A stretch of DNA of 60,777 nucleotides from Bdellovibrionales bacterium (lineage in GTDB: Bacteria > Bdellovibrionota > Bdellovibrionia > Bdellovibrionales > JAMPXM01). Position numbers and translations under genes: made by a program. Below the pieces are notes generated by a model. The model searched no databases. It was not told the origin of the DNA and was given only the letters and a program-made list of their open reading frames with translations. The stretch is taken from positions 1-60,777 of the forward strand of contig JAYTQQ010000191.1 in assembly GCA_043746635.1 (NCBI GenBank), in the 5' to 3' direction. This document shows positions 1-60,777 of this stretch, in pieces; position 1 is the stretch's first letter, and every line of letters begins with the position of its first letter.

Positions 1-735
1 ATTACCCAGCAAGAAAAAGACAAGCTTGTTGTCGAATATGCTCCTTTGATTAAATTCATCGCGCAGAAAATTGCCGTTCGTCTTCCTTCTAATATTGAAC
101 TTGATGATTTGATTTCAAGTGGCGTTATCGGGCTCATGGATGCTATCGATAAGTATGATCCCACTCGCGATAACAAATTTAAAACCTACGCTGAATTTCG
201 TATTCGTGGGTCCATTCTTGATGAACTTCGTGCCCAGGATTGGGTTCCACGCTCGGTTCGCGATAAAGCAAAACTTTTAGATCGTACGATGGTTGAGCTT
301 GAAGCCGTTCTGGGCCGTGCAGCAACTGACGAAGAAGTTTCGACAAAACTCAATATGAGTATGGAAGAATTCTACGACCTCGTCAATCAGGTCCGCCCAG
401 TGAGCGTTCTTTCGATAGATGACTCAACGACTTTCAGTAACGTTGATAAAAAATCGATCCTCAATATCTTAGAAGGTTGCGCTCTAAACAATCCTTACAA
501 TCAACTCAGTATGAAGTCTGTGAAAGACATCGTGACGAAGGCGATTGAAGAACTGCCAGAGAGACAACGTCTCGTGCTTTCGCTCTATTACTACGAGGAT
601 TTGAACTTGAAAGAGATCGGCAAAGTTTTGAGAGTGACTGAGAGCCGCGTTTCTCAGTTACATGCGCAAGCCGTTAGTCGCCTCAGAGCAAAACTGACTC
701 AAGTATTTAATTCGAACGAGCAAGAGGCTTCGTAA
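1..735 (+). CDS. fliA: RNA polymerase sigma-28 factor FliA (5' end cut by window edge)
   Basis: Frame 1 is open from nt 1 with no stop in 1-45, so the gene is N-terminally truncated by the window. It has sigma-70 region 2 (DDLISSGVIGLMDAIDKYDP...FKTYAEFRIRGSILDELR) and a region 4 HTH (LNLKEIGKVLRVTESRVSQLHAQAVSRLR). Size fits the FliA/WhiG family. Confidence 0.85.
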   Translation: MTQQEKDKLVVEYAPLIKFIAQKIAVRLPSNIELDDLISSGVIGLMDAIDKYDPTRDNKFKTYAEFRIRGSILDELRAQDWVPRSVRDKAKLLDRTMVELEAVLGRAATDEEVSTKLNMSMEEFYDLVNQVRPVSVLSIDDSTTFSNVDKKSILNILEGCALNNPYNQLSMKSVKDIVTKAIEELPERQRLVLSLYYYEDLNLKEIGKVLRVTESRVSQLHAQAVSRLRAKLTQVFNSNEQEAS

Positions 736-739
736 GGAA

Positions 740-779
740 CCAGTTTTTAAGTGCACGGTCCTCCGCACTTAAAAACTGG
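740..779 (+). terminator. 15-bp perfect stem / 10-nt loop hairpin just after the fliA stop; possible terminator, no clear U-tract
   Basis: ccagtttttaagtgc (740-754) is the exact reverse complement of gcacttaaaaactgg (765-779). A T6 run follows only at about 803-808. Confidence 0.4.
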
Positions 780-1027
780 AGTGCGGCTTGCAGAGCATGA
801 GCTTTTTTGTCTTCGTGAATACAAGGTCGTCACTTTCTCCAACATATATAAAATTTTAAATTTGCCTCAAGCAGTAACGTTTCATATTAATACTCTCATC
901 TCAGCTTTAAATCAGAGTGCAAGACTTTGAGCCAGATAAGAGCTTTTCGCATCGCTCAAGATTTAAGTCCAATTCTGATTCATCCGAATCTGTTAATAGG
1001 GAATACTCTTAAATCTCGGAGCTTTAA

Positions 1028-1816
1028 ATGTTGCAGACACGATATTTCGTAGCACATGACGGTGAACAAATGGGACCTTTTACCGTTGATGAGATCACCG
1101 CTAAAATTCAAAGTCGTGAACTAAGCGTGAGCGATTACGTTTTTGATGAAGCCGCTGCTGATTGGTTTATGATTGTCGCGCACCAAGGCTTTGCGGCGCT
1201 CGTACAATTCGCGAAGCCAGTACATGCACCTCGGCCCGAGCCAAAGAAATCTGCCGTTGACATCCCAGAGTGGTTTATCTTAAAAGGCCAAAACCGTTTT
1301 GGCCCGTATTCTTACTTCGATATCGTAAAACTTCTTCAGAGCCGTTCTTTGTTTGAATACGATTACGCTTGGAATCCAAATCTTGAAACTTGGCAGCTCA
1401 TCGCAGAGCTTCACGACTTCAAAGCCGAACGTATTAAAGAATTACAGACCTCAACTCAAACCGATATGAACGAAGTATTCTTTCGCAGACGCCACGCCAG
1501 AGCAAACTACGGTGCGTCTTTGATTGTTCACAACAACTCTAAAGTTTGGAAAGGCAAAAGCTTCGAGATTTCGCCGGGCGGTGCCGGTATCGAGCTTGAG
1601 TCAGGCAATTTACAAATTGGTCAGTCGATCAATATTCATTTTAAGCCGGGTGATGATGTGCCTCCATTTAACTCAAAATGTGAAGTGGTGAGCATGCGTT
1701 CAGTTGATCGCGATAATGAGAAAAAAGTTATTTACGGAATAAAGTTTTTAGAACTCGCACAGCAGACGCAAAATTACCTTGCGCAGTTTACCGAAAAGAA
1801 CGTCAGAGTATCGTAA
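1028..1816 (+). CDS. GYF_2 x2 + PilZ domain protein (predicted c-di-GMP receptor)
   Basis: ATG with GGAG 6 nt upstream. Two GYF-like modules are present (GEQMGPFTVDEITAKIQSRELSVSDYVFDEAAADW; GQNRFGPYSYFDIVKLLQSRSLFEYDYAWNPNLETW). The C-terminal PilZ signature is RRRHAR (RxxxR) followed by EISPGGAG ((D/N)xSxxG-like). Confidence 0.75.
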   Translation: MLQTRYFVAHDGEQMGPFTVDEITAKIQSRELSVSDYVFDEAAADWFMIVAHQGFAALVQFAKPVHAPRPEPKKSAVDIPEWFILKGQNRFGPYSYFDIVKLLQSRSLFEYDYAWNPNLETWQLIAELHDFKAERIKELQTSTQTDMNEVFFRRRHARANYGASLIVHNNSKVWKGKSFEISPGGAGIELESGNLQIGQSINIHFKPGDDVPPFNSKCEVVSMRSVDRDNEKKVIYGIKFLELAQQTQNYLAQFTEKNVRVS

Positions 1817-1914
1817 GAAAGTCATAAACTAAGACACGCCTTAACACTGCATGTACTCTCCCTAGGGCGCGGAGCAAAGATGAGAAATGTTTCTCATCTT
1901 TTGGGAGAGCTACA

Positions 1915-2946
1915 ATGAGAGTCGTACAAAAAATTTATACTTCTTTGATGGCACTTGCACTAATGGCGAGCTGCTCACAACAAAGTTTTGATCTCACTCC
2001 GCAAACCAAAAATTTTGCTCAAAGTGTGAAGTACAATCGCCAAGCCGACGTTCTCATCGTGATGGAAGCATCGGGCGCCATGGACCAACAAAAACGTTAC
2101 GCAGCGATTGCGGCCCAAATGCCGGCATTAGTGAAAGTACTAAACGCGGCAAACCTCGATTACCATATCGCCGTCACGACTATGACGACGCGTTTTCAGG
2201 ATCCGCAAACTCAAAACATGATCGGCCAGGGCGGACAATTTATCGATCACGGCGATGGTCTTCCTCTCGTTTTGAGTTCGACCCAACCTAACCTCGGAAA
2301 TGTTCTTGCGAACCGTCTTACTTTTAACTCGGGCGACTACTTATCTCCCGTTAATTTTGGCAGACTCGCGGTTCAGAACGCTTTAAGTTCACCGCTCCTG
2401 GCCGGGCTGAACTCTGGTTTCTTAAGAGACAATGCGCTTCTCAACGTCATTTTCATTTCTTCGAAAGAAGATGATGTTAACAATACGACTACTGTCGATC
2501 TCGTTTCGTTTCTTAATAAGTTACGCCCACCCCTGGCTACCACGGGCCAACGTAGCTGGTTCGCTCATTACGTTGGAGTTCTTTCGAATGCCACCACCGA
2601 CCAATGTGCTTCGGCACAGTGGGGCTATCGTTCGGCAGGTCTTAAATTCATGGATGTCGTGACTGCGTCGGGCGGATCAGCAACGACAATTTGCTCGAGC
2701 GACTTAACCGTTGCCGTACAAAATGTTCAGGCGCGTATTTTAGAAATTGTTACGGATTATCATTTAGATCAGATACCTAACGTTTCGACAATTTTAGTTT
2801 ACGAGGCAGGGGTTTTAGTTCCGCAAAACTCAACCAATGGTTGGACTTACGATTCGAGTATACAGTCGCTCGTGTTTCATGGCACTTCGATTCCGCCGGA
2901 CGGAACTCCATTTCATGTCGACTACACCCCAGCGAGTATACAATGA
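1915..2946 (+). CDS. Lipoprotein with vWA-like fold and degenerate MIDAS; first gene of the envelope operon
   Basis: Signal peptide with lipobox (LALMASC). The segment DVLIVMEASGAMD and the later VIFISSKEDD resemble vWA beta-strands with a degenerate DxSxS motif. The stop overlaps the next start (ATGA at 2943-2946). Confidence 0.55.
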   Translation: MRVVQKIYTSLMALALMASCSQQSFDLTPQTKNFAQSVKYNRQADVLIVMEASGAMDQQKRYAAIAAQMPALVKVLNAANLDYHIAVTTMTTRFQDPQTQNMIGQGGQFIDHGDGLPLVLSSTQPNLGNVLANRLTFNSGDYLSPVNFGRLAVQNALSSPLLAGLNSGFLRDNALLNVIFISSKEDDVNNTTTVDLVSFLNKLRPPLATTGQRSWFAHYVGVLSNATTDQCASAQWGYRSAGLKFMDVVTASGGSATTICSSDLTVAVQNVQARILEIVTDYHLDQIPNVSTILVYEAGVLVPQNSTNGWTYDSSIQSLVFHGTSIPPDGTPFHVDYTPASIQ

Positions 2947-5927
2947 AAATTTTGATCTCGGTTCTTCTATTCTTAAGTCTTTCTCAATCGGTTTTTGCCG
3001 GGCAAAAGTCTGCACCTAAAGACATGTCCGTTGAAGAGCAATTGAAATTTAAAGACGGAGACGAAAAAGGAAACGATATCAAGGCACTCAAAACAGAGCT
3101 TCTCGTGGAGAATAGCGAAAAGCACGCTCTCGCTCAATTGCAGAAACTACTTGAGAAACATAAAGGTAAAAAGCTAGAGGCAGATATTCTCTACCGCATG
3201 GGCGAACTCTATATGCGTCGTGCACGCAGTGAAAGATTTTTTGAAATTCATAAAGACGACAAAGAAATCATGAGCTTCTTGCCGACGATCGTGAAAGAAG
3301 GGGCCGAGAAAGTTCAGATCAAAAAAGCGATCGCTATCTATGAAGACGTTCAGTCCCGTTTCAAAAGCTATCGTAACATCGACATGATTATTTTTAATGA
3401 AGGTTACGCTCTCGAGCAACTCGGTGACGTAAAAATGGCCGAAACGACTTTCGCCAAGCTCATAAAAAATTATCCTGATTCACCTTTGTTGCCAGACGCG
3501 TATATGTCAGTTGGTGAGTTGAATTATAACAACAAGAAGTTTGCCGTAGCTCTCGAGAATTTTAAACAAGTTCGTAAATTCACCGAAGCTCGAGTCTATC
3601 CGTACTCGATCTACAAGGGTGCTTGGTGCTATTACAATCTTCAAAATACAAAAAATGGTCTTAAAGAACTAGAAGCTGTGGTCGAATACGGTGCAAAAAT
3701 TGCCGAATTAAAACTCGACGCTAAACTTGATCTTCGTAAAGAAGCATTAAGCGACATGACTCTCTTTTACTCGGATGTTGGTTCGAGCCAAAATGCTGTG
3801 GATTACTTTGTGGGACAAGCCCGTGAGCTTGATCCGGCTCCGATGTTAATTCGCCTTTCAGACCTCTACGACCGAGGTGCAAAGTACGCGGATATCGAAA
3901 CGCTTCTTAGCCATTTCATCGACAAAATGCCGAAAAACGAATTGGTCGCTAGCGCTAGAGAACGCCTCATATGGAATAATGAACATTTAAAGCTTCGTAA
4001 AAAAGCAGTCGAGCAAATGATGGCCCTCGACCAACTCTGTAAAGACCGCGCTACTGTATTGAGCAAGGCCGGCAAAATAGAACGCACAGATTGCCAAGAG
4101 AAGATTACCGATGCGAGCAAGAAATTGGCTCAAAGATGGCACGCTCTCTGGAAGAAAAAAGCCAACGAAGATGATCTCCTCCCGAGTGCGGAAGTCGCTT
4201 ACCAAATCTATTTACAAAATTTAGATCCAAAAGATGAAGAACAAAATCAGCTCCGGATGTCTTACGCTGAGCTCTTGTTTCAAGAAGAAAAATTTCGTGA
4301 AGGTTCAGTTCAGTACGCGAGTATCGATGCTTTTCATCCTGATAAAAAATTGGGAGTCGATGCGGCTTACGGAGCGATCTTAAGCTTAGAGAAAGCAACC
4401 GCTGATAAATGGAGCGACCTAGATGAAAAAAATTTTTCGATGTTGGCGAATGTTTATCTTACGAAATACCCAGCTGCTGATTTCGCACTCGATATCGAAT
4501 TTAAGAAATATTTTATCGCTTACCAGAAACAAAGATATGATGAGGCGGCGGTCGGGTTCAAAAAGCTCGGATGGAGCGAAACTGACAAGAAGAAATTAGG
4601 CCAAGACAAGATTATCAAGTCTCAAGATTTGTATCTTGATATTTTGAATATTCGAAAAGACTATAAAAATCTGAAAGAAGCGGCGAGCCTGTTGCTTAAG
4701 AAAGATTCGGATAGCTCTCGAATCGTCACCGTCGAGAAAATTTACCGTGAAGCTTACTTTGCGGAGATACAAGGTTTTGAAGAAAGCGGCGACACCGCTA
4801 AGGCAATCGAAGCTTACAAAAAGTTTGCGGTTGAACAAAAGAAAACAGAACTGGGACCTAAAGCTTGGTGGAACGCCTCTCAGCTCGAGTTTAAATCGGG
4901 CGACCTCTTATCTGGTGCAAACACTTGCTATCAGATGTCTAAATTATTTAAGGATAGTCCACAGGTAAAAGATTGTCTAACTAGGGCGGCTGGAGCTTTT
5001 GAATCTCTCGCTCGTTTAGATTTAGCGGCAGTTGTTTTAGTCGATCTTTGCGAATTTGATAAGGTAAATGAAAATCGGTGGCGTGAACTTGCTGCCGATT
5101 TCTTAGCTCTCAGTCGGAATCGTCAACAAGCGATTAGCATGTACGCGAAACTCGCTGAATCTCGCAAAGATTCTAGGGAGAAATTGGCACTCATCGAAAA
5201 GCAGCTCGATCTCGCCAAGCTCGATGAGAATCAAAAACAAATTTCGGATCTTAAAAGAGAAGTAGTGAGCTCAGGCGTCGAACCAGAAGTCAGCCAGATT
5301 TCGGTTGAACAAGCTGAACAAAAATTCACAGAAGGTGATTTTACCACTGCATTTAATATGTCTAAAAAAATAATTGGTCGAGACAATTTGCCTAAGAATC
5401 TCTTGGCGCGGGCTCGATTTATTCAGGCACAGGTACTTGATGACGAATTTAAAAAGCAAAGTGTTAAGGCCCACATTGAGAAAATTGCCACGGTACTTGC
5501 GATTAAAACTGAAAAGCTTGAGAAGGCACAGAAAGCATATCAGTCTGCGATCGAATTCGGTGATCCAGAGGTTTCTGTGAAATCGATTCGTAATCTCGCC
5601 GCTTGTTACTTACAGTACGCTCAGTCGCTTAGAAATATTCAGCTCAGTGGAGACGTCAGTGAAGTCGATCGAACGGCTTTTCATAAAGAGATCGAAAATC
5701 TGATCACCCCTATGGAAGACAAAGGAATCGACAGCTTAAATCAAGCTTTGATCGCGGCCAAAAAATTTCATTTCTACAACCAGATAGTTGTCGATATTCA
5801 ACGTGAATTAGACAAATTGAATCTTAAAACTGAGCCGCTTCCTCTCAATCAGATTCAAAGCCCTCCGATGTACTTACCTAAAAGAAGTATGAAGTTCGGT
5901 GGCCTCGCCGTTCTAGGAGGAAACTAA
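2943..5927 (+). CDS. Large secreted TPR-repeat protein, 994 aa (GltD/AgmU/NfsD-like?)
   Basis: I moved the start from the ORF-track position (2841) to ATG 2943, which gives a canonical signal peptide (MKILISVLLFLSLSQSVFAG). Multiple TPR-like repeats are present (e.g. FNEGYALEQLGDVKMAETTFAKLIKNYPDSPLLPDAYMSVGELNY). Confidence 0.6.
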   Translation: MKILISVLLFLSLSQSVFAGQKSAPKDMSVEEQLKFKDGDEKGNDIKALKTELLVENSEKHALAQLQKLLEKHKGKKLEADILYRMGELYMRRARSERFFEIHKDDKEIMSFLPTIVKEGAEKVQIKKAIAIYEDVQSRFKSYRNIDMIIFNEGYALEQLGDVKMAETTFAKLIKNYPDSPLLPDAYMSVGELNYNNKKFAVALENFKQVRKFTEARVYPYSIYKGAWCYYNLQNTKNGLKELEAVVEYGAKIAELKLDAKLDLRKEALSDMTLFYSDVGSSQNAVDYFVGQARELDPAPMLIRLSDLYDRGAKYADIETLLSHFIDKMPKNELVASARERLIWNNEHLKLRKKAVEQMMALDQLCKDRATVLSKAGKIERTDCQEKITDASKKLAQRWHALWKKKANEDDLLPSAEVAYQIYLQNLDPKDEEQNQLRMSYAELLFQEEKFREGSVQYASIDAFHPDKKLGVDAAYGAILSLEKATADKWSDLDEKNFSMLANVYLTKYPAADFALDIEFKKYFIAYQKQRYDEAAVGFKKLGWSETDKKKLGQDKIIKSQDLYLDILNIRKDYKNLKEAASLLLKKDSDSSRIVTVEKIYREAYFAEIQGFEESGDTAKAIEAYKKFAVEQKKTELGPKAWWNASQLEFKSGDLLSGANTCYQMSKLFKDSPQVKDCLTRAAGAFESLARLDLAAVVLVDLCEFDKVNENRWRELAADFLALSRNRQQAISMYAKLAESRKDSREKLALIEKQLDLAKLDENQKQISDLKREVVSSGVEPEVSQISVEQAEQKFTEGDFTTAFNMSKKIIGRDNLPKNLLARARFIQAQVLDDEFKKQSVKAHIEKIATVLAIKTEKLEKAQKAYQSAIEFGDPEVSVKSIRNLAACYLQYAQSLRNIQLSGDVSEVDRTAFHKEIENLITPMEDKGIDSLNQALIAAKKFHFYNQIVVDIQRELDKLNLKTEPLPLNQIQSPPMYLPKRSMKFGGLAVLGGN

Positions 5928-5928
5928 G

Positions 5929-6903
5929 ATGCGTGAACTTATTTTAGCGGCAATACTTTTAAGCTTTGGATGTGCGGAGAAAGGCGTGAAAGATGCAAAC
6001 TCAAATCCTAAGCAAAAATCGATGATCGTCGACCAAAAAAAAGTCAATACGGATATTTACTTTGAATCTTTCGATTTTAAGCCCTACGTTTTTGCAAAAT
6101 CTGCCGAAACTTGCCTACAGTTGGCCGAATTCAAAGGCAAAGACTGGAAAACCCTTCTCGAGAGCATTAACAACTGTGCACAAACGAATCAATGGCTCAG
6201 CGTTGAAACCACTGCGCAAGAGCTCGTTAAAACAAATGTCAATTCTCCATGGGGTCCTTACTATTTAAGTTTAGCGGCTGAATATAATAAAGACCTTCCG
6301 CGCGCGCTTTGGATGATTGATCTCGCAATTAAAAAGGCGTCATCGCAAATGGCGATCTTGCAGTATCAACGTGGCAGACTCCTGTGGCTGCTCGATCAAA
6401 AAGACCTAGCGTATAAAGAGATGACCTTGTCGGCGAGACTGGATAAGACCGTATTCGACGCGAATTTATTTCTCGCCGAAGTCGCTTATCACGAGCTTGA
6501 TTATAAAGCGGCAGAAGTTAAATTTAAGGAAGTCCTAAGCGTTGATTCGAAAAACTACGCGGCGCTCGTTGATGGTGCCGAGTGCGTGATCAATGGCGGA
6601 GATCCGAAATTGGCGGCCGAGTTTCTCGAAAAAGCAATATCTTCTCGTCCTGATAATTTGCAAAATCGCATGCGTCTTGCACAAGTTTACGAAGAGCTTC
6701 AGAAGCAGCCAGAATTGGCTCTAAACGCTTACCGCACACTCAAAGAAGCGATCAACCGTGGGACCGTTCACGATCATCCGTCAATTGATCTCAATGAAAA
6801 AATTAAAATGTTGGAAGCAAGCCTTCCTAAAAATTTGCCAAAAAATGCACCAAAAAATGCAACCGATTCGAACGTAAAGCGTGGCGCAGCCGGAACTTTT
6901 TGA
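5929..6903 (+). CDS. TPR-repeat lipoprotein, 324 aa (GltE/NfsE-like?)
   Basis: GGAGGA lies upstream of the ATG, and there is a 1-nt gap from the previous stop. Lipobox LLSFGC. TPR repeats are present. The C-terminus carries a PKNLPKNAPKNA repeat. Confidence 0.6.
   Translation: MRELILAAILLSFGCAEKGVKDANSNPKQKSMIVDQKKVNTDIYFESFDFKPYVFAKSAETCLQLAEFKGKDWKTLLESINNCAQTNQWLSVETTAQELVKTNVNSPWGPYYLSLAAEYNKDLPRALWMIDLAIKKASSQMAILQYQRGRLLWLLDQKDLAYKEMTLSARLDKTVFDANLFLAEVAYHELDYKAAEVKFKEVLSVDSKNYAALVDGAECVINGGDPKLAAEFLEKAISSRPDNLQNRMRLAQVYEELQKQPELALNAYRTLKEAINRGTVHDHPSIDLNEKIKMLEASLPKNLPKNAPKNATDSNVKRGAAGTF
6826..6861 (+). repeat. 12-nt tandem repeat x3 encoding PKNL/PKNA/PKNA
   Basis: The units are cctaaaaatttg | ccaaaaaatgca | ccaaaaaatgca, in frame inside the 5929-6903 CDS. 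Confidence 0.8.
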
Positions 6904-6913
6904 GAGGAGATTT

Positions 6914-7177
6914 ATGAAAATAAAATTCAGTTTACAAAGCTTCATCGTGATTTTGGCAGCACTGAGTGTGTTCACAACATCGACAGTATTTGCCAAAACG
7001 GTGAAGTATCGTAAGACCCAAGATGTAAATTTTGATGAGACAAATATTGATGGGGTCGTACGTAATCCAGATGGAGCGTATCTCGTTCAAAAACGAGGCA
7101 TCGACTTCATGCCCCTCTATAAAGTTAGGCGCAATTTTGACGAAAACATTAAAGAGTCCGCGTACTACATTAAATGA
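6914..7177 (+). CDS. Small secreted protein, 87 aa (GltF/NfsF-like position)
   Basis: ATG 6914 is preceded by GAGGAGA. Signal peptide MKIKFSLQSFIVILAALSVFTTSTVFA. The mature part is about 60 aa and charged (VNFDETNIDGVVRNPDGAYLVQKRGIDFMPLYKVRRNFDENI). The stop overlaps the next start (ATGA 7174-7177). Confidence 0.6.
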   Translation: MKIKFSLQSFIVILAALSVFTTSTVFAKTVKYRKTQDVNFDETNIDGVVRNPDGAYLVQKRGIDFMPLYKVRRNFDENIKESAYYIK

Positions 7178-7965
7178 CCGATTTTAAGACTCTGGGAGCT
7201 TTTATGAAAATGACAACAAACCTCATTCTGTCAGGAATTCTGATTTTAGCGCCGCATGCATTCGCTGCGGATCTAAAGTCCGCGCCTACGGCTTCGGACA
7301 ATTCAGCGGCTGCGCAGCCGAATTCAGATAAGCTCGACGTTTCCGATCTTGAAAAGAAATATTGGACGGCTAAAGACACTGATTTTTCTGTCGTTCAGAA
7401 CCGCGCGTACGCAAAAGCAAATCGTTTTGCCTTCTCGGCCATGTACGGACCAGTGATAAATGACTCGTACTCTGACGGTTTTTCTTATGATCTTTCGCTT
7501 CAGTACTTTACGAGCGAACGTTCTGGTTTTGAGCTCGAGTATGTGACGAATATTACAAAAGATAACAATGCGGTGAATGTATTTAACAATCAATACGGAA
7601 CACGTCCCGACTTTGATCGTACGACAAGCTACTACGGAGCGAATTGGAACTGGGTTCCGATCTACGCAAAAATGAGTTTGATGAATTCTAAGATTCTTTA
7701 TTTTGATATGGCATTTAGCCCAGGTATCGGAGTTACAAACTACGATCAACAGAGATATAATGCATCAAGTGTTTCAAAAACGGCTCCGACTTTTTCTTTT
7801 AACGTTACTCAGCACTTCTTTCTCTCGAACCATTTTGCAATTCGTGGAGAGTTTCAGAACCGTTGGTTTAATGAAGACATTGTTGGATATAAGTCGAACG
7901 CGAGCGTGCGCACCGATTTCGCTCATGATACTAACCTTTTGTTTGGACTTGATTTCTTCTTTTAA
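7174..7965 (+). CDS. Outer-membrane beta-barrel protein, about 260 aa (GltA/GltB/NfsA/B-like?)
   Basis: Signal peptide (LILAPHAFA; alternative starts at 7204 and 7210). Alternating hydrophobic/aromatic beta-strand pattern. The terminus LLFGLDFFF is a typical OMP C-terminal Phe signature. Confidence 0.65.
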   Translation: MTDFKTLGAFMKMTTNLILSGILILAPHAFAADLKSAPTASDNSAAAQPNSDKLDVSDLEKKYWTAKDTDFSVVQNRAYAKANRFAFSAMYGPVINDSYSDGFSYDLSLQYFTSERSGFELEYVTNITKDNNAVNVFNNQYGTRPDFDRTTSYYGANWNWVPIYAKMSLMNSKILYFDMAFSPGIGVTNYDQQRYNASSVSKTAPTFSFNVTQHFFLSNHFAIRGEFQNRWFNEDIVGYKSNASVRTDFAHDTNLLFGLDFFF

Positions 7966-7977
7966 TAGAAAGTTTTT

Positions 7978-10455
7978 ATGAAACAAGCTTTGAAAAAATC
8001 GAAAGCTATTTTAAATCTAGCGATTATATCTAGCTTAGCGCCGGCATTTTTTATCTCAACCGCGGCGGCGCGTCACCAAGATCCTGCGGGTGTTTACAAC
8101 GCTGAAGTTTACCGTGAGCGTGTGAGTTCAGCGGTAGCAAGTGTTGTTCAGTCATCAACTTATACTCCAGAGGTGAGACCGGGTTCCTTGCTCAAAGTAT
8201 TACCTCAAAAGGCAGCACCAACACAGGCTGTAGCTCCTAGGACTGCAGCTGACAAAATCGTTTCTCAGGTGAAAAACTTTTTCTTTGGTGCTGACAGCAA
8301 ACCAGAACCGATTCACGCCGCTGCTTCTGTGGCTCAAGATCAAGTTCAACCGAAGAGATTGCCGAGTTCGGCGGTCGTTGCGCCCGCGGCTCTAACGAAT
8401 AAAGAGGCGATTCAAAAACCAAATCATGATGTTACTCGAAATCTTCCGGTGAATAAATCTGGTGTTGAAACTTACCTGATTACGTCTCCAAAAATTCCTT
8501 ACTTAGAAGTAACAAAAGAATCGAAGATCGACTCACAAACTTATCGCCTTTCGACTGACTCTGAAAAGAAATTTGCAGACTACGCTATCGCTCCAATCAC
8601 ATCTCCAGAAGTGATCGGCGCAAAAGTATTTCAGGATATGAATAGAGCGCAACCGACAACTCAGAACCCTCAGTTCGCAAAAATGAATGCATCGAAGTTT
8701 GAACCTGTGACCCATGCCGACCTCGACAAAGTAGAGTGGATGTCAACGATGGACACTCCGATCAATCTCATCAAGTTTACTCCACTATCCGCTGATGAAA
8801 TTCGATTACTCAATGGTATTTTACTTTACCGTCAGGGTGACAAATGTGCCGTTGCGGTTAGCTTATTTTATCCGCTCACGAAAACGGCGTTTTACGAAAG
8901 CGAAGGAAATTACTTTCTCGCAATGTGCTCAAAACAACTTGGTCTCATGACCGATTTTTACGAAAAATCGCGTAGAGTTTTTGAGGCCGAAGATCTTCAC
9001 TACAGCAAAAAACTCTTCAAAGTTTTGAGCGAAGATGTTCCGCCTGAAGTCATCGATGGGCTAGGTAAAGCACTTTTCAAATTGTCGGCGAATAAAAAAG
9101 CATTCGAAGACGTTGACCCAATCGTTAAGGGGAATGTTTATTTTATCTTAGCAAACTTTGGTGCAAAGACCGAGAGATTCAAAACGACGCTCAGTTATTC
9201 ACAACTCGTTCCAGAAAAACATCCGAAATTTCTCGAGGCGCAGTTTTTGAGGGCCCTTGCTGAATACGAAACGGGCGATAAAGTAAAAGCGATGGAGATT
9301 CAAGAAAATCTCATCAAGCAACTGGCGCTCGACAAAAAGAATGATGAATTTCAAGCGCTGGTGGCACTTAACCTCGCACGCATGCAGTTTCAAGAGAAAA
9401 AATTTAAGGAAGCCCGAGAAAATTTTTTAAAAGTTTCGAAAGATCATCCAATGTGGGTTCAGAGTTTGACCGAAATGGGTTGGTCACAACTTCAGATGTC
9501 TGACTTTGGCGGCGCGATCGGTAATATGTATTCCCTCCAGTCACCATTTTTTAATGCCGTTTACAAACCAGAGAGCTACGTCATTCGTACTATTGGCTAT
9601 TTGAACCTCTGCCAATATGGTGATGCTTACAAAACTTTAAGTATCCTTGAAAAACAGTATCGTCCGGTTTTAGACAAGATGGTCTCCTACCAATCCGGAA
9701 GCGGTCATCAGGCCTACCAGACGATCAAGACATATATTTCTTCGAAGGTAGCGATCAACGAAGTCGATGGATTACCGGCTCCGGTCATTCGCGAAATGGC
9801 GAGACATAAAGATTTCCTGGTGAGACAGCTCGCCCTCAATCGCCAGTCTGAAGAGAGAGACATTTACACAAGGCTTGATCGCGACGTTGAAATAAGCCTC
9901 GCGAAGGCTCAAGCCACCGTAACGAAATCAAGAGCGAAGATTGAGCTTCTTAAGAAGAACATTATTCTCGCGGGTAACAATGGACTTCAGGCCGAAGCAA
10001 AAAAACAGATGGAGAGCGACCTCGAGCATGAATTCAAAACTCTCAACGCTCAGTTTTTTCAGATCGATCTATTTAACGATGCAAAGAAGGCCGTTTCGGC
10101 TTACCGTGCAGAGTCGGTCAAACTCGCGGAGCAAAGGATCGCGGCGAGTAAAGTTGAACTCGAAAGCACATTGCAAAAACGTTTGACCAGCATGAAAGAA
10201 GATCTTATCCGTATTTTAGATAATAACGAATTGCTCAGATACGAAGTCTATTCGGGTAGCGGCGAAAACATTCGCTTTCAAGTTGCGGGTGGAGAGAAAT
10301 CAAATCGTGTTCCGGCAAGTGTTCTTCCGAAATCAAAAAGTCTTCAATGGGACTTTGACGGCGAATACTGGGAAGACGAAATTGGCCATTACCGATCATC
10401 ACTTAAAAATAATTGTCCTGATAGCAGACAGGCTCGCAACGGAGGAGAACAGTGA
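7978..10455 (+). CDS. Large secreted protein with Pro/Ala-rich N-region and TPR-like repeats, 825 aa (GltC/NfsC-like?)
   Basis: N-terminal signal-like segment (ILNLAIISSLAPAFFISTAAA). A low-complexity A/P/Q-rich linker is followed by helical repeat regions and a coiled-coil C-terminal third. Confidence 0.55.
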   Translation: MKQALKKSKAILNLAIISSLAPAFFISTAAARHQDPAGVYNAEVYRERVSSAVASVVQSSTYTPEVRPGSLLKVLPQKAAPTQAVAPRTAADKIVSQVKNFFFGADSKPEPIHAAASVAQDQVQPKRLPSSAVVAPAALTNKEAIQKPNHDVTRNLPVNKSGVETYLITSPKIPYLEVTKESKIDSQTYRLSTDSEKKFADYAIAPITSPEVIGAKVFQDMNRAQPTTQNPQFAKMNASKFEPVTHADLDKVEWMSTMDTPINLIKFTPLSADEIRLLNGILLYRQGDKCAVAVSLFYPLTKTAFYESEGNYFLAMCSKQLGLMTDFYEKSRRVFEAEDLHYSKKLFKVLSEDVPPEVIDGLGKALFKLSANKKAFEDVDPIVKGNVYFILANFGAKTERFKTTLSYSQLVPEKHPKFLEAQFLRALAEYETGDKVKAMEIQENLIKQLALDKKNDEFQALVALNLARMQFQEKKFKEARENFLKVSKDHPMWVQSLTEMGWSQLQMSDFGGAIGNMYSLQSPFFNAVYKPESYVIRTIGYLNLCQYGDAYKTLSILEKQYRPVLDKMVSYQSGSGHQAYQTIKTYISSKVAINEVDGLPAPVIREMARHKDFLVRQLALNRQSEERDIYTRLDRDVEISLAKAQATVTKSRAKIELLKKNIILAGNNGLQAEAKKQMESDLEHEFKTLNAQFFQIDLFNDAKKAVSAYRAESVKLAEQRIAASKVELESTLQKRLTSMKEDLIRILDNNELLRYEVYSGSGENIRFQVAGGEKSNRVPASVLPKSKSLQWDFDGEYWEDEIGHYRSSLKNNCPDSRQARNGGEQ

Positions 10456-11099
10456 GAAATTTAAAAACAAAATTAATAATTCTAAGCTCAGTGATGGGTT
10501 GCGTATTTTCGGGGCAAGCCGAAACGAATATTCCTGAAAAGGTCGTTCAGCTAAAAGAAAATGTTGATGCAAGTCACGAGAACTTAAGGCAGTACGAAGA
10601 CAATCTTAAAATCGTTAATCAGAATCTGAAAGAAACGCAAGCGGCGATGAAGCAGCTCGATAAACAAAAGCTGGCGATTCATAAGCAGCTTGACGATTCT
10701 CAAAAGGGAAAGATGACGGTTGAGAATTCTAAAAAACAACTTCAAGGTTTCATGAAAGTTGAGCAAGATAAATCAGATGTCGAAAAGAAGCAAATCGAAG
10801 ATCTGAAAGCCACGCTCGCCAAGCTCGATGCGAATCAGTTGAAACGACAAGAAAATATCGCTGCTTACCAGGCAAAGTTGCAAACGATGGAGTCTGAACA
10901 AAATAACGTTCAAGCTCATCATCAAGAAATTGTTGATTTAGAAAGAGCTCTGCAAGAGAAGACTGCCCAAGCTCAAAAAGATCAAAAAGCACTGGCTGAG
11001 AAAAAAGTCAGCTACGAGCAAGAAGTCGCCAAATGGAAAAAGCAAGGGCGCTTGTCTGAACGCAATTACGCTAACTTCAAAGATTTAAAAGACGAGTAG
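10452..11099 (+). CDS. Coiled-coil lipoprotein, 215 aa
   Basis: The GTG start overlaps the preceding stop (GTGA 10452-10455), with GGAGGAG upstream. Lipobox SSVMGC. The remainder is heptad-like and Q/K/E-rich. Confidence 0.6.
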   Translation: MRNLKTKLIILSSVMGCVFSGQAETNIPEKVVQLKENVDASHENLRQYEDNLKIVNQNLKETQAAMKQLDKQKLAIHKQLDDSQKGKMTVENSKKQLQGFMKVEQDKSDVEKKQIEDLKATLAKLDANQLKRQENIAAYQAKLQTMESEQNNVQAHHQEIVDLERALQEKTAQAQKDQKALAEKKVSYEQEVAKWKKQGRLSERNYANFKDLKDE

Positions 11100-11126
11100 G
11101 CGAGTCGCCTTTTAAAGACGAGTGAT

Positions 11127-12092
11127 TTAAGGATTGGACTCATTCAGAAAACGAGAGACCTCTTCGGGAAATTCTTCTCCGGCGCGGTGGCTCACGCCAT
11201 CGGCGCGAACGTAAAGACCACGGTACTCCATTGGCACACGCTCAAACAAATCTGATTTATCTGAAGATGGCAAAACGAGATCGGCAAGTCCGTCTAATAT
11301 GTTCACCTTGGTTTTTATGGCGGTGAGCTGAGAAGCATTCTCTAACGGAATTCCCATAAATAAATCATAAGCCGCCGTCACTTCGTTTAAATCAAAAGCC
11401 TCTTCAGACTGCGCGGCGTATTCTCCCCGGGCACCTAAATACATCAAGAGATCACGAATATTTTGGGAATTAATGGGGCCTACACCAGAAATATTTTTGA
11501 GGCGCATATAGATTGGCGCAAACGCAACATTTGCAATGGGCGACAGTGGGTTGATCAGATTGAGTGACGCTACAGTTATTTTGTCTCGATTAAAAATATC
11601 TATCGCGGCTTGAATCGCCACCGCCGCACCGTACGATTCTCCGACTAGGACGAGCTTGGTTTTATCGATGCGTAGTTGATCGAGAATTGAAATGAGATCT
11701 TGAGACTGCACCGGCACCGGAATTACCTGCAGGATGGGTGATTTTGAAATCAGTTCGCCTTGGCCTTCCAACTCAAGCTGTAAAATGCCGTATCCGAGAG
11801 GTAAAAGAAGATCGGCTACGTGATCAAAACTTTCGATGTCAGAGTCAAGACCTCCGATAAAAACGAAAATACTTTTGGCAAGATTTGATGGGGCCACGAA
11901 ATGCACCGGAAGATTCACTCCAGAAGCGGCCGGAATATATTGAACGTCCAAGCGGGGAGGGGTCGTTTTTTCAACTCGCACGGCAGCTTCTTCGGAGGCC
12001 TGAGGTGCGCTTGCGAACTGCGTAGTTTCATCGCTATAAGCGTGAACGACCGATAGAGTTGTTAGTATAAATAGGAGAAATCCCCGAAGCAT
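11127..12092 (-). CDS. Secreted alpha/beta hydrolase
   Basis: I moved the start to ATG 12092, which gives the signal peptide MLRGFLLFILTTLSVVHA. The nucleophile elbow is GESYG (VLVGESYGAAVA). Confidence 0.7.
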   Translation of the reverse strand: MLRGFLLFILTTLSVVHAYSDETTQFASAPQASEEAAVRVEKTTPPRLDVQYIPAASGVNLPVHFVAPSNLAKSIFVFIGGLDSDIESFDHVADLLLPLGYGILQLELEGQGELISKSPILQVIPVPVQSQDLISILDQLRIDKTKLVLVGESYGAAVAIQAAIDIFNRDKITVASLNLINPLSPIANVAFAPIYMRLKNISGVGPINSQNIRDLLMYLGARGEYAAQSEEAFDLNEVTAAYDLFMGIPLENASQLTAIKTKVNILDGLADLVLPSSDKSDLFERVPMEYRGLYVRADGVSHRAGEEFPEEVSRFLNESNP

Positions 12093-12202
12093 CGCAAGCC
12101 CCCTTGCCAACAGGAAGAAAGAGCAAATCCGGCGCCAAGCTGAATGGCTCTCAGAGAATACGAGAAGAAAAGAGCTCTGAAAAAATAACAAAACTTGAGC
12201 CT

Positions 12203-12232
12203 AAAAAACGCGAGTCGCCGAGACAAATCGCG
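12203..12232 (-). terminator. Possible rho-independent terminator of the S8 protease gene
   Basis: On the minus strand: cgcga-tttgtctcggcgac-tcgcg followed by TTTTTT. The stem is short, so the call is weak. Confidence 0.35.
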
Positions 12233-12252
12233 TGAAGAAATTTAAATAATAA

Positions 12253-13734
12253 TTACAGCGTCGATAATTTATCGACGTTTAATTTTCCGCCGCTGATCGA
12301 TTTGCCTTTCATCGCTTCGATCGGAGTTGCCGAATCAAGCAGTGCTTTTTTCACATCCTGCCATTTTGCCTCTGGATGTTTTGACCAGTACAAAGCAAGT
12401 GCGCCCGCAACCTGCGGAGCCGCCATCGAAGTGCCATCCCAAGTTGCCTTGAAACCGAAAACATTAAAGAGTGTATCGGCATAAGTGTTGCCAACCGTTG
12501 TTGAAAACACTTGTACGCCTGGTGCCGCGATGTGAACCGTTTTCAAACCCCAGTTTGAAAATTTTCCGAGTTTGTTCTCTTTATCAATCGCCGCAACGCT
12601 TATGATATTATCGATTGCGTAGCTCGCAGGAACTCCCGGTTTTGGATCGGTATCGTTGTCGTAACCAATGCCCTTGTGCCCGTTGCCGGCAGCGAAAACG
12701 AAGAGCACGCCTTTTTCTTGGCCGCCCGTGATCACTTCTTTCAGGGCGTGGTTGTCTCCAGCTTCTTTTGGGTCTTCGCCTTCAGAGCCCCAAGAGTTCG
12801 ACAAAACACGTGCGCCGTTATTGATCGCGTACATGATTGCTTTGATCGCTCCAGCGGTATCGCCCTGACCGGACTTACTGATAAAGCGAAGGCCCATGAT
12901 CTTTGCGTCTGGAGCCACTCCGACTGTGCCTTTTCCGTTGCCGGCTTTTGCCGCAATATTTCCGGCGCAGTGAGTGCCGTGACCTGGATTTTCACCTTTT
13001 AGAACCACATCTAGAATTTGACCGTGAACATCGTAAGGTTTGTTATCATTGTCAGAAAAATCCCAAGCCATCACGTCATCGATGTAACCGTTGCCGTCGT
13101 CGTCAACGTTGTTGTTCGATTTATCATGACCTTGGTTATCGAAGCCCATTTCGCCTTCGTTTCTCCACATATTGTCGACCAAGTCTTCATGATTATAGTC
13201 TACACCCGAATCAATGACCGCGACGATGATGCCTTTGCCGGTTGCTTGCTTCCACGCATTTTTGACTCCGATGTCTTGCATGCCCCACTGATTTTTATAA
13301 AACGGATCTTCTCCGTTTCCGCCGGAGCTTATCAAAATCACGGGAAGATTCGGCTTCATGACAGGGGTGGGATCCGGGTTTGAAGCGCTTTCTTTGACGA
13401 GCTCGGCCAAGAAATTGGGATCCTGCAGTGCTGCCGGGTTTGCGTAATCTTCAATGAGGTGGAGTTTGTAGTTCGCTTGAACGTATTCGACATTGGGATT
13501 GTTTTTTAAATTCGCGAAATTTGCAAAGGCACTGACCGGAGCCGTCATATGAACGATATTGCCAAAGCCGAGATTGTCGACTTTTATTCCACTTCGAAAG
13601 TTGATTGCCGTAAATTGAGTCAAAGCTGCCTTGCTTTTAAACTTTACGATGACGTCGTTCTCGTCAACGGCTTGAGAAACTGACGAAAAACCGAGCGCGA
13701 GGCCGATACTAAATAGAACTACGAAAAATTTCAT
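12253..13734 (-). CDS. Secreted subtilisin-family (S8) serine protease
   Basis: Signal peptide MKFFVVLFSIGLALGFSSVSQA. The catalytic triad motifs are DSGVDYNHEDL (Asp), HGTHCAGNIA (His) and GTSMAAPQVAG (Ser). Confidence 0.9.
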   Translation of the reverse strand: MKFFVVLFSIGLALGFSSVSQAVDENDVIVKFKSKAALTQFTAINFRSGIKVDNLGFGNIVHMTAPVSAFANFANLKNNPNVEYVQANYKLHLIEDYANPAALQDPNFLAELVKESASNPDPTPVMKPNLPVILISSGGNGEDPFYKNQWGMQDIGVKNAWKQATGKGIIVAVIDSGVDYNHEDLVDNMWRNEGEMGFDNQGHDKSNNNVDDDGNGYIDDVMAWDFSDNDNKPYDVHGQILDVVLKGENPGHGTHCAGNIAAKAGNGKGTVGVAPDAKIMGLRFISKSGQGDTAGAIKAIMYAINNGARVLSNSWGSEGEDPKEAGDNHALKEVITGGQEKGVLFVFAAGNGHKGIGYDNDTDPKPGVPASYAIDNIISVAAIDKENKLGKFSNWGLKTVHIAAPGVQVFSTTVGNTYADTLFNVFGFKATWDGTSMAAPQVAGALALYWSKHPEAKWQDVKKALLDSATPIEAMKGKSISGGKLNVDKLSTL

Positions 13735-13914
13735 GATCCCTCCTTGAGATGATTGACTGGGGATAGTCTAGGCAGCTTGAGTTCGAGGATTCAAACACAA
13801 AACTCGAATCAGACGCAAGATCCCACAAATACGTATTCTCATTCCATTTTCATTGAGATTTTTAGACATTAAGTTATGTTAAATACAACGAAATCATTCG
13901 ATTGAGGTGTCCTC

Positions 13915-14508
13915 ATGAGTACAACGTCAACTGCTCCGAACTCTAAGCCGTTAACTGGGCCGTTAACTAAACCAACATCTGATCCTCACGATCAGAGTAT
14001 CGAAAATTTATCGCAATCTTTTGCTTTTGCGACGAAGCTCGATGATCTTGTCGCATGGGGCCGCAAAAATTCTCTCTGGCCAATGCCCTACGGAACAGCC
14101 TGTTGTGGAATTGAACTCATGAGTGTCATGGGACCAAAGTACGATCTCGCGAGATTTGGTGCTGAGGTTGTGAGATTTTCTCCACGTCAGGCCGATCTTC
14201 TTTTAGTCGCGGGAACTATTACCGAAAAAATGGCTCCGGTTCTTGTTCATATTTATCAACAAATGCTAGAGCCAAAATACGTGATCTCGATGGGTGCATG
14301 CGCAAGTTCGGGTGGTTTCTACCGCTCTTACCATGTCCTTCAAGGAATTGATCGCGTGGTTCCCGTTGATGTTTTTGTTCCGGGTTGTCCTCCGACTCCT
14401 GAAGCAGTTCTCGACGGAATCATGACACTTCAAAGAATGATTGCAGAACACAAACCACGTCCGTGGAGAGATAACTGGAAGGCGCCGAATGATGCTCAAC
14501 CTAGATAA
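13915..14508 (+). CDS. nuoB: NADH-quinone oxidoreductase subunit B
   Basis: Motifs [18 protein letters not shown] and VPGCPP (N2 cluster ligands). It has a roughly 35-aa Thr/Pro-rich N-terminal extension. Confidence 0.9.
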
Positions 14509-16207
14509 GAATCAAACTCCGCTCAGTAAAAATTTAGAAAATTTGCAAAGCTCACTCGGTTCTTTCTTCGGAAATAAAATGAGCTGCTTTCAATTTCGTA
14601 CAAGTTTTGGTGATGATTGCATCGAAGTTCCGAAAGAAGATGTCGGCAATTTACTTCGCTTCTTAAGAAATCAATCTCAAATTGATTTTTTGATGGATGT
14701 TTGCGGAGCCGATTACCCTGATCGCAAACAGCGCTTTGAAGTCGTCTATCATTTATTTAATTCGAAAACTTACCAACGTTTGCGATTGAAAACTCGTCTC
14801 GCTGAAGGCGAAACGCTTGAGACAGCAACCAGCATCTGGAAGGGTGCCACGTTCTTTGAGCGCGAAGCCTACGACATGTTCGGAATGAAATTCGACGGAC
14901 ACAAAAACATGAGTCGTATTTTGACTCATCATCAGTTTCAAGGTCATCCGCTTCGTAAAGATTACGATGCCGATCATCAACAACACTGTTCGAATGCGAT
15001 GCCCGTGCATTTTGCTCCAGATCCGAATTGGGATCCAAAGGGTCGCAACCTTGTTCCTTTGAATATTGGTCCTGCGCACCCGGCCACCCACGGAACTCTT
15101 CGCGTGATGGCTGAGCTCGACGGCGAAACCGTTGCGCGTGCTCACGTTGAACTCGGATTTTTGCACAGATGTTTTGAAAAAATGGCAGAGACTCATCCTT
15201 ACAACCAGGTGATTCCTTATACGGATCGTTTGAACTATTGTTCGGCCCCAATGAACAACGTTGGCTACTGCAAAACGGTTGAGAAAATGCTCGGCGTGAC
15301 GATTCCGCCAAAGGCGATGGCGATGAGAGTGATCTTAGCTGAGCTTTCTCGCATCATCGATCACTTTGTGTGCATCGGGGCGAATGCGGTCGATCTCGGT
15401 GCCCTCACCGGATTCTTTCATCTCTTTACTTACCGTGAACAAGTCTACTCTTTGTTTGAAAAACTTTGTGGAGCTCGTCTCACGGTTTCTCTCACGCGCA
15501 TCGGCGGCATGGCTCAAGATGCGCCCGAGGGGTGGTACGATGAAGTTTTGCAAGTCTGTAAAAATATTCGCCACGGTATCGAAGAGCTCGATACTCTCAT
15601 GACCGGCAATAAAATTTGGATTGGGCGCACGCAAAACGTAGGCCGAATTTCTCCCGAAGACGCGATTGCTTGGGGTTATACTGGTCCTCTCTTGAGGGCG
15701 ACAGGCGTTCCGCTTGATCTTCGTAAAGCGACTCCTTATTACGGTTATGATCAACTTGATTTTGATATTCCGGTTGGGTCGAGCGGCGATGTTTTTGATC
15801 GTTATCTCGTTCGCGTTGAAGAAATGCGCCAGTCTCTTAAAATCATCGAGCAAGTTTGCAAAAATATTCCTGAAGGTGATTACACGATTCGCGACCGCGG
15901 AATCGTTTTGCCAGAGAAAAAAGACGTTTACGGAAATATCGAAGGCCTTATGAATCACTTTATGCTCGTGATCAAAGGTTTGCGACCACCGGTTGGCGAA
16001 ACTTACGACGCGACAGAAGCAGCGAACGGCGAGCTCGGATTTTACCTCGTGAGCGACGGGTCGGGCAGACCTTACCGATTGAAGGTGCGTCCGCCGTGCT
16101 TTGCAATTTATCAGAGTTTCGTTGAGCAAGTCACCGGAGGGCCTGTCGCCGACGTGATCGCAATTTTAGGAAGTATGAATTTAATCGCCGGTGAATTAGA
16201 TCGCTAG
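14489..16207 (+). CDS. nuoCD: NADH-quinone oxidoreductase fused subunit C/D
   Basis: ATG 14489 overlaps the nuoB end. The NuoC part carries [14 protein letters not shown]. The NuoD part carries [12 protein letters not shown] and the C-terminal [11 protein letters not shown]. Confidence 0.9.
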
Positions 16208-16269
16208 AAAGCGCAGAGCGATTTAGAATTGCCCCTATCGCGGAGCAATTGAAAAGGAGAATGTACGAC

Positions 16270-16749
16270 ATGTTTACACTTTCAAAAGACGGACTCGATT
16301 ATGTTCAAAAAGAATTGAGCAGATACGAGAATAAGCAATCGGCGATTATTCGTTGTTTATACAAAGCTCAAGATGAAAATGGCGGCTGGCTCAGCCAAGA
16401 AGCCATGCACGCTTTAGGTGATGTCATGAAGATTCCGGTTGCGCAGATTGAAGAAGTCGCGACTTTCTACACGATGTTCAACATGAAGCCCCAAGGCAAA
16501 TACCATATTCAAGTTTGCTGTACTCTCACTTGCGCCATGGTCGGAGCCCGCGAGATGACCGACCTCATGATGAAAGAGTGCGGAGTGAAGAACCTCGGTG
16601 AAGTGAGCAAAGACGGCAGATTTAGTTTTAGTAAAGTCGAGTGTCTTGGCTCTTGCGATACGGCTCCGATGTTACAAATTAACCGTGATCCCTACATTGA
16701 AAATCTCAACGACGAAAAAGCTTTGAAGTTAATGAAGGAGCTTAAGTAA
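16270..16749 (+). CDS. nuoE: NADH-quinone oxidoreductase subunit E
   Basis: 2Fe-2S ligand motifs QVCCTLTCAMVG and VECLGSCDTAP. I prefer start 16270 because AAGGAGA lies about 10 nt upstream. ATG 16261 is the alternative. Confidence 0.85.
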   Translation: MFTLSKDGLDYVQKELSRYENKQSAIIRCLYKAQDENGGWLSQEAMHALGDVMKIPVAQIEEVATFYTMFNMKPQGKYHIQVCCTLTCAMVGAREMTDLMMKECGVKNLGEVSKDGRFSFSKVECLGSCDTAPMLQINRDPYIENLNDEKALKLMKELK

Positions 16750-16750
16750 A

Positions 16751-18040
16751 ATGGAAGTTAAAACCCTCTCTCAGCATTACGATAATCCAGAATATCGCGG
16801 ACTCGCCGGCTATAAGCGCTTCGGCGGTTACGAAATTCTTGCGAAAGCGCTCAAGATGGAGCCACAAAAAATCATCGATGAAGTGAAAGCTTCTGGTCTT
16901 CGCGGCCGAGGCGGTGCGGGGTTCCCGACAGGAATGAAGTGGGGATTTCTTCCTAAGAATAATGAACCTCGGTATTTACTCTGCAATGCCGATGAGTCAG
17001 AACCTGGCACATTCAAAGATCGTCTCATGATGGAGCGCGCTCCTCATCAGTTGATCGAGTCGATGATCATTTCGTCTTTCGCTCTCGGCGTAAAAAAATC
17101 TTACATCTACATTCGTGGTGAATACACCGGCCCTGCCGCGATCCTCGAAACAGCTTTGAAAGAAGCACGAGATGCGGGCTACCTCGGCAAAAATATATTG
17201 GGCACTGGTTTTGATCTTGAACTCGATCTCTACATCGGTGCCGGAGCTTACATCTGCGGAGAAGAAACCGGAATGATTTCTTCTCTCGAAGGCCTCAAAG
17301 GACAACCGAAACTGAAGCCGCCATTTCCGGCGGTGAGTGGATACCTTAAAAAACCAACAATCGTGAACAACGTCGAAACGCTCGCGAGCGTGATTCACAT
17401 TTTACGTGACGGAGTTGCCGAATACCGCAAACAAGGAACTGAAAAATCTCCGGGCACGAAATTATTTTCACTTTCGGGCAATGTGAATAAACCTGGGACT
17501 TACGAAGTTCCGCTTGGATATCCACTCAAAGATTTCATTGAAAAAGAATGTGGTGGATTAAAAGCGGGCCGCACACTGAAAGCCGTGATCCCTGGCGGAT
17601 CGAGCGCTCCGGTGTTGACCGCCGAAGAAGCTTACAAGGCGACTCTTGATTACGAATGTCTCGCGCAAATGGGTTCGATGTTAGGGAGCGGTGCGATCAT
17701 CGTGATCGACGATAGCAACTGCATGGTCGACGTACTCAGCACGATCACTCACTTTTACCATCATGAATCTTGCGGTCAATGTACTCCTTGTCGTGAAGGT
17801 ACTGGCTGGCTTAATAAACTGGTTCACGCGGTCATCACGGGCGAAGCGCAGCCGAAAGATCTCGACCTCCTCATTCAAGTTGCCGACAACATGAAGGGCC
17901 GAACGATCTGCGCTTTGTCTGATGCGGCGGCCTTGCCGGTTTTAAGTTTTGTTAAAAAATTCCGCAGTGAATTTGACTACTTTGTTGCGAACAAAAAATC
18001 TCAAGTTAAAGGACAGATCTATGCTCAAATGCAACATTAA
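16751..18040 (+). CDS. nuoF: NADH-quinone oxidoreductase subunit F
   Basis: FMN/NADH site GRGGAGFPTGMKW and N3 cluster motif ESCGQCTPCREG. Confidence 0.92.
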   Translation: MEVKTLSQHYDNPEYRGLAGYKRFGGYEILAKALKMEPQKIIDEVKASGLRGRGGAGFPTGMKWGFLPKNNEPRYLLCNADESEPGTFKDRLMMERAPHQLIESMIISSFALGVKKSYIYIRGEYTGPAAILETALKEARDAGYLGKNILGTGFDLELDLYIGAGAYICGEETGMISSLEGLKGQPKLKPPFPAVSGYLKKPTIVNNVETLASVIHILRDGVAEYRKQGTEKSPGTKLFSLSGNVNKPGTYEVPLGYPLKDFIEKECGGLKAGRTLKAVIPGGSSAPVLTAEEAYKATLDYECLAQMGSMLGSGAIIVIDDSNCMVDVLSTITHFYHHESCGQCTPCREGTGWLNKLVHAVITGEAQPKDLDLLIQVADNMKGRTICALSDAAALPVLSFVKKFRSEFDYFVANKKSQVKGQIYAQMQH

Positions 18041-19544
18041 TGGTCAAGCACTTGAAGTCAAACCGGGCACGACCATCATGGAGGCCATGCACCAGGCAGA
18101 CCAAGCGATCGCTCATTATTGCTGGCATCCAGGTTTAAGTATTGCCGGTGTTTGCCGCCTTTGCATGGTTGAGATCAAGGGCAATCCGCGTCCGCAGATT
18201 GCGTGTAATACCCAAATCACCGAAGGCATGGAAGTAAACAACAAATCAGCTATGGTCACAGATGCGGTGAAGTGGGGACTTGATTTTCATTTGATCAACC
18301 ATCCACTCGATTGTCCTATTTGCGATCAGGCCGGCGAGTGTGGACTTCAAGAGCAATATATGGAGTTCGGAAAATACACTCCCGAAATGAGTGAAGCGAA
18401 AGTGAAGAAACACAAAGTCGTTGATCTCGGGCCTCGCGTGGTGCTCGATAGCGAACGCTGTATTTTATGTTCTCGTTGCGTACGCTTCACCGATGAAGTG
18501 AGTAAAACCAACGAACTCGGAATTTTCAATCGAGGAGATCGCTCCGAAATTGGTACCGCTCCCGGAGTGAAACTCGACAATAATTATTCAATGAACACCG
18601 TCGACATTTGTCCGGTCGGAGCCCTCACTTCGAAAGATTTCAGATTTCGCCAACGGGTTTGGTTTCTAAAAGAAGTCGACACGATTTGTAACGGCTGTTC
18701 GACAGGTTGTAACATCCGTCTTTACTACAATAAAGAGGGCGTGTTTAGAGCGAAGCCAGTCGAAAACATGGACGTGAACGGGTATTGGATGTGCGACGTA
18801 GGCAGAGATGTTTATAAATACATCAATCGTGAACATCGTTTGCTCGACGCTCGCAATTCGAAGGGTGAATTTTTAGTTCCAATGGTGGCGGCAAAAAAAT
18901 TAGCTGGCGAATTGAAATCAGGCGCAGCACTGGTCTTGACCGGTCAATACACGGTTGAAGAATACGCTTCGATTGTGGGAGCTTTCAAAACCAACCTTGG
19001 GTCTACACAAATTTATCATTGGATCAATAACCCAGAAGAACTCGAAAAGTTCGACGGTATCTTATACCGTGGAGATAAGAATCCAAATACCAAAGGCCTC
19101 ACTCAAATTCTAGAAAAGAACGGTGTGAAAACTACGTGGACGGATCTTGAAAAGAATTTGGCTGATGGCAAGATCGAAACTCTCGTGGTTGCGGCTCCTG
19201 AAAACCAGGCGGCCTACCCAGATTTGGCTTCGAAAGTAGCGCTTTTTGCGAAAGCGAAAAGTTTGGTATGGTTGTCTTCGGCGAAAACTCCTGCGGTTGA
19301 TACACTTGCGAATGCTTTGCAGATCCCGATGAAGAGTTTCTTCGAAAAAGTCGGCACATTCGTGAATTTCAAAGGTATTGAACAAAAAACTCATAAGGGC
19401 CTCGACTTCGCTCCGCAGGCGTTAAGCCTTACGACTTTTGCAGAAATCTTGGTTGGTCAAAATCCATCTCCGGTTGAAGTGAAAGATGCCCATCTTTTAA
19501 AAATGGTTCACAACGAGTATACGGCTCAAAGAGGCGAATTATGA
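18021..19544 (+). CDS. nuoG: NADH-quinone oxidoreductase subunit G, short form (507 aa)
   Basis: ATG 18021 overlaps nuoF by 20 nt. It has the N-terminal 2Fe-2S region (GVCRLCMVE), [17 protein letters not shown] and [12 protein letters not shown]. The C-terminal molybdopterin-like region is much shorter than in the long NuoG forms I remember (roughly 780-910 aa). Confidence 0.85.
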
Positions 19545-20065
19545 TTCAGGTTAAAAAACCTTCGGCTTCATCGCAGTGGTACTTCGTCGGAATTTTCAGC
19601 GGCATGGCGCTCACGATGAAAAAAATGATCGTGAATCTAGCGAACAAAAAGAAAATGCCGACACTGAATTATCCAGAAGAGAAGTACGAATATTCGAATC
19701 GCTTTAAGGGTAATCACGTTTTGACGGTTAAAAAAGATGGTTCTTTAAGATGTACGGCCTGCATGCTGTGCGCGACGAACTGCCCCGCAGAATGTATACA
19801 TATCGTGGCTGCTGAAAATCAAGATCCGTCGGTCGAAAAATATCCGATTCAGTACGAGATCGATATTCTTCGGTGCGTATTTTGCGGATTTTGCGAAGAG
19901 GCTTGCCCGGTCGATGCCATCCGCATGGGACCTGAATGGCAGACTCCGGCTTTGAATGGCAGCAAATTCATTTACGATATTCAGCATCTCGCATACCGTC
20001 CGAATTTAAAAGGTGGAGTCGTCACCATACTCGACGATAAAGAGCGCCACGAGGCTGGTATTTGA
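19541..20065 (+). CDS. nuoI: NADH-quinone oxidoreductase subunit I
   Basis: Two 4Fe-4S ferredoxin motifs, CTACMLCATNCP and CVFCGFCEEACP. The start overlaps the nuoG stop (ATGA). Confidence 0.9.
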   Translation: MIQVKKPSASSQWYFVGIFSGMALTMKKMIVNLANKKKMPTLNYPEEKYEYSNRFKGNHVLTVKKDGSLRCTACMLCATNCPAECIHIVAAENQDPSVEKYPIQYEIDILRCVFCGFCEEACPVDAIRMGPEWQTPALNGSKFIYDIQHLAYRPNLKGGVVTILDDKERHEAGI

Positions 20066-21093
20066 ATATTCATTTGCCCGCTGATGATATCTGGAGCTCG
20101 CAGAATAAGGCGATACGTCAAGCCTGCGGGCTTGCAGATGATCCCAGGTTCACGGTTCAGATTTTTACGAGTATAAGTCACGCCCTTTCTGAAGTTTGCT
20201 TTTCGCTCAGTGACTTAATTCCGCATAAAAAAACTGTTACGCATTTTGATAAACTTGGGCCCGACTTTGATTCGGTCGCGGTTTCTCTTTCAAAAAAAGA
20301 ACTCACTCTGAGACATTTTTCTAGAGACGAGATTTCGAACCCGGATTATCTGACAGGCTTTTCGAAAGATCTTCTCATGCTCGTAACTTCTTTTGATGAT
20401 CCGATAGTCGCGAGCAAACATGATTTTCTATTCTTAGAAGATCAGCTGAAAGAAAAAAGATATTTTCACATTAAGATTTCAAATTTTTTACATCAGTCAG
20501 AGCCAATTCGTCTGCCAACGCATTACGAAGTTTTGGTACTTTCTTTAACCAATGATCGCACTTTGGTCATTGCGGGGGAAAGGGCTAAACTTAAAGTCGA
20601 ACTGACTCCTAAGCTCCGGATTGATTGGAATTTCGAGAACAAAGTTTCAAATGTCGTGAATGAACTCGCCTTTTTTGAAAAAAACCGAGAAATGAATCCT
20701 TTACAGGCTGAAAAGCTCAAACTGCAAACCGATTATCACTGCCAGCAAATTCTCGCTTTCGAAAAAGATTTGCCTGCGGGTATTACGCCTTATTTTACTT
20801 CGATCAGCGACCGAGTTTTCGATCGAAGCGTCCTCATCTGTGACGGAGTTGATGGCGTAAGTCTCGTAACGAGACTTGCCGAATACGTGGTTGAGCCGAA
20901 CGATGATTTACTCGAGACCACCAGTCTCTGCCGCTGGCAAAATGCAAAGCTCTTTGAGTATCTTGACTGTTCTCAAAATTTGCGTGGCCTGATCTTGATT
21001 GATGCAAAACTTCTCAATTCGGTTTTTAAAACTCTCTTGGGCAAAGTGTATAAAGACTTACTTGCCGAACAAAACGAAACTTTAATCCTTTAG
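20062..21093 (+). CDS. Hypothetical protein translationally coupled to nuoI (possible degenerate class-V aminotransferase / NifS-like fold)
   Basis: The TTG start overlaps the nuoI stop (TTGA 20062-20065), and there is no in-frame ATG for about 100 codons. By eye it is collinear with IscS/NifS blocks (FTSISHALSEV...; LMLVTSFDDPIVA...; RYFHIKISNFLHQ), but I see no HK PLP-lysine motif. Confidence 0.45.
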   Translation: MNIHLPADDIWSSQNKAIRQACGLADDPRFTVQIFTSISHALSEVCFSLSDLIPHKKTVTHFDKLGPDFDSVAVSLSKKELTLRHFSRDEISNPDYLTGFSKDLLMLVTSFDDPIVASKHDFLFLEDQLKEKRYFHIKISNFLHQSEPIRLPTHYEVLVLSLTNDRTLVIAGERAKLKVELTPKLRIDWNFENKVSNVVNELAFFEKNREMNPLQAEKLKLQTDYHCQQILAFEKDLPAGITPYFTSISDRVFDRSVLICDGVDGVSLVTRLAEYVVEPNDDLLETTSLCRWQNAKLFEYLDCSQNLRGLILIDAKLLNSVFKTLLGKVYKDLLAEQNETLIL

Positions 21094-21094
21094 A

Positions 21095-21156
21095 AACTGG
21101 CCCACTACCGTGTTGAGGAAAAAACAAATCCTCATCAACACGGTAAGGGGCCAGTT
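21095..21156. terminator. Long imperfect hairpin between convergent genes (bidirectional terminator candidate)
   Basis: ctggcccactaccgtgttgagga (left arm) pairs with tcctcatcaacacggtaaggggccag (right arm). The stem is about 23 bp with a few mismatches and is flanked by an A-run on the left and TTTT on the right. Confidence 0.6.
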
Positions 21157-22095
21157 TTAGACAGACTCGCTGTTAAAATACTTGAGCGAACTTTTAAGTC
21201 CAGCTTCAAGGTCTACTTGAGGATCATACTTCAGTAATTCGCGCGCTTTCGAAATATCAGGGCGGCGCTGTTTGGGATCGTTTTCGCCGAGGGGCATGAA
21301 TTCAAGCGAAGATTTGCTAGAAGTCAGGATTTTAATTTGTTCAGCGATTTCAAGTACACTGCGCTCGATTGGATTGCCAAGATTTATCGGAGTTTCGACG
21401 TTACTTTGCATGAGCAAAAATAAACCTTCGACGAGGTCGCTCACGTAACAAAAGCTACGTGTTTGTTTTCCGTCGCCGAAAATGCTCAGGGCTTTTCCGC
21501 TGAGGGCTTGAGAGAAAAAATTTGGAATGATACGTCCATCGCTCGGGCGCATTCGTGGTCCGTAGGTGTTAAAGATCCTCGCGATACGAATCGCTACGCC
21601 GAATTCTTTTTTATATCCGAGAGAAAGGGCTTCGCCGACTCGTTTGGCCTCATCGTAGCAGCTGCGGAGTCCGAAGCTGTTGACGTTCCCAAAATAACTT
21701 TCGATCTGTGGATGAATCTCGGCATCGCCGTAAACTTCGCTTGAGCTTGCGAATAAAATACGTGCGCTGTTTCTACGAGCGAGCTCAAGTAAATTTTTGT
21801 GCCCGTGTGTAGCCGTTTCTAAAATAAAAATAGGCATTTTGGGAAAATCAACAGGAGAAGCGGGCGAAGCCATATTATATATCTGGTCGAAGCCAATAGA
21901 TAATTCGGGCCTGGTAAACGTCGCTGCCTCATTTATGTTTGCTTCAACAAATGCAATTTTTAATCCGTCTAGATTTTTTTTTCGGCCGGTTACGAGCGAG
22001 TCAACAACGGTTACTTCAAAGCCTTCTTTCAAAAGCTTTTCGCAAAGGTGACTTCCGATAAATCCGGCACCGCCGGCAACGAGGACTTTCATCAA
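21157..22095 (-). CDS. UDP-glucuronate decarboxylase (UDP-xylose synthase family SDR)
   Basis: GGAGFIGSHL Rossmann motif and YDEAKR (YxxxK). Overall the protein resembles the UXS / ArnA-C-terminal-like extended SDR family. It overlaps the ugd stop by 4 nt. Confidence 0.8.
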   Translation of the reverse strand: MMKVLVAGGAGFIGSHLCEKLLKEGFEVTVVDSLVTGRKKNLDGLKIAFVEANINEAATFTRPELSIGFDQIYNMASPASPVDFPKMPIFILETATHGHKNLLELARRNSARILFASSSEVYGDAEIHPQIESYFGNVNSFGLRSCYDEAKRVGEALSLGYKKEFGVAIRIARIFNTYGPRMRPSDGRIIPNFFSQALSGKALSIFGDGKQTRSFCYVSDLVEGLFLLMQSNVETPINLGNPIERSVLEIAEQIKILTSSKSSLEFMPLGENDPKQRRPDISKARELLKYDPQVDLEAGLKSSLKYFNSESV

Positions 22096-23408
22096 ACTCC
22101 GCCCAAAATCTGCCGACCAATGCAGAAGTATTTAAAGCCGGCAGAGGCCGCCTTTTTTGGATCGAGAATATTACGACCGTCAAAAATCACGTGACCCGCC
22201 ATTAAAGTTTTCATGCGTTCAAAGTTAGGAGTTCGAAATTCATTCCACTCGGTGACGATCGCGAGAGCGTCGACCCCGTGAAGTGCATCTTCCGCAGAGA
22301 TTGCGAATTCGAAAGCCACCTTGGATGCTGCGCGAGCAGTCTCGTGGGCGACCGGATCAAACGCGCGTACTTTTGCACCTAAACGGACCAACTCTTTGAT
22401 GATCTCAAGGCTTGGAGCTTCACGCACGTCATCCGTTCGAGGTTTAAATGCGAGTCCCCAGATGGCGATGGTTTTGCCTTTGAGATTTGCTTCTCCACCA
22501 AAGTGACTAAGCATTTTATCGATGAGCACCAGTTTCTGACGATCATTTACTTGGTCGGCTGCTTGCACGATCGACATCGCGATGCCGACTTCTTGGCCGG
22601 TATGAACAAGTGCTTTCACATCTTTCGGAAAGCAGCTTCCGCCGTAGCCGACTCCAGGGTAGAAAAAGGCCGGGTTAATGCGAGAGTCGCTGGTGAATCC
22701 ACGTCGAACATCGTTAATGTCGGCTCCGAGTTTATCCGCGACGAGAGCGAGCTCATTGATAAAGCTAATTTTGACAGAAAGAAATGCGTTGGCGGCATAC
22801 TTCGTCATCTCGGCTGAAGTATTATCCATAAATAAAAGTGTATTTGAGTTATGTAAAAAAGGTTCGTAGATTTCGGTCATCAGATTTTGCGCTTCTTGGC
22901 TGCGGCATCCGATAACGACGCGGTCGGGGCGCAAGAAGTCGTCAATCGCGGCGCCTTCTTTCAGAAACTCGGGGTTCGAAACAATTTGGATTTCGTGTTT
23001 GCTGAGCTCTCCGCAGAATTTGACCAAACGATTCGCGGTACCGATCGGAACTGTACTTTTCATCACGATGAACTTTTTTTCGTTCGCGAGCTTACAAATT
23101 TGTTCGACGACAGCCAACGTAGGGCCCATGTCGGCACTGCCGTCGGTAGTTTCGGGAGTTCCAACGGCGATGAAGATGACTTTATTCTTTTCAACAGCGG
23201 CTTTGAGATCGGTCGTAAATGCGAGACGATCTTTTGATTTCGCAAGCAAGTCTTCAAGGCCTGGCTCATAAATCGGGATGGAGCCTTGTTTGAGCTTCGC
23301 AATCTTGTCGGCATCGCGGTCGACGCAGGTCACAAAATGACCCCCATCCGCGAAGCAAACGCCCGCGACTAAACCTACGTATCCTGAGCCGACGACGGCA
23401 ATATTCAT
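22092..23408 (-). CDS. ugd: UDP-glucose 6-dehydrogenase
   Basis: I chose start 23408 because AGGAG lies 7 nt upstream. Motifs are VVGSGYVGLV and the catalytic GGSCFPKD. Confidence 0.9.
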   Translation of the reverse strand: MNIAVVGSGYVGLVAGVCFADGGHFVTCVDRDADKIAKLKQGSIPIYEPGLEDLLAKSKDRLAFTTDLKAAVEKNKVIFIAVGTPETTDGSADMGPTLAVVEQICKLANEKKFIVMKSTVPIGTANRLVKFCGELSKHEIQIVSNPEFLKEGAAIDDFLRPDRVVIGCRSQEAQNLMTEIYEPFLHNSNTLLFMDNTSAEMTKYAANAFLSVKISFINELALVADKLGADINDVRRGFTSDSRINPAFFYPGVGYGGSCFPKDVKALVHTGQEVGIAMSIVQAADQVNDRQKLVLIDKMLSHFGGEANLKGKTIAIWGLAFKPRTDDVREAPSLEIIKELVRLGAKVRAFDPVAHETARAASKVAFEFAISAEDALHGVDALAIVTEWNEFRTPNFERMKTLMAGHVIFDGRNILDPKKAASAGFKYFCIGRQILGGV

Positions 23409-23501
23409 CAATGTACTCCTAAAGTCCATTTCATCTCACGAATTGGGGTCTGACTCAATTGCTTTTAAGCTAAAATACGGCTATCAAAGGTTGAGGTCCT
23501 T

Positions 23502-24509
23502 TTGAAACAAAACTTCATAAAAATACTCACACCGATAGCTAAAGTTGCTTTAGCCGTAGGCCTGATTTTCTATCTCATCCACAGAGGGAGCCTTGATTTC
23601 TCGGTTTTTTCGCAAGTGGCGAAGCCGAGCTCTCTCGCCGTGCTTTTTGTGCTCACCTTTTTTGGACTTTACCTTAATAATATTCGCTGGCATTTTTTGG
23701 TGAAAGGGCAGGGAATCCGCATTAAAGATCTCGAACTCTTAAAACTCACCTTTATTGGTCTATTTTTCAACTACGCCATGCCCGGCGGAGTCGGAGGCGA
23801 CGTCGTCAAGGGCGTCTACATGGTCAAAGATCAGCCTGAGCATAAGTACGCATCGGCGGTCAGTATTTTCATGGACCGTGCGATTGGTTTTTTTGTCATG
23901 ACGATCGTGGCGAGCATGGCATTTCTTTTTAATTGGAGTCTCGTTCGGAGCTCTCGCCCGCTGATGGCGATTGCGTTCGCTATTTTTGCTCTCACCCTTG
24001 GTTTTTTTGTATTCTTCGGCTTCTCGCTTTCTCTTAAAATTCGCGAGTCTCATTTTGTCGAGAAGTTTTTTAAAATTCTCCCATTCGGAAATAAATTCAG
24101 ACAAATTTATTTAAGTCTTCACTCGTATCGTAAATGTCCTCGCGAACTGTTGATCGCGTTTGCGATCAGTTTTGTTTCGCAATTTACCGGCACTTACTTT
24201 TTCTACTTTCTTGGTCAAATTCTGCATGTTGATCTCGCGATCGGGCTTTACCTGTTTATCGTTCCGGCGGGTATGATCGTGATGGCTCTCCCTATTTCTC
24301 CGGCCGGGGTGGGTGTTGGCCAAGTGGCGTTTTTATATTTATTTAACTTACTTCTCGGGGCCGACTCTCATTTTGGAGCCACGGCCGTAACGCTTGCCCA
24401 AGTCATTCAGTTATGTTGGGCTTTATTGGGCGCTGTTTTTTACATTCAGCGCAGAGGGACTCATGCAAGTCAAAGAACGAGTATTCGTGATGAGGCTTCA
24501 CAAATATAG
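23502..24509 (+). CDS. UPF0104 / lysylphosphatidylglycerol-synthase-TM-like (flippase-like) membrane protein
   Basis: TTG start with GAGG upstream. About 8 TM helices. The conserved loop is MPGGVGGDVVKG. Confidence 0.7.
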   Translation: MKQNFIKILTPIAKVALAVGLIFYLIHRGSLDFSVFSQVAKPSSLAVLFVLTFFGLYLNNIRWHFLVKGQGIRIKDLELLKLTFIGLFFNYAMPGGVGGDVVKGVYMVKDQPEHKYASAVSIFMDRAIGFFVMTIVASMAFLFNWSLVRSSRPLMAIAFAIFALTLGFFVFFGFSLSLKIRESHFVEKFFKILPFGNKFRQIYLSLHSYRKCPRELLIAFAISFVSQFTGTYFFYFLGQILHVDLAIGLYLFIVPAGMIVMALPISPAGVGVGQVAFLYLFNLLLGADSHFGATAVTLAQVIQLCWALLGAVFYIQRRGTHASQRTSIRDEASQI

Positions 24510-25083
24510 TGATGCCGATCTCATTATTCACTGCCTGACTTCGAAAGGTGCGAAACTTTCGTTGTTCGCACGCTCTGCACTCAAAAGTAAAAAACGCTTT
24601 GGCGGGGGAGTGTTTGAGCCTACGCACTATATCGAAGTGGTTTACCAAAAAAAGAATGACGATGGCGGAGGCCTCTGCACTGTCTCTGAAGCCCAGATCA
24701 TCAAAGATTTTTCGAAATTAAGATCCGACTACGCAAGGCTTCAGTTAGGACTCCACTTTGTTCACCTGGTCGATCAAGTCATGCGAGAAGGAGATGAGCA
24801 CTCGAGCGCAATCTTCGATCTTCTCGGGAACGGCCTTTCGACGCTCGAAACTTCGACCGAGCTTGAAAAACTCAAACTTCATTTCGAAGTCAAACTTCTC
24901 AGCAGTCAGGGGGTTCTACCGATCGAAGCCTCGGAAGCTCAACTCTTGAGTCTTTCTATTTCTGAACACGGGACTATTGATCTTAACGAAGGCTTGCTGA
25001 AAAAGCTTAATAATTCGGTTCAGGGCATTTTGCGAGAGTATCTGCCGTACGCGAAGCCCACCCATCTTTTGCAAGATCCATGA
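24463..25083 (+). CDS. recO: DNA repair protein RecO
   Basis: N-terminal OB-fold pattern MQVKERVFVMRLHKYSDADLIIHCLTSKGAKLSLFARSALKSKKRFGG. I moved the start from 24394 to ATG 24463. Confidence 0.8.
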   Translation: MQVKERVFVMRLHKYSDADLIIHCLTSKGAKLSLFARSALKSKKRFGGGVFEPTHYIEVVYQKKNDDGGGLCTVSEAQIIKDFSKLRSDYARLQLGLHFVHLVDQVMREGDEHSSAIFDLLGNGLSTLETSTELEKLKLHFEVKLLSSQGVLPIEASEAQLLSLSISEHGTIDLNEGLLKKLNNSVQGILREYLPYAKPTHLLQDP

Positions 25084-25161
25084 ATAATTTTCGGCCCGCC
25101 TTGCGCGTCTCGCAAAAGGGCGGTACTTCTCTCGTCTAAATTCGAATCGTAAAGGGATAGT

Positions 25162-26292
25162 ATGGCGCGCTTTTTTGTAATGACCTCTCGGGGCCTCGGT
25201 GACGTATTGTATGATGAAGTTTCAAAACTCGGAGTCACCAAAGTTTTGAAAGGCCAGGGCGGAGTTTTTTTTGAAAGCAATTGGGCCGGCTGTTACCGCG
25301 CGAATATTCGCCTCCGAAGTGCAACGCGCGTTCTTTTACCGATCTTAGATTTTCCGGCCTACAATCCTGAAGAGCTCTACAACAACATCAAGAAACATGA
25401 TTTTACGAAGTACATCGAGCCTGGTCAAACGATGGCGGTCGATGCGAACATTCGTGATTGCGGAGTTTTTCGAGATCAAAGATTTGTCGCGATGAAAATC
25501 AAAGATGCCGTCGTGGATCAATTCAGCGATAAATTTGGAGTACGTCCCGATGTCGATGGTAAGAATCCACATCTGTCGATCGTCGTTCGAGGAGTTAAAA
25601 ATCAATTTTCCGTTAGCATCGATACGTCTGGCGAACCGCTCTTCAAGCGTGGGTACAAAAATCTTAAGATGGTTCCGGCTCCGCTAAAAGAACATGTTGC
25701 TGCAGGCTTACTCCTCGCGACCGATTGGAAGCGAGATACCCCCGTCGTTGATCCAATGTGCGGCGGAGGAACTTTTTTGATCGAAGCCGCACTCATGGCT
25801 CTCAAAATTTCTCCGGGAACACTTCGTAAGTCTTTTGCATTTCAAAATTTTATCGGTTTCAAGCCAGAAGAATTTGCCGAAGAGCTTGAAGCCGCGATGA
25901 ACGAAGAGCTCGACTCTTTACCCTTTAAATTTTATGGCTATGATCTCGATCGAGATGCGGTTCAAATCGCGCTCGCGAATGTTCACGCCGCGGGCCTTGA
26001 TGAGTACATCGATATTGAGCGAGGCCCGATCGAAACTCTGAAAGCACCGGTCGAAGTGGGTATGGTCGTGACAAATCCACCTTACGGTGAGCGCCTGTCG
26101 ACGGCATTTGAGCTCGAAGAACTTTATCTCAACATGGCCCACACGCTTAAAACTAATTTCAAAGGTTGGGATTGTTGGATTCTTTCGGGAGAGCCAGAGC
26201 TCACAAAATTTATGAAATTAAAAGCTGAGCGTCGTGTGCCTGTTTTCAATGGGCCAATTGAATGTCGATTTCTCAAATATAAAATGTTTTAA
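25162..26292 (+). CDS. THUMP-domain class I SAM-dependent RNA methyltransferase (RlmL/UPF0020-like)
   Basis: An N-terminal THUMP-like region is followed by a methyltransferase core with DPMCGGGTFLIEA and NPPYGERL. Confidence 0.8.
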   Translation: MARFFVMTSRGLGDVLYDEVSKLGVTKVLKGQGGVFFESNWAGCYRANIRLRSATRVLLPILDFPAYNPEELYNNIKKHDFTKYIEPGQTMAVDANIRDCGVFRDQRFVAMKIKDAVVDQFSDKFGVRPDVDGKNPHLSIVVRGVKNQFSVSIDTSGEPLFKRGYKNLKMVPAPLKEHVAAGLLLATDWKRDTPVVDPMCGGGTFLIEAALMALKISPGTLRKSFAFQNFIGFKPEEFAEELEAAMNEELDSLPFKFYGYDLDRDAVQIALANVHAAGLDEYIDIERGPIETLKAPVEVGMVVTNPPYGERLSTAFELEELYLNMAHTLKTNFKGWDCWILSGEPELTKFMKLKAERRVPVFNGPIECRFLKYKMF

Positions 26293-26324
26293 AAAACGAA
26301 AACGAGGCGATAAATTTCATATGC

Positions 26325-26684
26325 CTACCAAGGTTTAAAGATGGCGAGCAGTGCTCCAATACTTGCGACGACAAAAACAGATCCGAGCAGGGCTCCGGCT
26401 GATTTGGGTTTACGGTGAATGAAAGCTATCACTCCGCCTAGATAGAGCCAGACTACAAATTTGCCGTAAACCCAACTGTGAAGAGGTTCTTCAGGGTAGA
26501 GATGCTTGGCGAGCATAAACCCGGTTACGATAATCAGAAGAAGGGCCGTGCCGCTCAACATGGAGAGCACTTTACGTGGCGAGTAATTTTTAGTCCCCCC
26601 CAGATGAACGGCGGCCCCGCCGAGGTTCATCAGGACCAAAAAAATCATGCTGAGATGAAGCCATTTTAAAATCTCGTAATTCAT
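26325..26684 (-). CDS. Small 4-TM membrane protein (SirB2-like?)
   Basis: Four hydrophobic helices in 119 aa. I recognise no catalytic motif. Confidence 0.5.
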   Translation of the reverse strand: MNYEILKWLHLSMIFLVLMNLGGAAVHLGGTKNYSPRKVLSMLSGTALLLIIVTGFMLAKHLYPEEPLHSWVYGKFVVWLYLGGVIAFIHRKPKSAGALLGSVFVVASIGALLAIFKPW

Positions 26685-26757
26685 GGGGAGCCTTTCGTTG
26701 ACATTTGTTCTCTCCTATAATGTCGTACTACTCAGCCACTTTTTCAAGAGGACTTTT

Positions 26758-27210
26758 ATGAAATCAAAAGCCGCACTCACAGATAAAATTTCGGACCTTC
26801 ACAGGTCCGCCGCTCAAGCTAAAAAGTTTTCGTACAGCCCTTATTCTGGTTTTCAGGTAGGAGCGGCTCTCCTCACTCCAGAAAATGAAGTGATCTTCGG
26901 TACCAACGTTGAGAATGCCAGTTACGGCTCGACGATTTGTGCCGAGCGAACTGCCATTCTGAAGGCCGTGAGTGAAGGTTGTACGCAATTCACCGATATC
27001 GTGATCGTGACAGACTCGAAAACGCCGGCAGCCCCGTGTGGAATGTGCCTGCAAGTCATGGCAGAGTTTTTTGCAGATGATGCGCGCATTTGGCTCGGAG
27101 ATTCACGTAAGGTTCAAAAATGTTATGCGTTTAAAGATTTGCTAATGCAAAGATTTGGGCCTAAAGATTTGAAGAAGCCAGCACCCTACGAAAAGAAAAA
27201 AAAGAAGTAA
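26758..27210 (+). CDS. cdd: Cytidine deaminase
   Basis: Zn-binding motifs CAERTA and PCGMCLQ. I moved the start to ATG 26758. The C-terminus is a Lys run (KKKKK). Confidence 0.88.
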   Translation: MKSKAALTDKISDLHRSAAQAKKFSYSPYSGFQVGAALLTPENEVIFGTNVENASYGSTICAERTAILKAVSEGCTQFTDIVIVTDSKTPAAPCGMCLQVMAEFFADDARIWLGDSRKVQKCYAFKDLLMQRFGPKDLKKPAPYEKKKKK

Positions 27211-27213
27211 AAT

Positions 27214-28050
27214 ATGATTTTCAAAGAGTGGATTCGTTTTGTTTACGGGATGGCTATGGGCACCTCGGTTCCTTATATTAAACCAACGAACCGTTTCATG
27301 TGGCCAACCGCTCTTAAGACAATTGACGATCACATGAGCCTTTTCTTAGGTGGAAGTGTGGTCTGCGGAATCTTGCACGACAAAAATCAAGTTGTTTTGA
27401 TCAATACGAACTCTGGCCCTGCGGCTTCGCAGCTCCATCAATATATTGAAAAAAAATTCAAAGCTACCACTCCGACTCTTTTTAATACGACCGCCTCAAA
27501 AGACTTCTTTGACGGAAACAAACTTTATCCTTCAGCGAACCAAATCTATCTGCCGAACGTGAGTGATCAAGCGCTTCATCATGAGTGGCAGAACTCACCG
27601 GCGACCGTGACAAAGATGGTGAACGAAAGAACTTTTGAAATTGCCGGAGAGACTCTGGTTGTTGTTCCGATATTAGAGAGTGCTTCTCACTGCGATCTCG
27701 CAATTTACCTTAAATCTCGTAAAATTCTTTTTTTAGGCGGACTATTTTATAACCGCATTCATCCTTTTTTGCGTCCCCTTGACGGAATGAACGTGGCAAA
27801 TTGGATTCGCAATCTCGATGCGCTTATGGGTCGTTTTCAACCCGAAACAATTATTCCTGCGGAGGGAGATCTTGCCGGACCAGCCGAATTAAAAGAGTTC
27901 GTTGATTATCTCAAAGCTCTGTCTAATCCCAAAATTGAGTTTTCGGATTGTCGCAAAACATACGACTGGCTCGAAATTCCTGGCCAGACTTCTCTAGAAG
28001 AAAACTTCGATCTCCTTCGAGAAAATATAAAATCCTTTACAAAATTCTAA
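27214..28050 (+). CDS. MBL-fold-like protein lacking the HxHxDH metal motif
   Basis: The layout resembles metallo-beta-lactamase-fold hydrolases (VVLINTNSG...; ESASHCDLAIYLKSRKILFLGGLFYN). The position of HxHxDH reads NTTASKDFFDG. Confidence 0.4.
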   Translation: MIFKEWIRFVYGMAMGTSVPYIKPTNRFMWPTALKTIDDHMSLFLGGSVVCGILHDKNQVVLINTNSGPAASQLHQYIEKKFKATTPTLFNTTASKDFFDGNKLYPSANQIYLPNVSDQALHHEWQNSPATVTKMVNERTFEIAGETLVVVPILESASHCDLAIYLKSRKILFLGGLFYNRIHPFLRPLDGMNVANWIRNLDALMGRFQPETIIPAEGDLAGPAELKEFVDYLKALSNPKIEFSDCRKTYDWLEIPGQTSLEENFDLLRENIKSFTKF

Positions 28051-28126
28051 ACAATAGACTTGAAAAAATCGGCGATGACTTCTTTCGCCGGCAGTTTCTT
28101 CATCATTGTGACAGTTTACGCAGGTA

Positions 28127-29683
28127 CTACTCTAGAATCTGTTCGACTCTCGGAAACAAGGGCCTCGCCTTGCTAATCAAAGTTCCCGGAGCAATTTTTT
28201 GAAAAATATTGAGGTCTTCGATGGCCGGTGCCTTAGACCAACCGACTTGCGCTAAGAGTTCAGCCATCTTCGTTGGCATTACTGGGCTTAGCAAAATTCC
28301 TGCGAAGCGCAGACATTCAAGGCTCACAAGCAAAGCTTCTGCGCCAATCGCGAGTTGCTCGGGATTGCCAGCCGATGTCTTAAGGCTTTTCCAGGGAGCT
28401 TGGTCTTCCATATATTTGTTGGCCGCTGATAATAAATCGGTGATAGCCTCAATCGCTCGATTCGGCGCCATCGCCATCACTTCAGTTCGTACCACTTCGG
28501 AAAGAGCTTCGGCTTGTTTCGCCAGGGCGAGCGAAGCAGGCATCACAAACTGAATTGCAGGAATCGCTCCTCCGAAAAATTTTTCGATTAAATTTGTTGA
28601 ACGGCTTAAAAGATTTCCGAAATTATTAGCGAGATCGGTGTTCACGCGCGCGATCACGAGATCTTGTGAAAACTGCGCGTCGTTTCCGAGGTGAATATCC
28701 CGGGTCAGAAAATAGCGAAGGCCATCGACTCCAACCATATTTTTCATATCAAGGGGCTTTACGACAGCCCCTTTTGATTTACTCATTTTTTCATTTGATT
28801 CGGTCAACCACCAGCCGTGAGCAAAAATTTGTTTAGGAAGTGGAGCTCGCAAGCCCATAAGCATGCTTGTCCAGTAGACGGCATGTGTGGTGAGGATATC
28901 TTTTCCCATGAGGTGAGTGGCGCCACAGGTCGTCCACCATTTCTCAAACTGTGCTTCGCCGCCAGGAACTTTGAAGCCGACGCCGACCGCGTAATTCAAT
29001 AAGGCATCGAACCAAACGTAAGTAACATAATCCTTGTCGAAAGGCATTTCGATGCCCCAGCCCATACGGGCTTTAGGGCGGGAGATGCAAAGGTCTTGAA
29101 GTGGTTTTTTTAAAAATCCCAAAACTTCGTTGCGTTTACTTTCTGGAGCAATGAAGGTCGGATTTTTTTCGATGTGAGCGATGAGCTCATCTTGATATTT
29201 CGACATTTTGAAGAAATAATTTTTCTCAGTAACGAGGCTGACTTCGCTCCCGGTGGGGGCTTTACCGCCAATTAGATCTTTTTCAGTATAAAAGATTTCG
29301 TCGGAGACCGAGTACCATCCGGTAAATTCTTTCGTGTAGATTTCGTCGCGTTCAAAGAGATCTTGCAGGCATGCTTGCACGGCTTTGACGTGCGTCGGTT
29401 GAGTCGTGCGGTAGAAAATATCGTAATCGATGCTGAGCTCTTTCCAGATATTTTGAAAATTCAAAACCATTTCGTCGCAATGGGCCTGCGGAGTGAGGCC
29501 GCGCTTCAGAGCCGCAGTTTGAACCTTTTGTCCGTGTTCGTCGGTACCGGTGAGGAACAAAGTCTCTTCGCCAAACATACGACGGTAACGGCGCAAAACA
29601 TCAGCGATGATAGTGGTATAAGCGTGACCAATATGGGGTGTATCGTTGACGTAATAAAGTGGAGTCGTAATGTAGAGAGACAT
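28127..29683 (-). CDS. metG: Methionine--tRNA ligase (short form, no C-terminal tRNA-binding domain)
   Basis: HIGH motif (TPHIGHAYT) and KMSKS motif (EKMSKSKG). Confidence 0.93.
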   Translation of the reverse strand: MSLYITTPLYYVNDTPHIGHAYTTIIADVLRRYRRMFGEETLFLTGTDEHGQKVQTAALKRGLTPQAHCDEMVLNFQNIWKELSIDYDIFYRTTQPTHVKAVQACLQDLFERDEIYTKEFTGWYSVSDEIFYTEKDLIGGKAPTGSEVSLVTEKNYFFKMSKYQDELIAHIEKNPTFIAPESKRNEVLGFLKKPLQDLCISRPKARMGWGIEMPFDKDYVTYVWFDALLNYAVGVGFKVPGGEAQFEKWWTTCGATHLMGKDILTTHAVYWTSMLMGLRAPLPKQIFAHGWWLTESNEKMSKSKGAVVKPLDMKNMVGVDGLRYFLTRDIHLGNDAQFSQDLVIARVNTDLANNFGNLLSRSTNLIEKFFGGAIPAIQFVMPASLALAKQAEALSEVVRTEVMAMAPNRAIEAITDLLSAANKYMEDQAPWKSLKTSAGNPEQLAIGAEALLVSLECLRFAGILLSPVMPTKMAELLAQVGWSKAPAIEDLNIFQKIAPGTLISKARPLFPRVEQILE

Positions 29684-29684
29684 C

Positions 29685-30749
29685 TTAGATTTGATCCTTG
29701 TGGGGAAAAACTTTTTTCATCAACTGATTAATTTGCTTTCGCATTTCTGGTAAATGGGTCATCGTTGATTTCATTTTCAAAAATTGTTGTATGGGCAAGA
29801 GTGGGGATCCACCGTAGTCGGCCTTTACGTCGATATTTTTGCTTACGGCTGATTGGGCCGCGAGGTTGACTCCATCGGTGACGTGAAGATGTCCGCCGAT
29901 GACGGTGTTACCGCCGGTGACAACAAAATTTCCGATGGAGCTAGAGCCCGCCATTTTCAAACCAGAAGTGAGAAGGCAGCCCTTTCCAACTTTGCAATTA
30001 TGTGCGATGTGAACTTGGTTGTCGGTCTTAGTACCGCGCCCGATGCGCGTTTCTCCGAAAGTTCCGCGGTCGATTGTGTTGCAAGCACCGATGTGAACGT
30101 CGTCTTCTATAATGACCCAACCCTGATGCGGAATTCGAAAGTGATTTCCGCTGCTGTCGTGCGCGTATCCAAACCCTTCTTTGCCGATGATTGTGTGAGA
30201 GGCAACTTCGCAGCGAGAGCCGATTTTCACTCTTGAGCCGATGACGACGAGCGACTGAATGGTAGAACGTTCGCCAATTTCAGAGTGAGCCTCAATGACC
30301 GAATTGGATCCGACGTAGGCCTGCGCCGCAATCTTCACGTGCGCGCCCAGCACGACTCCGGGCCCAATGAAAGCGGTCGGAGCAACCGTCGCGGAAGGAT
30401 CAATGACCGCAGAAGGGTGACGGCCTCCACCCGAAAAATCTCGATAAGGAGTCTGTAAAATAAAACGATCAATTGTTTTGGCCATCAAGAGTTCAGGATT
30501 GGGCGAGGAAATAATAGTTTGAGAGCCGGCCCGAGCGATCACGTCGGCAAATATTTTTTGGGGAACGACGATTCCGCCAGCTTTTGAGTTGAGCGCAAGA
30601 TCAACAAAATTAAGTTTGGTGCAAAAGACTAAAGAATTTTCGGAAATACTTTCTGCAGATGAGACGCCGTTAAAATTTTGATCTGCGGAGCCTTTGCATT
30701 CAATTGCCAAGTCAGAAAAAGCATTTTTGATCTGTGAAAAATTAAACAT
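29685..30749 (-). CDS. lpxD: UDP-3-O-acylglucosamine N-acyltransferase
   Basis: Typical LpxD N-domain, long left-handed beta-helix hexapeptide repeats and a helical C-terminus. There is a 1-nt gap to metG. Confidence 0.85.
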
Positions 30750-30900
30750 GCTTTATGAGTAACAATAGCGCCCCCTACTCACAATTCTTTATTCGCTGCG
30801 ATGCAAATCGCGAAGCGCTCGAGATGAAATTCAAAAAGCTTGTTTTCTGAAAATCTTTAGCCTAGCTTTCAGGTGTTATCCTACTTCCTGTGGAGGAGAA

Positions 30901-31713
30901 ATGGCGAAAAAGCCTGCGAAGCCCGTAAAGTCTCAAGCAAAAGCTAAAAAACCGGTTGCTGCAAAACCAAAAGCTACGGCAAAAGCTGCGAAGCCTGTCC
31001 CAACCAAGCATGCCCGAACGAAGGGCGCCGGAGCCAAGGCTCTCGCAGCCAAGGCTGTCGCTTCAAAAGCGAAACCTGAGAAAAAAGCGCCACCCTTGAA
31101 GCCGGCAGTGAAATCCGTAGCTAAAATTCCAGTTGCGAAGGCCCCCGCTGCGAAAGCGGCTCCAGAATTGAAAGCCAAAGCGAAAGCTCCGGTTCCAAAA
31201 GCGAAAAAAACTTCTGTTCCGTCAGTTATGGGGTCAAAGCCTAAGAAAGACGCAGACGAGATGGAAGATGAATTTTTAGACGACGATATCGAAATTGATC
31301 CTGAGCTTGCTGAATTCGTTGATGATGTGGCCGAACTTGAAGAAGTCGATGCAGAAGCCCAAAAAGCCCTCGCTGGAGGCTCAAGTGACGATGACGAAGA
31401 GGAGGAGGTCGCCGCTCCACTTAAGAAAACTCCAAAAGAGAAATCGGCTTCTGAGCGTCGTATAAAAAAAGAACGTGATTTACTGTCTGGGATTGATCGT
31501 AACGGTGATTTGTCTGAGATTTGGCAGAAATTTTTCGACACTCATAAGAATGAAAAAGCAAAACAATACAATATGCGCGAAACATTTGAGGCAAAATCCT
31601 CACTTCAACACGTCAAATTGGGCTGGGGCTTTATTCTGTCAAATATTAATGACCGCCTTGAAGTTTTATTCAAAGAAGGCATTAAAATTCTTATTTCAAA
31701 TTATAAATCTTAG
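30901..31713 (+). CDS. Tripartite protein: Lys/Ala/Pro-rich histone-H1-like N-region, acidic linker, small C-terminal beta-rich domain
   Basis: Strong RBS (GGAGGAGAA-ATG). Residues 1-115 are AKKPAKPVK...-type repeats. The acidic block is DADEMEDEFLDDDIEIDPELAEFVDDVAELEEVDAE...DDDEEEE. The C-terminal segment HVKLGWGFILSNINDRLEVLFKEGIKILISNY looks Tudor/DUF3553-like. Confidence 0.6.
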   Translation: MAKKPAKPVKSQAKAKKPVAAKPKATAKAAKPVPTKHARTKGAGAKALAAKAVASKAKPEKKAPPLKPAVKSVAKIPVAKAPAAKAAPELKAKAKAPVPKAKKTSVPSVMGSKPKKDADEMEDEFLDDDIEIDPELAEFVDDVAELEEVDAEAQKALAGGSSDDDEEEEVAAPLKKTPKEKSASERRIKKERDLLSGIDRNGDLSEIWQKFFDTHKNEKAKQYNMRETFEAKSSLQHVKLGWGFILSNINDRLEVLFKEGIKILISNYKS

Positions 31714-31834
31714 GGTCTCGTCAGTTCTATTGGCCTTAAGGGGCCAAACTCCATACAATTCTCCGACAGAATCAATGCTCTTTTTATTTTTGTTGTACTT
31801 TCATTATAAGTTCGACTAACAATATACCCCACAT

Positions 31835-32053
31835 ATGGCAAAAGACGATCTCGCTCAAATAGACGGAAAAATCATAGACGCTGGCGCTGGCGGCCTTTAT
31901 AAAGTCGAACTCGACAATAAAGTCGCTATCCAAGCAAGACTCTGCGGCAAGATGCGCAGATTTAATATTCGTGTCGTAGTTGGTGACCGAGTCACTGTCG
32001 GAGTCTCTCCGTACGATCCTTCCAATGGACTCATACTTTACCGCCATAAGTAA
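31835..32053 (+). CDS. infA: Translation initiation factor IF-1
   Basis: 72 aa with the S1-like fold signature RLCGKMRRFNIRVVVGDRVTVGVSPYD. Confidence 0.93.
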   Translation: MAKDDLAQIDGKIIDAGAGGLYKVELDNKVAIQARLCGKMRRFNIRVVVGDRVTVGVSPYDPSNGLILYRHK

Positions 32054-32077
32054 AAAACAAATAAATAGAGATTCAAA

Positions 32078-34972
32078 ATGACAATAGATTTTAATCAGTA
32101 TCTTCAGAAGATTGACGCTAAATTTGCTCCTAAATCTGTTCAAGCCGTACTTGAATTACATGCCGAAGGCGGAACGGTTCCGTTCATTGCCAGGTACCGT
32201 AAAGAAAAAACCGGCAACCTCGATGAAGTCGAGATCAGACACATTTTAGAAGCTTCAGAAACTTTCGCAGAGATTAACAAGCGACGCGAATTCGTTTTGA
32301 AAGAGATCGAATCTCAGGGCAACCTGACCGATGATATTAAAAAACGTCTCGACACGAGCTTTGATCTCGGCGAACTAGAAGAAATTTATCGTCCGTTCAA
32401 AAAGAAGAAGAAAACCAAAGCCACTCTCGCGCGCGAAGCGGGTCTCGAACCTCTCGCAAATTGGATTTGGTCTTTAGGTCACGGCGAACTCAAAGACGAA
32501 ACCACCCTCGAAGTCAAAGCAAAGGATTTTATCAATCCGTCACTTGGTTTCGTCACTTACGAACTTGCTTTAAAGGGTGCTCAAGACATTATAGTCGAGC
32601 GCATTTCGAACAATCCAGAACTCCGTGAAAATGTTCGCTCGAACTTTTTCGGATTCGGCAAAGTCGTTTCGAAAAGCACGAAAGAATTTAAGACTCATTC
32701 TAAATATGAAATGTACAAAGAATTTTCTGAAGGAGTTAAATCTCTTCAAGAAGCTAAGCATTCTCATCGTTACTTAGCGATGCGCCGTGGTTGGACCGAA
32801 GGCGAACTGGCCGTTACCATCGAAGGCGACGAAGTTTTGCTTTTAAAAAAATTCGAAACCGTTGCTCTTTCTCAGCCCGACAGCCTTGCGGCCCAGTTTC
32901 TTAAATCTTGCGCGCAGATTGCGCTCAGTGTTCACGTGTATCCTTCTATTACGAACGAAGTTCACCGCGTCCTTAAGGACAAAGCCGACAAAGATGCGAT
33001 CACCGTTTTTGCAGAAAATGTTCGACGCGTTTTACTCTCTTCACCTTTTGGTCCAAGATGTGTTTTGGGCGTGGATCCAGGCCTACGCACCGGTTGTAAA
33101 ATTGCTTTAATTGATAAGCAAGGAAACTTCATTTCGCATACGGTTCTTCACGTTCAAGGAAGCGACGCCGATTCTAAGGCGAAATCCTTGTTCAATGAAG
33201 TTCTGAAACAAATTAAAATTGACGCCGTTGCGGTCGGTAACGGAACAGGCGGGCGCGAAGCCGAAATTTTCTTGAGAAAAATCTTAAAAGAAATCGATGC
33301 CGCAATTCCTGTTATTATGGTGAGTGAATCAGGTGCCAGCGTTTATTCGGCAAGTGATGTGGCTCGGGAAGAATTTCCAGAATTGGACCTTACGGTTCGC
33401 GGCGCGATTTCGATCGCGCGTCGTTTGCAAGATCCATTAGCTGAGCTCGTTAAAGTCGATCCTAAATCAATCGGGGTAGGTCAGTATCAACATGATGTGA
33501 CTCAGACGCATTTGCAAAAAAGTCTCGAGGGCGTTGTTGAAAGCTGCGTGAATAACGTGGGCGTTGATCTCAATACAGCTTCGGCTCCTCTCTTGTCACA
33601 TGTTTCGGGTATTGGTCCTGCGCTCGCTAAAAATATTGTTGAATTCAGAAAAGCCAATGGTCTCTTTGAAGATCGCGCGCAGCTCATGAAAGTTGGAAGA
33701 TTCACCAGCAAAGTTTACGAACAATGCGGCGGATTCTTGCGCATCAACGGCGGAAAAGTTTTACTTGATCAAACCGGCATTCACCCTGAGCGCTACACGG
33801 CGGTTCGTGATATGTCGCAAGAAGTAGGCGTTCAAATTTCTCAACTTATCGGTGACGGAGCAAAAAAACTTCTCGAAGTCCGCACGAAGTGGGCAGCGCT
33901 TGTTGGTGAATTCACTTTCGATGATATTATCAAAGAACTAGAAAAACCAGGTCGTGATCCGCGTGATCCATTTAAGGTTTTTGCTTTCCGTGATGATATT
34001 TTTGAGATGAAGGATTTGAAGACCGGCATGATTTGCCCGGGTATCGTGAGCAATGTTACTAATTTTGGAGCATTCGTCGACATCGGCGTTCACCAAGATG
34101 GTCTCGTGCATTTGTCTCAACTTTCTCACCAGTTCATCGATGATCCACGCAAAGTCGTGAATCCGGGTGATCAAGTGACGGTAAAAGTTTTGACTGTCGA
34201 TCTTGATAAAAAACAAATTTCTCTCTCAATGCTTTTGGATGAACGTCCAAAACAAATGGCCCGTACAGATTCAGCCGAAGGTGATTCGCGCGAACCGAGA
34301 CGTCCTCGGGACGACCGTCCACGCCCGAGTCCTCGCGGACCACGTGCTCCCGGTGCGGCAGCCGAAGGCGGAAGACCTTCTCGGGACGACCGTCCTCGCG
34401 ATAATCGTCCGCGCCCAAGCGGCCCTGGCGGACCACGTCGGAATAATCGTCCTCCTAGAGATGATCTCATTAAGCCAGCGGTGAATCCGAACGAGAAAAA
34501 ATATCGTCAGGATTACCAAGATAAAATGGCAAGACCTTCAGGTGAACGACCTCCGCAAAGAGATGATCGTCCGCCAAGAGGCGACCGACCTGACCGTGGG
34601 CCAAGAAAAGACCGTGGAGCTGAAGAAACTCCAATGGCAAAAAATCTGACTCCGCAAGCGCAAGCTGAACTTTTTGGTAAACAACGTGAAGCGAACAAAC
34701 ACAAAACTGCGAGTCAGATTGTGCGCGAACGTTTAGCTGCAAAACCGCCGAAGAAAAAAGAGATGAAGAGACCTGAGCACCGACCTGTCGAATCAGAGGT
34801 TCCGACCGAAGTTCCGGCGACTCCTCAAGCGGATGGCGGAGAAAAACCAAATCCACGTCCGCAGCAGCAGCAGCAGCGTCCACCTCAACAGCAGCAACGG
34901 CCAGGACAAAGACCACAACAGTCGTCTTTTAATAATAATCCGTTTGCGGCTCTTCTTAATATTAAAAAATAG
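32078..34972 (+). CDS. tex: Tex/YhgF-like transcription accessory protein with S1 domain and a long low-complexity C-terminal extension
   Basis: N-terminus TVPFIARYRKEKTGNLDEVEIR. YqgF/RuvC-like, HhH and S1 (GIVSNVTNFGAFVDIGVHQDGLVHLSQL) domains are present. These are followed by about 240 aa rich in R/P/D/Q. Confidence 0.88.
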   Translation: MTIDFNQYLQKIDAKFAPKSVQAVLELHAEGGTVPFIARYRKEKTGNLDEVEIRHILEASETFAEINKRREFVLKEIESQGNLTDDIKKRLDTSFDLGELEEIYRPFKKKKKTKATLAREAGLEPLANWIWSLGHGELKDETTLEVKAKDFINPSLGFVTYELALKGAQDIIVERISNNPELRENVRSNFFGFGKVVSKSTKEFKTHSKYEMYKEFSEGVKSLQEAKHSHRYLAMRRGWTEGELAVTIEGDEVLLLKKFETVALSQPDSLAAQFLKSCAQIALSVHVYPSITNEVHRVLKDKADKDAITVFAENVRRVLLSSPFGPRCVLGVDPGLRTGCKIALIDKQGNFISHTVLHVQGSDADSKAKSLFNEVLKQIKIDAVAVGNGTGGREAEIFLRKILKEIDAAIPVIMVSESGASVYSASDVAREEFPELDLTVRGAISIARRLQDPLAELVKVDPKSIGVGQYQHDVTQTHLQKSLEGVVESCVNNVGVDLNTASAPLLSHVSGIGPALAKNIVEFRKANGLFEDRAQLMKVGRFTSKVYEQCGGFLRINGGKVLLDQTGIHPERYTAVRDMSQEVGVQISQLIGDGAKKLLEVRTKWAALVGEFTFDDIIKELEKPGRDPRDPFKVFAFRDDIFEMKDLKTGMICPGIVSNVTNFGAFVDIGVHQDGLVHLSQLSHQFIDDPRKVVNPGDQVTVKVLTVDLDKKQISLSMLLDERPKQMARTDSAEGDSREPRRPRDDRPRPSPRGPRAPGAAAEGGRPSRDDRPRDNRPRPSGPGGPRRNNRPPRDDLIKPAVNPNEKKYRQDYQDKMARPSGERPPQRDDRPPRGDRPDRGPRKDRGAEETPMAKNLTPQAQAELFGKQREANKHKTASQIVRERLAAKPPKKKEMKRPEHRPVESEVPTEVPATPQADGGEKPNPRPQQQQQRPPQQQQRPGQRPQQSSFNNNPFAALLNIKK
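34305..34440 (+). repeat. Imperfect roughly 75-nt direct repeat inside the tex tail
   Basis: ctcgggacgaccgtcc occurs at 34305-34320 and again at 34380-34395. gcggaccacgt occurs after each copy. The encoded repeats are RDDRPRP...GPR. Confidence 0.75.
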
Positions 34973-35124
34973 ATCTCTCTTAAACCGACCTGTCAAACTC
35001 TTTGGCAGGCTACACAGGAGCGACTTGGAGCCTCACAAATAACTAGTACAGGTCTTTGATCTATCCCGCGGGCCCTCTCTTGGCCTACTTAAAAAGCTAG
35101 ACTCCAGCACAACCACAAAGTGTT

Positions 35125-35168
35125 ATAAGATTTTGAACACAGAAGACATTCTATGTTCAAAATCTTAT
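35125..35168. promoter_or_regulatory. 15-bp perfect inverted repeat overlapping the start codon of the downstream gene
   Basis: ataagattttgaaca (35125-35139) and tgttcaaaatcttat (35154-35168) are separated by a 14-nt spacer. The right arm begins at the TG of ATG 35153. Confidence 0.5.
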
Positions 35169-35604
35169 TTGCTGTGGCAATTAGTTTCGTTTCTGTGACC
35201 CGCGCAACCGCCCCGCCCCGCTCAGTTGGGTTGAGATCAATCCGAGCGACCGTCTTTTCTTAAGCGACCTTACCTGCAATGACGGAAAAATAACCGCGAA
35301 GCTTCAATCTTCTACCGAAAAAATTGAAACCAGAACTTTCGTCGCGGATGGCGGTAAGCTCACTAAAGTCAGTGTCGAAAGCATGGTGATTGAGAAAGGT
35401 TCGAAGAATCCTCTCCGGAATGAAAAATTTCAACGTAGCTGTGGAGAGATTTTTATCACCGAAGACGGTCGAGGTATTTCGACGGGTACCGTAGGTACAA
35501 ATAAAGATCGACTCACCCGACCTAAAAATAATAAAGAGCTCAATGAATCGCTCGCGCTCTTAAAAGATTATGGTATTTATAAAGACTTATGTGATCATCC
35601 ATAA
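35153..35604 (+). pseudogene. Secreted-protein gene interrupted by a frameshift at a CGCCC repeat
   Basis: ATG 35153 encodes the signal peptide MFKILFAVAISFVSV..., then hits a stop at about 35261. A second frame is open from 35185 to 35604 (LSWVEINPSDRLFLSDLTCNDGK...DLCDHP). The switch point is accgccccgccccgc (about 35207-35222). Confidence 0.6.
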
Positions 35605-35646
35605 CGACGCGACTTCACTGCGAGCTTCGAAAATTCAGATCTCACG

Positions 35647-36765
35647 CTAGACGCCGACGAGCGCTCGATATTTCTCGATAATTGAGCCGCTGATTTTTTC
35701 AAAACTAAACTCTTCGGTGATTCTTTTGCTCGCGCGGCTCCCGAATTCTTTCCATTTTGGTTGTGCCGAAAGTGCGCGTTTAAGGGCGTCACTTGCTGAA
35801 GACGGGTCTTCGGGTTCGAATAAAAACCCGGTTTGATTTTCGATTACGACGTCGGGAGTACCTCCAGATGAAGTTCCCAAAACGGGTAGGCCCGCAAGTT
35901 GCGCTTCGAGTAGGCTTAAAGCAAAACATTCTTTATACGAAGGAAGCGCGTAAAGATCGAGACCTGGCATATATTTGAAGGAGTCGCTCATAGCACCCTT
36001 GAAGTGAACGCGCTCTGCCAATGAAGGAGAAAGCAAGCTATGATATTTCTCGATTGCTTCGGCGTAGGCCCAAGCTTTTGGATCGTCTTCGGTGCGTCCG
36101 CCGATAAAAACTAAGTGAAGTCTCGGTTCAGAAGTCATGAGAGGGATAGCGCCTTCAAGAAATTCTTTAATTCCTTTTTGGGGATCAATTCGGCTCACGA
36201 GACCTACGACGATGGCGTCTTGATCAACGCCAAGAGCTTTGCGGGCAACTTCTCTTTTTAAAAATCCGCCGAAAGTTTTTTCGATATCACGGCCGTAACG
36301 AATAACTTTAATTTTATCTTTCGCAATGGGTATATATTTTTGCAAGAGGCTTTGTGCCGGCAAGCTTGAGCACCACATTTCGTCAACGAACAGATATTCG
36401 AAAAAATGAATCGGATCTTTTTTCGAATGACTAATGAGGATATGGGTTTGTAAAACGACTTTCGGTAAGGCGATGCCACGAAGCTTTGCACCGATCAGGC
36501 TTGGCAAAACGACGGCAAGATCTTGAGTGCTATGAAGATGAATGACTTGCCAGCGTTTTGCCCGGATCCCTAAGCCTAACTCTTTGCGACTGAATATAGT
36601 AGAAATTTCCGAAGACGCACATTTTTCGGCAAGCCGAGACGCGGGCAACACCATCATGGTGATATTAAGCCCGCGGGCCTTCTGGTCGGCCGCGAGCGAA
36701 AAAGCGTAAGCTTCTAAGCCAGAAAAACTCGGGCGCGGGCAAACGTGCAAGATAGATAAACTCAT
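35647..36765 (-). CDS. Glycosyltransferase family 4 (GT-B fold)
   Basis: C-terminal domain motif LPSYKECFALSLLEAQLAGLPVLGTSSGGTPDVVIENQTGFLFEPED (EX7E-type). Confidence 0.8.
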   Translation of the reverse strand: MSLSILHVCPRPSFSGLEAYAFSLAADQKARGLNITMMVLPASRLAEKCASSEISTIFSRKELGLGIRAKRWQVIHLHSTQDLAVVLPSLIGAKLRGIALPKVVLQTHILISHSKKDPIHFFEYLFVDEMWCSSLPAQSLLQKYIPIAKDKIKVIRYGRDIEKTFGGFLKREVARKALGVDQDAIVVGLVSRIDPQKGIKEFLEGAIPLMTSEPRLHLVFIGGRTEDDPKAWAYAEAIEKYHSLLSPSLAERVHFKGAMSDSFKYMPGLDLYALPSYKECFALSLLEAQLAGLPVLGTSSGGTPDVVIENQTGFLFEPEDPSSASDALKRALSAQPKWKEFGSRASKRITEEFSFEKISGSIIEKYRALVGV

Positions 36766-37571
36766 TTTTTAAGAATTGCCTTTGCTATTTCGACAAAGCC
36801 TTGGCCGCCTTCGAGGCTTGCCACGAAGCTTGGCTTGCTGTTGAGTTGCGATTCGAAATTTTTGATGTTCGCGACCGCAAACGAATTTTCGAAGAAGCTG
36901 AACATCGGTTCGTCGTTAGGAGAGTCGCCGGAGAAAGCAAATTTTTTCTGGGTTCGTTCTAAGTCTAACCCTAGCTCTTCGCGGGCAAAAATCTTGCACA
37001 TTGAAAGTTTATCGTAACTTCCGAACCAGGCGTTCACGTGAATCGAAGAAATCTTTGCCGTTGCCCCGGCCTCCTCAAAGAGGCTCACGATCCTTTGTAC
37101 TTCACTTTGGGGCAAGGCCGGAACATCTTCGCAGAAATCAATCGCCACATCCATCAACCGCGAAAACTGATCACTCGCGAGGGCGGAGCCTTTTACTTTT
37201 TGTAAAATTTCGATCGCGAGCTTATCGAGACGTACGCGATTTTGAAGACGGATCACTTCATCGACAACAAAATGCCTGAGCATTTTTTTATTATGGTAGC
37301 GAAAATAAAATGCACCGTTTTCTCCGACGACTCCTCCAACGGGCCAAAGTCTTGCGATCATTTCACACCAGCCAGCCGGACGTCCCGTGACGGGAACAAC
37401 CGTTACGCCGAGATCTTGGAGGGTCCAAAGGGCTTGATAAGCATCGGCGTGAAGCTGACCTTGGTCGGTGAGTGTGTCGTCGATATCCGTAAAGAGATAT
37501 TGAACTTCAGTGTTTGCAAAATTCGAAAGCGACTGCATTTTGGCGAGGGCGTGAACCGATTTTGCTTCCAT
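36762..37571 (-). CDS. HAD-IIB family sugar-phosphate phosphatase-like hydrolase
   Basis: Motif I is FTDIDDTLT, motif II is VTGRP, and motif IV is SGDSPNDEPMF. The gene overlaps the downstream GT4 gene by 4 nt. Confidence 0.75.
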   Translation of the reverse strand: MEAKSVHALAKMQSLSNFANTEVQYLFTDIDDTLTDQGQLHADAYQALWTLQDLGVTVVPVTGRPAGWCEMIARLWPVGGVVGENGAFYFRYHNKKMLRHFVVDEVIRLQNRVRLDKLAIEILQKVKGSALASDQFSRLMDVAIDFCEDVPALPQSEVQRIVSLFEEAGATAKISSIHVNAWFGSYDKLSMCKIFAREELGLDLERTQKKFAFSGDSPNDEPMFSFFENSFAVANIKNFESQLNSKPSFVASLEGGQGFVEIAKAILKK

Positions 37572-37691
37572 ATTGAGTGAACTCCGTTTCGAACTTCTTA
37601 GCCGTACTCAAAGATACTGCGTCAAAATTTCTACTTGCAAGATTTGAGTTGTACCCTCATTTTTATGAAGAGCACAAAAGGATTTTCATTC

Positions 37692-40538
37692 ATGAGTAAA
37701 AAATCTCTGGCCGGTAAAACACTTGTCATCGTTGAGTCTCCGACCAAAGCTAAAACAATTCGAAAATTTTTAGGCAAAGATTTTATCGTCGAAAGTTGCA
37801 TGGGACATGTTCGCGATTTGCCTCAATCTGCTAAGGATATTCCTGAAAAAATTAAAAAGCAAAAGTGGGCGAGTCTAGGTGTGGATGTCGACCACGATTT
37901 TGAGCCCGTTTACTGTGTGCCTAAAAATAAAGTGAAGATTGTTAAAGAACTCAAAGATAAGTTAGCCGAAGCAAGCTTTCTCTACCTCGCAACGGACGAA
38001 GACAGAGAAGGAGAAAGTATCTCGTGGCATTTACTTGAGACTCTAAAGCCAAAAGTTCCTTATAAGCGCATGGTTTTTCACGAGATCACCAAAGACGCGA
38101 TTCAAAAATCTCTTAAAGATGTCAGAGAAATCGATTTTAATCTCGTCAAAGCTCAAGAAGCGAGACGTATTCTGGATCGTTTGGTGGGTTACACGATCTC
38201 TCCCCTTATCTGGAAAAAAATTGCTTACGGTTTGTCGGCAGGTCGAGTTCAATCGGTTGCCGTGAAACTCTTAGTCGAGCGTGAGCACGAGCGCATTAAA
38301 TTTAAGCGTTCGCAGTATTGGGATATTCAGGGCCAAAATGAAAAAGATGACGTGCCCTTCGAGACAAAACTCAACTCCTATAAATCAAAACGTATCGCAA
38401 GCGGAAAAGACTTTGATTCAACGACGGGCGCTTTACTTGCAGACAAAAAGAATGAAGTCATACATCTCGATGCGGCAGGGGCGAATAGGCTTCTCAAAGA
38501 ACTCCAAAATCAAGCTTGGAAAACTACCGAAGTCGAACAGAAGCCTTTTTCTCGAAAACCGCCGGCTCCTTTTATTACTTCGACTCTTCAGCAGGAGTCG
38601 AACCGAAAACTCAGTCTCAGCGCGAGAGAGACCATGCAAGTGGCGCAAAGTTTATATGAGCAAGGTTTCATTACTTATATGAGAACTGATTCAACATTCT
38701 TGTCGACCGAGGCTCTTGAATCAGCGCGAGCACGCATTCTTGATCTGTACGGTAAAGAATATTTGCCCGAAGAAGCACGTCGATACGAAGGCAAAAAAGC
38801 AAAGGGCGCTCAAGAAGCGCATGAAGCAATCAGACCTTCGGGAACAACGTTTTCGACTCCGGACGAAACGGGTCTTAAAGGTCCGCAGTATAAATTATAC
38901 GAACTCATTTGGAAGCGCACGATGGCGAGCCAAATGGTGAACTCGAAACAAAATCAGGTCAGCGTGCGGTTTCAAGTCGGCGAAGCACTCTTTGCAGCGA
39001 ACGGAATGACGATTGAGTTTCCAGGATTTTTGCGTGCTTACGTAGAGGGTTCTGATGACGAACAAGGTTCACTCGACGAACGTGAAGTGCGATTGCCTGA
39101 TCTTAAAGTGGGCGACGTTATTAAGTGTCAAACGCTTGAGGTGAGCGAACACGAAACGAAACCTCCGGCAAGATATACAGATGCGAGTCTTGTCCAAACG
39201 ATGGAAAAAGAAGGGATCGGTCGACCGTCAACATACGCCGCGGTTATCAGTACGATCATTGACCGCGGTTATTCGAAACGTTTAGCGAACGCTTTGACTC
39301 CTACTTTTACGGCGATGGTCGTTGCGAAGTTATTGCAGCAACACCTTCCTCAGTATGTTGATCTCGGATTTACTTCATCGATGGAAAAATCGCTCGATGA
39401 CATTGCTGATGGCGATCTCGATGAGAAAAAATATCTGAAGTCTGTTTACTTCGGCGAAAAGGGTTTGCTCAAGCAAGTTGAATCTCAAGAAAAGAAAATT
39501 GATCCGGACGAAGCAAGGTCGATTAATCTCGAAGGGCTCGAGGGATTGAGTTTTCGCGTTGGGCGTTTCGGCGCTTACGTCAGCGTGATGCAAGCCAACG
39601 GCGAAGAGGTGAGTGCCTCCCTGCCCGAAGCCCAATCGCCCGCGGATATTACGAGAGAGATCGTTGATAAACTGATCGATCAAAAAATCAATGGTTCGGA
39701 TGCGCTCGGTATTGACCCACTGACGAACTTGAAAATTTATGTTTTAACGGGTCGTTATGGGCCTTACGTACAGCTCGGCGAATCGACCGGTGAAGATGCT
39801 AAGCCGAAGCGCGTGAGTATTCCTCCGCAGATGCCGGTTGAGTCGGTCGGGCTTGCTCAAGCTCAAGAGCTGTTGCAGCTTCCAAAAACTTTAGGCGCCC
39901 ATCCGGGAACTGGCAAAGAGGTGAAGGCAGGCCTCGGCCGCTTTGGTCCTTACATTGTTCATGACGGAGATTTCAGGTCTATTCCTAAAACAGATAATCT
40001 TTTTGAAATTAAATTTGATCGCGCACTCGAACTTCTTGCCCAGCCTAAAAAAGGTCGCGGACGTTCGGCTCCGATTAAAGAACTTGGTAAGCATCCTGAG
40101 TCGGGTGAAGACGTTCAAGTATACAGTGGTAAATTTGGTCCTTATATCAAAACCGGTAAGTACAATGTTTCGGTTTCAGAGAACATAAAGCCTGAAGATA
40201 TCACGATGGCACAAGCTCTCGAACTTTTTGAAAATAAAAATATGGATACGAGCAAAGCTTCCGGAAAGCCTCCGGCAAAAGCTTCGGCCAAGAAAGCCTC
40301 CGCCGCAAAAGCTGATCCTAAGCCAAAAGTTTTCGTCAAAACAAAAGCGCCTTCCAAAGTCGTAACGGCGGCATCTCCAAAGCCCGTTATTTCGAAACCA
40401 AAATCGGTGATGGTGATTGCAAAACCAAACGATCCTAATAAGAGAAGAGCGGTGAAAGCTTCACCAATCCCGCCTATTAAAACAAAAGAAAAACCGACTG
40501 AAAATAAAGCTCAGCCGGCCCGCCTTAACAAACGTTAA
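37692..40538 (+). CDS. topA: DNA topoisomerase I with cysteine-free C-terminal repeats and Lys-rich tail
   Basis: Toprim motif IVESPTKAKTI. Active-site Tyr context GFITYMRTDS. Four repeats of G(R/K)(F/Y)G(A/P)Y and no Cys in the C-terminal domain. The tail is KPPAKASAKKASAAKADPKPK.... I moved the start to ATG 37692. Confidence 0.92.
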   Translation: MSKKSLAGKTLVIVESPTKAKTIRKFLGKDFIVESCMGHVRDLPQSAKDIPEKIKKQKWASLGVDVDHDFEPVYCVPKNKVKIVKELKDKLAEASFLYLATDEDREGESISWHLLETLKPKVPYKRMVFHEITKDAIQKSLKDVREIDFNLVKAQEARRILDRLVGYTISPLIWKKIAYGLSAGRVQSVAVKLLVEREHERIKFKRSQYWDIQGQNEKDDVPFETKLNSYKSKRIASGKDFDSTTGALLADKKNEVIHLDAAGANRLLKELQNQAWKTTEVEQKPFSRKPPAPFITSTLQQESNRKLSLSARETMQVAQSLYEQGFITYMRTDSTFLSTEALESARARILDLYGKEYLPEEARRYEGKKAKGAQEAHEAIRPSGTTFSTPDETGLKGPQYKLYELIWKRTMASQMVNSKQNQVSVRFQVGEALFAANGMTIEFPGFLRAYVEGSDDEQGSLDEREVRLPDLKVGDVIKCQTLEVSEHETKPPARYTDASLVQTMEKEGIGRPSTYAAVISTIIDRGYSKRLANALTPTFTAMVVAKLLQQHLPQYVDLGFTSSMEKSLDDIADGDLDEKKYLKSVYFGEKGLLKQVESQEKKIDPDEARSINLEGLEGLSFRVGRFGAYVSVMQANGEEVSASLPEAQSPADITREIVDKLIDQKINGSDALGIDPLTNLKIYVLTGRYGPYVQLGESTGEDAKPKRVSIPPQMPVESVGLAQAQELLQLPKTLGAHPGTGKEVKAGLGRFGPYIVHDGDFRSIPKTDNLFEIKFDRALELLAQPKKGRGRSAPIKELGKHPESGEDVQVYSGKFGPYIKTGKYNVSVSENIKPEDITMAQALELFENKNMDTSKASGKPPAKASAKKASAAKADPKPKVFVKTKAPSKVVTAASPKPVISKPKSVMVIAKPNDPNKRRAVKASPIPPIKTKEKPTENKAQPARLNKR

Positions 40539-40684
40539 AACTCCCCGTTTTTACAGGGCCCGTGACTTTTTTGGTCAAGACTTTGATCGAAACCGCACAT
40601 GAGATCGATTCAATTTCACGGCCCGCAATCTATTCAATGGCATAGTTCATGCTCTTTCGTATAGATGCGCCATGGGAGGCTTCA

Positions 40685-41242
40685 ATGAAAAGCATTCGAA
40701 AATTAGCAATACTTGGTACTCTTATTTTTTCAGTCCGCGCGATCGCAGTTGATCTTATGCCCGAAGCAATGAAATGGATGGGCGAGTACAGTCAGGCAAG
40801 CGCGATTCATTTCACCGGTCCGGGCGATGAAAAATCCTGCCAACTCGAAGCACCTGATGCGAAATGGGATGGCCGAGTTTGCGTCGAGACAACTCAAAAT
40901 AAAATTAATATTTCAAAGGTGAGTGATGATAAAACTGGAGAAAAATATTTAGTCCAAATCGGAATCATCGGCGGCAATATTCATACTTGTGATTTTGCTG
41001 GCGAAATGACTTTACAAAATGACAAGCTGGTTTACCAAGATGTGATTCCGGATCGAAAAGAAATTTGCAGAATCGAAATTGAACATCAGGGCACCGGGCT
41101 TAAAATGGCGGCGAGGGATAACTGTAGCGAATACTATTGTGGTTTTGGGCTTGTCTTAACGGGTACAGATCAAGTATTTAAACGTACAGGTGCCGGACAC
41201 GAAGTGACTTCCCAAACGGCCAAACAACAGGAGCAAGAATGA
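40685..41242 (+). CDS. Secreted Cys-containing hypothetical protein (185 aa)
   Basis: GGGAGG upstream of the ATG. Signal peptide MKSIRKLAILGTLIFSVRAIA. Seven Cys in the mature part. Q/E-rich tail. Confidence 0.6.
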   Translation: MKSIRKLAILGTLIFSVRAIAVDLMPEAMKWMGEYSQASAIHFTGPGDEKSCQLEAPDAKWDGRVCVETTQNKINISKVSDDKTGEKYLVQIGIIGGNIHTCDFAGEMTLQNDKLVYQDVIPDRKEICRIEIEHQGTGLKMAARDNCSEYYCGFGLVLTGTDQVFKRTGAGHEVTSQTAKQQEQE

Positions 41243-41655
41243 GAAATTGTATAGCTGCATTTATCTTTTTAGTGTCACCGATACTCTCGGCGGCGCCTGT
41301 TCAAAAAGATATGTGCAAGGTGCTCTTGTCTCATTTAGCGAGCGAGTACATCGGAGAATGCGATGGCACTTTATACACCGTGATCAATCAAACTCTCGAC
41401 GGATCGACACTCAACTTTAAGGTTAATGGCGCGCCGTTGATCCAAATTTTGATGAGTCCAACCCCCGAAGAAGATAATCTTTTGAAAAATTACGGTATTG
41501 AGTGCGATCGCGATCAAATCAATGTGACCTACAACCGTAGGTCTGATGGCATGCCGGTCCTCCAAAAATTACAGGTTTTGGATGGTGGCAAGCTCGGTCT
41601 TTTTAATGGCCTTGATTCTGAGAGCATTAGTTGCCTTCTCAATCCTAGTAAATAG
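41239..41655 (+). CDS. Secreted Cys-containing hypothetical protein (138 aa)
   Basis: ATGA overlap with the previous gene. Signal peptide MRNCIAAFIFLVSPILSA. Four Cys in the mature part. Confidence 0.6.
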   Translation: MRNCIAAFIFLVSPILSAAPVQKDMCKVLLSHLASEYIGECDGTLYTVINQTLDGSTLNFKVNGAPLIQILMSPTPEEDNLLKNYGIECDRDQINVTYNRRSDGMPVLQKLQVLDGGKLGLFNGLDSESISCLLNPSK

Positions 41656-41719
41656 TACAATTCACTTTCCAAATGATTTTGAACCTGATTTATGCTAGGC
41701 TCCCTCGCTAGAAAGCGAG

Positions 41720-42688
41720 TTGCACGTGATAACCGAAAAACTCAATTTTGCGAAAAACCTCCGTCCGGTGCAGTCTAAGCTCGCGGCGAATCAACGCGCC
41801 AAATTTTTCGGTCAACTCGAACTTCCGATCGAAAGAAAAACAGAAAAAGATCGCAACGCTGATCTGGGTGGTCGCAGTTTTTACTTTTTCGATTTCGATG
41901 ACAACGTCGCGTTTCTTACGACGCCAAGTTATATTTTTCATAAAGATACCGGCGCGGAACTTAAAATGTCGAGCGGTGAGTTCGCACAAGTTCATCGCAA
42001 CGTGGGTAAATCTGGGCCATACAAAAACTATCGAATCGACTTCAATGAAACGATCGGGACCTTTCGCAACTTTCGCGACAAGGATCTTTCTTGGATTGAA
42101 AAGCTCGTTGGAAAAAAGCAGTCTTTCGTTGAAGATTTAGCGGCCGCCCTCGAATTTCCTGATTTTCAGTGGAAGGGGCCATCTTGGAATTGTTTTCATC
42201 ACGCGACCCTCAATCAACGACCGATGGCGATCATTACGGCGCGTGGGCATTCACCGCATACCATCAAAGAAGGAATTTCTCTTCTCGTAAAAGAAGGTCA
42301 TATCCCGATGGAGCCAAACTATCTGGCGGTCTATCCAGTATCCAATCAAAAAGTGCGTGCCGAACTCGGTGATCCGAGTTTTGTTCTCAGCACCGCTGAA
42401 CTTAAAAAAGCCGCTATTCGCAAATCCGTCGACGAAGCCATCGCAAAATACGGTTACAGTCCTCATCATCGATTTGGAATGTCCGACGATGATCCCCACA
42501 ACATCGAACTCATCACAAGCGAGATGAAAGTCCTGAAAGGACTTTACCCCGAGATGAGTTTCTTTATTATCGAAACCCACAACGGCCAAGCCACCAAATG
42601 GGAAGTCTACAGAGATCACTCAGAAGCCAGCATGTGTGCGGAATCGACAAATGTGGAAGTTTTCGAACAGCTATCGATGCCGCTGTAG
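41720..42688 (+). CDS. HAD-superfamily-like hydrolase (non-ATG start)
   Basis: Only TTG 41720 or GTG 41726 is available as a start. Motif I-like FYFFDFDDNVAFL, motif II-like IITARGH and motif IV-like GMSDDDPHN. Confidence 0.5.
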   Translation: MHVITEKLNFAKNLRPVQSKLAANQRAKFFGQLELPIERKTEKDRNADLGGRSFYFFDFDDNVAFLTTPSYIFHKDTGAELKMSSGEFAQVHRNVGKSGPYKNYRIDFNETIGTFRNFRDKDLSWIEKLVGKKQSFVEDLAAALEFPDFQWKGPSWNCFHHATLNQRPMAIITARGHSPHTIKEGISLLVKEGHIPMEPNYLAVYPVSNQKVRAELGDPSFVLSTAELKKAAIRKSVDEAIAKYGYSPHHRFGMSDDDPHNIELITSEMKVLKGLYPEMSFFIIETHNGQATKWEVYRDHSEASMCAESTNVEVFEQLSMPL

Positions 42689-42971
42689 TCGTCGAGTTCG
42701 GTCGGAGGTGGTCTCGCCTTTTAGATGAGGTCGGGCTTAGGCGCCCCCACATCCATGGCCGACTGAGGTTCAAAACTGAAAGGCTTGCGAGACTTGTCTC
42801 AGGCCAAGACACCAATTGTTTGGAAACCTAGGATTTCGACTTCTGCCACCCAGTGGCAATTTAAGTTTATATAAAAGGCGAGTCATTTTAGCAAAGTTTT
42901 GGCGGATGACGGCCGATAGGCTTATCATATTAAAAAGCAATACGTTCTTGAATGCAGCTCGAAAGGCAAAA

Positions 42972-45152
42972 ATGAAAAAGCAAAACAATCGAAATCATTT
43001 TATGAATATGAAAAATGCAGCGGCCTTAGTTTTTGCGCTAATTTTGATTCCGCAAGTGGGATATTCACAACTTGCCAAGCAGGCTCCGAAGTCGGCGGGG
43101 CTTCAGTGTTTGCATTTGGATGCGATCGAGCGTGCCTACTTAAATTCTCATATCACTTTTAGCAGTCTGACGCCCCAACTCGAGCAACGCACGATTGAGC
43201 AGTATATTAAACGTATCGACGGTGCAAAAATTTATTTATTGAAAAGCGACGTTGAGCAAATCAAAAAAACTTTGCTAGCCGGAATGTTTTCAAAAATCAA
43301 AGATCGCAATTGTAAACCTCTTGATGAAGTTCAAGCTCTTTTTACAAAAAGAGTTGAAGAACGCGTGAAATTTGCGACCGAAACTCTCGCTAAAAAAGAC
43401 TGGAAGTTCGATTCTAAAACAGAATTGATGCTCGATCCAGAAAGCCGTGAGTTCGCAAAAACAAAAGCCGAAGCAGAAAAATTTCAGCTAAAATATATAC
43501 AGTTTCAAGTTTCAAATTACCTCGCAACGGGTGACTCGGATGCATCGGCAGCGACCGCTCCAAAGGGTGAAGTTGCGGGCGGAGCAGACACTAAAAAGCT
43601 AAATCCGATGATGCCAACACAAGCAAGCATCAATGAAGCAAAAGGCAACGTTTCACGTAGTTACGATCGCCAATTTAAAAAATTAGGGGAGCTCAGCAAA
43701 GATGATATATATGCGGGCTACCTCGATTCTTTCGCGCGCGCCCTTGACCCACACTCAAGCTATTTTTCTTCTGATTACTATGAAGATTTCAATATCCAAA
43801 TGGGTTTGAAACTTGAAGGTATCGGCGCGACTCTGAGCTCTCAAGACGGGTTCACAGTGGTCGAGCAATTGATTTCTGGAGGAGCCGCAAAACTTTCTGG
43901 TTTAATTCAACCACAAGATCGTATCGTGGCGGTTGGTCAGTTTAATGACAAAGGTGAGACCGATAAGATGGTGAACGTTGTCGAGATGGATCTTCGTGAT
44001 GTAGTTCGCCTCATCCGTGGACCAAAAGGCACTAAAGTAATGCTCACAATTATGCGCCGTGGAGCTGAAGGCAAAGAGCGCTTCAACGTTACGCTCAATC
44101 GCGCACAGATTAAATTAGAAGATGACGCCGCTTCAATTTCTTATATCGACAAAGATGTGAACGGTGCTAAAAAGAAAATTGCTGTTTTAAATCTTCCATC
44201 ATTTTATTCGGATTCGAAACCGGGCGGACGTTCGGCAGCCACTGACATGAAAGTTTTGCTAAAAGAAGCTCGTGATAAAAAAGCCGAGGCTCTCATCCTA
44301 GACCTTTCAAATGACGGCGGCGGAAGCTTAGAAGACGCAGTTAAAATCGCGGGATTTTTCTTTAAAACGGGTAACGTCGTGAAACAATCGACACATACTC
44401 CAGAAGATGAAATTTTATTTAAGGATAAAGATACTGATGTTGATTGGGATGGTCCGACTCTTGTTTTGACGAGCCGAATTTCTGCTAGCGCATCTGAGAT
44501 TGTTGCGGCAACCTTAAAAGATTACCAACGTGCGGTGATCGTTGGTGGCGACCACACTTTCGGTAAAGGAACGGTTCAGTCGGTGATGCCGATTCCGACG
44601 GGATTGGGCGCTTTGAAAGTCACGGTTGGTATGTTTTATACTCCAGGTGGTTTTTCGACTCAGCATCGTGGAGTTGAAGCAGACGTTCTTCTTCCGGGTA
44701 TTTTTTCGACAGATGAAATTGGTGAGCAATTCTTGGATTACTCACTCCCTAAGTCTCAAGTAAAACCATTCTTGTCTGAAGAAGCCTACGTAACTTCTGG
44801 TCCTGGAACGTGGAAAAAAGTTGAAAAGCCAACTCTTGAATACCTTCGAAAACAAAGCGAAGTTCGAGTTGCGAAAAGCACTGATTTTCAGAAAATCAAA
44901 ACAGATTTAAAGAAAACCAAAGAGCGTGGCAAGATCATTAAACTTTCGGATGCCTTAAAAGACACCAAAGAAAAGAAGTCTGAAAAAGATAAGAAAAAAG
45001 AAGAAAGCCAAGACGAAAAAGTGGCAGATTATTTGAAGCGCGCTGACATTCAGGAGGCCGCGAACGTGGCTGTTGATTTAATCGAAGCTAATGCGAAACC
45101 AAGCATTATCTTGAGCGGCAAAGGTCAAAAAGACTTTAGCGCCCACGAGTAG
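42972..45152 (+). CDS. prc: Tail-specific (C-terminal processing) protease, S41 family
   Basis: Signal peptide AAALVFALILIPQVGYSQ. A PDZ region is present. The catalytic region carries RISASASEIVAATLKD and FGKGTVQ. Starts at 42972, 43002 and 43008 are all possible. Confidence 0.85.
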   Translation: MKKQNNRNHFMNMKNAAALVFALILIPQVGYSQLAKQAPKSAGLQCLHLDAIERAYLNSHITFSSLTPQLEQRTIEQYIKRIDGAKIYLLKSDVEQIKKTLLAGMFSKIKDRNCKPLDEVQALFTKRVEERVKFATETLAKKDWKFDSKTELMLDPESREFAKTKAEAEKFQLKYIQFQVSNYLATGDSDASAATAPKGEVAGGADTKKLNPMMPTQASINEAKGNVSRSYDRQFKKLGELSKDDIYAGYLDSFARALDPHSSYFSSDYYEDFNIQMGLKLEGIGATLSSQDGFTVVEQLISGGAAKLSGLIQPQDRIVAVGQFNDKGETDKMVNVVEMDLRDVVRLIRGPKGTKVMLTIMRRGAEGKERFNVTLNRAQIKLEDDAASISYIDKDVNGAKKKIAVLNLPSFYSDSKPGGRSAATDMKVLLKEARDKKAEALILDLSNDGGGSLEDAVKIAGFFFKTGNVVKQSTHTPEDEILFKDKDTDVDWDGPTLVLTSRISASASEIVAATLKDYQRAVIVGGDHTFGKGTVQSVMPIPTGLGALKVTVGMFYTPGGFSTQHRGVEADVLLPGIFSTDEIGEQFLDYSLPKSQVKPFLSEEAYVTSGPGTWKKVEKPTLEYLRKQSEVRVAKSTDFQKIKTDLKKTKERGKIIKLSDALKDTKEKKSEKDKKKEESQDEKVADYLKRADIQEAANVAVDLIEANAKPSIILSGKGQKDFSAHE

Positions 45153-45164
45153 ATTTGAGTCTTG

Positions 45165-45192
45165 AAAGGTAGCGTAGCTACGCGCCTTTTTT
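45165..45192 (+). terminator. Rho-independent terminator after prc
   Basis: aaaggtagcgtagctacgcgcc forms a GC-rich stem around the palindrome gcgtagctacgc, followed by TTTTTT. Confidence 0.65.
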
Positions 45193-45247
45193 CGTTTCAG
45201 GGCAGAACATAGATGACAGCGTACACAAGTTGTTTTACGAATGATCC

Positions 45248-46369
45248 ATGAGTAAAACAACAAATTCTTCTCTCTCAAGGCAGGGCCGTATCAAGCCTAA
45301 CAAAAAAACTATTCTAGCTAAGGCAGTGAAGCTTTCGTCGAAGACTTCTTCGAAAAAGGCAATGGCGCGCAAGCTTGAGCTTCCAAAAGAAATTTTGCTC
45401 GCCATGCACGAACATATGGTGACGGCGCGGGTCCTTGAAGAGCGCCTTATTAAGCTCTACCGCACGGGTGACGCTTACTTCTGGATTGGCGGAGCAGGCG
45501 AGGAAGCCTTCGGAGTTCCGCTCGGTATGCTCACGCATAAAGGCCATGGCCCTGAATATGATTATTTACATCTTCACTATCGTGGGACGCCAACACTTGT
45601 GGCTCTCGGCATGCCGATGATCGATTCGATTCGTTTGCAGATGAATCGGTCAACGGATCCTTCAACGGGCGGAAGAAATTTTTGTAATCACTACTGTTTT
45701 CCCGAGTTCAACGTCGTGCCTGTAGGTTCTCCGATTGAAGTTCAGTACGGAATGGCGATCGGCACGGGTATCGTTCAAAGGCGCTTAAACCAACAAGGCA
45801 AAAAGGGAATTACGATTGTCACCGGCGGTGACGCAGGTTCGGCTGAAGGTGATTTTGCTTCTTGTTTGATTTGGTCTTCTCGTCCCGGACAAGAATTGCC
45901 GATGCTGATCACGGTTCAAAATAATCGCGTCGGAATTTCGACTGACTACGGCTCTCAGCATGGTGAAAAATATGTTTCCGATCGTGGTCGCGCCTTCGGT
46001 ATTCGTACGGCAGTTGTAAATGGTAATGATGCTATTGAAACCTATCTCGCTCTTCAGGCTGAAATGGCTTACATCCGTAAAACTGGTAAACCAGTTTTAA
46101 TGGAGTTCATGGTTTCTCGTCTGTACGGTCACTCATCGGCAACCGGTGCGAACCGTGAAAAGGGCAATGACTGCATCGAGCTTCTTGAACGTAAAATGAT
46201 CGACGCAAAAATTATCACTTCACAAAAATGTAAAGAAATTTACGTATCACTCGATGAAGAGTCTCGTCGTATCGCTGAAGAAGTTCGTAAAGAGCCTGTT
46301 CCCCAAGCTGAAAGTATTTGGGATCATATTTACGCGGGCAACGAAAACGCCGATTGGAAAAAATTCTAA
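45248..46369 (+). CDS. Thiamine-diphosphate-dependent 2-oxoacid dehydrogenase E1 alpha subunit
   Basis: TPP-binding block TGGDAGSAEGDF...NN. The layout is typical of E1 alpha. A basic Ser/Lys-rich N-terminal extension of about 45 aa is present. Confidence 0.8.
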   Translation: MSKTTNSSLSRQGRIKPNKKTILAKAVKLSSKTSSKKAMARKLELPKEILLAMHEHMVTARVLEERLIKLYRTGDAYFWIGGAGEEAFGVPLGMLTHKGHGPEYDYLHLHYRGTPTLVALGMPMIDSIRLQMNRSTDPSTGGRNFCNHYCFPEFNVVPVGSPIEVQYGMAIGTGIVQRRLNQQGKKGITIVTGGDAGSAEGDFASCLIWSSRPGQELPMLITVQNNRVGISTDYGSQHGEKYVSDRGRAFGIRTAVVNGNDAIETYLALQAEMAYIRKTGKPVLMEFMVSRLYGHSSATGANREKGNDCIELLERKMIDAKIITSQKCKEIYVSLDEESRRIAEEVRKEPVPQAESIWDHIYAGNENADWKKF

Positions 46370-47433
46370 TGGCAAATATGACTCAAGCTATTCGTATGGC
46401 TTTACACGTTGGCGAATCAAAATTAAATGTCACCGATATTTTTGGACAAGACGTAGGGGCACCGCTCGGCGGAGTGTTCACGGCGACTCAAGGTCTTAAA
46501 ACCGCATGGAATACGCCACTCGATGAGCGCGGAATTATCGGTGCCGCGATGGGCATCGCCCTCACGGGTCATCGCTGCGTTGCCGAAATTCAATTCTGTG
46601 ACTATATTTTTAATACGATCGATCTCATGAAAATTGCCGGTAATACTTTGTGGGTGAGTAACGGCAACTATAATATGCCGATGGTCGTAATGACTCCCGT
46701 TGGTGCGGGAATTCACGGAAGTATTTATCATTCGCATAGCTTCGATGCTTGGGCGACCCGCATGCCCGGCTGGAAGATCGTGATGCCGTCGACACCACTC
46801 GACGCTTACGGGCTCATGCTCTCTGCGATTCAAGATCCAAACCCGGTGTTGTTTTTAAAGCCAAAAGCGTTGATGCGGGTTCGCGGCGAAGAACTCATTC
46901 CCGGCGAGCCGGCAGATGAAAAGGCTTTGAAGGCGATGATCGATCAGCCCGTTGGTGAAAATGAGCGCCTGAAATGGAAGCCAAAATGGCCCGAGCTCGA
47001 CGCTGATTTTTCAATCTCGATCGGTAAAGGCAAAATCACTCGTGAGGGCGATGCCGCGACTCTGGTGAGTTACGGAAGGTCCTTACTATTTTGTAACCAA
47101 GTAGCAGATCAATTGAAAGAACAGGGTCGCCACGTTGAGGTGATCGATATGCGATCACTCTATCCATATGATTGGCAGATGATTAAAGAGAGCGTTTTAA
47201 AAACGAAGAGAGTTCTATTCGTTAATGAAGACACAGAGGTCACAAATTTTGGTGAGCATTTAGCCTACCGTGCGACGACTGAACTGTTCTATAATCTTCA
47301 TGCACGGCCGCGTGTTTTGGCGGGTAAGAACATTCCGGGAGTGGGTCTTCACCAAAATCTTGAAAAAGCAACGGTGCCTCAGCTTCAAGACATTATGAGA
47401 GAGACTCTTGATCTTCTCGATGAGGTCCCATGA
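46369..47433 (+). CDS. 2-oxoacid dehydrogenase E1 beta subunit
   Basis: TAATG overlap with the alpha gene. Transketolase-like pyrimidine-binding region (FGQDVG...GGVF; IAEIQFCDYI) and the C-terminal domain are present. Confidence 0.8.
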   Translation: MANMTQAIRMALHVGESKLNVTDIFGQDVGAPLGGVFTATQGLKTAWNTPLDERGIIGAAMGIALTGHRCVAEIQFCDYIFNTIDLMKIAGNTLWVSNGNYNMPMVVMTPVGAGIHGSIYHSHSFDAWATRMPGWKIVMPSTPLDAYGLMLSAIQDPNPVLFLKPKALMRVRGEELIPGEPADEKALKAMIDQPVGENERLKWKPKWPELDADFSISIGKGKITREGDAATLVSYGRSLLFCNQVADQLKEQGRHVEVIDMRSLYPYDWQMIKESVLKTKRVLFVNEDTEVTNFGEHLAYRATTELFYNLHARPRVLAGKNIPGVGLHQNLEKATVPQLQDIMRETLDLLDEVP

Positions 47434-48248
47434 GTCGTGGTTTAAAGAAAAAGCCGCGGATTCAAGACCCGACTTTTGATAAATATTATTATTACATCAA
47501 TAGCGTTCAGGCTCCGGATAGTGACGTGTTGTTCATGCGTGATACCTATAAAGAACTTCGCGGAAAAACTCCCATGACCATGCGCGAAGATTTTTGCGGT
47601 ACCCACGCGCTTGCGTGCGAATGGGTCAAGCTCGGTCCTAAAAATAGTTCGATCGGATTAGATCTCGACATGGAGCCGATCAATTACGGCCAAGCCCACT
47701 ACGCCTCGAAGCTGACTCCTTTCCAGCGTTCGCGCATCCAGATTATGCAAGCTGATGTTCTCAATCCAGGCCTGCCAAAAGCCGACATTATTTGCGCGAT
47801 GAATTTTTCTCATTATGTTTTCAAAGAACGTCAGCTGATGAAATCTTATTTTCACAATTGCCTGACAACTTTGAATGACTCAGGAATTTTATTGATCGAT
47901 TGTTTTGGCGGGCCAGCTTGCCAAAAAGAAAATCAAGATATGACCAAACACAAAGGTTTCAATTACTATTGGCACCAACGTAGTTTTGATCCCATTTCAA
48001 ACAACGCTGTCTTTAATATTCACTACAAACCCGACGCAAAACCCAAAGTCGAAAACGTCTTCACTTACGACTGGAGAATGTGGTCGATTCCGGAACTTCG
48101 CGAGATGATGAACGAAGTTGGATTTCAGAAAACCTACGTTTACTGGGAGGGTACAACCCGCGCGGGCGAGGGTGACGGCAAATTTGCCCGAACCGAAACT
48201 GGTGAAGAGTGTCTCGCTTGGATCGCCTACATCGTAGGAACCAAGTAA
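47430..48248 (+). CDS. Class I SAM-dependent methyltransferase
   Basis: ATGA overlap with E1 beta. Motif I-like EDFCGTHALACEW and a post-I acidic motif LDLD. Confidence 0.65.
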   Translation: MSRGLKKKPRIQDPTFDKYYYYINSVQAPDSDVLFMRDTYKELRGKTPMTMREDFCGTHALACEWVKLGPKNSSIGLDLDMEPINYGQAHYASKLTPFQRSRIQIMQADVLNPGLPKADIICAMNFSHYVFKERQLMKSYFHNCLTTLNDSGILLIDCFGGPACQKENQDMTKHKGFNYYWHQRSFDPISNNAVFNIHYKPDAKPKVENVFTYDWRMWSIPELREMMNEVGFQKTYVYWEGTTRAGEGDGKFARTETGEECLAWIAYIVGTK

Positions 48249-48317
48249 TGATGAAATGGTTCGTCTCCTTCATTGGCTTTCGGATGATCGCAACCGTATC
48301 GCTTCGCTCATTCCACT

Positions 48318-48836
48318 TCATGATTTGAGCTCTTCCATGGTGAACAGTGCTTTATATTCGAGGCCTGCCGCTTTGATCTTTTCAGTTTTTCCTTCGCTTC
48401 TGTCGATGACGCAAATCACTTTATTCACGATGCCACCAATTGAACGCAGGTCAGTTGCGCTCTCAACAATTTGACCTCCGGTCGTGATGACATCTTCAAT
48501 CAGGGTAATATTTTTACCTTTGATGTTTGGGCCTTCCGCAAACTTTTGAGTGCCGTAGTCTTTTGCTTTCTTTCGAACGAAAGTGATCGGTAAGCCTGTT
48601 TTGAGTGCGAGGATCGTCGCGAGAGGGATACCTCCCATTTCGAGGGCACCTAAAAATTCTGTTTCGGTTGGTATGAGATGTTGCATCTGTTCTGCGATCT
48701 CACTGAGCAGAATGGGACTTGATTCAAACTGATACTTATCAAAATATTCATTCGAGATTTTTCCAGACCTAAGTTTGAATTCGCCGGTGAGATGAGCAAC
48801 TTTAAAAATTTCACGACATAATTCTTTGCGGTTCAT
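48318..48836 (-). CDS. pyrE: Orotate phosphoribosyltransferase (short form)
   Basis: PRPP-binding loop ITLIEDVITTGG. 172 aa. Confidence 0.85.
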   Translation of the reverse strand: MNRKELCREIFKVAHLTGEFKLRSGKISNEYFDKYQFESSPILLSEIAEQMQHLIPTETEFLGALEMGGIPLATILALKTGLPITFVRKKAKDYGTQKFAEGPNIKGKNITLIEDVITTGGQIVESATDLRSIGGIVNKVICVIDRSEGKTEKIKAAGLEYKALFTMEELKS

Positions 48837-49150
48837 TTTGTTTCCTCTCGCGCTTGCCTTTCGATCGGTCTCTGTTTGTCCCTGTTCCTGATGTAATTAA
48901 CTGGCATACATTCTGCTTTATGAACTGTATAGTGACCTCTTCAAGGATGAAAAGAGTATGCTTCAACAGATTTACAAACAGCTCACTCAATTCAAAAAGA
49001 TGGATGTCGTTCACATGTCATACTTCTTTTTCGTTCTGCTGACACTCACTTTTGCAATGATTGCTCTCGTTCGGTCCTTGCCCACGAGCTAAAAAGCCGT
49101 CTGCCAAACGAGAGTTTTTCTTTTTCACAAAGAGACTGCGGCGCAGCACC

Positions 49151-50026
49151 CTAAGAACTCGTCTTTAAATCAATCGAAGGTTGTTTCTTGAGGTGACGCT
49201 CTGTGGGTTTTTTCTTTTCGGGAGGGTCTTCGTCATATTCTGAGCTCAGTAAGCTTAAGTTCTTATGGAGATCAAAAGGCTTCTTGAAGCTCTGTTCGTG
49301 CGATAAAAAATCAACGTAGAGTGGAGGTAAGTTTTGGAGTTTAGTCTCGAGTCTCAAAGAATTGAGGTCGACGGTTCGATCACTGAGAGTATGCATGCTT
49401 TGCTTTCGTTTGAGAGAAGAAAGCATGCGGTATTTATTGAGCTGAGAAATACGGAGCTCACTATTCTGAGAAACAAAATCAATCAAAAGTCGTGTCCGCT
49501 CAAGAGAGAATGCATAAATTTCTCTTTCGGCTCGTAATGCAGACTCTTCTTTACTCTGCATGCATTCTGTTTTTCGTTTTAAATAAAGACTCGTAATAAT
49601 TTTTGCGATTTCTTTTTTATGGAGTGCAACTTCATCATCGCCGAATTTCCTTTTAAGTCTTCGCACCCAACGACCACTCGATCTGGCAGAGTCGCACTCG
49701 CCGATTTGCGTGCCCCAAGTTTGAATCGAATCTAAATATTTTTTTTGGAGACGCACCATCGTTCGGTCTTCATTAACCGGATCTAGATTCTGAGAGCGCA
49801 AATATCTCTGCCAACGTGAATACATTTCGGGATGTCCACGGCTTACCACATCCTCGATAAGTTTCAGTAAAGTATCGGTGTTCAGATTGGCATCGTCGAG
49901 ACTAGGACCTTCGGATTTCAGTTCGGGGGGAGCGATTAGAATTTTTGGACTTCCGAGTTGAACTGAACCGAAAACGGATGTCTGCAGAAAGTTCAGCGCA
50001 ATGAGAATTCCGAAGAATCGAATCAC
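49151..50026 (-). CDS. Secreted, mostly helical hypothetical protein (291 aa)
   Basis: Signal peptide MIRFFGILIALNFLQTSVFG. It is charged and helical, with a basic C-terminus. It overlaps the upstream gene by 4 nt. Confidence 0.55.
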   Translation of the reverse strand: MIRFFGILIALNFLQTSVFGSVQLGSPKILIAPPELKSEGPSLDDANLNTDTLLKLIEDVVSRGHPEMYSRWQRYLRSQNLDPVNEDRTMVRLQKKYLDSIQTWGTQIGECDSARSSGRWVRRLKRKFGDDEVALHKKEIAKIITSLYLKRKTECMQSKEESALRAEREIYAFSLERTRLLIDFVSQNSELRISQLNKYRMLSSLKRKQSMHTLSDRTVDLNSLRLETKLQNLPPLYVDFLSHEQSFKKPFDLHKNLSLLSSEYDEDPPEKKKPTERHLKKQPSIDLKTSS

Positions 50027-50736
50027 ACAAATTCTTTCAGCGCTGCTTCAATCGTAAAACGCGAGACACGCTCGACATTTTCATTAACACTTGCCGAAAT
50101 AATTCGGATGTTTGTTCCGTCGGGGCTTTCAATTATAGGAACTGGGCCAAAAGCAAAAATAAATTTGTAAGCATTATCTTTGAGAGATTGCTGAACAATC
50201 TCGTCACCGGCATACTTGCGAATGGCTCTGGTCCAGTCAACGACGCAAAAATAAAGGGCTTCGAGTTCATGTTTTTTCTGAGTCGCGGACGCAGCTTCAG
50301 AAATTTCTGCAGATACTTTTGCTGAAAAACGTTTGTTAAAATCTTTGACCGAATTCTGCAAATGTGTCTGAATTTCAGTGATCGTCGGAGTTTTTTTAAG
50401 CGAAAGATTAATCTGGCCAGAAGATAATTGATCAACGACCGAGTCTGCTTCATGAACCGTGATACCTGAAATTTCATCGACAAAAACGTAAGTCAGATCT
50501 TGAGCGGCATCTTCAGTTGCGCGATAATTTGCAATTAAGACTGATTTTTTTTCTGGTCCAGAACTAAATCCAATTAAATAGCCTTGAATATATTGACCAG
50601 ATTTGAGGTAAATACTCACAACGGGTACTTTTTGGCCCTTGATGGCTGCCGCTTCTTGAAAAACTTCGGTGAGTCGATCGAGACTTGAAAGAACGCCCAG
50701 TTGGGGGATGCCTACCAGCTGCGTTATATTGAACAT
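50023..50736 (-). CDS. Hypothetical cytoplasmic protein, possible N-terminal Sm-like fold (237 aa)
   Basis: No signal peptide. The segment VPVVSIYLKSGQYIQGYLIGFSS...SVLIANY...DLTYVFVDEISGITV resembles the Sm/Hfq strand pattern. This is by eye only. Confidence 0.45.
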   Translation of the reverse strand: MFNITQLVGIPQLGVLSSLDRLTEVFQEAAAIKGQKVPVVSIYLKSGQYIQGYLIGFSSGPEKKSVLIANYRATEDAAQDLTYVFVDEISGITVHEADSVVDQLSSGQINLSLKKTPTITEIQTHLQNSVKDFNKRFSAKVSAEISEAASATQKKHELEALYFCVVDWTRAIRKYAGDEIVQQSLKDNAYKFIFAFGPVPIIESPDGTNIRIISASVNENVERVSRFTIEAALKEFV

Positions 50737-50882
50737 AATGGCCTCAAAGTTAAAGATTCTAGTCGTAATTATGAAGTGAATCGTTTGGTGGGGTCAAGCG
50801 CTCCGAAGCTTATTTTGTGACTTAAAGTCGTTCACGAAAAATAAGGCTGTGCAGGCCTATCGAATTTTGTTTCAATGAAAGG

Positions 50883-51917
50883 ATGGTTCCCTTAGATCGC
50901 AAAAACTTAAAGATTGTTCAATTCAACCTCGAGAATTTCTTCGTTTACATGGATCACCCGATTCAAACGAGCTTGGACCAAATTTCTGAAACAGATTGGC
51001 AGAAGCAATCGATTTCGACTTTCGATAATAAATCGCTTCATGGTACTCGCGAAATTGCGAGATGTATTCGCGACATGAACGCTGATGTTTACGCGCTTTG
51101 TGAAGTCGGCGGAATTGAGTCGATTACGAACTTTGCCAAATATTTTCTGAACGAAGAGTACAAGGCTTTTTCAATCGAAGGAAATTCAGATCGTGGAATC
51201 GACCTTGCCTATCTGGTGAAATCGGATCTGCCGCTGAAGGTTGAGCTTCGAACTCATAAAGACCGCCCGATCGATTTTTTGTACCCACACGAACGTCAAA
51301 GTGTTTTGGGTGGATATTTGGATCCGAAGCATAGTTTGAAATTCTCTCGTGACGTATTAGAAATGAGACTTTTTCAAAAAGGCAAAGTAAACCCAGAGAT
51401 CGTGATACTGAATGTTCATCTCAAATCACAACTCGATAAAGATAACATCGACCCGCTCGGAAAAGATCGTCGCAAAGCCGAACTCGAAAAACTCCTCATT
51501 ATTTACGCAGAAATTTACGGAGAGTTTGAGAAAAAAGTGCCAGTTTTGATCGCCGGAGATTTCAACGGAATCGCTTCTAGTCAAACAACTGATGCCGAAT
51601 TCATAAGTCTTCACAAAAAGACGGCACTGAAAGATGTGTTCGACATTGCAAATATTTCGGCTGAGAAGCGGGTCACTCAGCTTCAATTTGCCCCATCCGG
51701 AAAATGTTGGAAGAAACAGTTCGATTATATTTTTGTATCTCCGAATCTGATAGACCTGGTGATTGCCGAAGAAACTTTGGTCTATCGATTTAAAGATGAA
51801 TTTGGAGTCGAAATGAATTTGCCTTCGACGCTGAATGAAAAAAGAAAGCTCGCGTCGGACCACTACCCAGTTATGACGTCAATCCGCACAGGCGTTGACA
51901 TTCCAGATTCCGAATGA
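50883..51917 (+). CDS. Endonuclease/exonuclease/phosphatase (EEP) family protein
   Basis: N-terminal motif KIVQFNLENFF, mid motif AGDFN and C-terminal catalytic His context ASDHYPV. Confidence 0.75.
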   Translation: MVPLDRKNLKIVQFNLENFFVYMDHPIQTSLDQISETDWQKQSISTFDNKSLHGTREIARCIRDMNADVYALCEVGGIESITNFAKYFLNEEYKAFSIEGNSDRGIDLAYLVKSDLPLKVELRTHKDRPIDFLYPHERQSVLGGYLDPKHSLKFSRDVLEMRLFQKGKVNPEIVILNVHLKSQLDKDNIDPLGKDRRKAELEKLLIIYAEIYGEFEKKVPVLIAGDFNGIASSQTTDAEFISLHKKTALKDVFDIANISAEKRVTQLQFAPSGKCWKKQFDYIFVSPNLIDLVIAEETLVYRFKDEFGVEMNLPSTLNEKRKLASDHYPVMTSIRTGVDIPDSE

Positions 51918-51959
51918 TGAAGTTGAAGTGGTATTTATAACTTTTTAAAAAAGCAGGAA

Positions 51960-52208
51960 ATGATGTCAAGCGAAGACGCACTCAAAGCAGAAATCGAAAA
52001 ACTCAAAGCAGAAAACGAAAAATTAAAAAAGCCTTCTCGCGGAACTATTTCGATGAAAGTCAGCGAAAAGGGCGGACTCTCTGTTTATGGTCTCGGGCGT
52101 TTTCCGGTAACGCTTTATAAAGAGCAGTGGTCGAAACTTTTAGCCGTGAGTGATTCTATTTTAGAATTTATTGAAGCAAATAACGATCAACTTAAAACTA
52201 AAGAGTGA
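51960..52208 (+). CDS. Small coiled-coil protein (82 aa) coupled to pfk
   Basis: The N-terminal helix is EDALKAEIEKLKAENEKLKK, followed by KVSEKGGLSVYGLGRFPVTLYKEQW. The stop overlaps the pfk GTG start (GTGA 52205-52208). Confidence 0.6.
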   Translation: MMSSEDALKAEIEKLKAENEKLKKPSRGTISMKVSEKGGLSVYGLGRFPVTLYKEQWSKLLAVSDSILEFIEANNDQLKTKE

Positions 52209-53257
52209 AATCAAAAGTTTCTAATAAAAAACGTATCGCGGTTCTCACTGCGGGCGGCGATGCGCCAGGCCTGAACGGAATTATCGAAGCAAGCTGCCGA
52301 AGCTTGCTGATGGCCGGTTACGAAATCATTGGCGTATGCGATGGCTTCGAAGGAATATTTGAAGGGCGAACGAAGCCTATCAATTTCGAAACTCTTCGAG
52401 GTCTTCATTCCCAAGCGGGAACTTATCTCGGCAGCTCCAACCGCGCGACCGTTCGAAAACGTGAAAAAGAATTTGTTCAAAAATATAAAGCACTCAACGT
52501 TCGCGGACTTCTCGTCGCGGGCGGCGACGGAACTTTCAACTCTCTCTCTCTCGTCGCAAAAGATATTCCTTTGATTGGAGTTCCTAAAACGATCGACAAC
52601 GATTTATCGGGCACCGAAGTCACCTTTGGTTTTGATACTGCATGCGCGGTGGTGAGTGATTCAGTTGACGCTCTTCGGGCAACGGCCGATGCGCACAAAC
52701 GTGTGATCATCGTCGAAACCATGGGTCGAACTTCTGGCTGGATCGCTCTCGGCGGTGGACTCGCAGGTTACGCCGACGCGATTCTTATTCCTGAACGTCC
52801 TTACAATAAAAAGAAATTCTTAGAATTTTTGCGCCATCAACAAAATCGAGGCGCCCGCGGAATTCTCATCGTCGTCAGTGAAGGTGCTAAAGCCCAAGGC
52901 GAAAAAGCCCAAGTGGCATTCAAAGTAAAAGATAGTCCCGAAGCCGATCGTCTCGGTGGAATCGGACAGAGCCTCGCCCGTTGGATCGAAAAAGAAATCG
53001 CCTGGGAATCTCGTCATGTCGTGCTCGGTCATCTGCAGCGTGCACGACATCCGACAACGACAGATCGCTTTCTAACTCTCGCTATGGGGGTTGAAGTCGC
53101 ACGCCTCGTGCAAAAAGATCAGTGGGGATACGCAGCCGTCTACCGCGAGGGCCGCGTAACCAAAGCACCGCTAGGCGATCTCATGAAGGCCGCAAGGCTT
53201 GTCGATCCAAATCATCGATGGGTGAAACTCGCCCAAGCATTACAAATTTTCATTTAG
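52205..53257 (+). CDS. pfk: 6-phosphofructokinase
   Basis: Motifs TAGGDAPGLNG, VAGGDGTFNS, GVPKTIDNDL and ETMGRTSGWIA. GGDGT is the ATP-type residue, while PKTIDND carries the Lys seen in PPi-type or group III enzymes. Confidence 0.88.
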   Translation: MKSKVSNKKRIAVLTAGGDAPGLNGIIEASCRSLLMAGYEIIGVCDGFEGIFEGRTKPINFETLRGLHSQAGTYLGSSNRATVRKREKEFVQKYKALNVRGLLVAGGDGTFNSLSLVAKDIPLIGVPKTIDNDLSGTEVTFGFDTACAVVSDSVDALRATADAHKRVIIVETMGRTSGWIALGGGLAGYADAILIPERPYNKKKFLEFLRHQQNRGARGILIVVSEGAKAQGEKAQVAFKVKDSPEADRLGGIGQSLARWIEKEIAWESRHVVLGHLQRARHPTTTDRFLTLAMGVEVARLVQKDQWGYAAVYREGRVTKAPLGDLMKAARLVDPNHRWVKLAQALQIFI

Positions 53258-53297
53258 ATCCTTTTCGGGCGTTGCTGGCGGAACGGACGGCACTCCC

Positions 53298-54071
53298 TTA
53301 CGGAATGGACAAGGTATCGTATAGATCTTCTGTTTCGCTCAGCAAAGTTCGGCCCCGTACCGCAAAAGTTGAGTCGCGCTTAGAAGAAAATCCCGGACGC
53401 ACGAGAACTTCAAAGCCCGAAGCTCTCAATGCGCGTTTCAAGACTCCGGTGCACGCATAAGTCGCGAATACGCAATCTGGTGCGCAAGCTTTTTTAAAAA
53501 ACTCTACCAGAAATTCTTCGGTCCAAAGTTCGGGAGAAGACTTCGAACTGAAGGCATCAAACAAGACGCAAGAAAATTTCTCAGTGAAGGCCGTTTTATC
53601 TGTCAAAGTTTCACGAAGCTGCACGAGAGATAAATATTTTTTTACGTTGGCGACCGAGCAACCGACAAGCTCCGCCGAAGATTTCAACGTTTGATCGTAG
53701 ACTTTTTGAAACTCCAAGGGAACGTCGTCATTTCGTACCCAGCTCGCAAAGTGATCCCGCAATCGCGAGTCGATCTCGAAACTTTCTGCCTGAAAATCTC
53801 GTAATAGAAGAGCTGAGAGCAAAATCTCGCAGTAGCCGAGGCCCAATCCTACAGAGAGGAATCGGGGAGCAAGCTCCCGCGTGATGACTTCACGAATTGC
53901 ATAGCCGTAAATGTAGTTTGTCTCTGAAAAAGCACCACGTAAACTATGCATGCACTCAGAGACCGTACTCGACTCAGGGTCGATAAAACGCATGGTGAAG
54001 CTGTCATCGTCGGTGACTTCGAACAAATACCAATCATTCATAGACTTTTCATCAGAGTTGGGCGAAAGCAT
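53298..54071 (-). CDS. MnmC-N-terminal-like (DUF752) SAM-dependent methyltransferase
   Basis: FDAFSSKSSPELWTEEF matches the DAF(S/A)P..NPELW block of the MnmC methyltransferase domain. The start is uncertain: ATG 54071 or 54041 is possible, and TTG 54188 is unlikely. Confidence 0.65.
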   Translation of the reverse strand: MLSPNSDEKSMNDWYLFEVTDDDSFTMRFIDPESSTVSECMHSLRGAFSETNYIYGYAIREVITRELAPRFLSVGLGLGYCEILLSALLLRDFQAESFEIDSRLRDHFASWVRNDDVPLEFQKVYDQTLKSSAELVGCSVANVKKYLSLVQLRETLTDKTAFTEKFSCVLFDAFSSKSSPELWTEEFLVEFFKKACAPDCVFATYACTGVLKRALRASGFEVLVRPGFSSKRDSTFAVRGRTLLSETEDLYDTLSIP

Positions 54072-54077
54072 AAACCT

Positions 54078-55124
54078 ATGGAATCCCTCACAAACACAGC
54101 CGGACGTCACAATATCGCTCTCGGTATAGAACCCGCCGATTGGGATGACAAGCCATTTTTTCCGGTGAGTGTGGCGTACAAAAAACAATTTGGGTCGAAA
54201 GTTTTTAAGATCCCGGTTTCAATCGCCGAAGACTGTCCGAACCGACGCGGAATTGGCGGCATGCAGACCTGTATTTTTTGTGACGAGTGGGGATCGTTTG
54301 CCTATCCAGAAAATTCTGAGCTCGCACTCCGCGAACAAATTGTCGCCCATCGCGCGAAAGTTGCGAAGCGTTTTAATACCGAAAAATTTATCGTTTATTT
54401 TCAGGCCTACACTTCTACATTTACGAAACTGACAGAACTCCGAATGGGTTTTGATATCGCGCTCGAGAGTCCTGATGTTGTGGGGCTCACCGTCGGTACA
54501 CGGCCCGATTGTTTGTCTGAGGGAGTTCTCCGCACTTGGAAAGAGTACAGCGAAAAAACTTTCATGAGTGTCGAATTTGGAGTTCAAAGTTTCGACGACG
54601 ACCAATTGATCTGGATGCGCAGAGGTCACACGGCTTCGCAGTCGATCAAGGCGATCGAGCGGGTGGCAGCCGCTAGATCGATCGACATCGGCATTCATTT
54701 GATTTTTGGATTCACTGGTGAAACCGACAAACAAATTATCGAAACGGCGAAGCTCTGCAATAAGCTTCCGATCAGCAACGTGAAGCTTCATAATTTACAC
54801 ATTTTAAAAAATACGCCGCTTGAAAATCTTTATATTGAGAAAAAATTTGTACCGCTCGAGAAGCTTGAATATGCTCACCGGGTGGGCCTTTTTCTTGATT
54901 ATCTTTCTCCGAATATCGCAGTCCACCGATTGGTGGCTCTTGCTTCTCGTTGGGATGAACTCGTGGCTCCACCTTGGACACGCGATAAGATGCGCAGTTA
55001 TCAAGAGATCTTAGATTACTTAAGAACAAATGGTCACATGCAGGGCAAAATGGTTCCCGAAAAAGCAGTCGACGCCGTTGAGCGAGCCGCTATCGGCATT
55101 CCGTCCATTAGACTTCTTTCATGA
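54078..55124 (+). CDS. TIGR01212-family radical SAM protein (YhcC-like)
   Basis: YKKQFGSKVFKIPVSIAEDCPNRRGIGGMQTCIFC matches the family N-terminus as I remember it. The start is uncertain: ATG 54078, or GTG 54165/54171. Confidence 0.8.
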   Translation: MESLTNTAGRHNIALGIEPADWDDKPFFPVSVAYKKQFGSKVFKIPVSIAEDCPNRRGIGGMQTCIFCDEWGSFAYPENSELALREQIVAHRAKVAKRFNTEKFIVYFQAYTSTFTKLTELRMGFDIALESPDVVGLTVGTRPDCLSEGVLRTWKEYSEKTFMSVEFGVQSFDDDQLIWMRRGHTASQSIKAIERVAAARSIDIGIHLIFGFTGETDKQIIETAKLCNKLPISNVKLHNLHILKNTPLENLYIEKKFVPLEKLEYAHRVGLFLDYLSPNIAVHRLVALASRWDELVAPPWTRDKMRSYQEILDYLRTNGHMQGKMVPEKAVDAVERAAIGIPSIRLLS

Positions 55125-55230
55125 CTTGTCGCGGTAAAAGCCTCGATAATGGCTCTAGCACAGTGCCTTCAATCCTTGTTCTCGAGCCATTCTCTTCATT
55201 TTTTCACGCGACAAGTCATGAAAGAAGTCT
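55110..55230. repeat. 121-bp palindromic element: 24-bp perfect terminal inverted repeats, nested 8-bp inner stem, flanked by ATT/ATT
   Basis: agacttctttcatgacttgtcgcg (55110-55133) is the exact reverse complement of cgcgacaagtcatgaaagaagtct (55207-55230). The inner pair is aatggctc (55148-55155) with gagccatt (55184-55191). ATT lies at 55107-55109 and at 55231-55233. Confidence 0.85.
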
Positions 55231-55354
55231 ATTATAGGCCACCCTGAGTGACGTCTTTAGGCCTCTAAAATGTGTTTTTTTCCTAAGTCGCCATTTACCG
55301 GGAAGTCTCCGAAAATCCGTGTTATAAGCACCTATAACCAAGGAGAGCCTTTTT

Positions 55355-55687
55355 ATGAATAAACTATTAATTGCGGTGGGTCTTATGATCACTTCTGTCG
55401 GCTTTTCAAAAGCACAAGCACAATCCGTTGATATGAAAGCAGCGCCGGTGTGTGTTTTTGAGCAAATCAAAGAAGCTTCTGGCGATACGGGACCTTATTT
55501 TGTGATTTCTTGCGGTAGCGATGTTGTGTTCACTCACAAGGTTTCTTCATACGCGCAAGTTCAAGATAAAAATGCTTACAATGCCTATATGCAAAAAGCT
55601 CTCGTCACTATGATGGGCGACGATAAGAGTATTTCTTGTGAGCAATCAGATTCAGAGATCGCTCTCGTTATTGTCTGCAAAAGATAG
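55355..55687 (+). CDS. Small secreted hypothetical protein (110 aa)
   Basis: AAGGAGAG RBS. Signal peptide MNKLLIAVGLMITSVGFSKAQA. Four Cys in the mature part. Confidence 0.65.
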   Translation: MNKLLIAVGLMITSVGFSKAQAQSVDMKAAPVCVFEQIKEASGDTGPYFVISCGSDVVFTHKVSSYAQVQDKNAYNAYMQKALVTMMGDDKSISCEQSDSEIALVIVCKR

Positions 55688-55713
55688 TTGCGAGTTCTTA
55701 AGGAATTTGAGAA

Positions 55714-55746
55714 AAGCCTGACATCAAAAGTGTCAGGCTTTTTTTA
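55714..55746. terminator. Bidirectional rho-independent terminator
   Basis: aagcctgaca (55714-55723), loop tcaaaag, tgtcaggctt (55731-55740), then a T-run. AAAA lies on the other side. It sits between convergent genes. Confidence 0.85.
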
Positions 55747-55781
55747 TTTCAGGAAATCAAATCTTGGATCGTTCGAGCTCG

Positions 55782-56912
55782 TTAAGAGGCAAGAAATTTC
55801 TTGATTTCAGCAATTTTGGAAATCGTGTCGGAGTAACCAATCTCGACGAGTTTGGCACAAAATTCAGGTTCGAAGAGCAGATAGCTCGTAATTTCTGATG
55901 ATTCGCGGCTTGAACCTAAACCGCCAAGGAGATAGCGAATGACCGGGGGCATTTGTTCGAACTGACCACTCGCGAGTAAACCTAAATCAACAGATGGCCT
56001 CAACCAAAATGTTTCAATTTTGCGAAGGCCAATAGAATGGTGTTTTGCATCGTCGACATTTGAAAGGGTGTGGTTCACGCGGTCGAGCCTTTCCATGTCG
56101 AGATCAATTGCGTCAAGGAGCAACGCATTCATAATGACACCGAGAACCCGCGCGATGGTAGGTTCGTAATCTATATCAATGGGAGGCGCTAGACTGTCAG
56201 GTCGTCTCACACTCACGACAAATATTTTTTCGGATCCTAAATGAATCGCGCTACTCACGGGCGCAGTATTTCTCACGCATCCATCTCCGAAAAATCGATT
56301 ACCAATTTGCACCGGAGGAAAAAACAATGGAATTGCGCTCGACCCCATCACGTGATCAACCGTGAGTTGCGTTTGTTCTCCTCTGCGGCGAAAACGTCCC
56401 CACATGGGAAGGTTGCGGGCAGCTTGAACGAAGCTAATGCTTGTCGCACTTGCATAGTCCATCGCGGTCACAGAAAGAGATTCGAGATGTCCTTCTTCTA
56501 GATTCTGAGCGATTTTTTCGAGCGAGATATTTTCGCCAATGAGTTTTTTAAGAGGAGTCGTATTGAGTAGCGACCTGGCCATTTTTTTATTCGTGAAAGA
56601 ACCAAAACTGGTATCGAGTACCCATTTTGCAGCAATTTTTCCGAGAGAGAATGCATCGGTCTTGTAAACATTTTCGGCATGGATATTCGACCAGAGATCG
56701 ACGAGTTTTTCAGATGCAATACGTGGATTTTCCCAATGGGAACCGAGAAAACTTGCGCTAATCGCACCGGCGCTCGCACCGGTAATGACCGAAATTTTTC
56801 TTTGCTCGGACTCTAAGATTTCGGAAATCGCCTTCATAACTCCAGCTTGGTAGGCGCCGCGAGCCCCTCCACCTGACAGAACGATTCCTAATTTTTTACG
56901 TGGATCGGTCAT
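55782..56912 (-). CDS. Patatin-like phospholipase
   Basis: Oxyanion motif GGGARGAY, nucleophile GASAGA (GxSxG) and DG dyad context FGDGCVRN. I moved the start to ATG 56912, which is 5 nt after the gcvP stop. Confidence 0.85.
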   Translation of the reverse strand: MTDPRKKLGIVLSGGGARGAYQAGVMKAISEILESEQRKISVITGASAGAISASFLGSHWENPRIASEKLVDLWSNIHAENVYKTDAFSLGKIAAKWVLDTSFGSFTNKKMARSLLNTTPLKKLIGENISLEKIAQNLEEGHLESLSVTAMDYASATSISFVQAARNLPMWGRFRRRGEQTQLTVDHVMGSSAIPLFFPPVQIGNRFFGDGCVRNTAPVSSAIHLGSEKIFVVSVRRPDSLAPPIDIDYEPTIARVLGVIMNALLLDAIDLDMERLDRVNHTLSNVDDAKHHSIGLRKIETFWLRPSVDLGLLASGQFEQMPPVIRYLLGGLGSSRESSEITSYLLFEPEFCAKLVEIGYSDTISKIAEIKKFLAS

Positions 56913-56917
56913 ACACT

Positions 56918-59827
56918 CTAGTGTTGATAATTCTCTACCGGAAGACAAGAACAAACCAGATTGCGATCTCCGTATGGATTATTCACGCGAGCGACTGTTG
57001 GCCAGAATTTATTTTCTCTTAACCACGCAAGCGGAAAACTTGCGGTCTCCCTGGTATAAGGTCGGTCCCACAGAGTACCCATCACATCTTGTTGTGTATG
57101 CGGTGCGCGCTTCAGTGGATTATTAAGCTTATCCATTTTACCATTTTCAATCATGCGAATTTCTTCGCGAATTTGAATCATGGCATCGCAGTAGCGATCG
57201 AGTTCAGTTTTTGATTCACTCTCGGTTGGTTCGAGCATAAGTGTTCCGGTCACGGGCCAAGACATCGTTGGCGCGTGAAATCCATAATCCATCAAACGTT
57301 TTGCAACGTCTTCGGCTTCGATGCCGAAAACTTTGAGTGGACGAAGATCGAGGATGCATTCGTGCGCAACAAAACCTTTTTTACCTTTATATAAAATCGG
57401 ATAGTGCGGACGCAGACGTTCGGCCATGTAGTTAGCGTTTAAAATCGCAACTTGAGTTGCCTTTCTCAATCCCTCAGCGCCCATCATTTTAATGTAGGCC
57501 CAAGAGATACACAGAATCGAACTACTTCCGAACGGAGCACTCGACACTCTTTGCGCGAGAGGTTTTAGAGCGTGATAATTTTTGGTTGTCGTCGGCAAAA
57601 ATTCAACGAGATGTTGTCTCACGCCGATCGGGCCGACGCCGGGGCCGCCTCCTCCGTGTGGAATACAAAAGGTTTTATGCAAATTCAAATGACAGACATC
57701 TGGACCAAATTCGCCGGGTCGGCAGAGGCCCACGAGCGCATTGAAGTTTGCGCCGTCCATGTAGACTTGTCCGCCGTTTTTGTGAATGGTATCGCAAATG
57801 TCTTTGATGCCTTCTTCGAAAACTCCGTGAGTCGAAGGATAGGTAATCATAAGTGCAGCTAGATTTTTCGAGTGCTCCTCAGCTTTTGAAGTAAGATCTG
57901 CAACGTCTACGTTTCCGTCGTTGTCGCAAGCGACGATGACGACCTGCATGCCGGCCATGACGGCACTCGCAGGATTTGTTCCGTGAGCGGAACTTGGAAT
58001 CAAGCAAATATTGCGGTGAGTATCACCCCGGCCTAAATGGTATTTACGAATCGCTAAGAGTCCCGCGTACTCACCTTGGGAGCCCGCATTCGGTTGAATG
58101 CTGACACCTGCAAATCCCGTGATTTCGATGAGCATCTTTTCGAGTTCTCCGATGAGCCCTTGGTAACCAAGCGTTTGGTCAGAGGGCGCAAACGGATGCA
58201 TGTTTGAAAACTCGGGCCACGTCACCGGAATCATCTCGGCCGTGGCATTCAATTTCATCGTGCAACTCCCTAGCGGAATCATCGAATGAGCGAGAGACAG
58301 ATCCTTACCTTGAAGTTTAAAGATGTAACGAAGCATTTCTGTTTCAGAATGATACAAATTAAATACCGGATGCGTGAGGAAGCTTGATTTACGCATCAAT
58401 TTCTCAGGAATTTGATCTAAAGTCTTGGCTTCGACCTCGCTAAAGTGAAGCTTCGTCGCAACACTCTTGGCGCTGGCCATGACTTTCCAGAGTTTTTCGA
58501 GTTGTTGCGGAGTCGTCGTTTCGTCGAAGCTTAAGCCGAAAAGGGTTTTATCGCCAAATGCGGCGCCAAAATCCCACCTGAGATTAAACTGGTTCTGGTC
58601 GCTCAACGATTTTAATTTTGCGGCGGTCGCCGCGTCGATTTCAAACGTTAAGGTATCAAAATAAGAATGATTGAGAAGCTTAAAGCCAAGGGTTTTCATT
58701 CCCCCCGCGAAAGTCGCCGTCAAACGATGAGTTCTGCGTGCGATCTTCGTAATTCCCTCAGGGCCGTGATAAACGGCGTACATTCCAGCGATGACCGCCA
58801 GTAAAACCTGCGCCGTACAAATATTGCTCGTCGCTTTTTCACGACGAATATGTTGCTCACGAGTCTGGAGTGCCAGTCGCATCGCCGGGTTATTGTTCGC
58901 GTCGATAGAAACACCAATGATTCTTCCGGGCATAGAGCGTTTCAATTCATCTTTCGTGGCGAGGTAGGCCGCGTGAGGCCCACCAAATCCCATTGGGACT
59001 CCAAATCTCTGAGTCGACCCAACTGCGACGTCGACGCCCAATTCTCCCGGAGGAGTGAGAAGACTGAGTGCTAAAATATCACAAGCAGCGATGACCGCGA
59101 TTTTTTGGTCATGAGCTTTTTTAATAAAGTCGGCATAATTAAAGATTTCGCCGCTCGAAGAAGGATACTGAATCAAGCAAGAGAAAAACTTTTCTGAAAA
59201 ATCGAATTTTTCAAAATCCCCGATAACGACTTCAATGCCGAGGGCTTCGCAACGAGTTTGAAGAACTTCGAGAGTTTGCGGATGACAGTCATGAGAGGCG
59301 AAAATGCTTTTCGCGGTTTTCTTAGGCGAATGGGAGTAACAAAGGTGCATCGCTTCGGCGGCGGCAGTGCCTTCATCAAGAAGTGAAGCATTCGCCATGG
59401 GCAAGCCGGTCAGATCAATGACCATACTTTGAAAATTAAGCAGTGCTTCGAGTCGGCCTTGAGAAATTTCGGCCTGGTAAGGCGTGTAAGCCGTATACCA
59501 ACCTGGATTCTCTAAAATATTTCGTAAGATCACGAGAGGCGTCAGCGTGCCATAGTAACCTGCTCCGATATAAGATTGGTAAACCTTATTTTGAGAAGCG
59601 TAGGCCCTCGCTTCGACAAGCATTTCTTGCTCGCTCATCGCAGGTTTTAGATCCAGAGATTTTTGGCTGAGAATTCTTTGTGGAACCGTTTTTTCGACGA
59701 GTTCATCCAGAGACTTCAGACTGAGAATTTTGAGCTCAGCCGTGATATCTTTAGAATTCGGTCCAATATGTCTATGTATAAATTCGTCGTGCGACTCTAA
59801 TTTCGAAAAATTCATTTTTTCAGACAT
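56918..59827 (-). CDS. gcvP: Glycine dehydrogenase (decarboxylating), single-chain P-protein
   Basis: 969 aa with the PLP-lysine context [19 protein letters not shown]. Confidence 0.95.
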
Positions 59828-59842
59828 CGCTTATGCCCCTTT

Positions 59843-60208
59843 TTATAATGTAGCTGCTTTCTTAGGCGAAGCTTTCTTAGAAGCTTTTTTGCGAGCGGGT
59901 TTCTTTTTACCAAGTCTCATTGAGCTCATCTTTGCTTGAGTCTCTGCAGAAGCCTTGCGGAGGATCACAACGAGTTTGTTTACTTCTGAGCCAATTTGTT
60001 TTTCAGCACGAATGACGGCTTTACGAATCTCTTGAAAACGCTTTTCGAGAGTTTTCATCTTTGCTTTCGCCTGTGGAGTTAAATGTTCGTTCAAATCGTA
60101 ATTTTTGATTTCATTTGCGAGTCTGTGGAGTTCCTTTTTGAGATAATCAACATCGGTTAACTTCACGAGCTCTTCTTTCACTTTTTTAAGATTGAGTTCT
60201 GTTTTCAT
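59843..60208 (-). CDS. Coiled-coil protein with Lys-rich basic tail (121 aa)
   Basis: GGAG RBS. The body is helical and heptad-like. The C-terminus is GKKKPARKKASKKASPKKAATL. It lies 15 nt upstream of gcvP on the same strand. Confidence 0.6.
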   Translation of the reverse strand: MKTELNLKKVKEELVKLTDVDYLKKELHRLANEIKNYDLNEHLTPQAKAKMKTLEKRFQEIRKAVIRAEKQIGSEVNKLVVILRKASAETQAKMSSMRLGKKKPARKKASKKASPKKAATL

Positions 60209-60542
60209 GAGTTCTCCTTCAAGGGGATGTGGGGGGATTGAAAAATCTTATTTTGATACACTCTTCGTACCATTTGTAGCGCCTCAATGGCAATCCAAAC
60301 TCATTAAATGTGCGCTGACCCAATCGAGTTTGCGTAGGCAGCTCCCGGCCATAAAGTAATGAGTCTATGGCCCCGTGCCAAATTTGTGCAATTCGTAAAT
60401 AAGTTGAGCATCCGTCAAAATCTCAGGCAACAGACCCAACCTTGGCGCAAAATAGGCCCTCGCCACGTGGCTCCTCCATTGCAATTTAAGCTTCTGAACG
60501 ATTGAAGTATAAATGTTTGGTTCTGATACAATGGGGGATTTT

Positions 60543-60777
60543 ATGAAGACTGGGAAACAAACCCACCGGGCCCGAAAAATAGTGATCGGTTGTCTTGCAC
60601 TCTCGGCAGCGGCCCTTACCTTGGGTGGGGCGTCCACTCAGACCCAATTCTTGCGTACACTTTTTTACGTATCAAGTGGTCAAGCGAATCGAGCGGTTGC
60701 GAGCACAGCCAACACGTCGACATCAGCGATTTCTGCGGCAAGGGCTCGCGCTTTAGTCTTATATGCCGGCATCACCG
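60543..60777 (+). CDS. Secreted hypothetical protein, 3' end beyond the window
   Basis: ATG 60543 is preceded by GGGGGA. The frame is open to the window end. The N-terminus is MKTGKQTHRARKIVIGCLALSAAALTLGGAS (signal peptide). It is absent from the ORF track only because no stop lies inside the window. Confidence 0.55.
   Translation, partial: MKTGKQTHRARKIVIGCLALSAAALTLGGASTQTQFLRTLFYVSSGQANRAVASTANTSTSAISAARARALVLYAGIT

Follow-up and report, generated by a model that had tools for sequence, protein, structure and literature searches.

Organization of the locus

The window, i.e., the whole 60,777-nt stretch of DNA analyzed here, carries seven plus-strand open reading frames (ORFs), P1 to P7, which lie at 1915-11099 in the same direction, are closely spaced, and encode exported products (signal peptides judged by eye; Table 1). 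All seven had been singled out by an earlier sequence-only reading of this DNA as packed ORFs for exported proteins, and each was recovered here. The unit starts one gene earlier than P1, however, as the gene for a GYF-PilZ protein at its 5' end also belongs to it.

Table 1 Features of the operon and their positions in the window.
Feature	Position	Strand	Description
GYF-PilZ protein	1028-1816	+	Cytoplasmic, 262 aa, two GYF_2 domains and PilZ; counterpart of B. bacteriovorus Bd1482
Predicted RNA structure	1852-1914	+	In the 98-nt PilZ-P1 spacer; weak candidate
P1	1915-2946	+	343 aa, lipoprotein, von Willebrand A (vWA) domain inserted in beta-sandwich
P2	2943-5927	+	994 aa from ATG, secreted TPR/helical, GltD (AgmU) position
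P3	5929-6903	+	324 aa, TPR lipoprotein, GltE-like
P4	6914-7177	+	87 aa, secreted, GltF/CglF homologue
P5	7174-7965	+	263 aa, outer-membrane beta-barrel, GltA/GltB type, C-terminal FFF
P6	7978-10455	+	825 aa, secreted, GltC-like
P7	10452-11099	+	215 aa, GTG start, secreted coiled-coil type, long helices, ~190 mature residues

The gene junctions could be read directly from the sequence: P1 and P2 share an ATGA at 2943, P2 and P3 are separated by a 1-nt gap at 5928 with GGAGGA upstream, P5 and P6 by a 12-nt gap (7966-7977), and P6 and P7 overlap through a GTGA at 10452 preceded by GGAGGAG. These four agree with the sequence-only reading, to whose list we add a 10-nt P3/P4 gap containing GAGGAG. 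The ATGA at 7174, taken there as a further coupled junction, does exist as a P4/P5 overlap, but the coupling may be unreal, since GGGAG lies 4 nt upstream of ATG 7204 while no Shine-Dalgarno sequence precedes 7174, and the true P5 start is probably ATG 7204. An exact look-up of the P5 products from 7174, 7204, and 7210 in the gene collection returned no entry. All eight ORFs (GYF-PilZ and P1 to P7) are intact, with overlapping or near-abutting junctions and good ribosome-binding sites, and convergent genes follow P7 from 11127 on. The arrangement far exceeds what chance would give: the same gene order is repeated across dozens of species-level genomes. Scans for sigma-70 promoters and intrinsic terminators around the operon ends stayed at background level, and an Rfam scan of the window yielded no family, including no c-di-GMP riboswitch ahead of the operon.

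In almost every Bdellovibrionales locus the GYF-PilZ gene lies immediately 5' of the cluster, and in one of these loci (L003) it overlaps the gene that follows. Pfam GYF_2 and PilZ are recorded on an identical gene in locus L001, the RRRHAR and EISxGG motifs are conserved, and the product is a candidate c-di-GMP receptor. Bd1482 has been described as a PilZ gene with which one gliding operon begins (Hobley 2012, PMC3271064). The gene fliA is located just upstream of the PilZ gene, which prompted a look for a sigma-28 promoter 5' of the latter; the best candidate by eye, GCCAGATAA at 931-939, has the wrong spacing to any TAAA and was rejected.

The spacer between the PilZ gene and P1 is predicted to fold into a hairpin (AGAUGAGAAA...UUUCUCAUCU) followed by UUUU, with an enclosing stem that would pair ACUCUCCC with the P1 Shine-Dalgarno GGGAGAG. 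The fold of 1817-1917 has a predicted energy of -29.4 kcal/mol (z = -3.2 vs 200 shuffles), and a ACTCTCCC box together with the hairpin is partially conserved in two other loci (L006 and L007). No Rfam family matched this structure, which could be an attenuator or a translational control element, a suggestion we make only weakly.

Similarity of the encoded proteins to gliding components

Searches with Pfam alone returned TPR repeats and one sub-threshold OMP_b-brl match, and nothing more informative. The Glt-type character proposed by the sequence-only reading was instead borne out by NCBIfam and TIGRFAM profiles for three of the products. P4 matched NF033764 gliding_CglF at 2.3e-10 (residues 23-83 on positions 25-85 of the 88-position model; below the 90-bit equivalog cut-off), and CglF, which is GltF (PMC4488436), was the sole family matched by P4 orthologues (34/34 tested). 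The mature 60 residues of P4 are highly conserved, and by profile match the protein is homologous to GltF/CglF. P5 reached 80.9 bits against TIGR04565 OMP_myx_plus (cut-off 60 bits) over residues 92-263, and the B. bacteriovorus gene at the same position, Bd1475 (254 aa), appears in a published table as a GltB (MXAN_2539) homologue (Luciano 2011 Table S3); on these grounds P5 is classed as a GltA/B-type barrel, present singly and not as a GltA/GltB pair. The N-terminal third of P6 is of low complexity; the protein also has a TPR core, a stretch of coiled coil, and a highly conserved C-terminal domain (NNELLRYE...GEYWEDE) that forms an invariant block in the alignment of P6 orthologues. It matched NF033756 gliding_GltC in two stretches (2.5e-28, 99 bits vs an equivalog cut-off of 450 bits) and is, at the level of sequence, homologous to GltC. 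Because the GltC, GltF, and GltE scores all fall below their equivalog cut-offs, these assignments denote homologues and do not imply functional equivalence.

For P3, the call as a lipoprotein is supported by Cys15, which is invariant in 35 orthologues. The match to NF033758 gliding_GltE was 6e-4 for P3 itself and extended to 24 of 35 family members (best 7e-11), with generic TPR models scoring equally well or better. The GltE assignment draws support from the position after the GltD-like gene and from the fusion of the two genes in some relatives (L057, L062, L086), as in Bd1478, and we describe P3 as GltE-like, a TPR lipoprotein that is conserved and occupies the GltE position. P2 gave only local TPR/YbgF-like profile matches, all below cut-off, and neither P2 nor its relatives in other loci had an NCBIfam match to a GltD model; a profile search with P2 produced 223 matches, and the 120 listed were orthologues with generic names and no GltD link among them. 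P3 and P4 invariably come after P2, and in ancestral-type loci the motor genes come before it. The GltD homologues Bd0417 (987 aa) and Bd2374 (996 aa) are similar to it in size and, together with Bd1478, are listed as homologues of MXAN_4870 (Luciano 2011 Table S3). P2 thus sits where GltD sits, as judged from position, size, and that table. The likeness to a gltD-E-F order that had been noticed earlier accordingly stands at P4 through a GltF match, and at P3 and P2 through the slots that they occupy.

P7 follows P6 in about 60 loci and closes the unit in every Bdellovibrionales locus. It had been taken for a coiled-coil lipoprotein, but its Cys17 is not conserved in about 55 orthologues, where a signal-peptidase-I type site (A-x-A, then (K/R/E)-T-(D/N)-V) is conserved instead; P7 is therefore probably a secreted periplasmic coiled-coil protein and no lipoprotein. 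It belongs to no Pfam family, and its sequence matches in the PDB were coiled-coil noise (haemagglutinin HA2, designed helical bundles). Single-sequence AlphaFold2 predicted long helices only, at 29-85 and 90-197 (pTM 0.32).

P1 is the member for which the sequence-only reading recognized no Glt counterpart, although such counterparts are known: B. bacteriovorus has Bd1483 and Bd0875, and Myxococcus has the vWA adhesins CglB and CglD. Its identification as a lipoprotein held, with Cys20 invariant in the family. An AlphaFold2 model (pLDDT 79, pTM 0.76) compared with the PDB by Foldseek retrieved integrin beta headpieces and the vWA domains of ITIH1, SpaC, and TRAP (probability 1.0, TM about 0.4), and the modeled protein folds like an integrin beta-I plus hybrid domain. 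P1 matched NCBIfam NF052240 (Bd0875-type MIDAS adhesin) partially, at 1e-9 and 38 bits; as the cut-off is 700 bits, P1 is not classed as a Bd0875 orthologue. Its relatives matched the same model at 1e-11 to 1e-23, and those with an intact MIDAS (DTSGS) also matched the vWA region of gliding_CglD (1e-5 to 1e-14). Profile similarity thus relates P1 to the MIDAS adhesins of the Bd0875 type and, by way of its relatives, to CglD. P1 itself has a degenerate MIDAS, with E-A-S-G-A in place of D-x-S-x-S, and in the subclade of the window a conserved ERG has become NFG. P1 remains a candidate adhesin, with a metal-dependent adhesin role weakened by the degenerate MIDAS of this subclade.

A full HMM search found 17,784 relatives of P1 at E ≤ 1e-3, and the impression of a narrow family (30 matches) was an artefact of the word-seeded search. 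Word-seeded homologue searches with P1 and P6 retrieved close orthologues only, none of them named, and a cluster-member look-up for ten P1 relatives produced no name that was informative. In or near this type of cluster, a vWA/MIDAS lipoprotein is seen repeatedly: it is 3' of the PilZ gene in the clade of the window, and one to three copies lie just downstream in some motor-bearing loci.

Loss of the motor and GltG from the operon

We next considered the motor. When AglR, AglQ, AglS, and GltG from orthologous loci (L045 and L068 for AglR/Q/S) were compared with all window ORFs ≥ 40 aa using phmmer, nothing was found at E ≤ 10, in line with the earlier statement that the window has neither an AglRQS/TolQR motor nor GltG/J. 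Nor is there room for a gene between P4 and P5, where related loci hold GltG. The locus has been called trans-envelope, a description that goes too far: apart from one cytoplasmic PilZ protein, the products of the locus itself are confined to the periplasm and the outer membrane.

The place of these missing genes was apparent from a comparison set of 80 related genomic loci (HD100 not among them). The sequence-only reading had advised comparing synteny. In orthologous loci, a GltG homologue and motor genes of the TolQ/TolR type are interleaved with the P2-P7 genes. The order taken as ancestral, which is also that of B. bacteriovorus Bd1482-Bd1473, runs GYF-PilZ, the AglR/Q/S motor, GltD, E, F, GltG, barrel, GltC, and coiled-coil protein; 13 loci read PilZ, a TolQ-like gene, two TolR-like genes, P2, P3, P4, GltG, P5, P6, P7. 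GltG is a TonB-like inner-membrane transducer with an FHA domain and an AgmX/PglI C-terminal domain; in the related loci it matched NF033760 at 4e-49, with its AgmX/PglI domain at 107 bits (cut-off 40 bits), and precomputed Pfam labels for one such locus (L085) comprise MotA_ExbB, ExbD (twice), and FHA. Overall, PilZ at the 5' end followed by the glt order D(-E), F, (G), barrel, C, and one more gene is found in the window and at least 40 related loci, the G position being empty in the window.

The window order, without motor and GltG, was seen in at least 16 loci (species-level MAGs) with P6 identity ≥ 42% to the window, and the fully sampled loci of this window-type clade have neither motor nor GltG within 10 kb on either side. 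The motor alone is missing in seven loci, and in one locus (L067) the motor genes are upstream of the PilZ gene. A neighbor-joining tree of P6 groups the loci of window-type architecture in one clade, which is nested among lineages that carry the motor. Since the operons of sister lineages have aglRQS-type motor genes and gltG in defined positions, the absence of both from the window-type operon is, on this comparative evidence, a derived loss.

Proposed function and alternative explanations

Taken together, the locus, which comes from an uncultured Bdellovibrio-like predator, represents no new system but a cut-down form of one already known, the gliding (focal-adhesion) machine of Myxococcus and Bdellovibrio. 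Specifically, we estimate a probability of about 0.7 that it is an orthologue-type of the Bd1482-Bd1473 gliding cluster, cut to its periplasmic and outer-membrane half and driven in trans. By analogy, its function would most likely be that of the adhesin-bearing outer half of a gliding machine that is driven in trans. The P5 barrel and the GltC-like P6 would form an outer-membrane platform, which would display P1 on the cell surface or retain it there, the role that GltABHK-GltC plays for CglB in Myxococcus. Beneath this platform, P2, P3, and P4 may constitute a periplasmic shaft, with P7 as an extra, Bdellovibrionales-specific periplasmic coiled-coil strut. Genes elsewhere in the genome would supply the force, through a proton-driven motor of the TolQR type and a TonB-like GltG, and Bdellovibrio genomes hold several paralogous Agl/Glt sets. 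The cytoplasmic GYF-PilZ protein may link activity to c-di-GMP, and the output would be surface gliding or adhesion, e.g., movement within prey biofilms. Use in trans is favored by the conservation of P4, which is equal in GltG-less and GltG-bearing loci, and by the PilZ gene being kept ahead of otherwise exported products.

The alternative that fares best, while still unlikely, is a motor-independent derivative, i.e., a static envelope scaffold or adhesion platform that no longer transmits force and exposes the vWA lipoprotein so that the cell can attach to prey or substratum; any PilZ-mediated effect of c-di-GMP on it would be indirect. Motor and GltG are indeed gone from the operon throughout the clade of at least 16 species-level MAGs, where P1 is present, and are encoded neither in the 10-kb flanks of its fully sampled loci nor in the 60.8-kb window. 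Moreover, B. bacteriovorus keeps a partial motor-less set, Bd3598-3601, with barrel, GltC, and GltF homologues only (Luciano 2011 Table S3), and the related MIDAS lipoprotein Bd0875 is an adhesin at the predator-prey interface (PMC11003981). However, the operon has kept and conserved GltD-, GltE-, and GltF-like proteins, which have no known role besides force transmission, and the partner of GltF in the Myxococcus model is the TonB-like domain of GltG, to which GltF bridges GltC (PMC11761067). A cytoplasmic PilZ gene at the operon head likewise implies an inner-membrane link, and since Myxococcus, too, encodes its motor apart from the glt clusters, lack of a motor in the operon is poor evidence for lack of one in the cell. 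That the module works without proton-motive drive, either as a c-di-GMP-tuned passive adhesion or envelope-bracing structure or energized by a partner new to Glt systems, we regard as improbable.

It is very doubtful that the locus is a decaying remnant of a gliding cluster, heading to loss after deletion of motor and gltG. Two deletions did take four genes relative to the ancestral order, the P1 MIDAS is degenerate in the subclade of the window, and one relative has an HNH endonuclease gene between P4 and P5. Yet the eight ORFs are intact, with tight junctions and good ribosome-binding sites, P2 is split in one locus only (L026), and the eight-gene order persists across lineages with protein identity down to 40-50%, a persistence that requires purifying selection over the long term.

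An origin outside Glt (Tol-Pal/CpoB, Bam accessory, type IV pilus TPR, or Bat-like operon), part of which the sequence-only reading had raised against itself, is effectively refuted: P2 does match YbgF/CpoB (1.6e-14, 54.5 bits) and BamD TPR models locally, P3 matches PilW, PrsT, and BcsC TPR models, and a vWA protein beside TPR proteins superficially resembles BatA-E, but these matches are short TPR stretches below cut-offs (54.5 vs 90.1 bits for YbgF, TIGR02795), no TolQRAB-Pal, BamA-E, or pilus genes are at the locus, no MoxR AAA+ ATPase, DUF58, or membrane-anchored BatA/BatB is in or beside the operon, P1 is a lipoprotein without a Pfam VWA or Bat match, P4, P5, and the C-terminal part of P6 match gliding-specific models only, and orthologous loci carry GltG. 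Nfs (spore-coat) and Glt assignments are inseparable with the models used, and Nfs is unlikely on taxonomic grounds.

Agl-Glt gliding is understood mainly from Myxococcus, and the force path from the motor through GltG and a GltD/E/F/C shaft to an outer-membrane adhesin platform is still a model. A long-conserved operon with all periplasmic and outer-membrane parts but no motor or GltG is thus a useful natural comparison. If drive in trans is true, one motor-GltG unit can serve several outer modules, which bears on the use of the several paralogous clusters of Bdellovibrio at different life-cycle stages; if it is false, the outer module would have its own function. The survey adds a recurrent vWA/MIDAS lipoprotein, a near-universal GYF-PilZ head gene, and a constant last member, P7, and leaves the picture of what the Agl-Glt system is unchanged.

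Comparison with known gliding systems

The expanded core clusters of the Oligoflexia or Bd0828-0838 type (AglRQS, barrel, GltC, GltD, GltE, GltG) share with the window a homologous barrel and GltC-like and GltD-like proteins (P6 identity 21-28%), but differ in gene order, in the presence of motor and GltG, and in having no GltF, P7, PilZ, or vWA lipoprotein in the 17 loci seen. For P1 alone, the published description of Bd0875-type MIDAS adhesins (NF052240; Tyson et al. 2024, PMC11003981) fits the predicted model, whereas these adhesins have D-x-S-x-S where P1 has E-A-S-G-A, P1 is encoded inside the glt operon, and Bd0875 has a cap region said to be unique to it (PMC11003981).

The Agl-Glt system of Myxococcus xanthus comprises clusters G1 (gltD-J), G2 (gltK-B-A-C), and M1 (aglRQS) and the adhesins CglB and CglD. 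Shared with the window are GltF, GltA/B-type barrel, and GltC homologues, a TPR lipoprotein and a ~1000-aa TPR protein (in putative GltE and GltD roles), a vWA outer-membrane lipoprotein as candidate adhesin, and a motor unlinked from the glt genes. In contrast, the window has no GltG, GltJ, GltH, GltI, or GltK, one barrel instead of two, and all its genes in one operon. The candidate adhesins also differ: P1 has a vWA domain in a beta-sandwich, while CglB is described as a beta-propeller plus vWA, and CglD has 1124 aa. P7 and the GYF-PilZ protein are without Myxococcus counterpart, although GltJ carries a cytoplasmic GYF domain (PMC11761067).

In B. bacteriovorus HD100, Bd1473-Bd1483 is one of four Agl/Glt-like clusters and has the same order as the window, i.e., PilZ, GltD(-E), GltF, barrel, GltC, and one downstream gene, a likeness that rests on gene order, sizes, and published tables. 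Its members are AglR, a TolR-like protein, and AglS (Bd1481, Bd1480, Bd1479), GltD (Bd1478, 1237 aa), GltF (Bd1477, 82 aa), GltG (Bd1476, 488 aa), GltB (Bd1475, 254 aa), and GltC (Bd1474, 713 aa) (Luciano 2011 Table S3). The gltD-E-F and gltA/B-C halves, whose union in one operon had been singled out in the sequence-only reading, are indeed joined in the window, but Bdellovibrio normally has them together (Luciano 2011 Table S3), and the union is not a special feature. Three motor genes (Bd1481-1479) and GltG (Bd1476) set the HD100 cluster apart from the window, as does the fusion of GltD and GltE in Bd1478, which are separate genes here. In the window, the PilZ gene and GltD flank the vWA lipoprotein; in HD100 it lies beyond the PilZ gene Bd1482 (Bd1483, by locus-tag order). 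Sizes match for GltF (82 aa vs 87 aa for P4) and the barrel (254 aa vs 253-263 aa for P5), and both clusters have a MIDAS/vWA lipoprotein, a single barrel, and no GltH, I, J, or K. Bd1483 is a MIDAS lipoprotein whose deletion in HD100 gave no predation phenotype (PMC11003981), and transposon insertions in Bd1481 and Bd1483 each impair biofilm predation (PMC2277423).

Operon structure and protein assignments

Positions 1915–11,099 are filled by seven forward-strand ORFs (P1–P7) with spacers near zero. All junctions were inspected directly in the sequence: ATGA overlaps occur at 2943 (P1/P2) and 7174 (P4/P5) and a GTGA overlap at 10452 (P6/P7), while the remaining genes are separated by 1 nt at 5928 (P2/P3), 10 nt with GAGGAG ahead of P4 (P3/P4), and 12 nt (P5/P6). 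The co-directional cluster is as the sequence-only reading had described it, save for the start of P5 and the cysteine of P7. The ATGA at 7174, read as coupling P4 to P5, is present, but it may not be the true P5 start since ATG 7204 is preceded by GGGAG, a much better ribosome-binding site than any before 7174; P5 products from starts 7174, 7204, and 7210 had no exact match in the gene collection. The GC content of the region (~43–45%) is unremarkable, and signal peptides were assigned by eye.

Positions of features in the window and in related loci (L-numbers)
Locus	Positions	Strand	Feature
Window	46–735		FliA-like sigma factor
Window	~741–781		Perfect inverted repeat
Window	1028–1816		PilZ gene (GYF_2 twice, PilZ); heads the conserved unit
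Window	1817–1914		PilZ–P1 spacer, 98 nt
Window	1915–2946	+	P1, 343 aa
Window	2943–5927	+	P2, 994 aa
Window	5929–6903	+	P3, 324 aa
Window	6914–7177	+	P4, 87 aa
Window	7174–7965	+	P5, 263 aa
Window	7978–10455	+	P6, 825 aa
Window	10452–11099	+	P7, 215 aa
Window	11127–12191	−	Alpha/beta-hydrolase-like secreted protein (by eye)
Window	12253–13734	−	Subtilisin-like serine protease, 493 aa, signal peptide (by eye)
Window	13915–20065		NADH dehydrogenase (nuo) operon: nuoB, fused nuoC/D (588 aa), nuoE, nuoF, nuoG, nuoI (by eye)
Window	30901–31713	+	270-aa protein: Lys/Ala/Pro-rich histone-H1-like N-terminal half (AKKPAKP... repeats), acidic middle, small folded C-terminal part
Window	32078–34972	+	Tex-like protein; unusually long C-terminal tail (~250 aa) rich in Arg, Pro, Asp, Gln
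Window	37635–40538	+	Topoisomerase I; Lys/Pro/Ala-rich C-terminal tail
L001	1–958		flhF, flhG, fliA
L003	15385–16443	−	HNH endonuclease gene
L026	4645–7708		GltD-like gene in three ORF fragments
L048	2827–6327		P1-like
L055	11884–16008		P1-like, three in tandem
L056	7534–8604		P1-like
L063	15424–16908		P1-like
L085	3848–4639		GGDEF (diguanylate cyclase) gene

Pfam returned only TPR repeats for P1–P7; the assignments were decided by the NCBIfam gliding models, which take their names from Myxococcus proteins. P4 matched gliding_CglF over its whole mature length (2.3e-10; CglF is GltF, PMC4488436), P5 exceeded the 60-bit cut-off of TIGR04565, a GltA/B-type barrel domain, with 80.9 bits, and P6 matched gliding_GltC at 2.5e-28. 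The CglF model, and no other, was also matched by 34/34 P4 orthologues. These profile matches indicate that P4, P5, and P6 are homologous to GltF, GltA/B, and GltC, and bear out the earlier Glt/Nfs-like reading; we regard this homology as very probable. P3 matched gliding_GltE weakly (6e-4), as did 24/35 of its orthologues, for which generic TPR models match equally; its Cys15 is invariant among orthologues. For P2, YbgF/BamD-type TPR matches all fell below threshold, and neither P2 nor its relatives in other loci matched any GltD model, so that "GltD-like" is a positional assignment.

Cluster architectures in related genomes

A P6 profile scan of species-representative genomes returned 80 loci, from Bdellovibrionales or Pseudobdellovibrionaceae MAGs (31–75% identity) and from Oligoflexia and a few unclassified MAGs (21–28%); the nearest relatives of the window are uncultured "Bdellovibrionales bacterium" MAGs. 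Mapping the cluster proteins on these loci by phmmer, identifying extra genes, and checking two more loci by precomputed Pfam labels yielded five architectures.

Architectures among the loci mapped
Type	Gene order	Loci
I	PilZ, AglR (TolQ-like), two TolR-like genes, P2, P3, P4, GltG, P5, P6, P7	13
II	Type I order without motor genes	7
III	PilZ, P1, P2, P3, P4, GltG, P5, P6, P7	1
IV (window)	PilZ, P1, P2, P3, P4, P5, P6, P7; no motor, no GltG	at least 16
V	AglRQS, barrel, GltC, GltD, GltE, GltG	17 (Oligoflexia and unclassified MAGs)

GltG of type I matched NF033760 at 4e-49, its AgmX/PglI C-terminal domain exceeding the cut-off. An additional locus (L067), not counted above, shares the type II order but carries motor genes upstream of the PilZ gene. 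As the sequence-only reading had stated, the window lacks a motor and GltG: our search of the 60.8 kb found no AglR/Q/S or GltG homologue, nor did that of the 10-kb flanks of type IV loci. Loci whose P6 was ≥42% identical to that of the window were always type IV, and in a rough, distance-based neighbor-joining tree of P6, type IV formed one clade nested among motor-bearing lineages, which marks the lack of motor and GltG as a derived loss rather than an ancestral compact state.

Window-type genomes include those behind the 882-kb contig CAZIYJ010000001.1 (L024), the 587-kb contig JADJOF010000004.1 (L026), and a 790-kb JGI contig. In two otherwise window-type operons (L003 and L004), the GltF-like gene is separated from the barrel gene by an HNH endonuclease gene in reverse orientation. 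In another window-type locus (L026), the split GltD-like gene is either a pseudogene or the product of long-read assembly frameshifts.

The vWA lipoprotein P1

No Pfam domain was found in P1, whose Cys20 is invariant among homologues, but the protein matched the Bd0875-type "MIDAS family adhesin" model at 1e-9. An AlphaFold2 model built from 25 homologues (pLDDT 79, pTM 0.76) retrieved integrin beta-subunit headpieces (beta-I plus hybrid domain), ITIH1, SpaC, and TRAP vWA domains by Foldseek (probability 1.0, TM about 0.4), which indicates a predicted integrin-beta-like fold with a vWA domain inserted in a beta-sandwich. The modeled architecture is the one published for Bd0875 and Bd1483 of Bdellovibrio bacteriovorus HD100 (PMC11003981).

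A full HMM search recovered 17,784 P1 relatives at E ≤ 1e-3, a large family. Types III and IV have a P1-type gene flanked by PilZ and P2, and some type I loci (L048, L055, L056, L063) carry 1–3 P1-like lipoprotein paralogues directly downstream of P6/P7, all with a lipobox, in most followed by a PSFSL motif; in L055, the P6/P7 order is swapped. A D-x-S-G-S MIDAS motif was detected in three of these proteins (the second L055 copy, L056, and L063). MIDAS-intact relatives matched the Bd0875 model at 1e-11 to 1e-23 and the vWA region of the Myxococcus adhesin CglD at 1e-5 to 1e-14. The sequence-only reading had not recognized the vWA lipoprotein as a Glt component, but P1-type proteins recur around this cluster. 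In the window and its closest relatives, V-I-D-T-S-G-S-M has become V-M-E-A-S-G-A-M followed by a ~8-residue insertion, and the conserved E-R-G has become N-F-G, suggesting that metal-dependent ligand binding may be altered or lost in this sublineage.

Cluster boundaries and genomic neighborhood

The PilZ gene and P7 are conserved members of the operon. The GYF_2–PilZ gene heads the cluster almost everywhere, overlaps the next gene in L003, and encodes a protein retaining the RRxxxR and E-x-S-x-x-G motifs, the latter as an EISxGG variant. The motor-bearing locus L085 has a GGDEF gene ~2.3 kb ahead of GYF-PilZ; its product may supply the PilZ protein with c-di-GMP locally. For the PilZ–P1 spacer, the predicted fold is a hairpin with a U-run after it (−29.4 kcal/mol, z = −3.2), the outer stem pairing ACUCUCCC with the P1 ribosome-binding site (Shine-Dalgarno); boxes and structure are partly conserved in L006 and L007. 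It matches no Rfam family and is a weak lead for an attenuator.

P7, for which no family match was found, consistently comes last in the Bdellovibrionales cluster and is predicted to form two long helices (29–85 and 90–197). It had been called a lipoprotein, but the cysteine is not conserved; what ~55 orthologues have in common is a signal-peptidase-I type site, A-x-A then (K/R/E)T(D/N)V, and the mature N-terminus is very conserved.

In this MAG, the cluster lies directly downstream of flhF (SRP54), flhG (ParA/MinD-like), and fliA (sigma-28), the region upstream being read from another assembly of the same contig (L001). Upstream neighbors differ in other loci, and no convincing sigma-28 promoter was found ahead of the PilZ gene; the inverted repeat follows fliA. 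The operon end faces two convergent genes for secreted proteins, both of which look, by eye, like typical predator exoenzymes. Farther downstream, the listed nuoB–nuoCD and nuoF–nuoG ORFs overlap, probably as a result of taking the earliest possible start for each, and the 270-aa protein may be nucleoid-associated.

Proposed function

Overall, we propose, with a probability of about 0.7, that the operon encodes the periplasmic and outer-membrane half of a gliding machine whose motor and GltG act in trans. By analogy with the experimental and structural Myxococcus model (PMC11761067), P5 and P6 would form an outer-membrane platform for the surface-held vWA lipoprotein, P2, P3, and P4 would form a periplasmic shaft, and force would come from a motor and GltG encoded elsewhere. 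In that model, a strand of the barrel inserts into GltC, a GltF helix sits in a crevice of GltC, and a GltF strand packs on the TonB-like domain. The PilZ protein would connect the system with c-di-GMP, the signal that controls gliding in Bdellovibrio (PMC3271064). Drive in trans is, for its part, somewhat better than an even bet. With no motor or GltG gene nearby, the products could alternatively serve as a motor-independent adhesin or scaffold, which we consider unlikely: P4, the GltF-like protein, shows the same conservation whether or not a locus has GltG, its partner in the Myxococcus model being the TonB-like domain of GltG (PMC11761067), and the unit has kept a cytoplasmic regulator as its first gene when every other product is exported. 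Decay, of which the split gene in L026 is the sole sign seen in the clade, and non-Glt readings are very improbable.

Comparison with known gliding systems

The kind of system is already known from the Myxococcus Agl-Glt machine and its Bdellovibrio clusters, both described in 2011, gliding genes having been noted in B. bacteriovorus as early as 2008. New here is a long-conserved architecture comprising only the periplasmic and outer-membrane half with a vWA lipoprotein inside the operon, of which we found no discussion in the literature searched, whose coverage was incomplete; the survey also adds GYF-PilZ and P7 as constant members.

Type I corresponds gene for gene to an HD100 cluster, as matched by the published table rather than by sequence alignment (Luciano et al. 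2011, Table S3): Bd1481 is AglR, Bd1480 TolR-like, Bd1479 AglS, Bd1478 GltD (1237 aa), Bd1477 GltF (82 aa), Bd1476 GltG (488 aa), Bd1475 GltB-like (254 aa), and Bd1474 GltC-like. Bd1478 is a GltD–GltE fusion of the kind found in L057, L062, and L086, and P7 is presumably equivalent to Bd1473. The PilZ gene Bd1482 lies at the 5′ end of this particular gliding operon (Hobley et al. 2012, PMC3271064), and Bd1483 encodes a lipobox-plus-MIDAS protein (PMC11003981). Biofilm predation fell after transposon insertion into either Bd1481 or Bd1483 (Medina et al. 2008, PMC2277423), and a clean Bd1483 deletion left prey invasion unaffected (PMC11003981). In HD100, four complete clusters differ in the life-cycle stage at which they are expressed. 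A partial, motor-less set, Bd3598–3601, is present as well (Luciano et al. 2011, Table S3). The sequence-only reading had singled out the union of both Myxococcus halves in one operon; the union is real but not special, being, like the single barrel and the lack of GltH/I/J/K, the normal Bdellovibrio condition.
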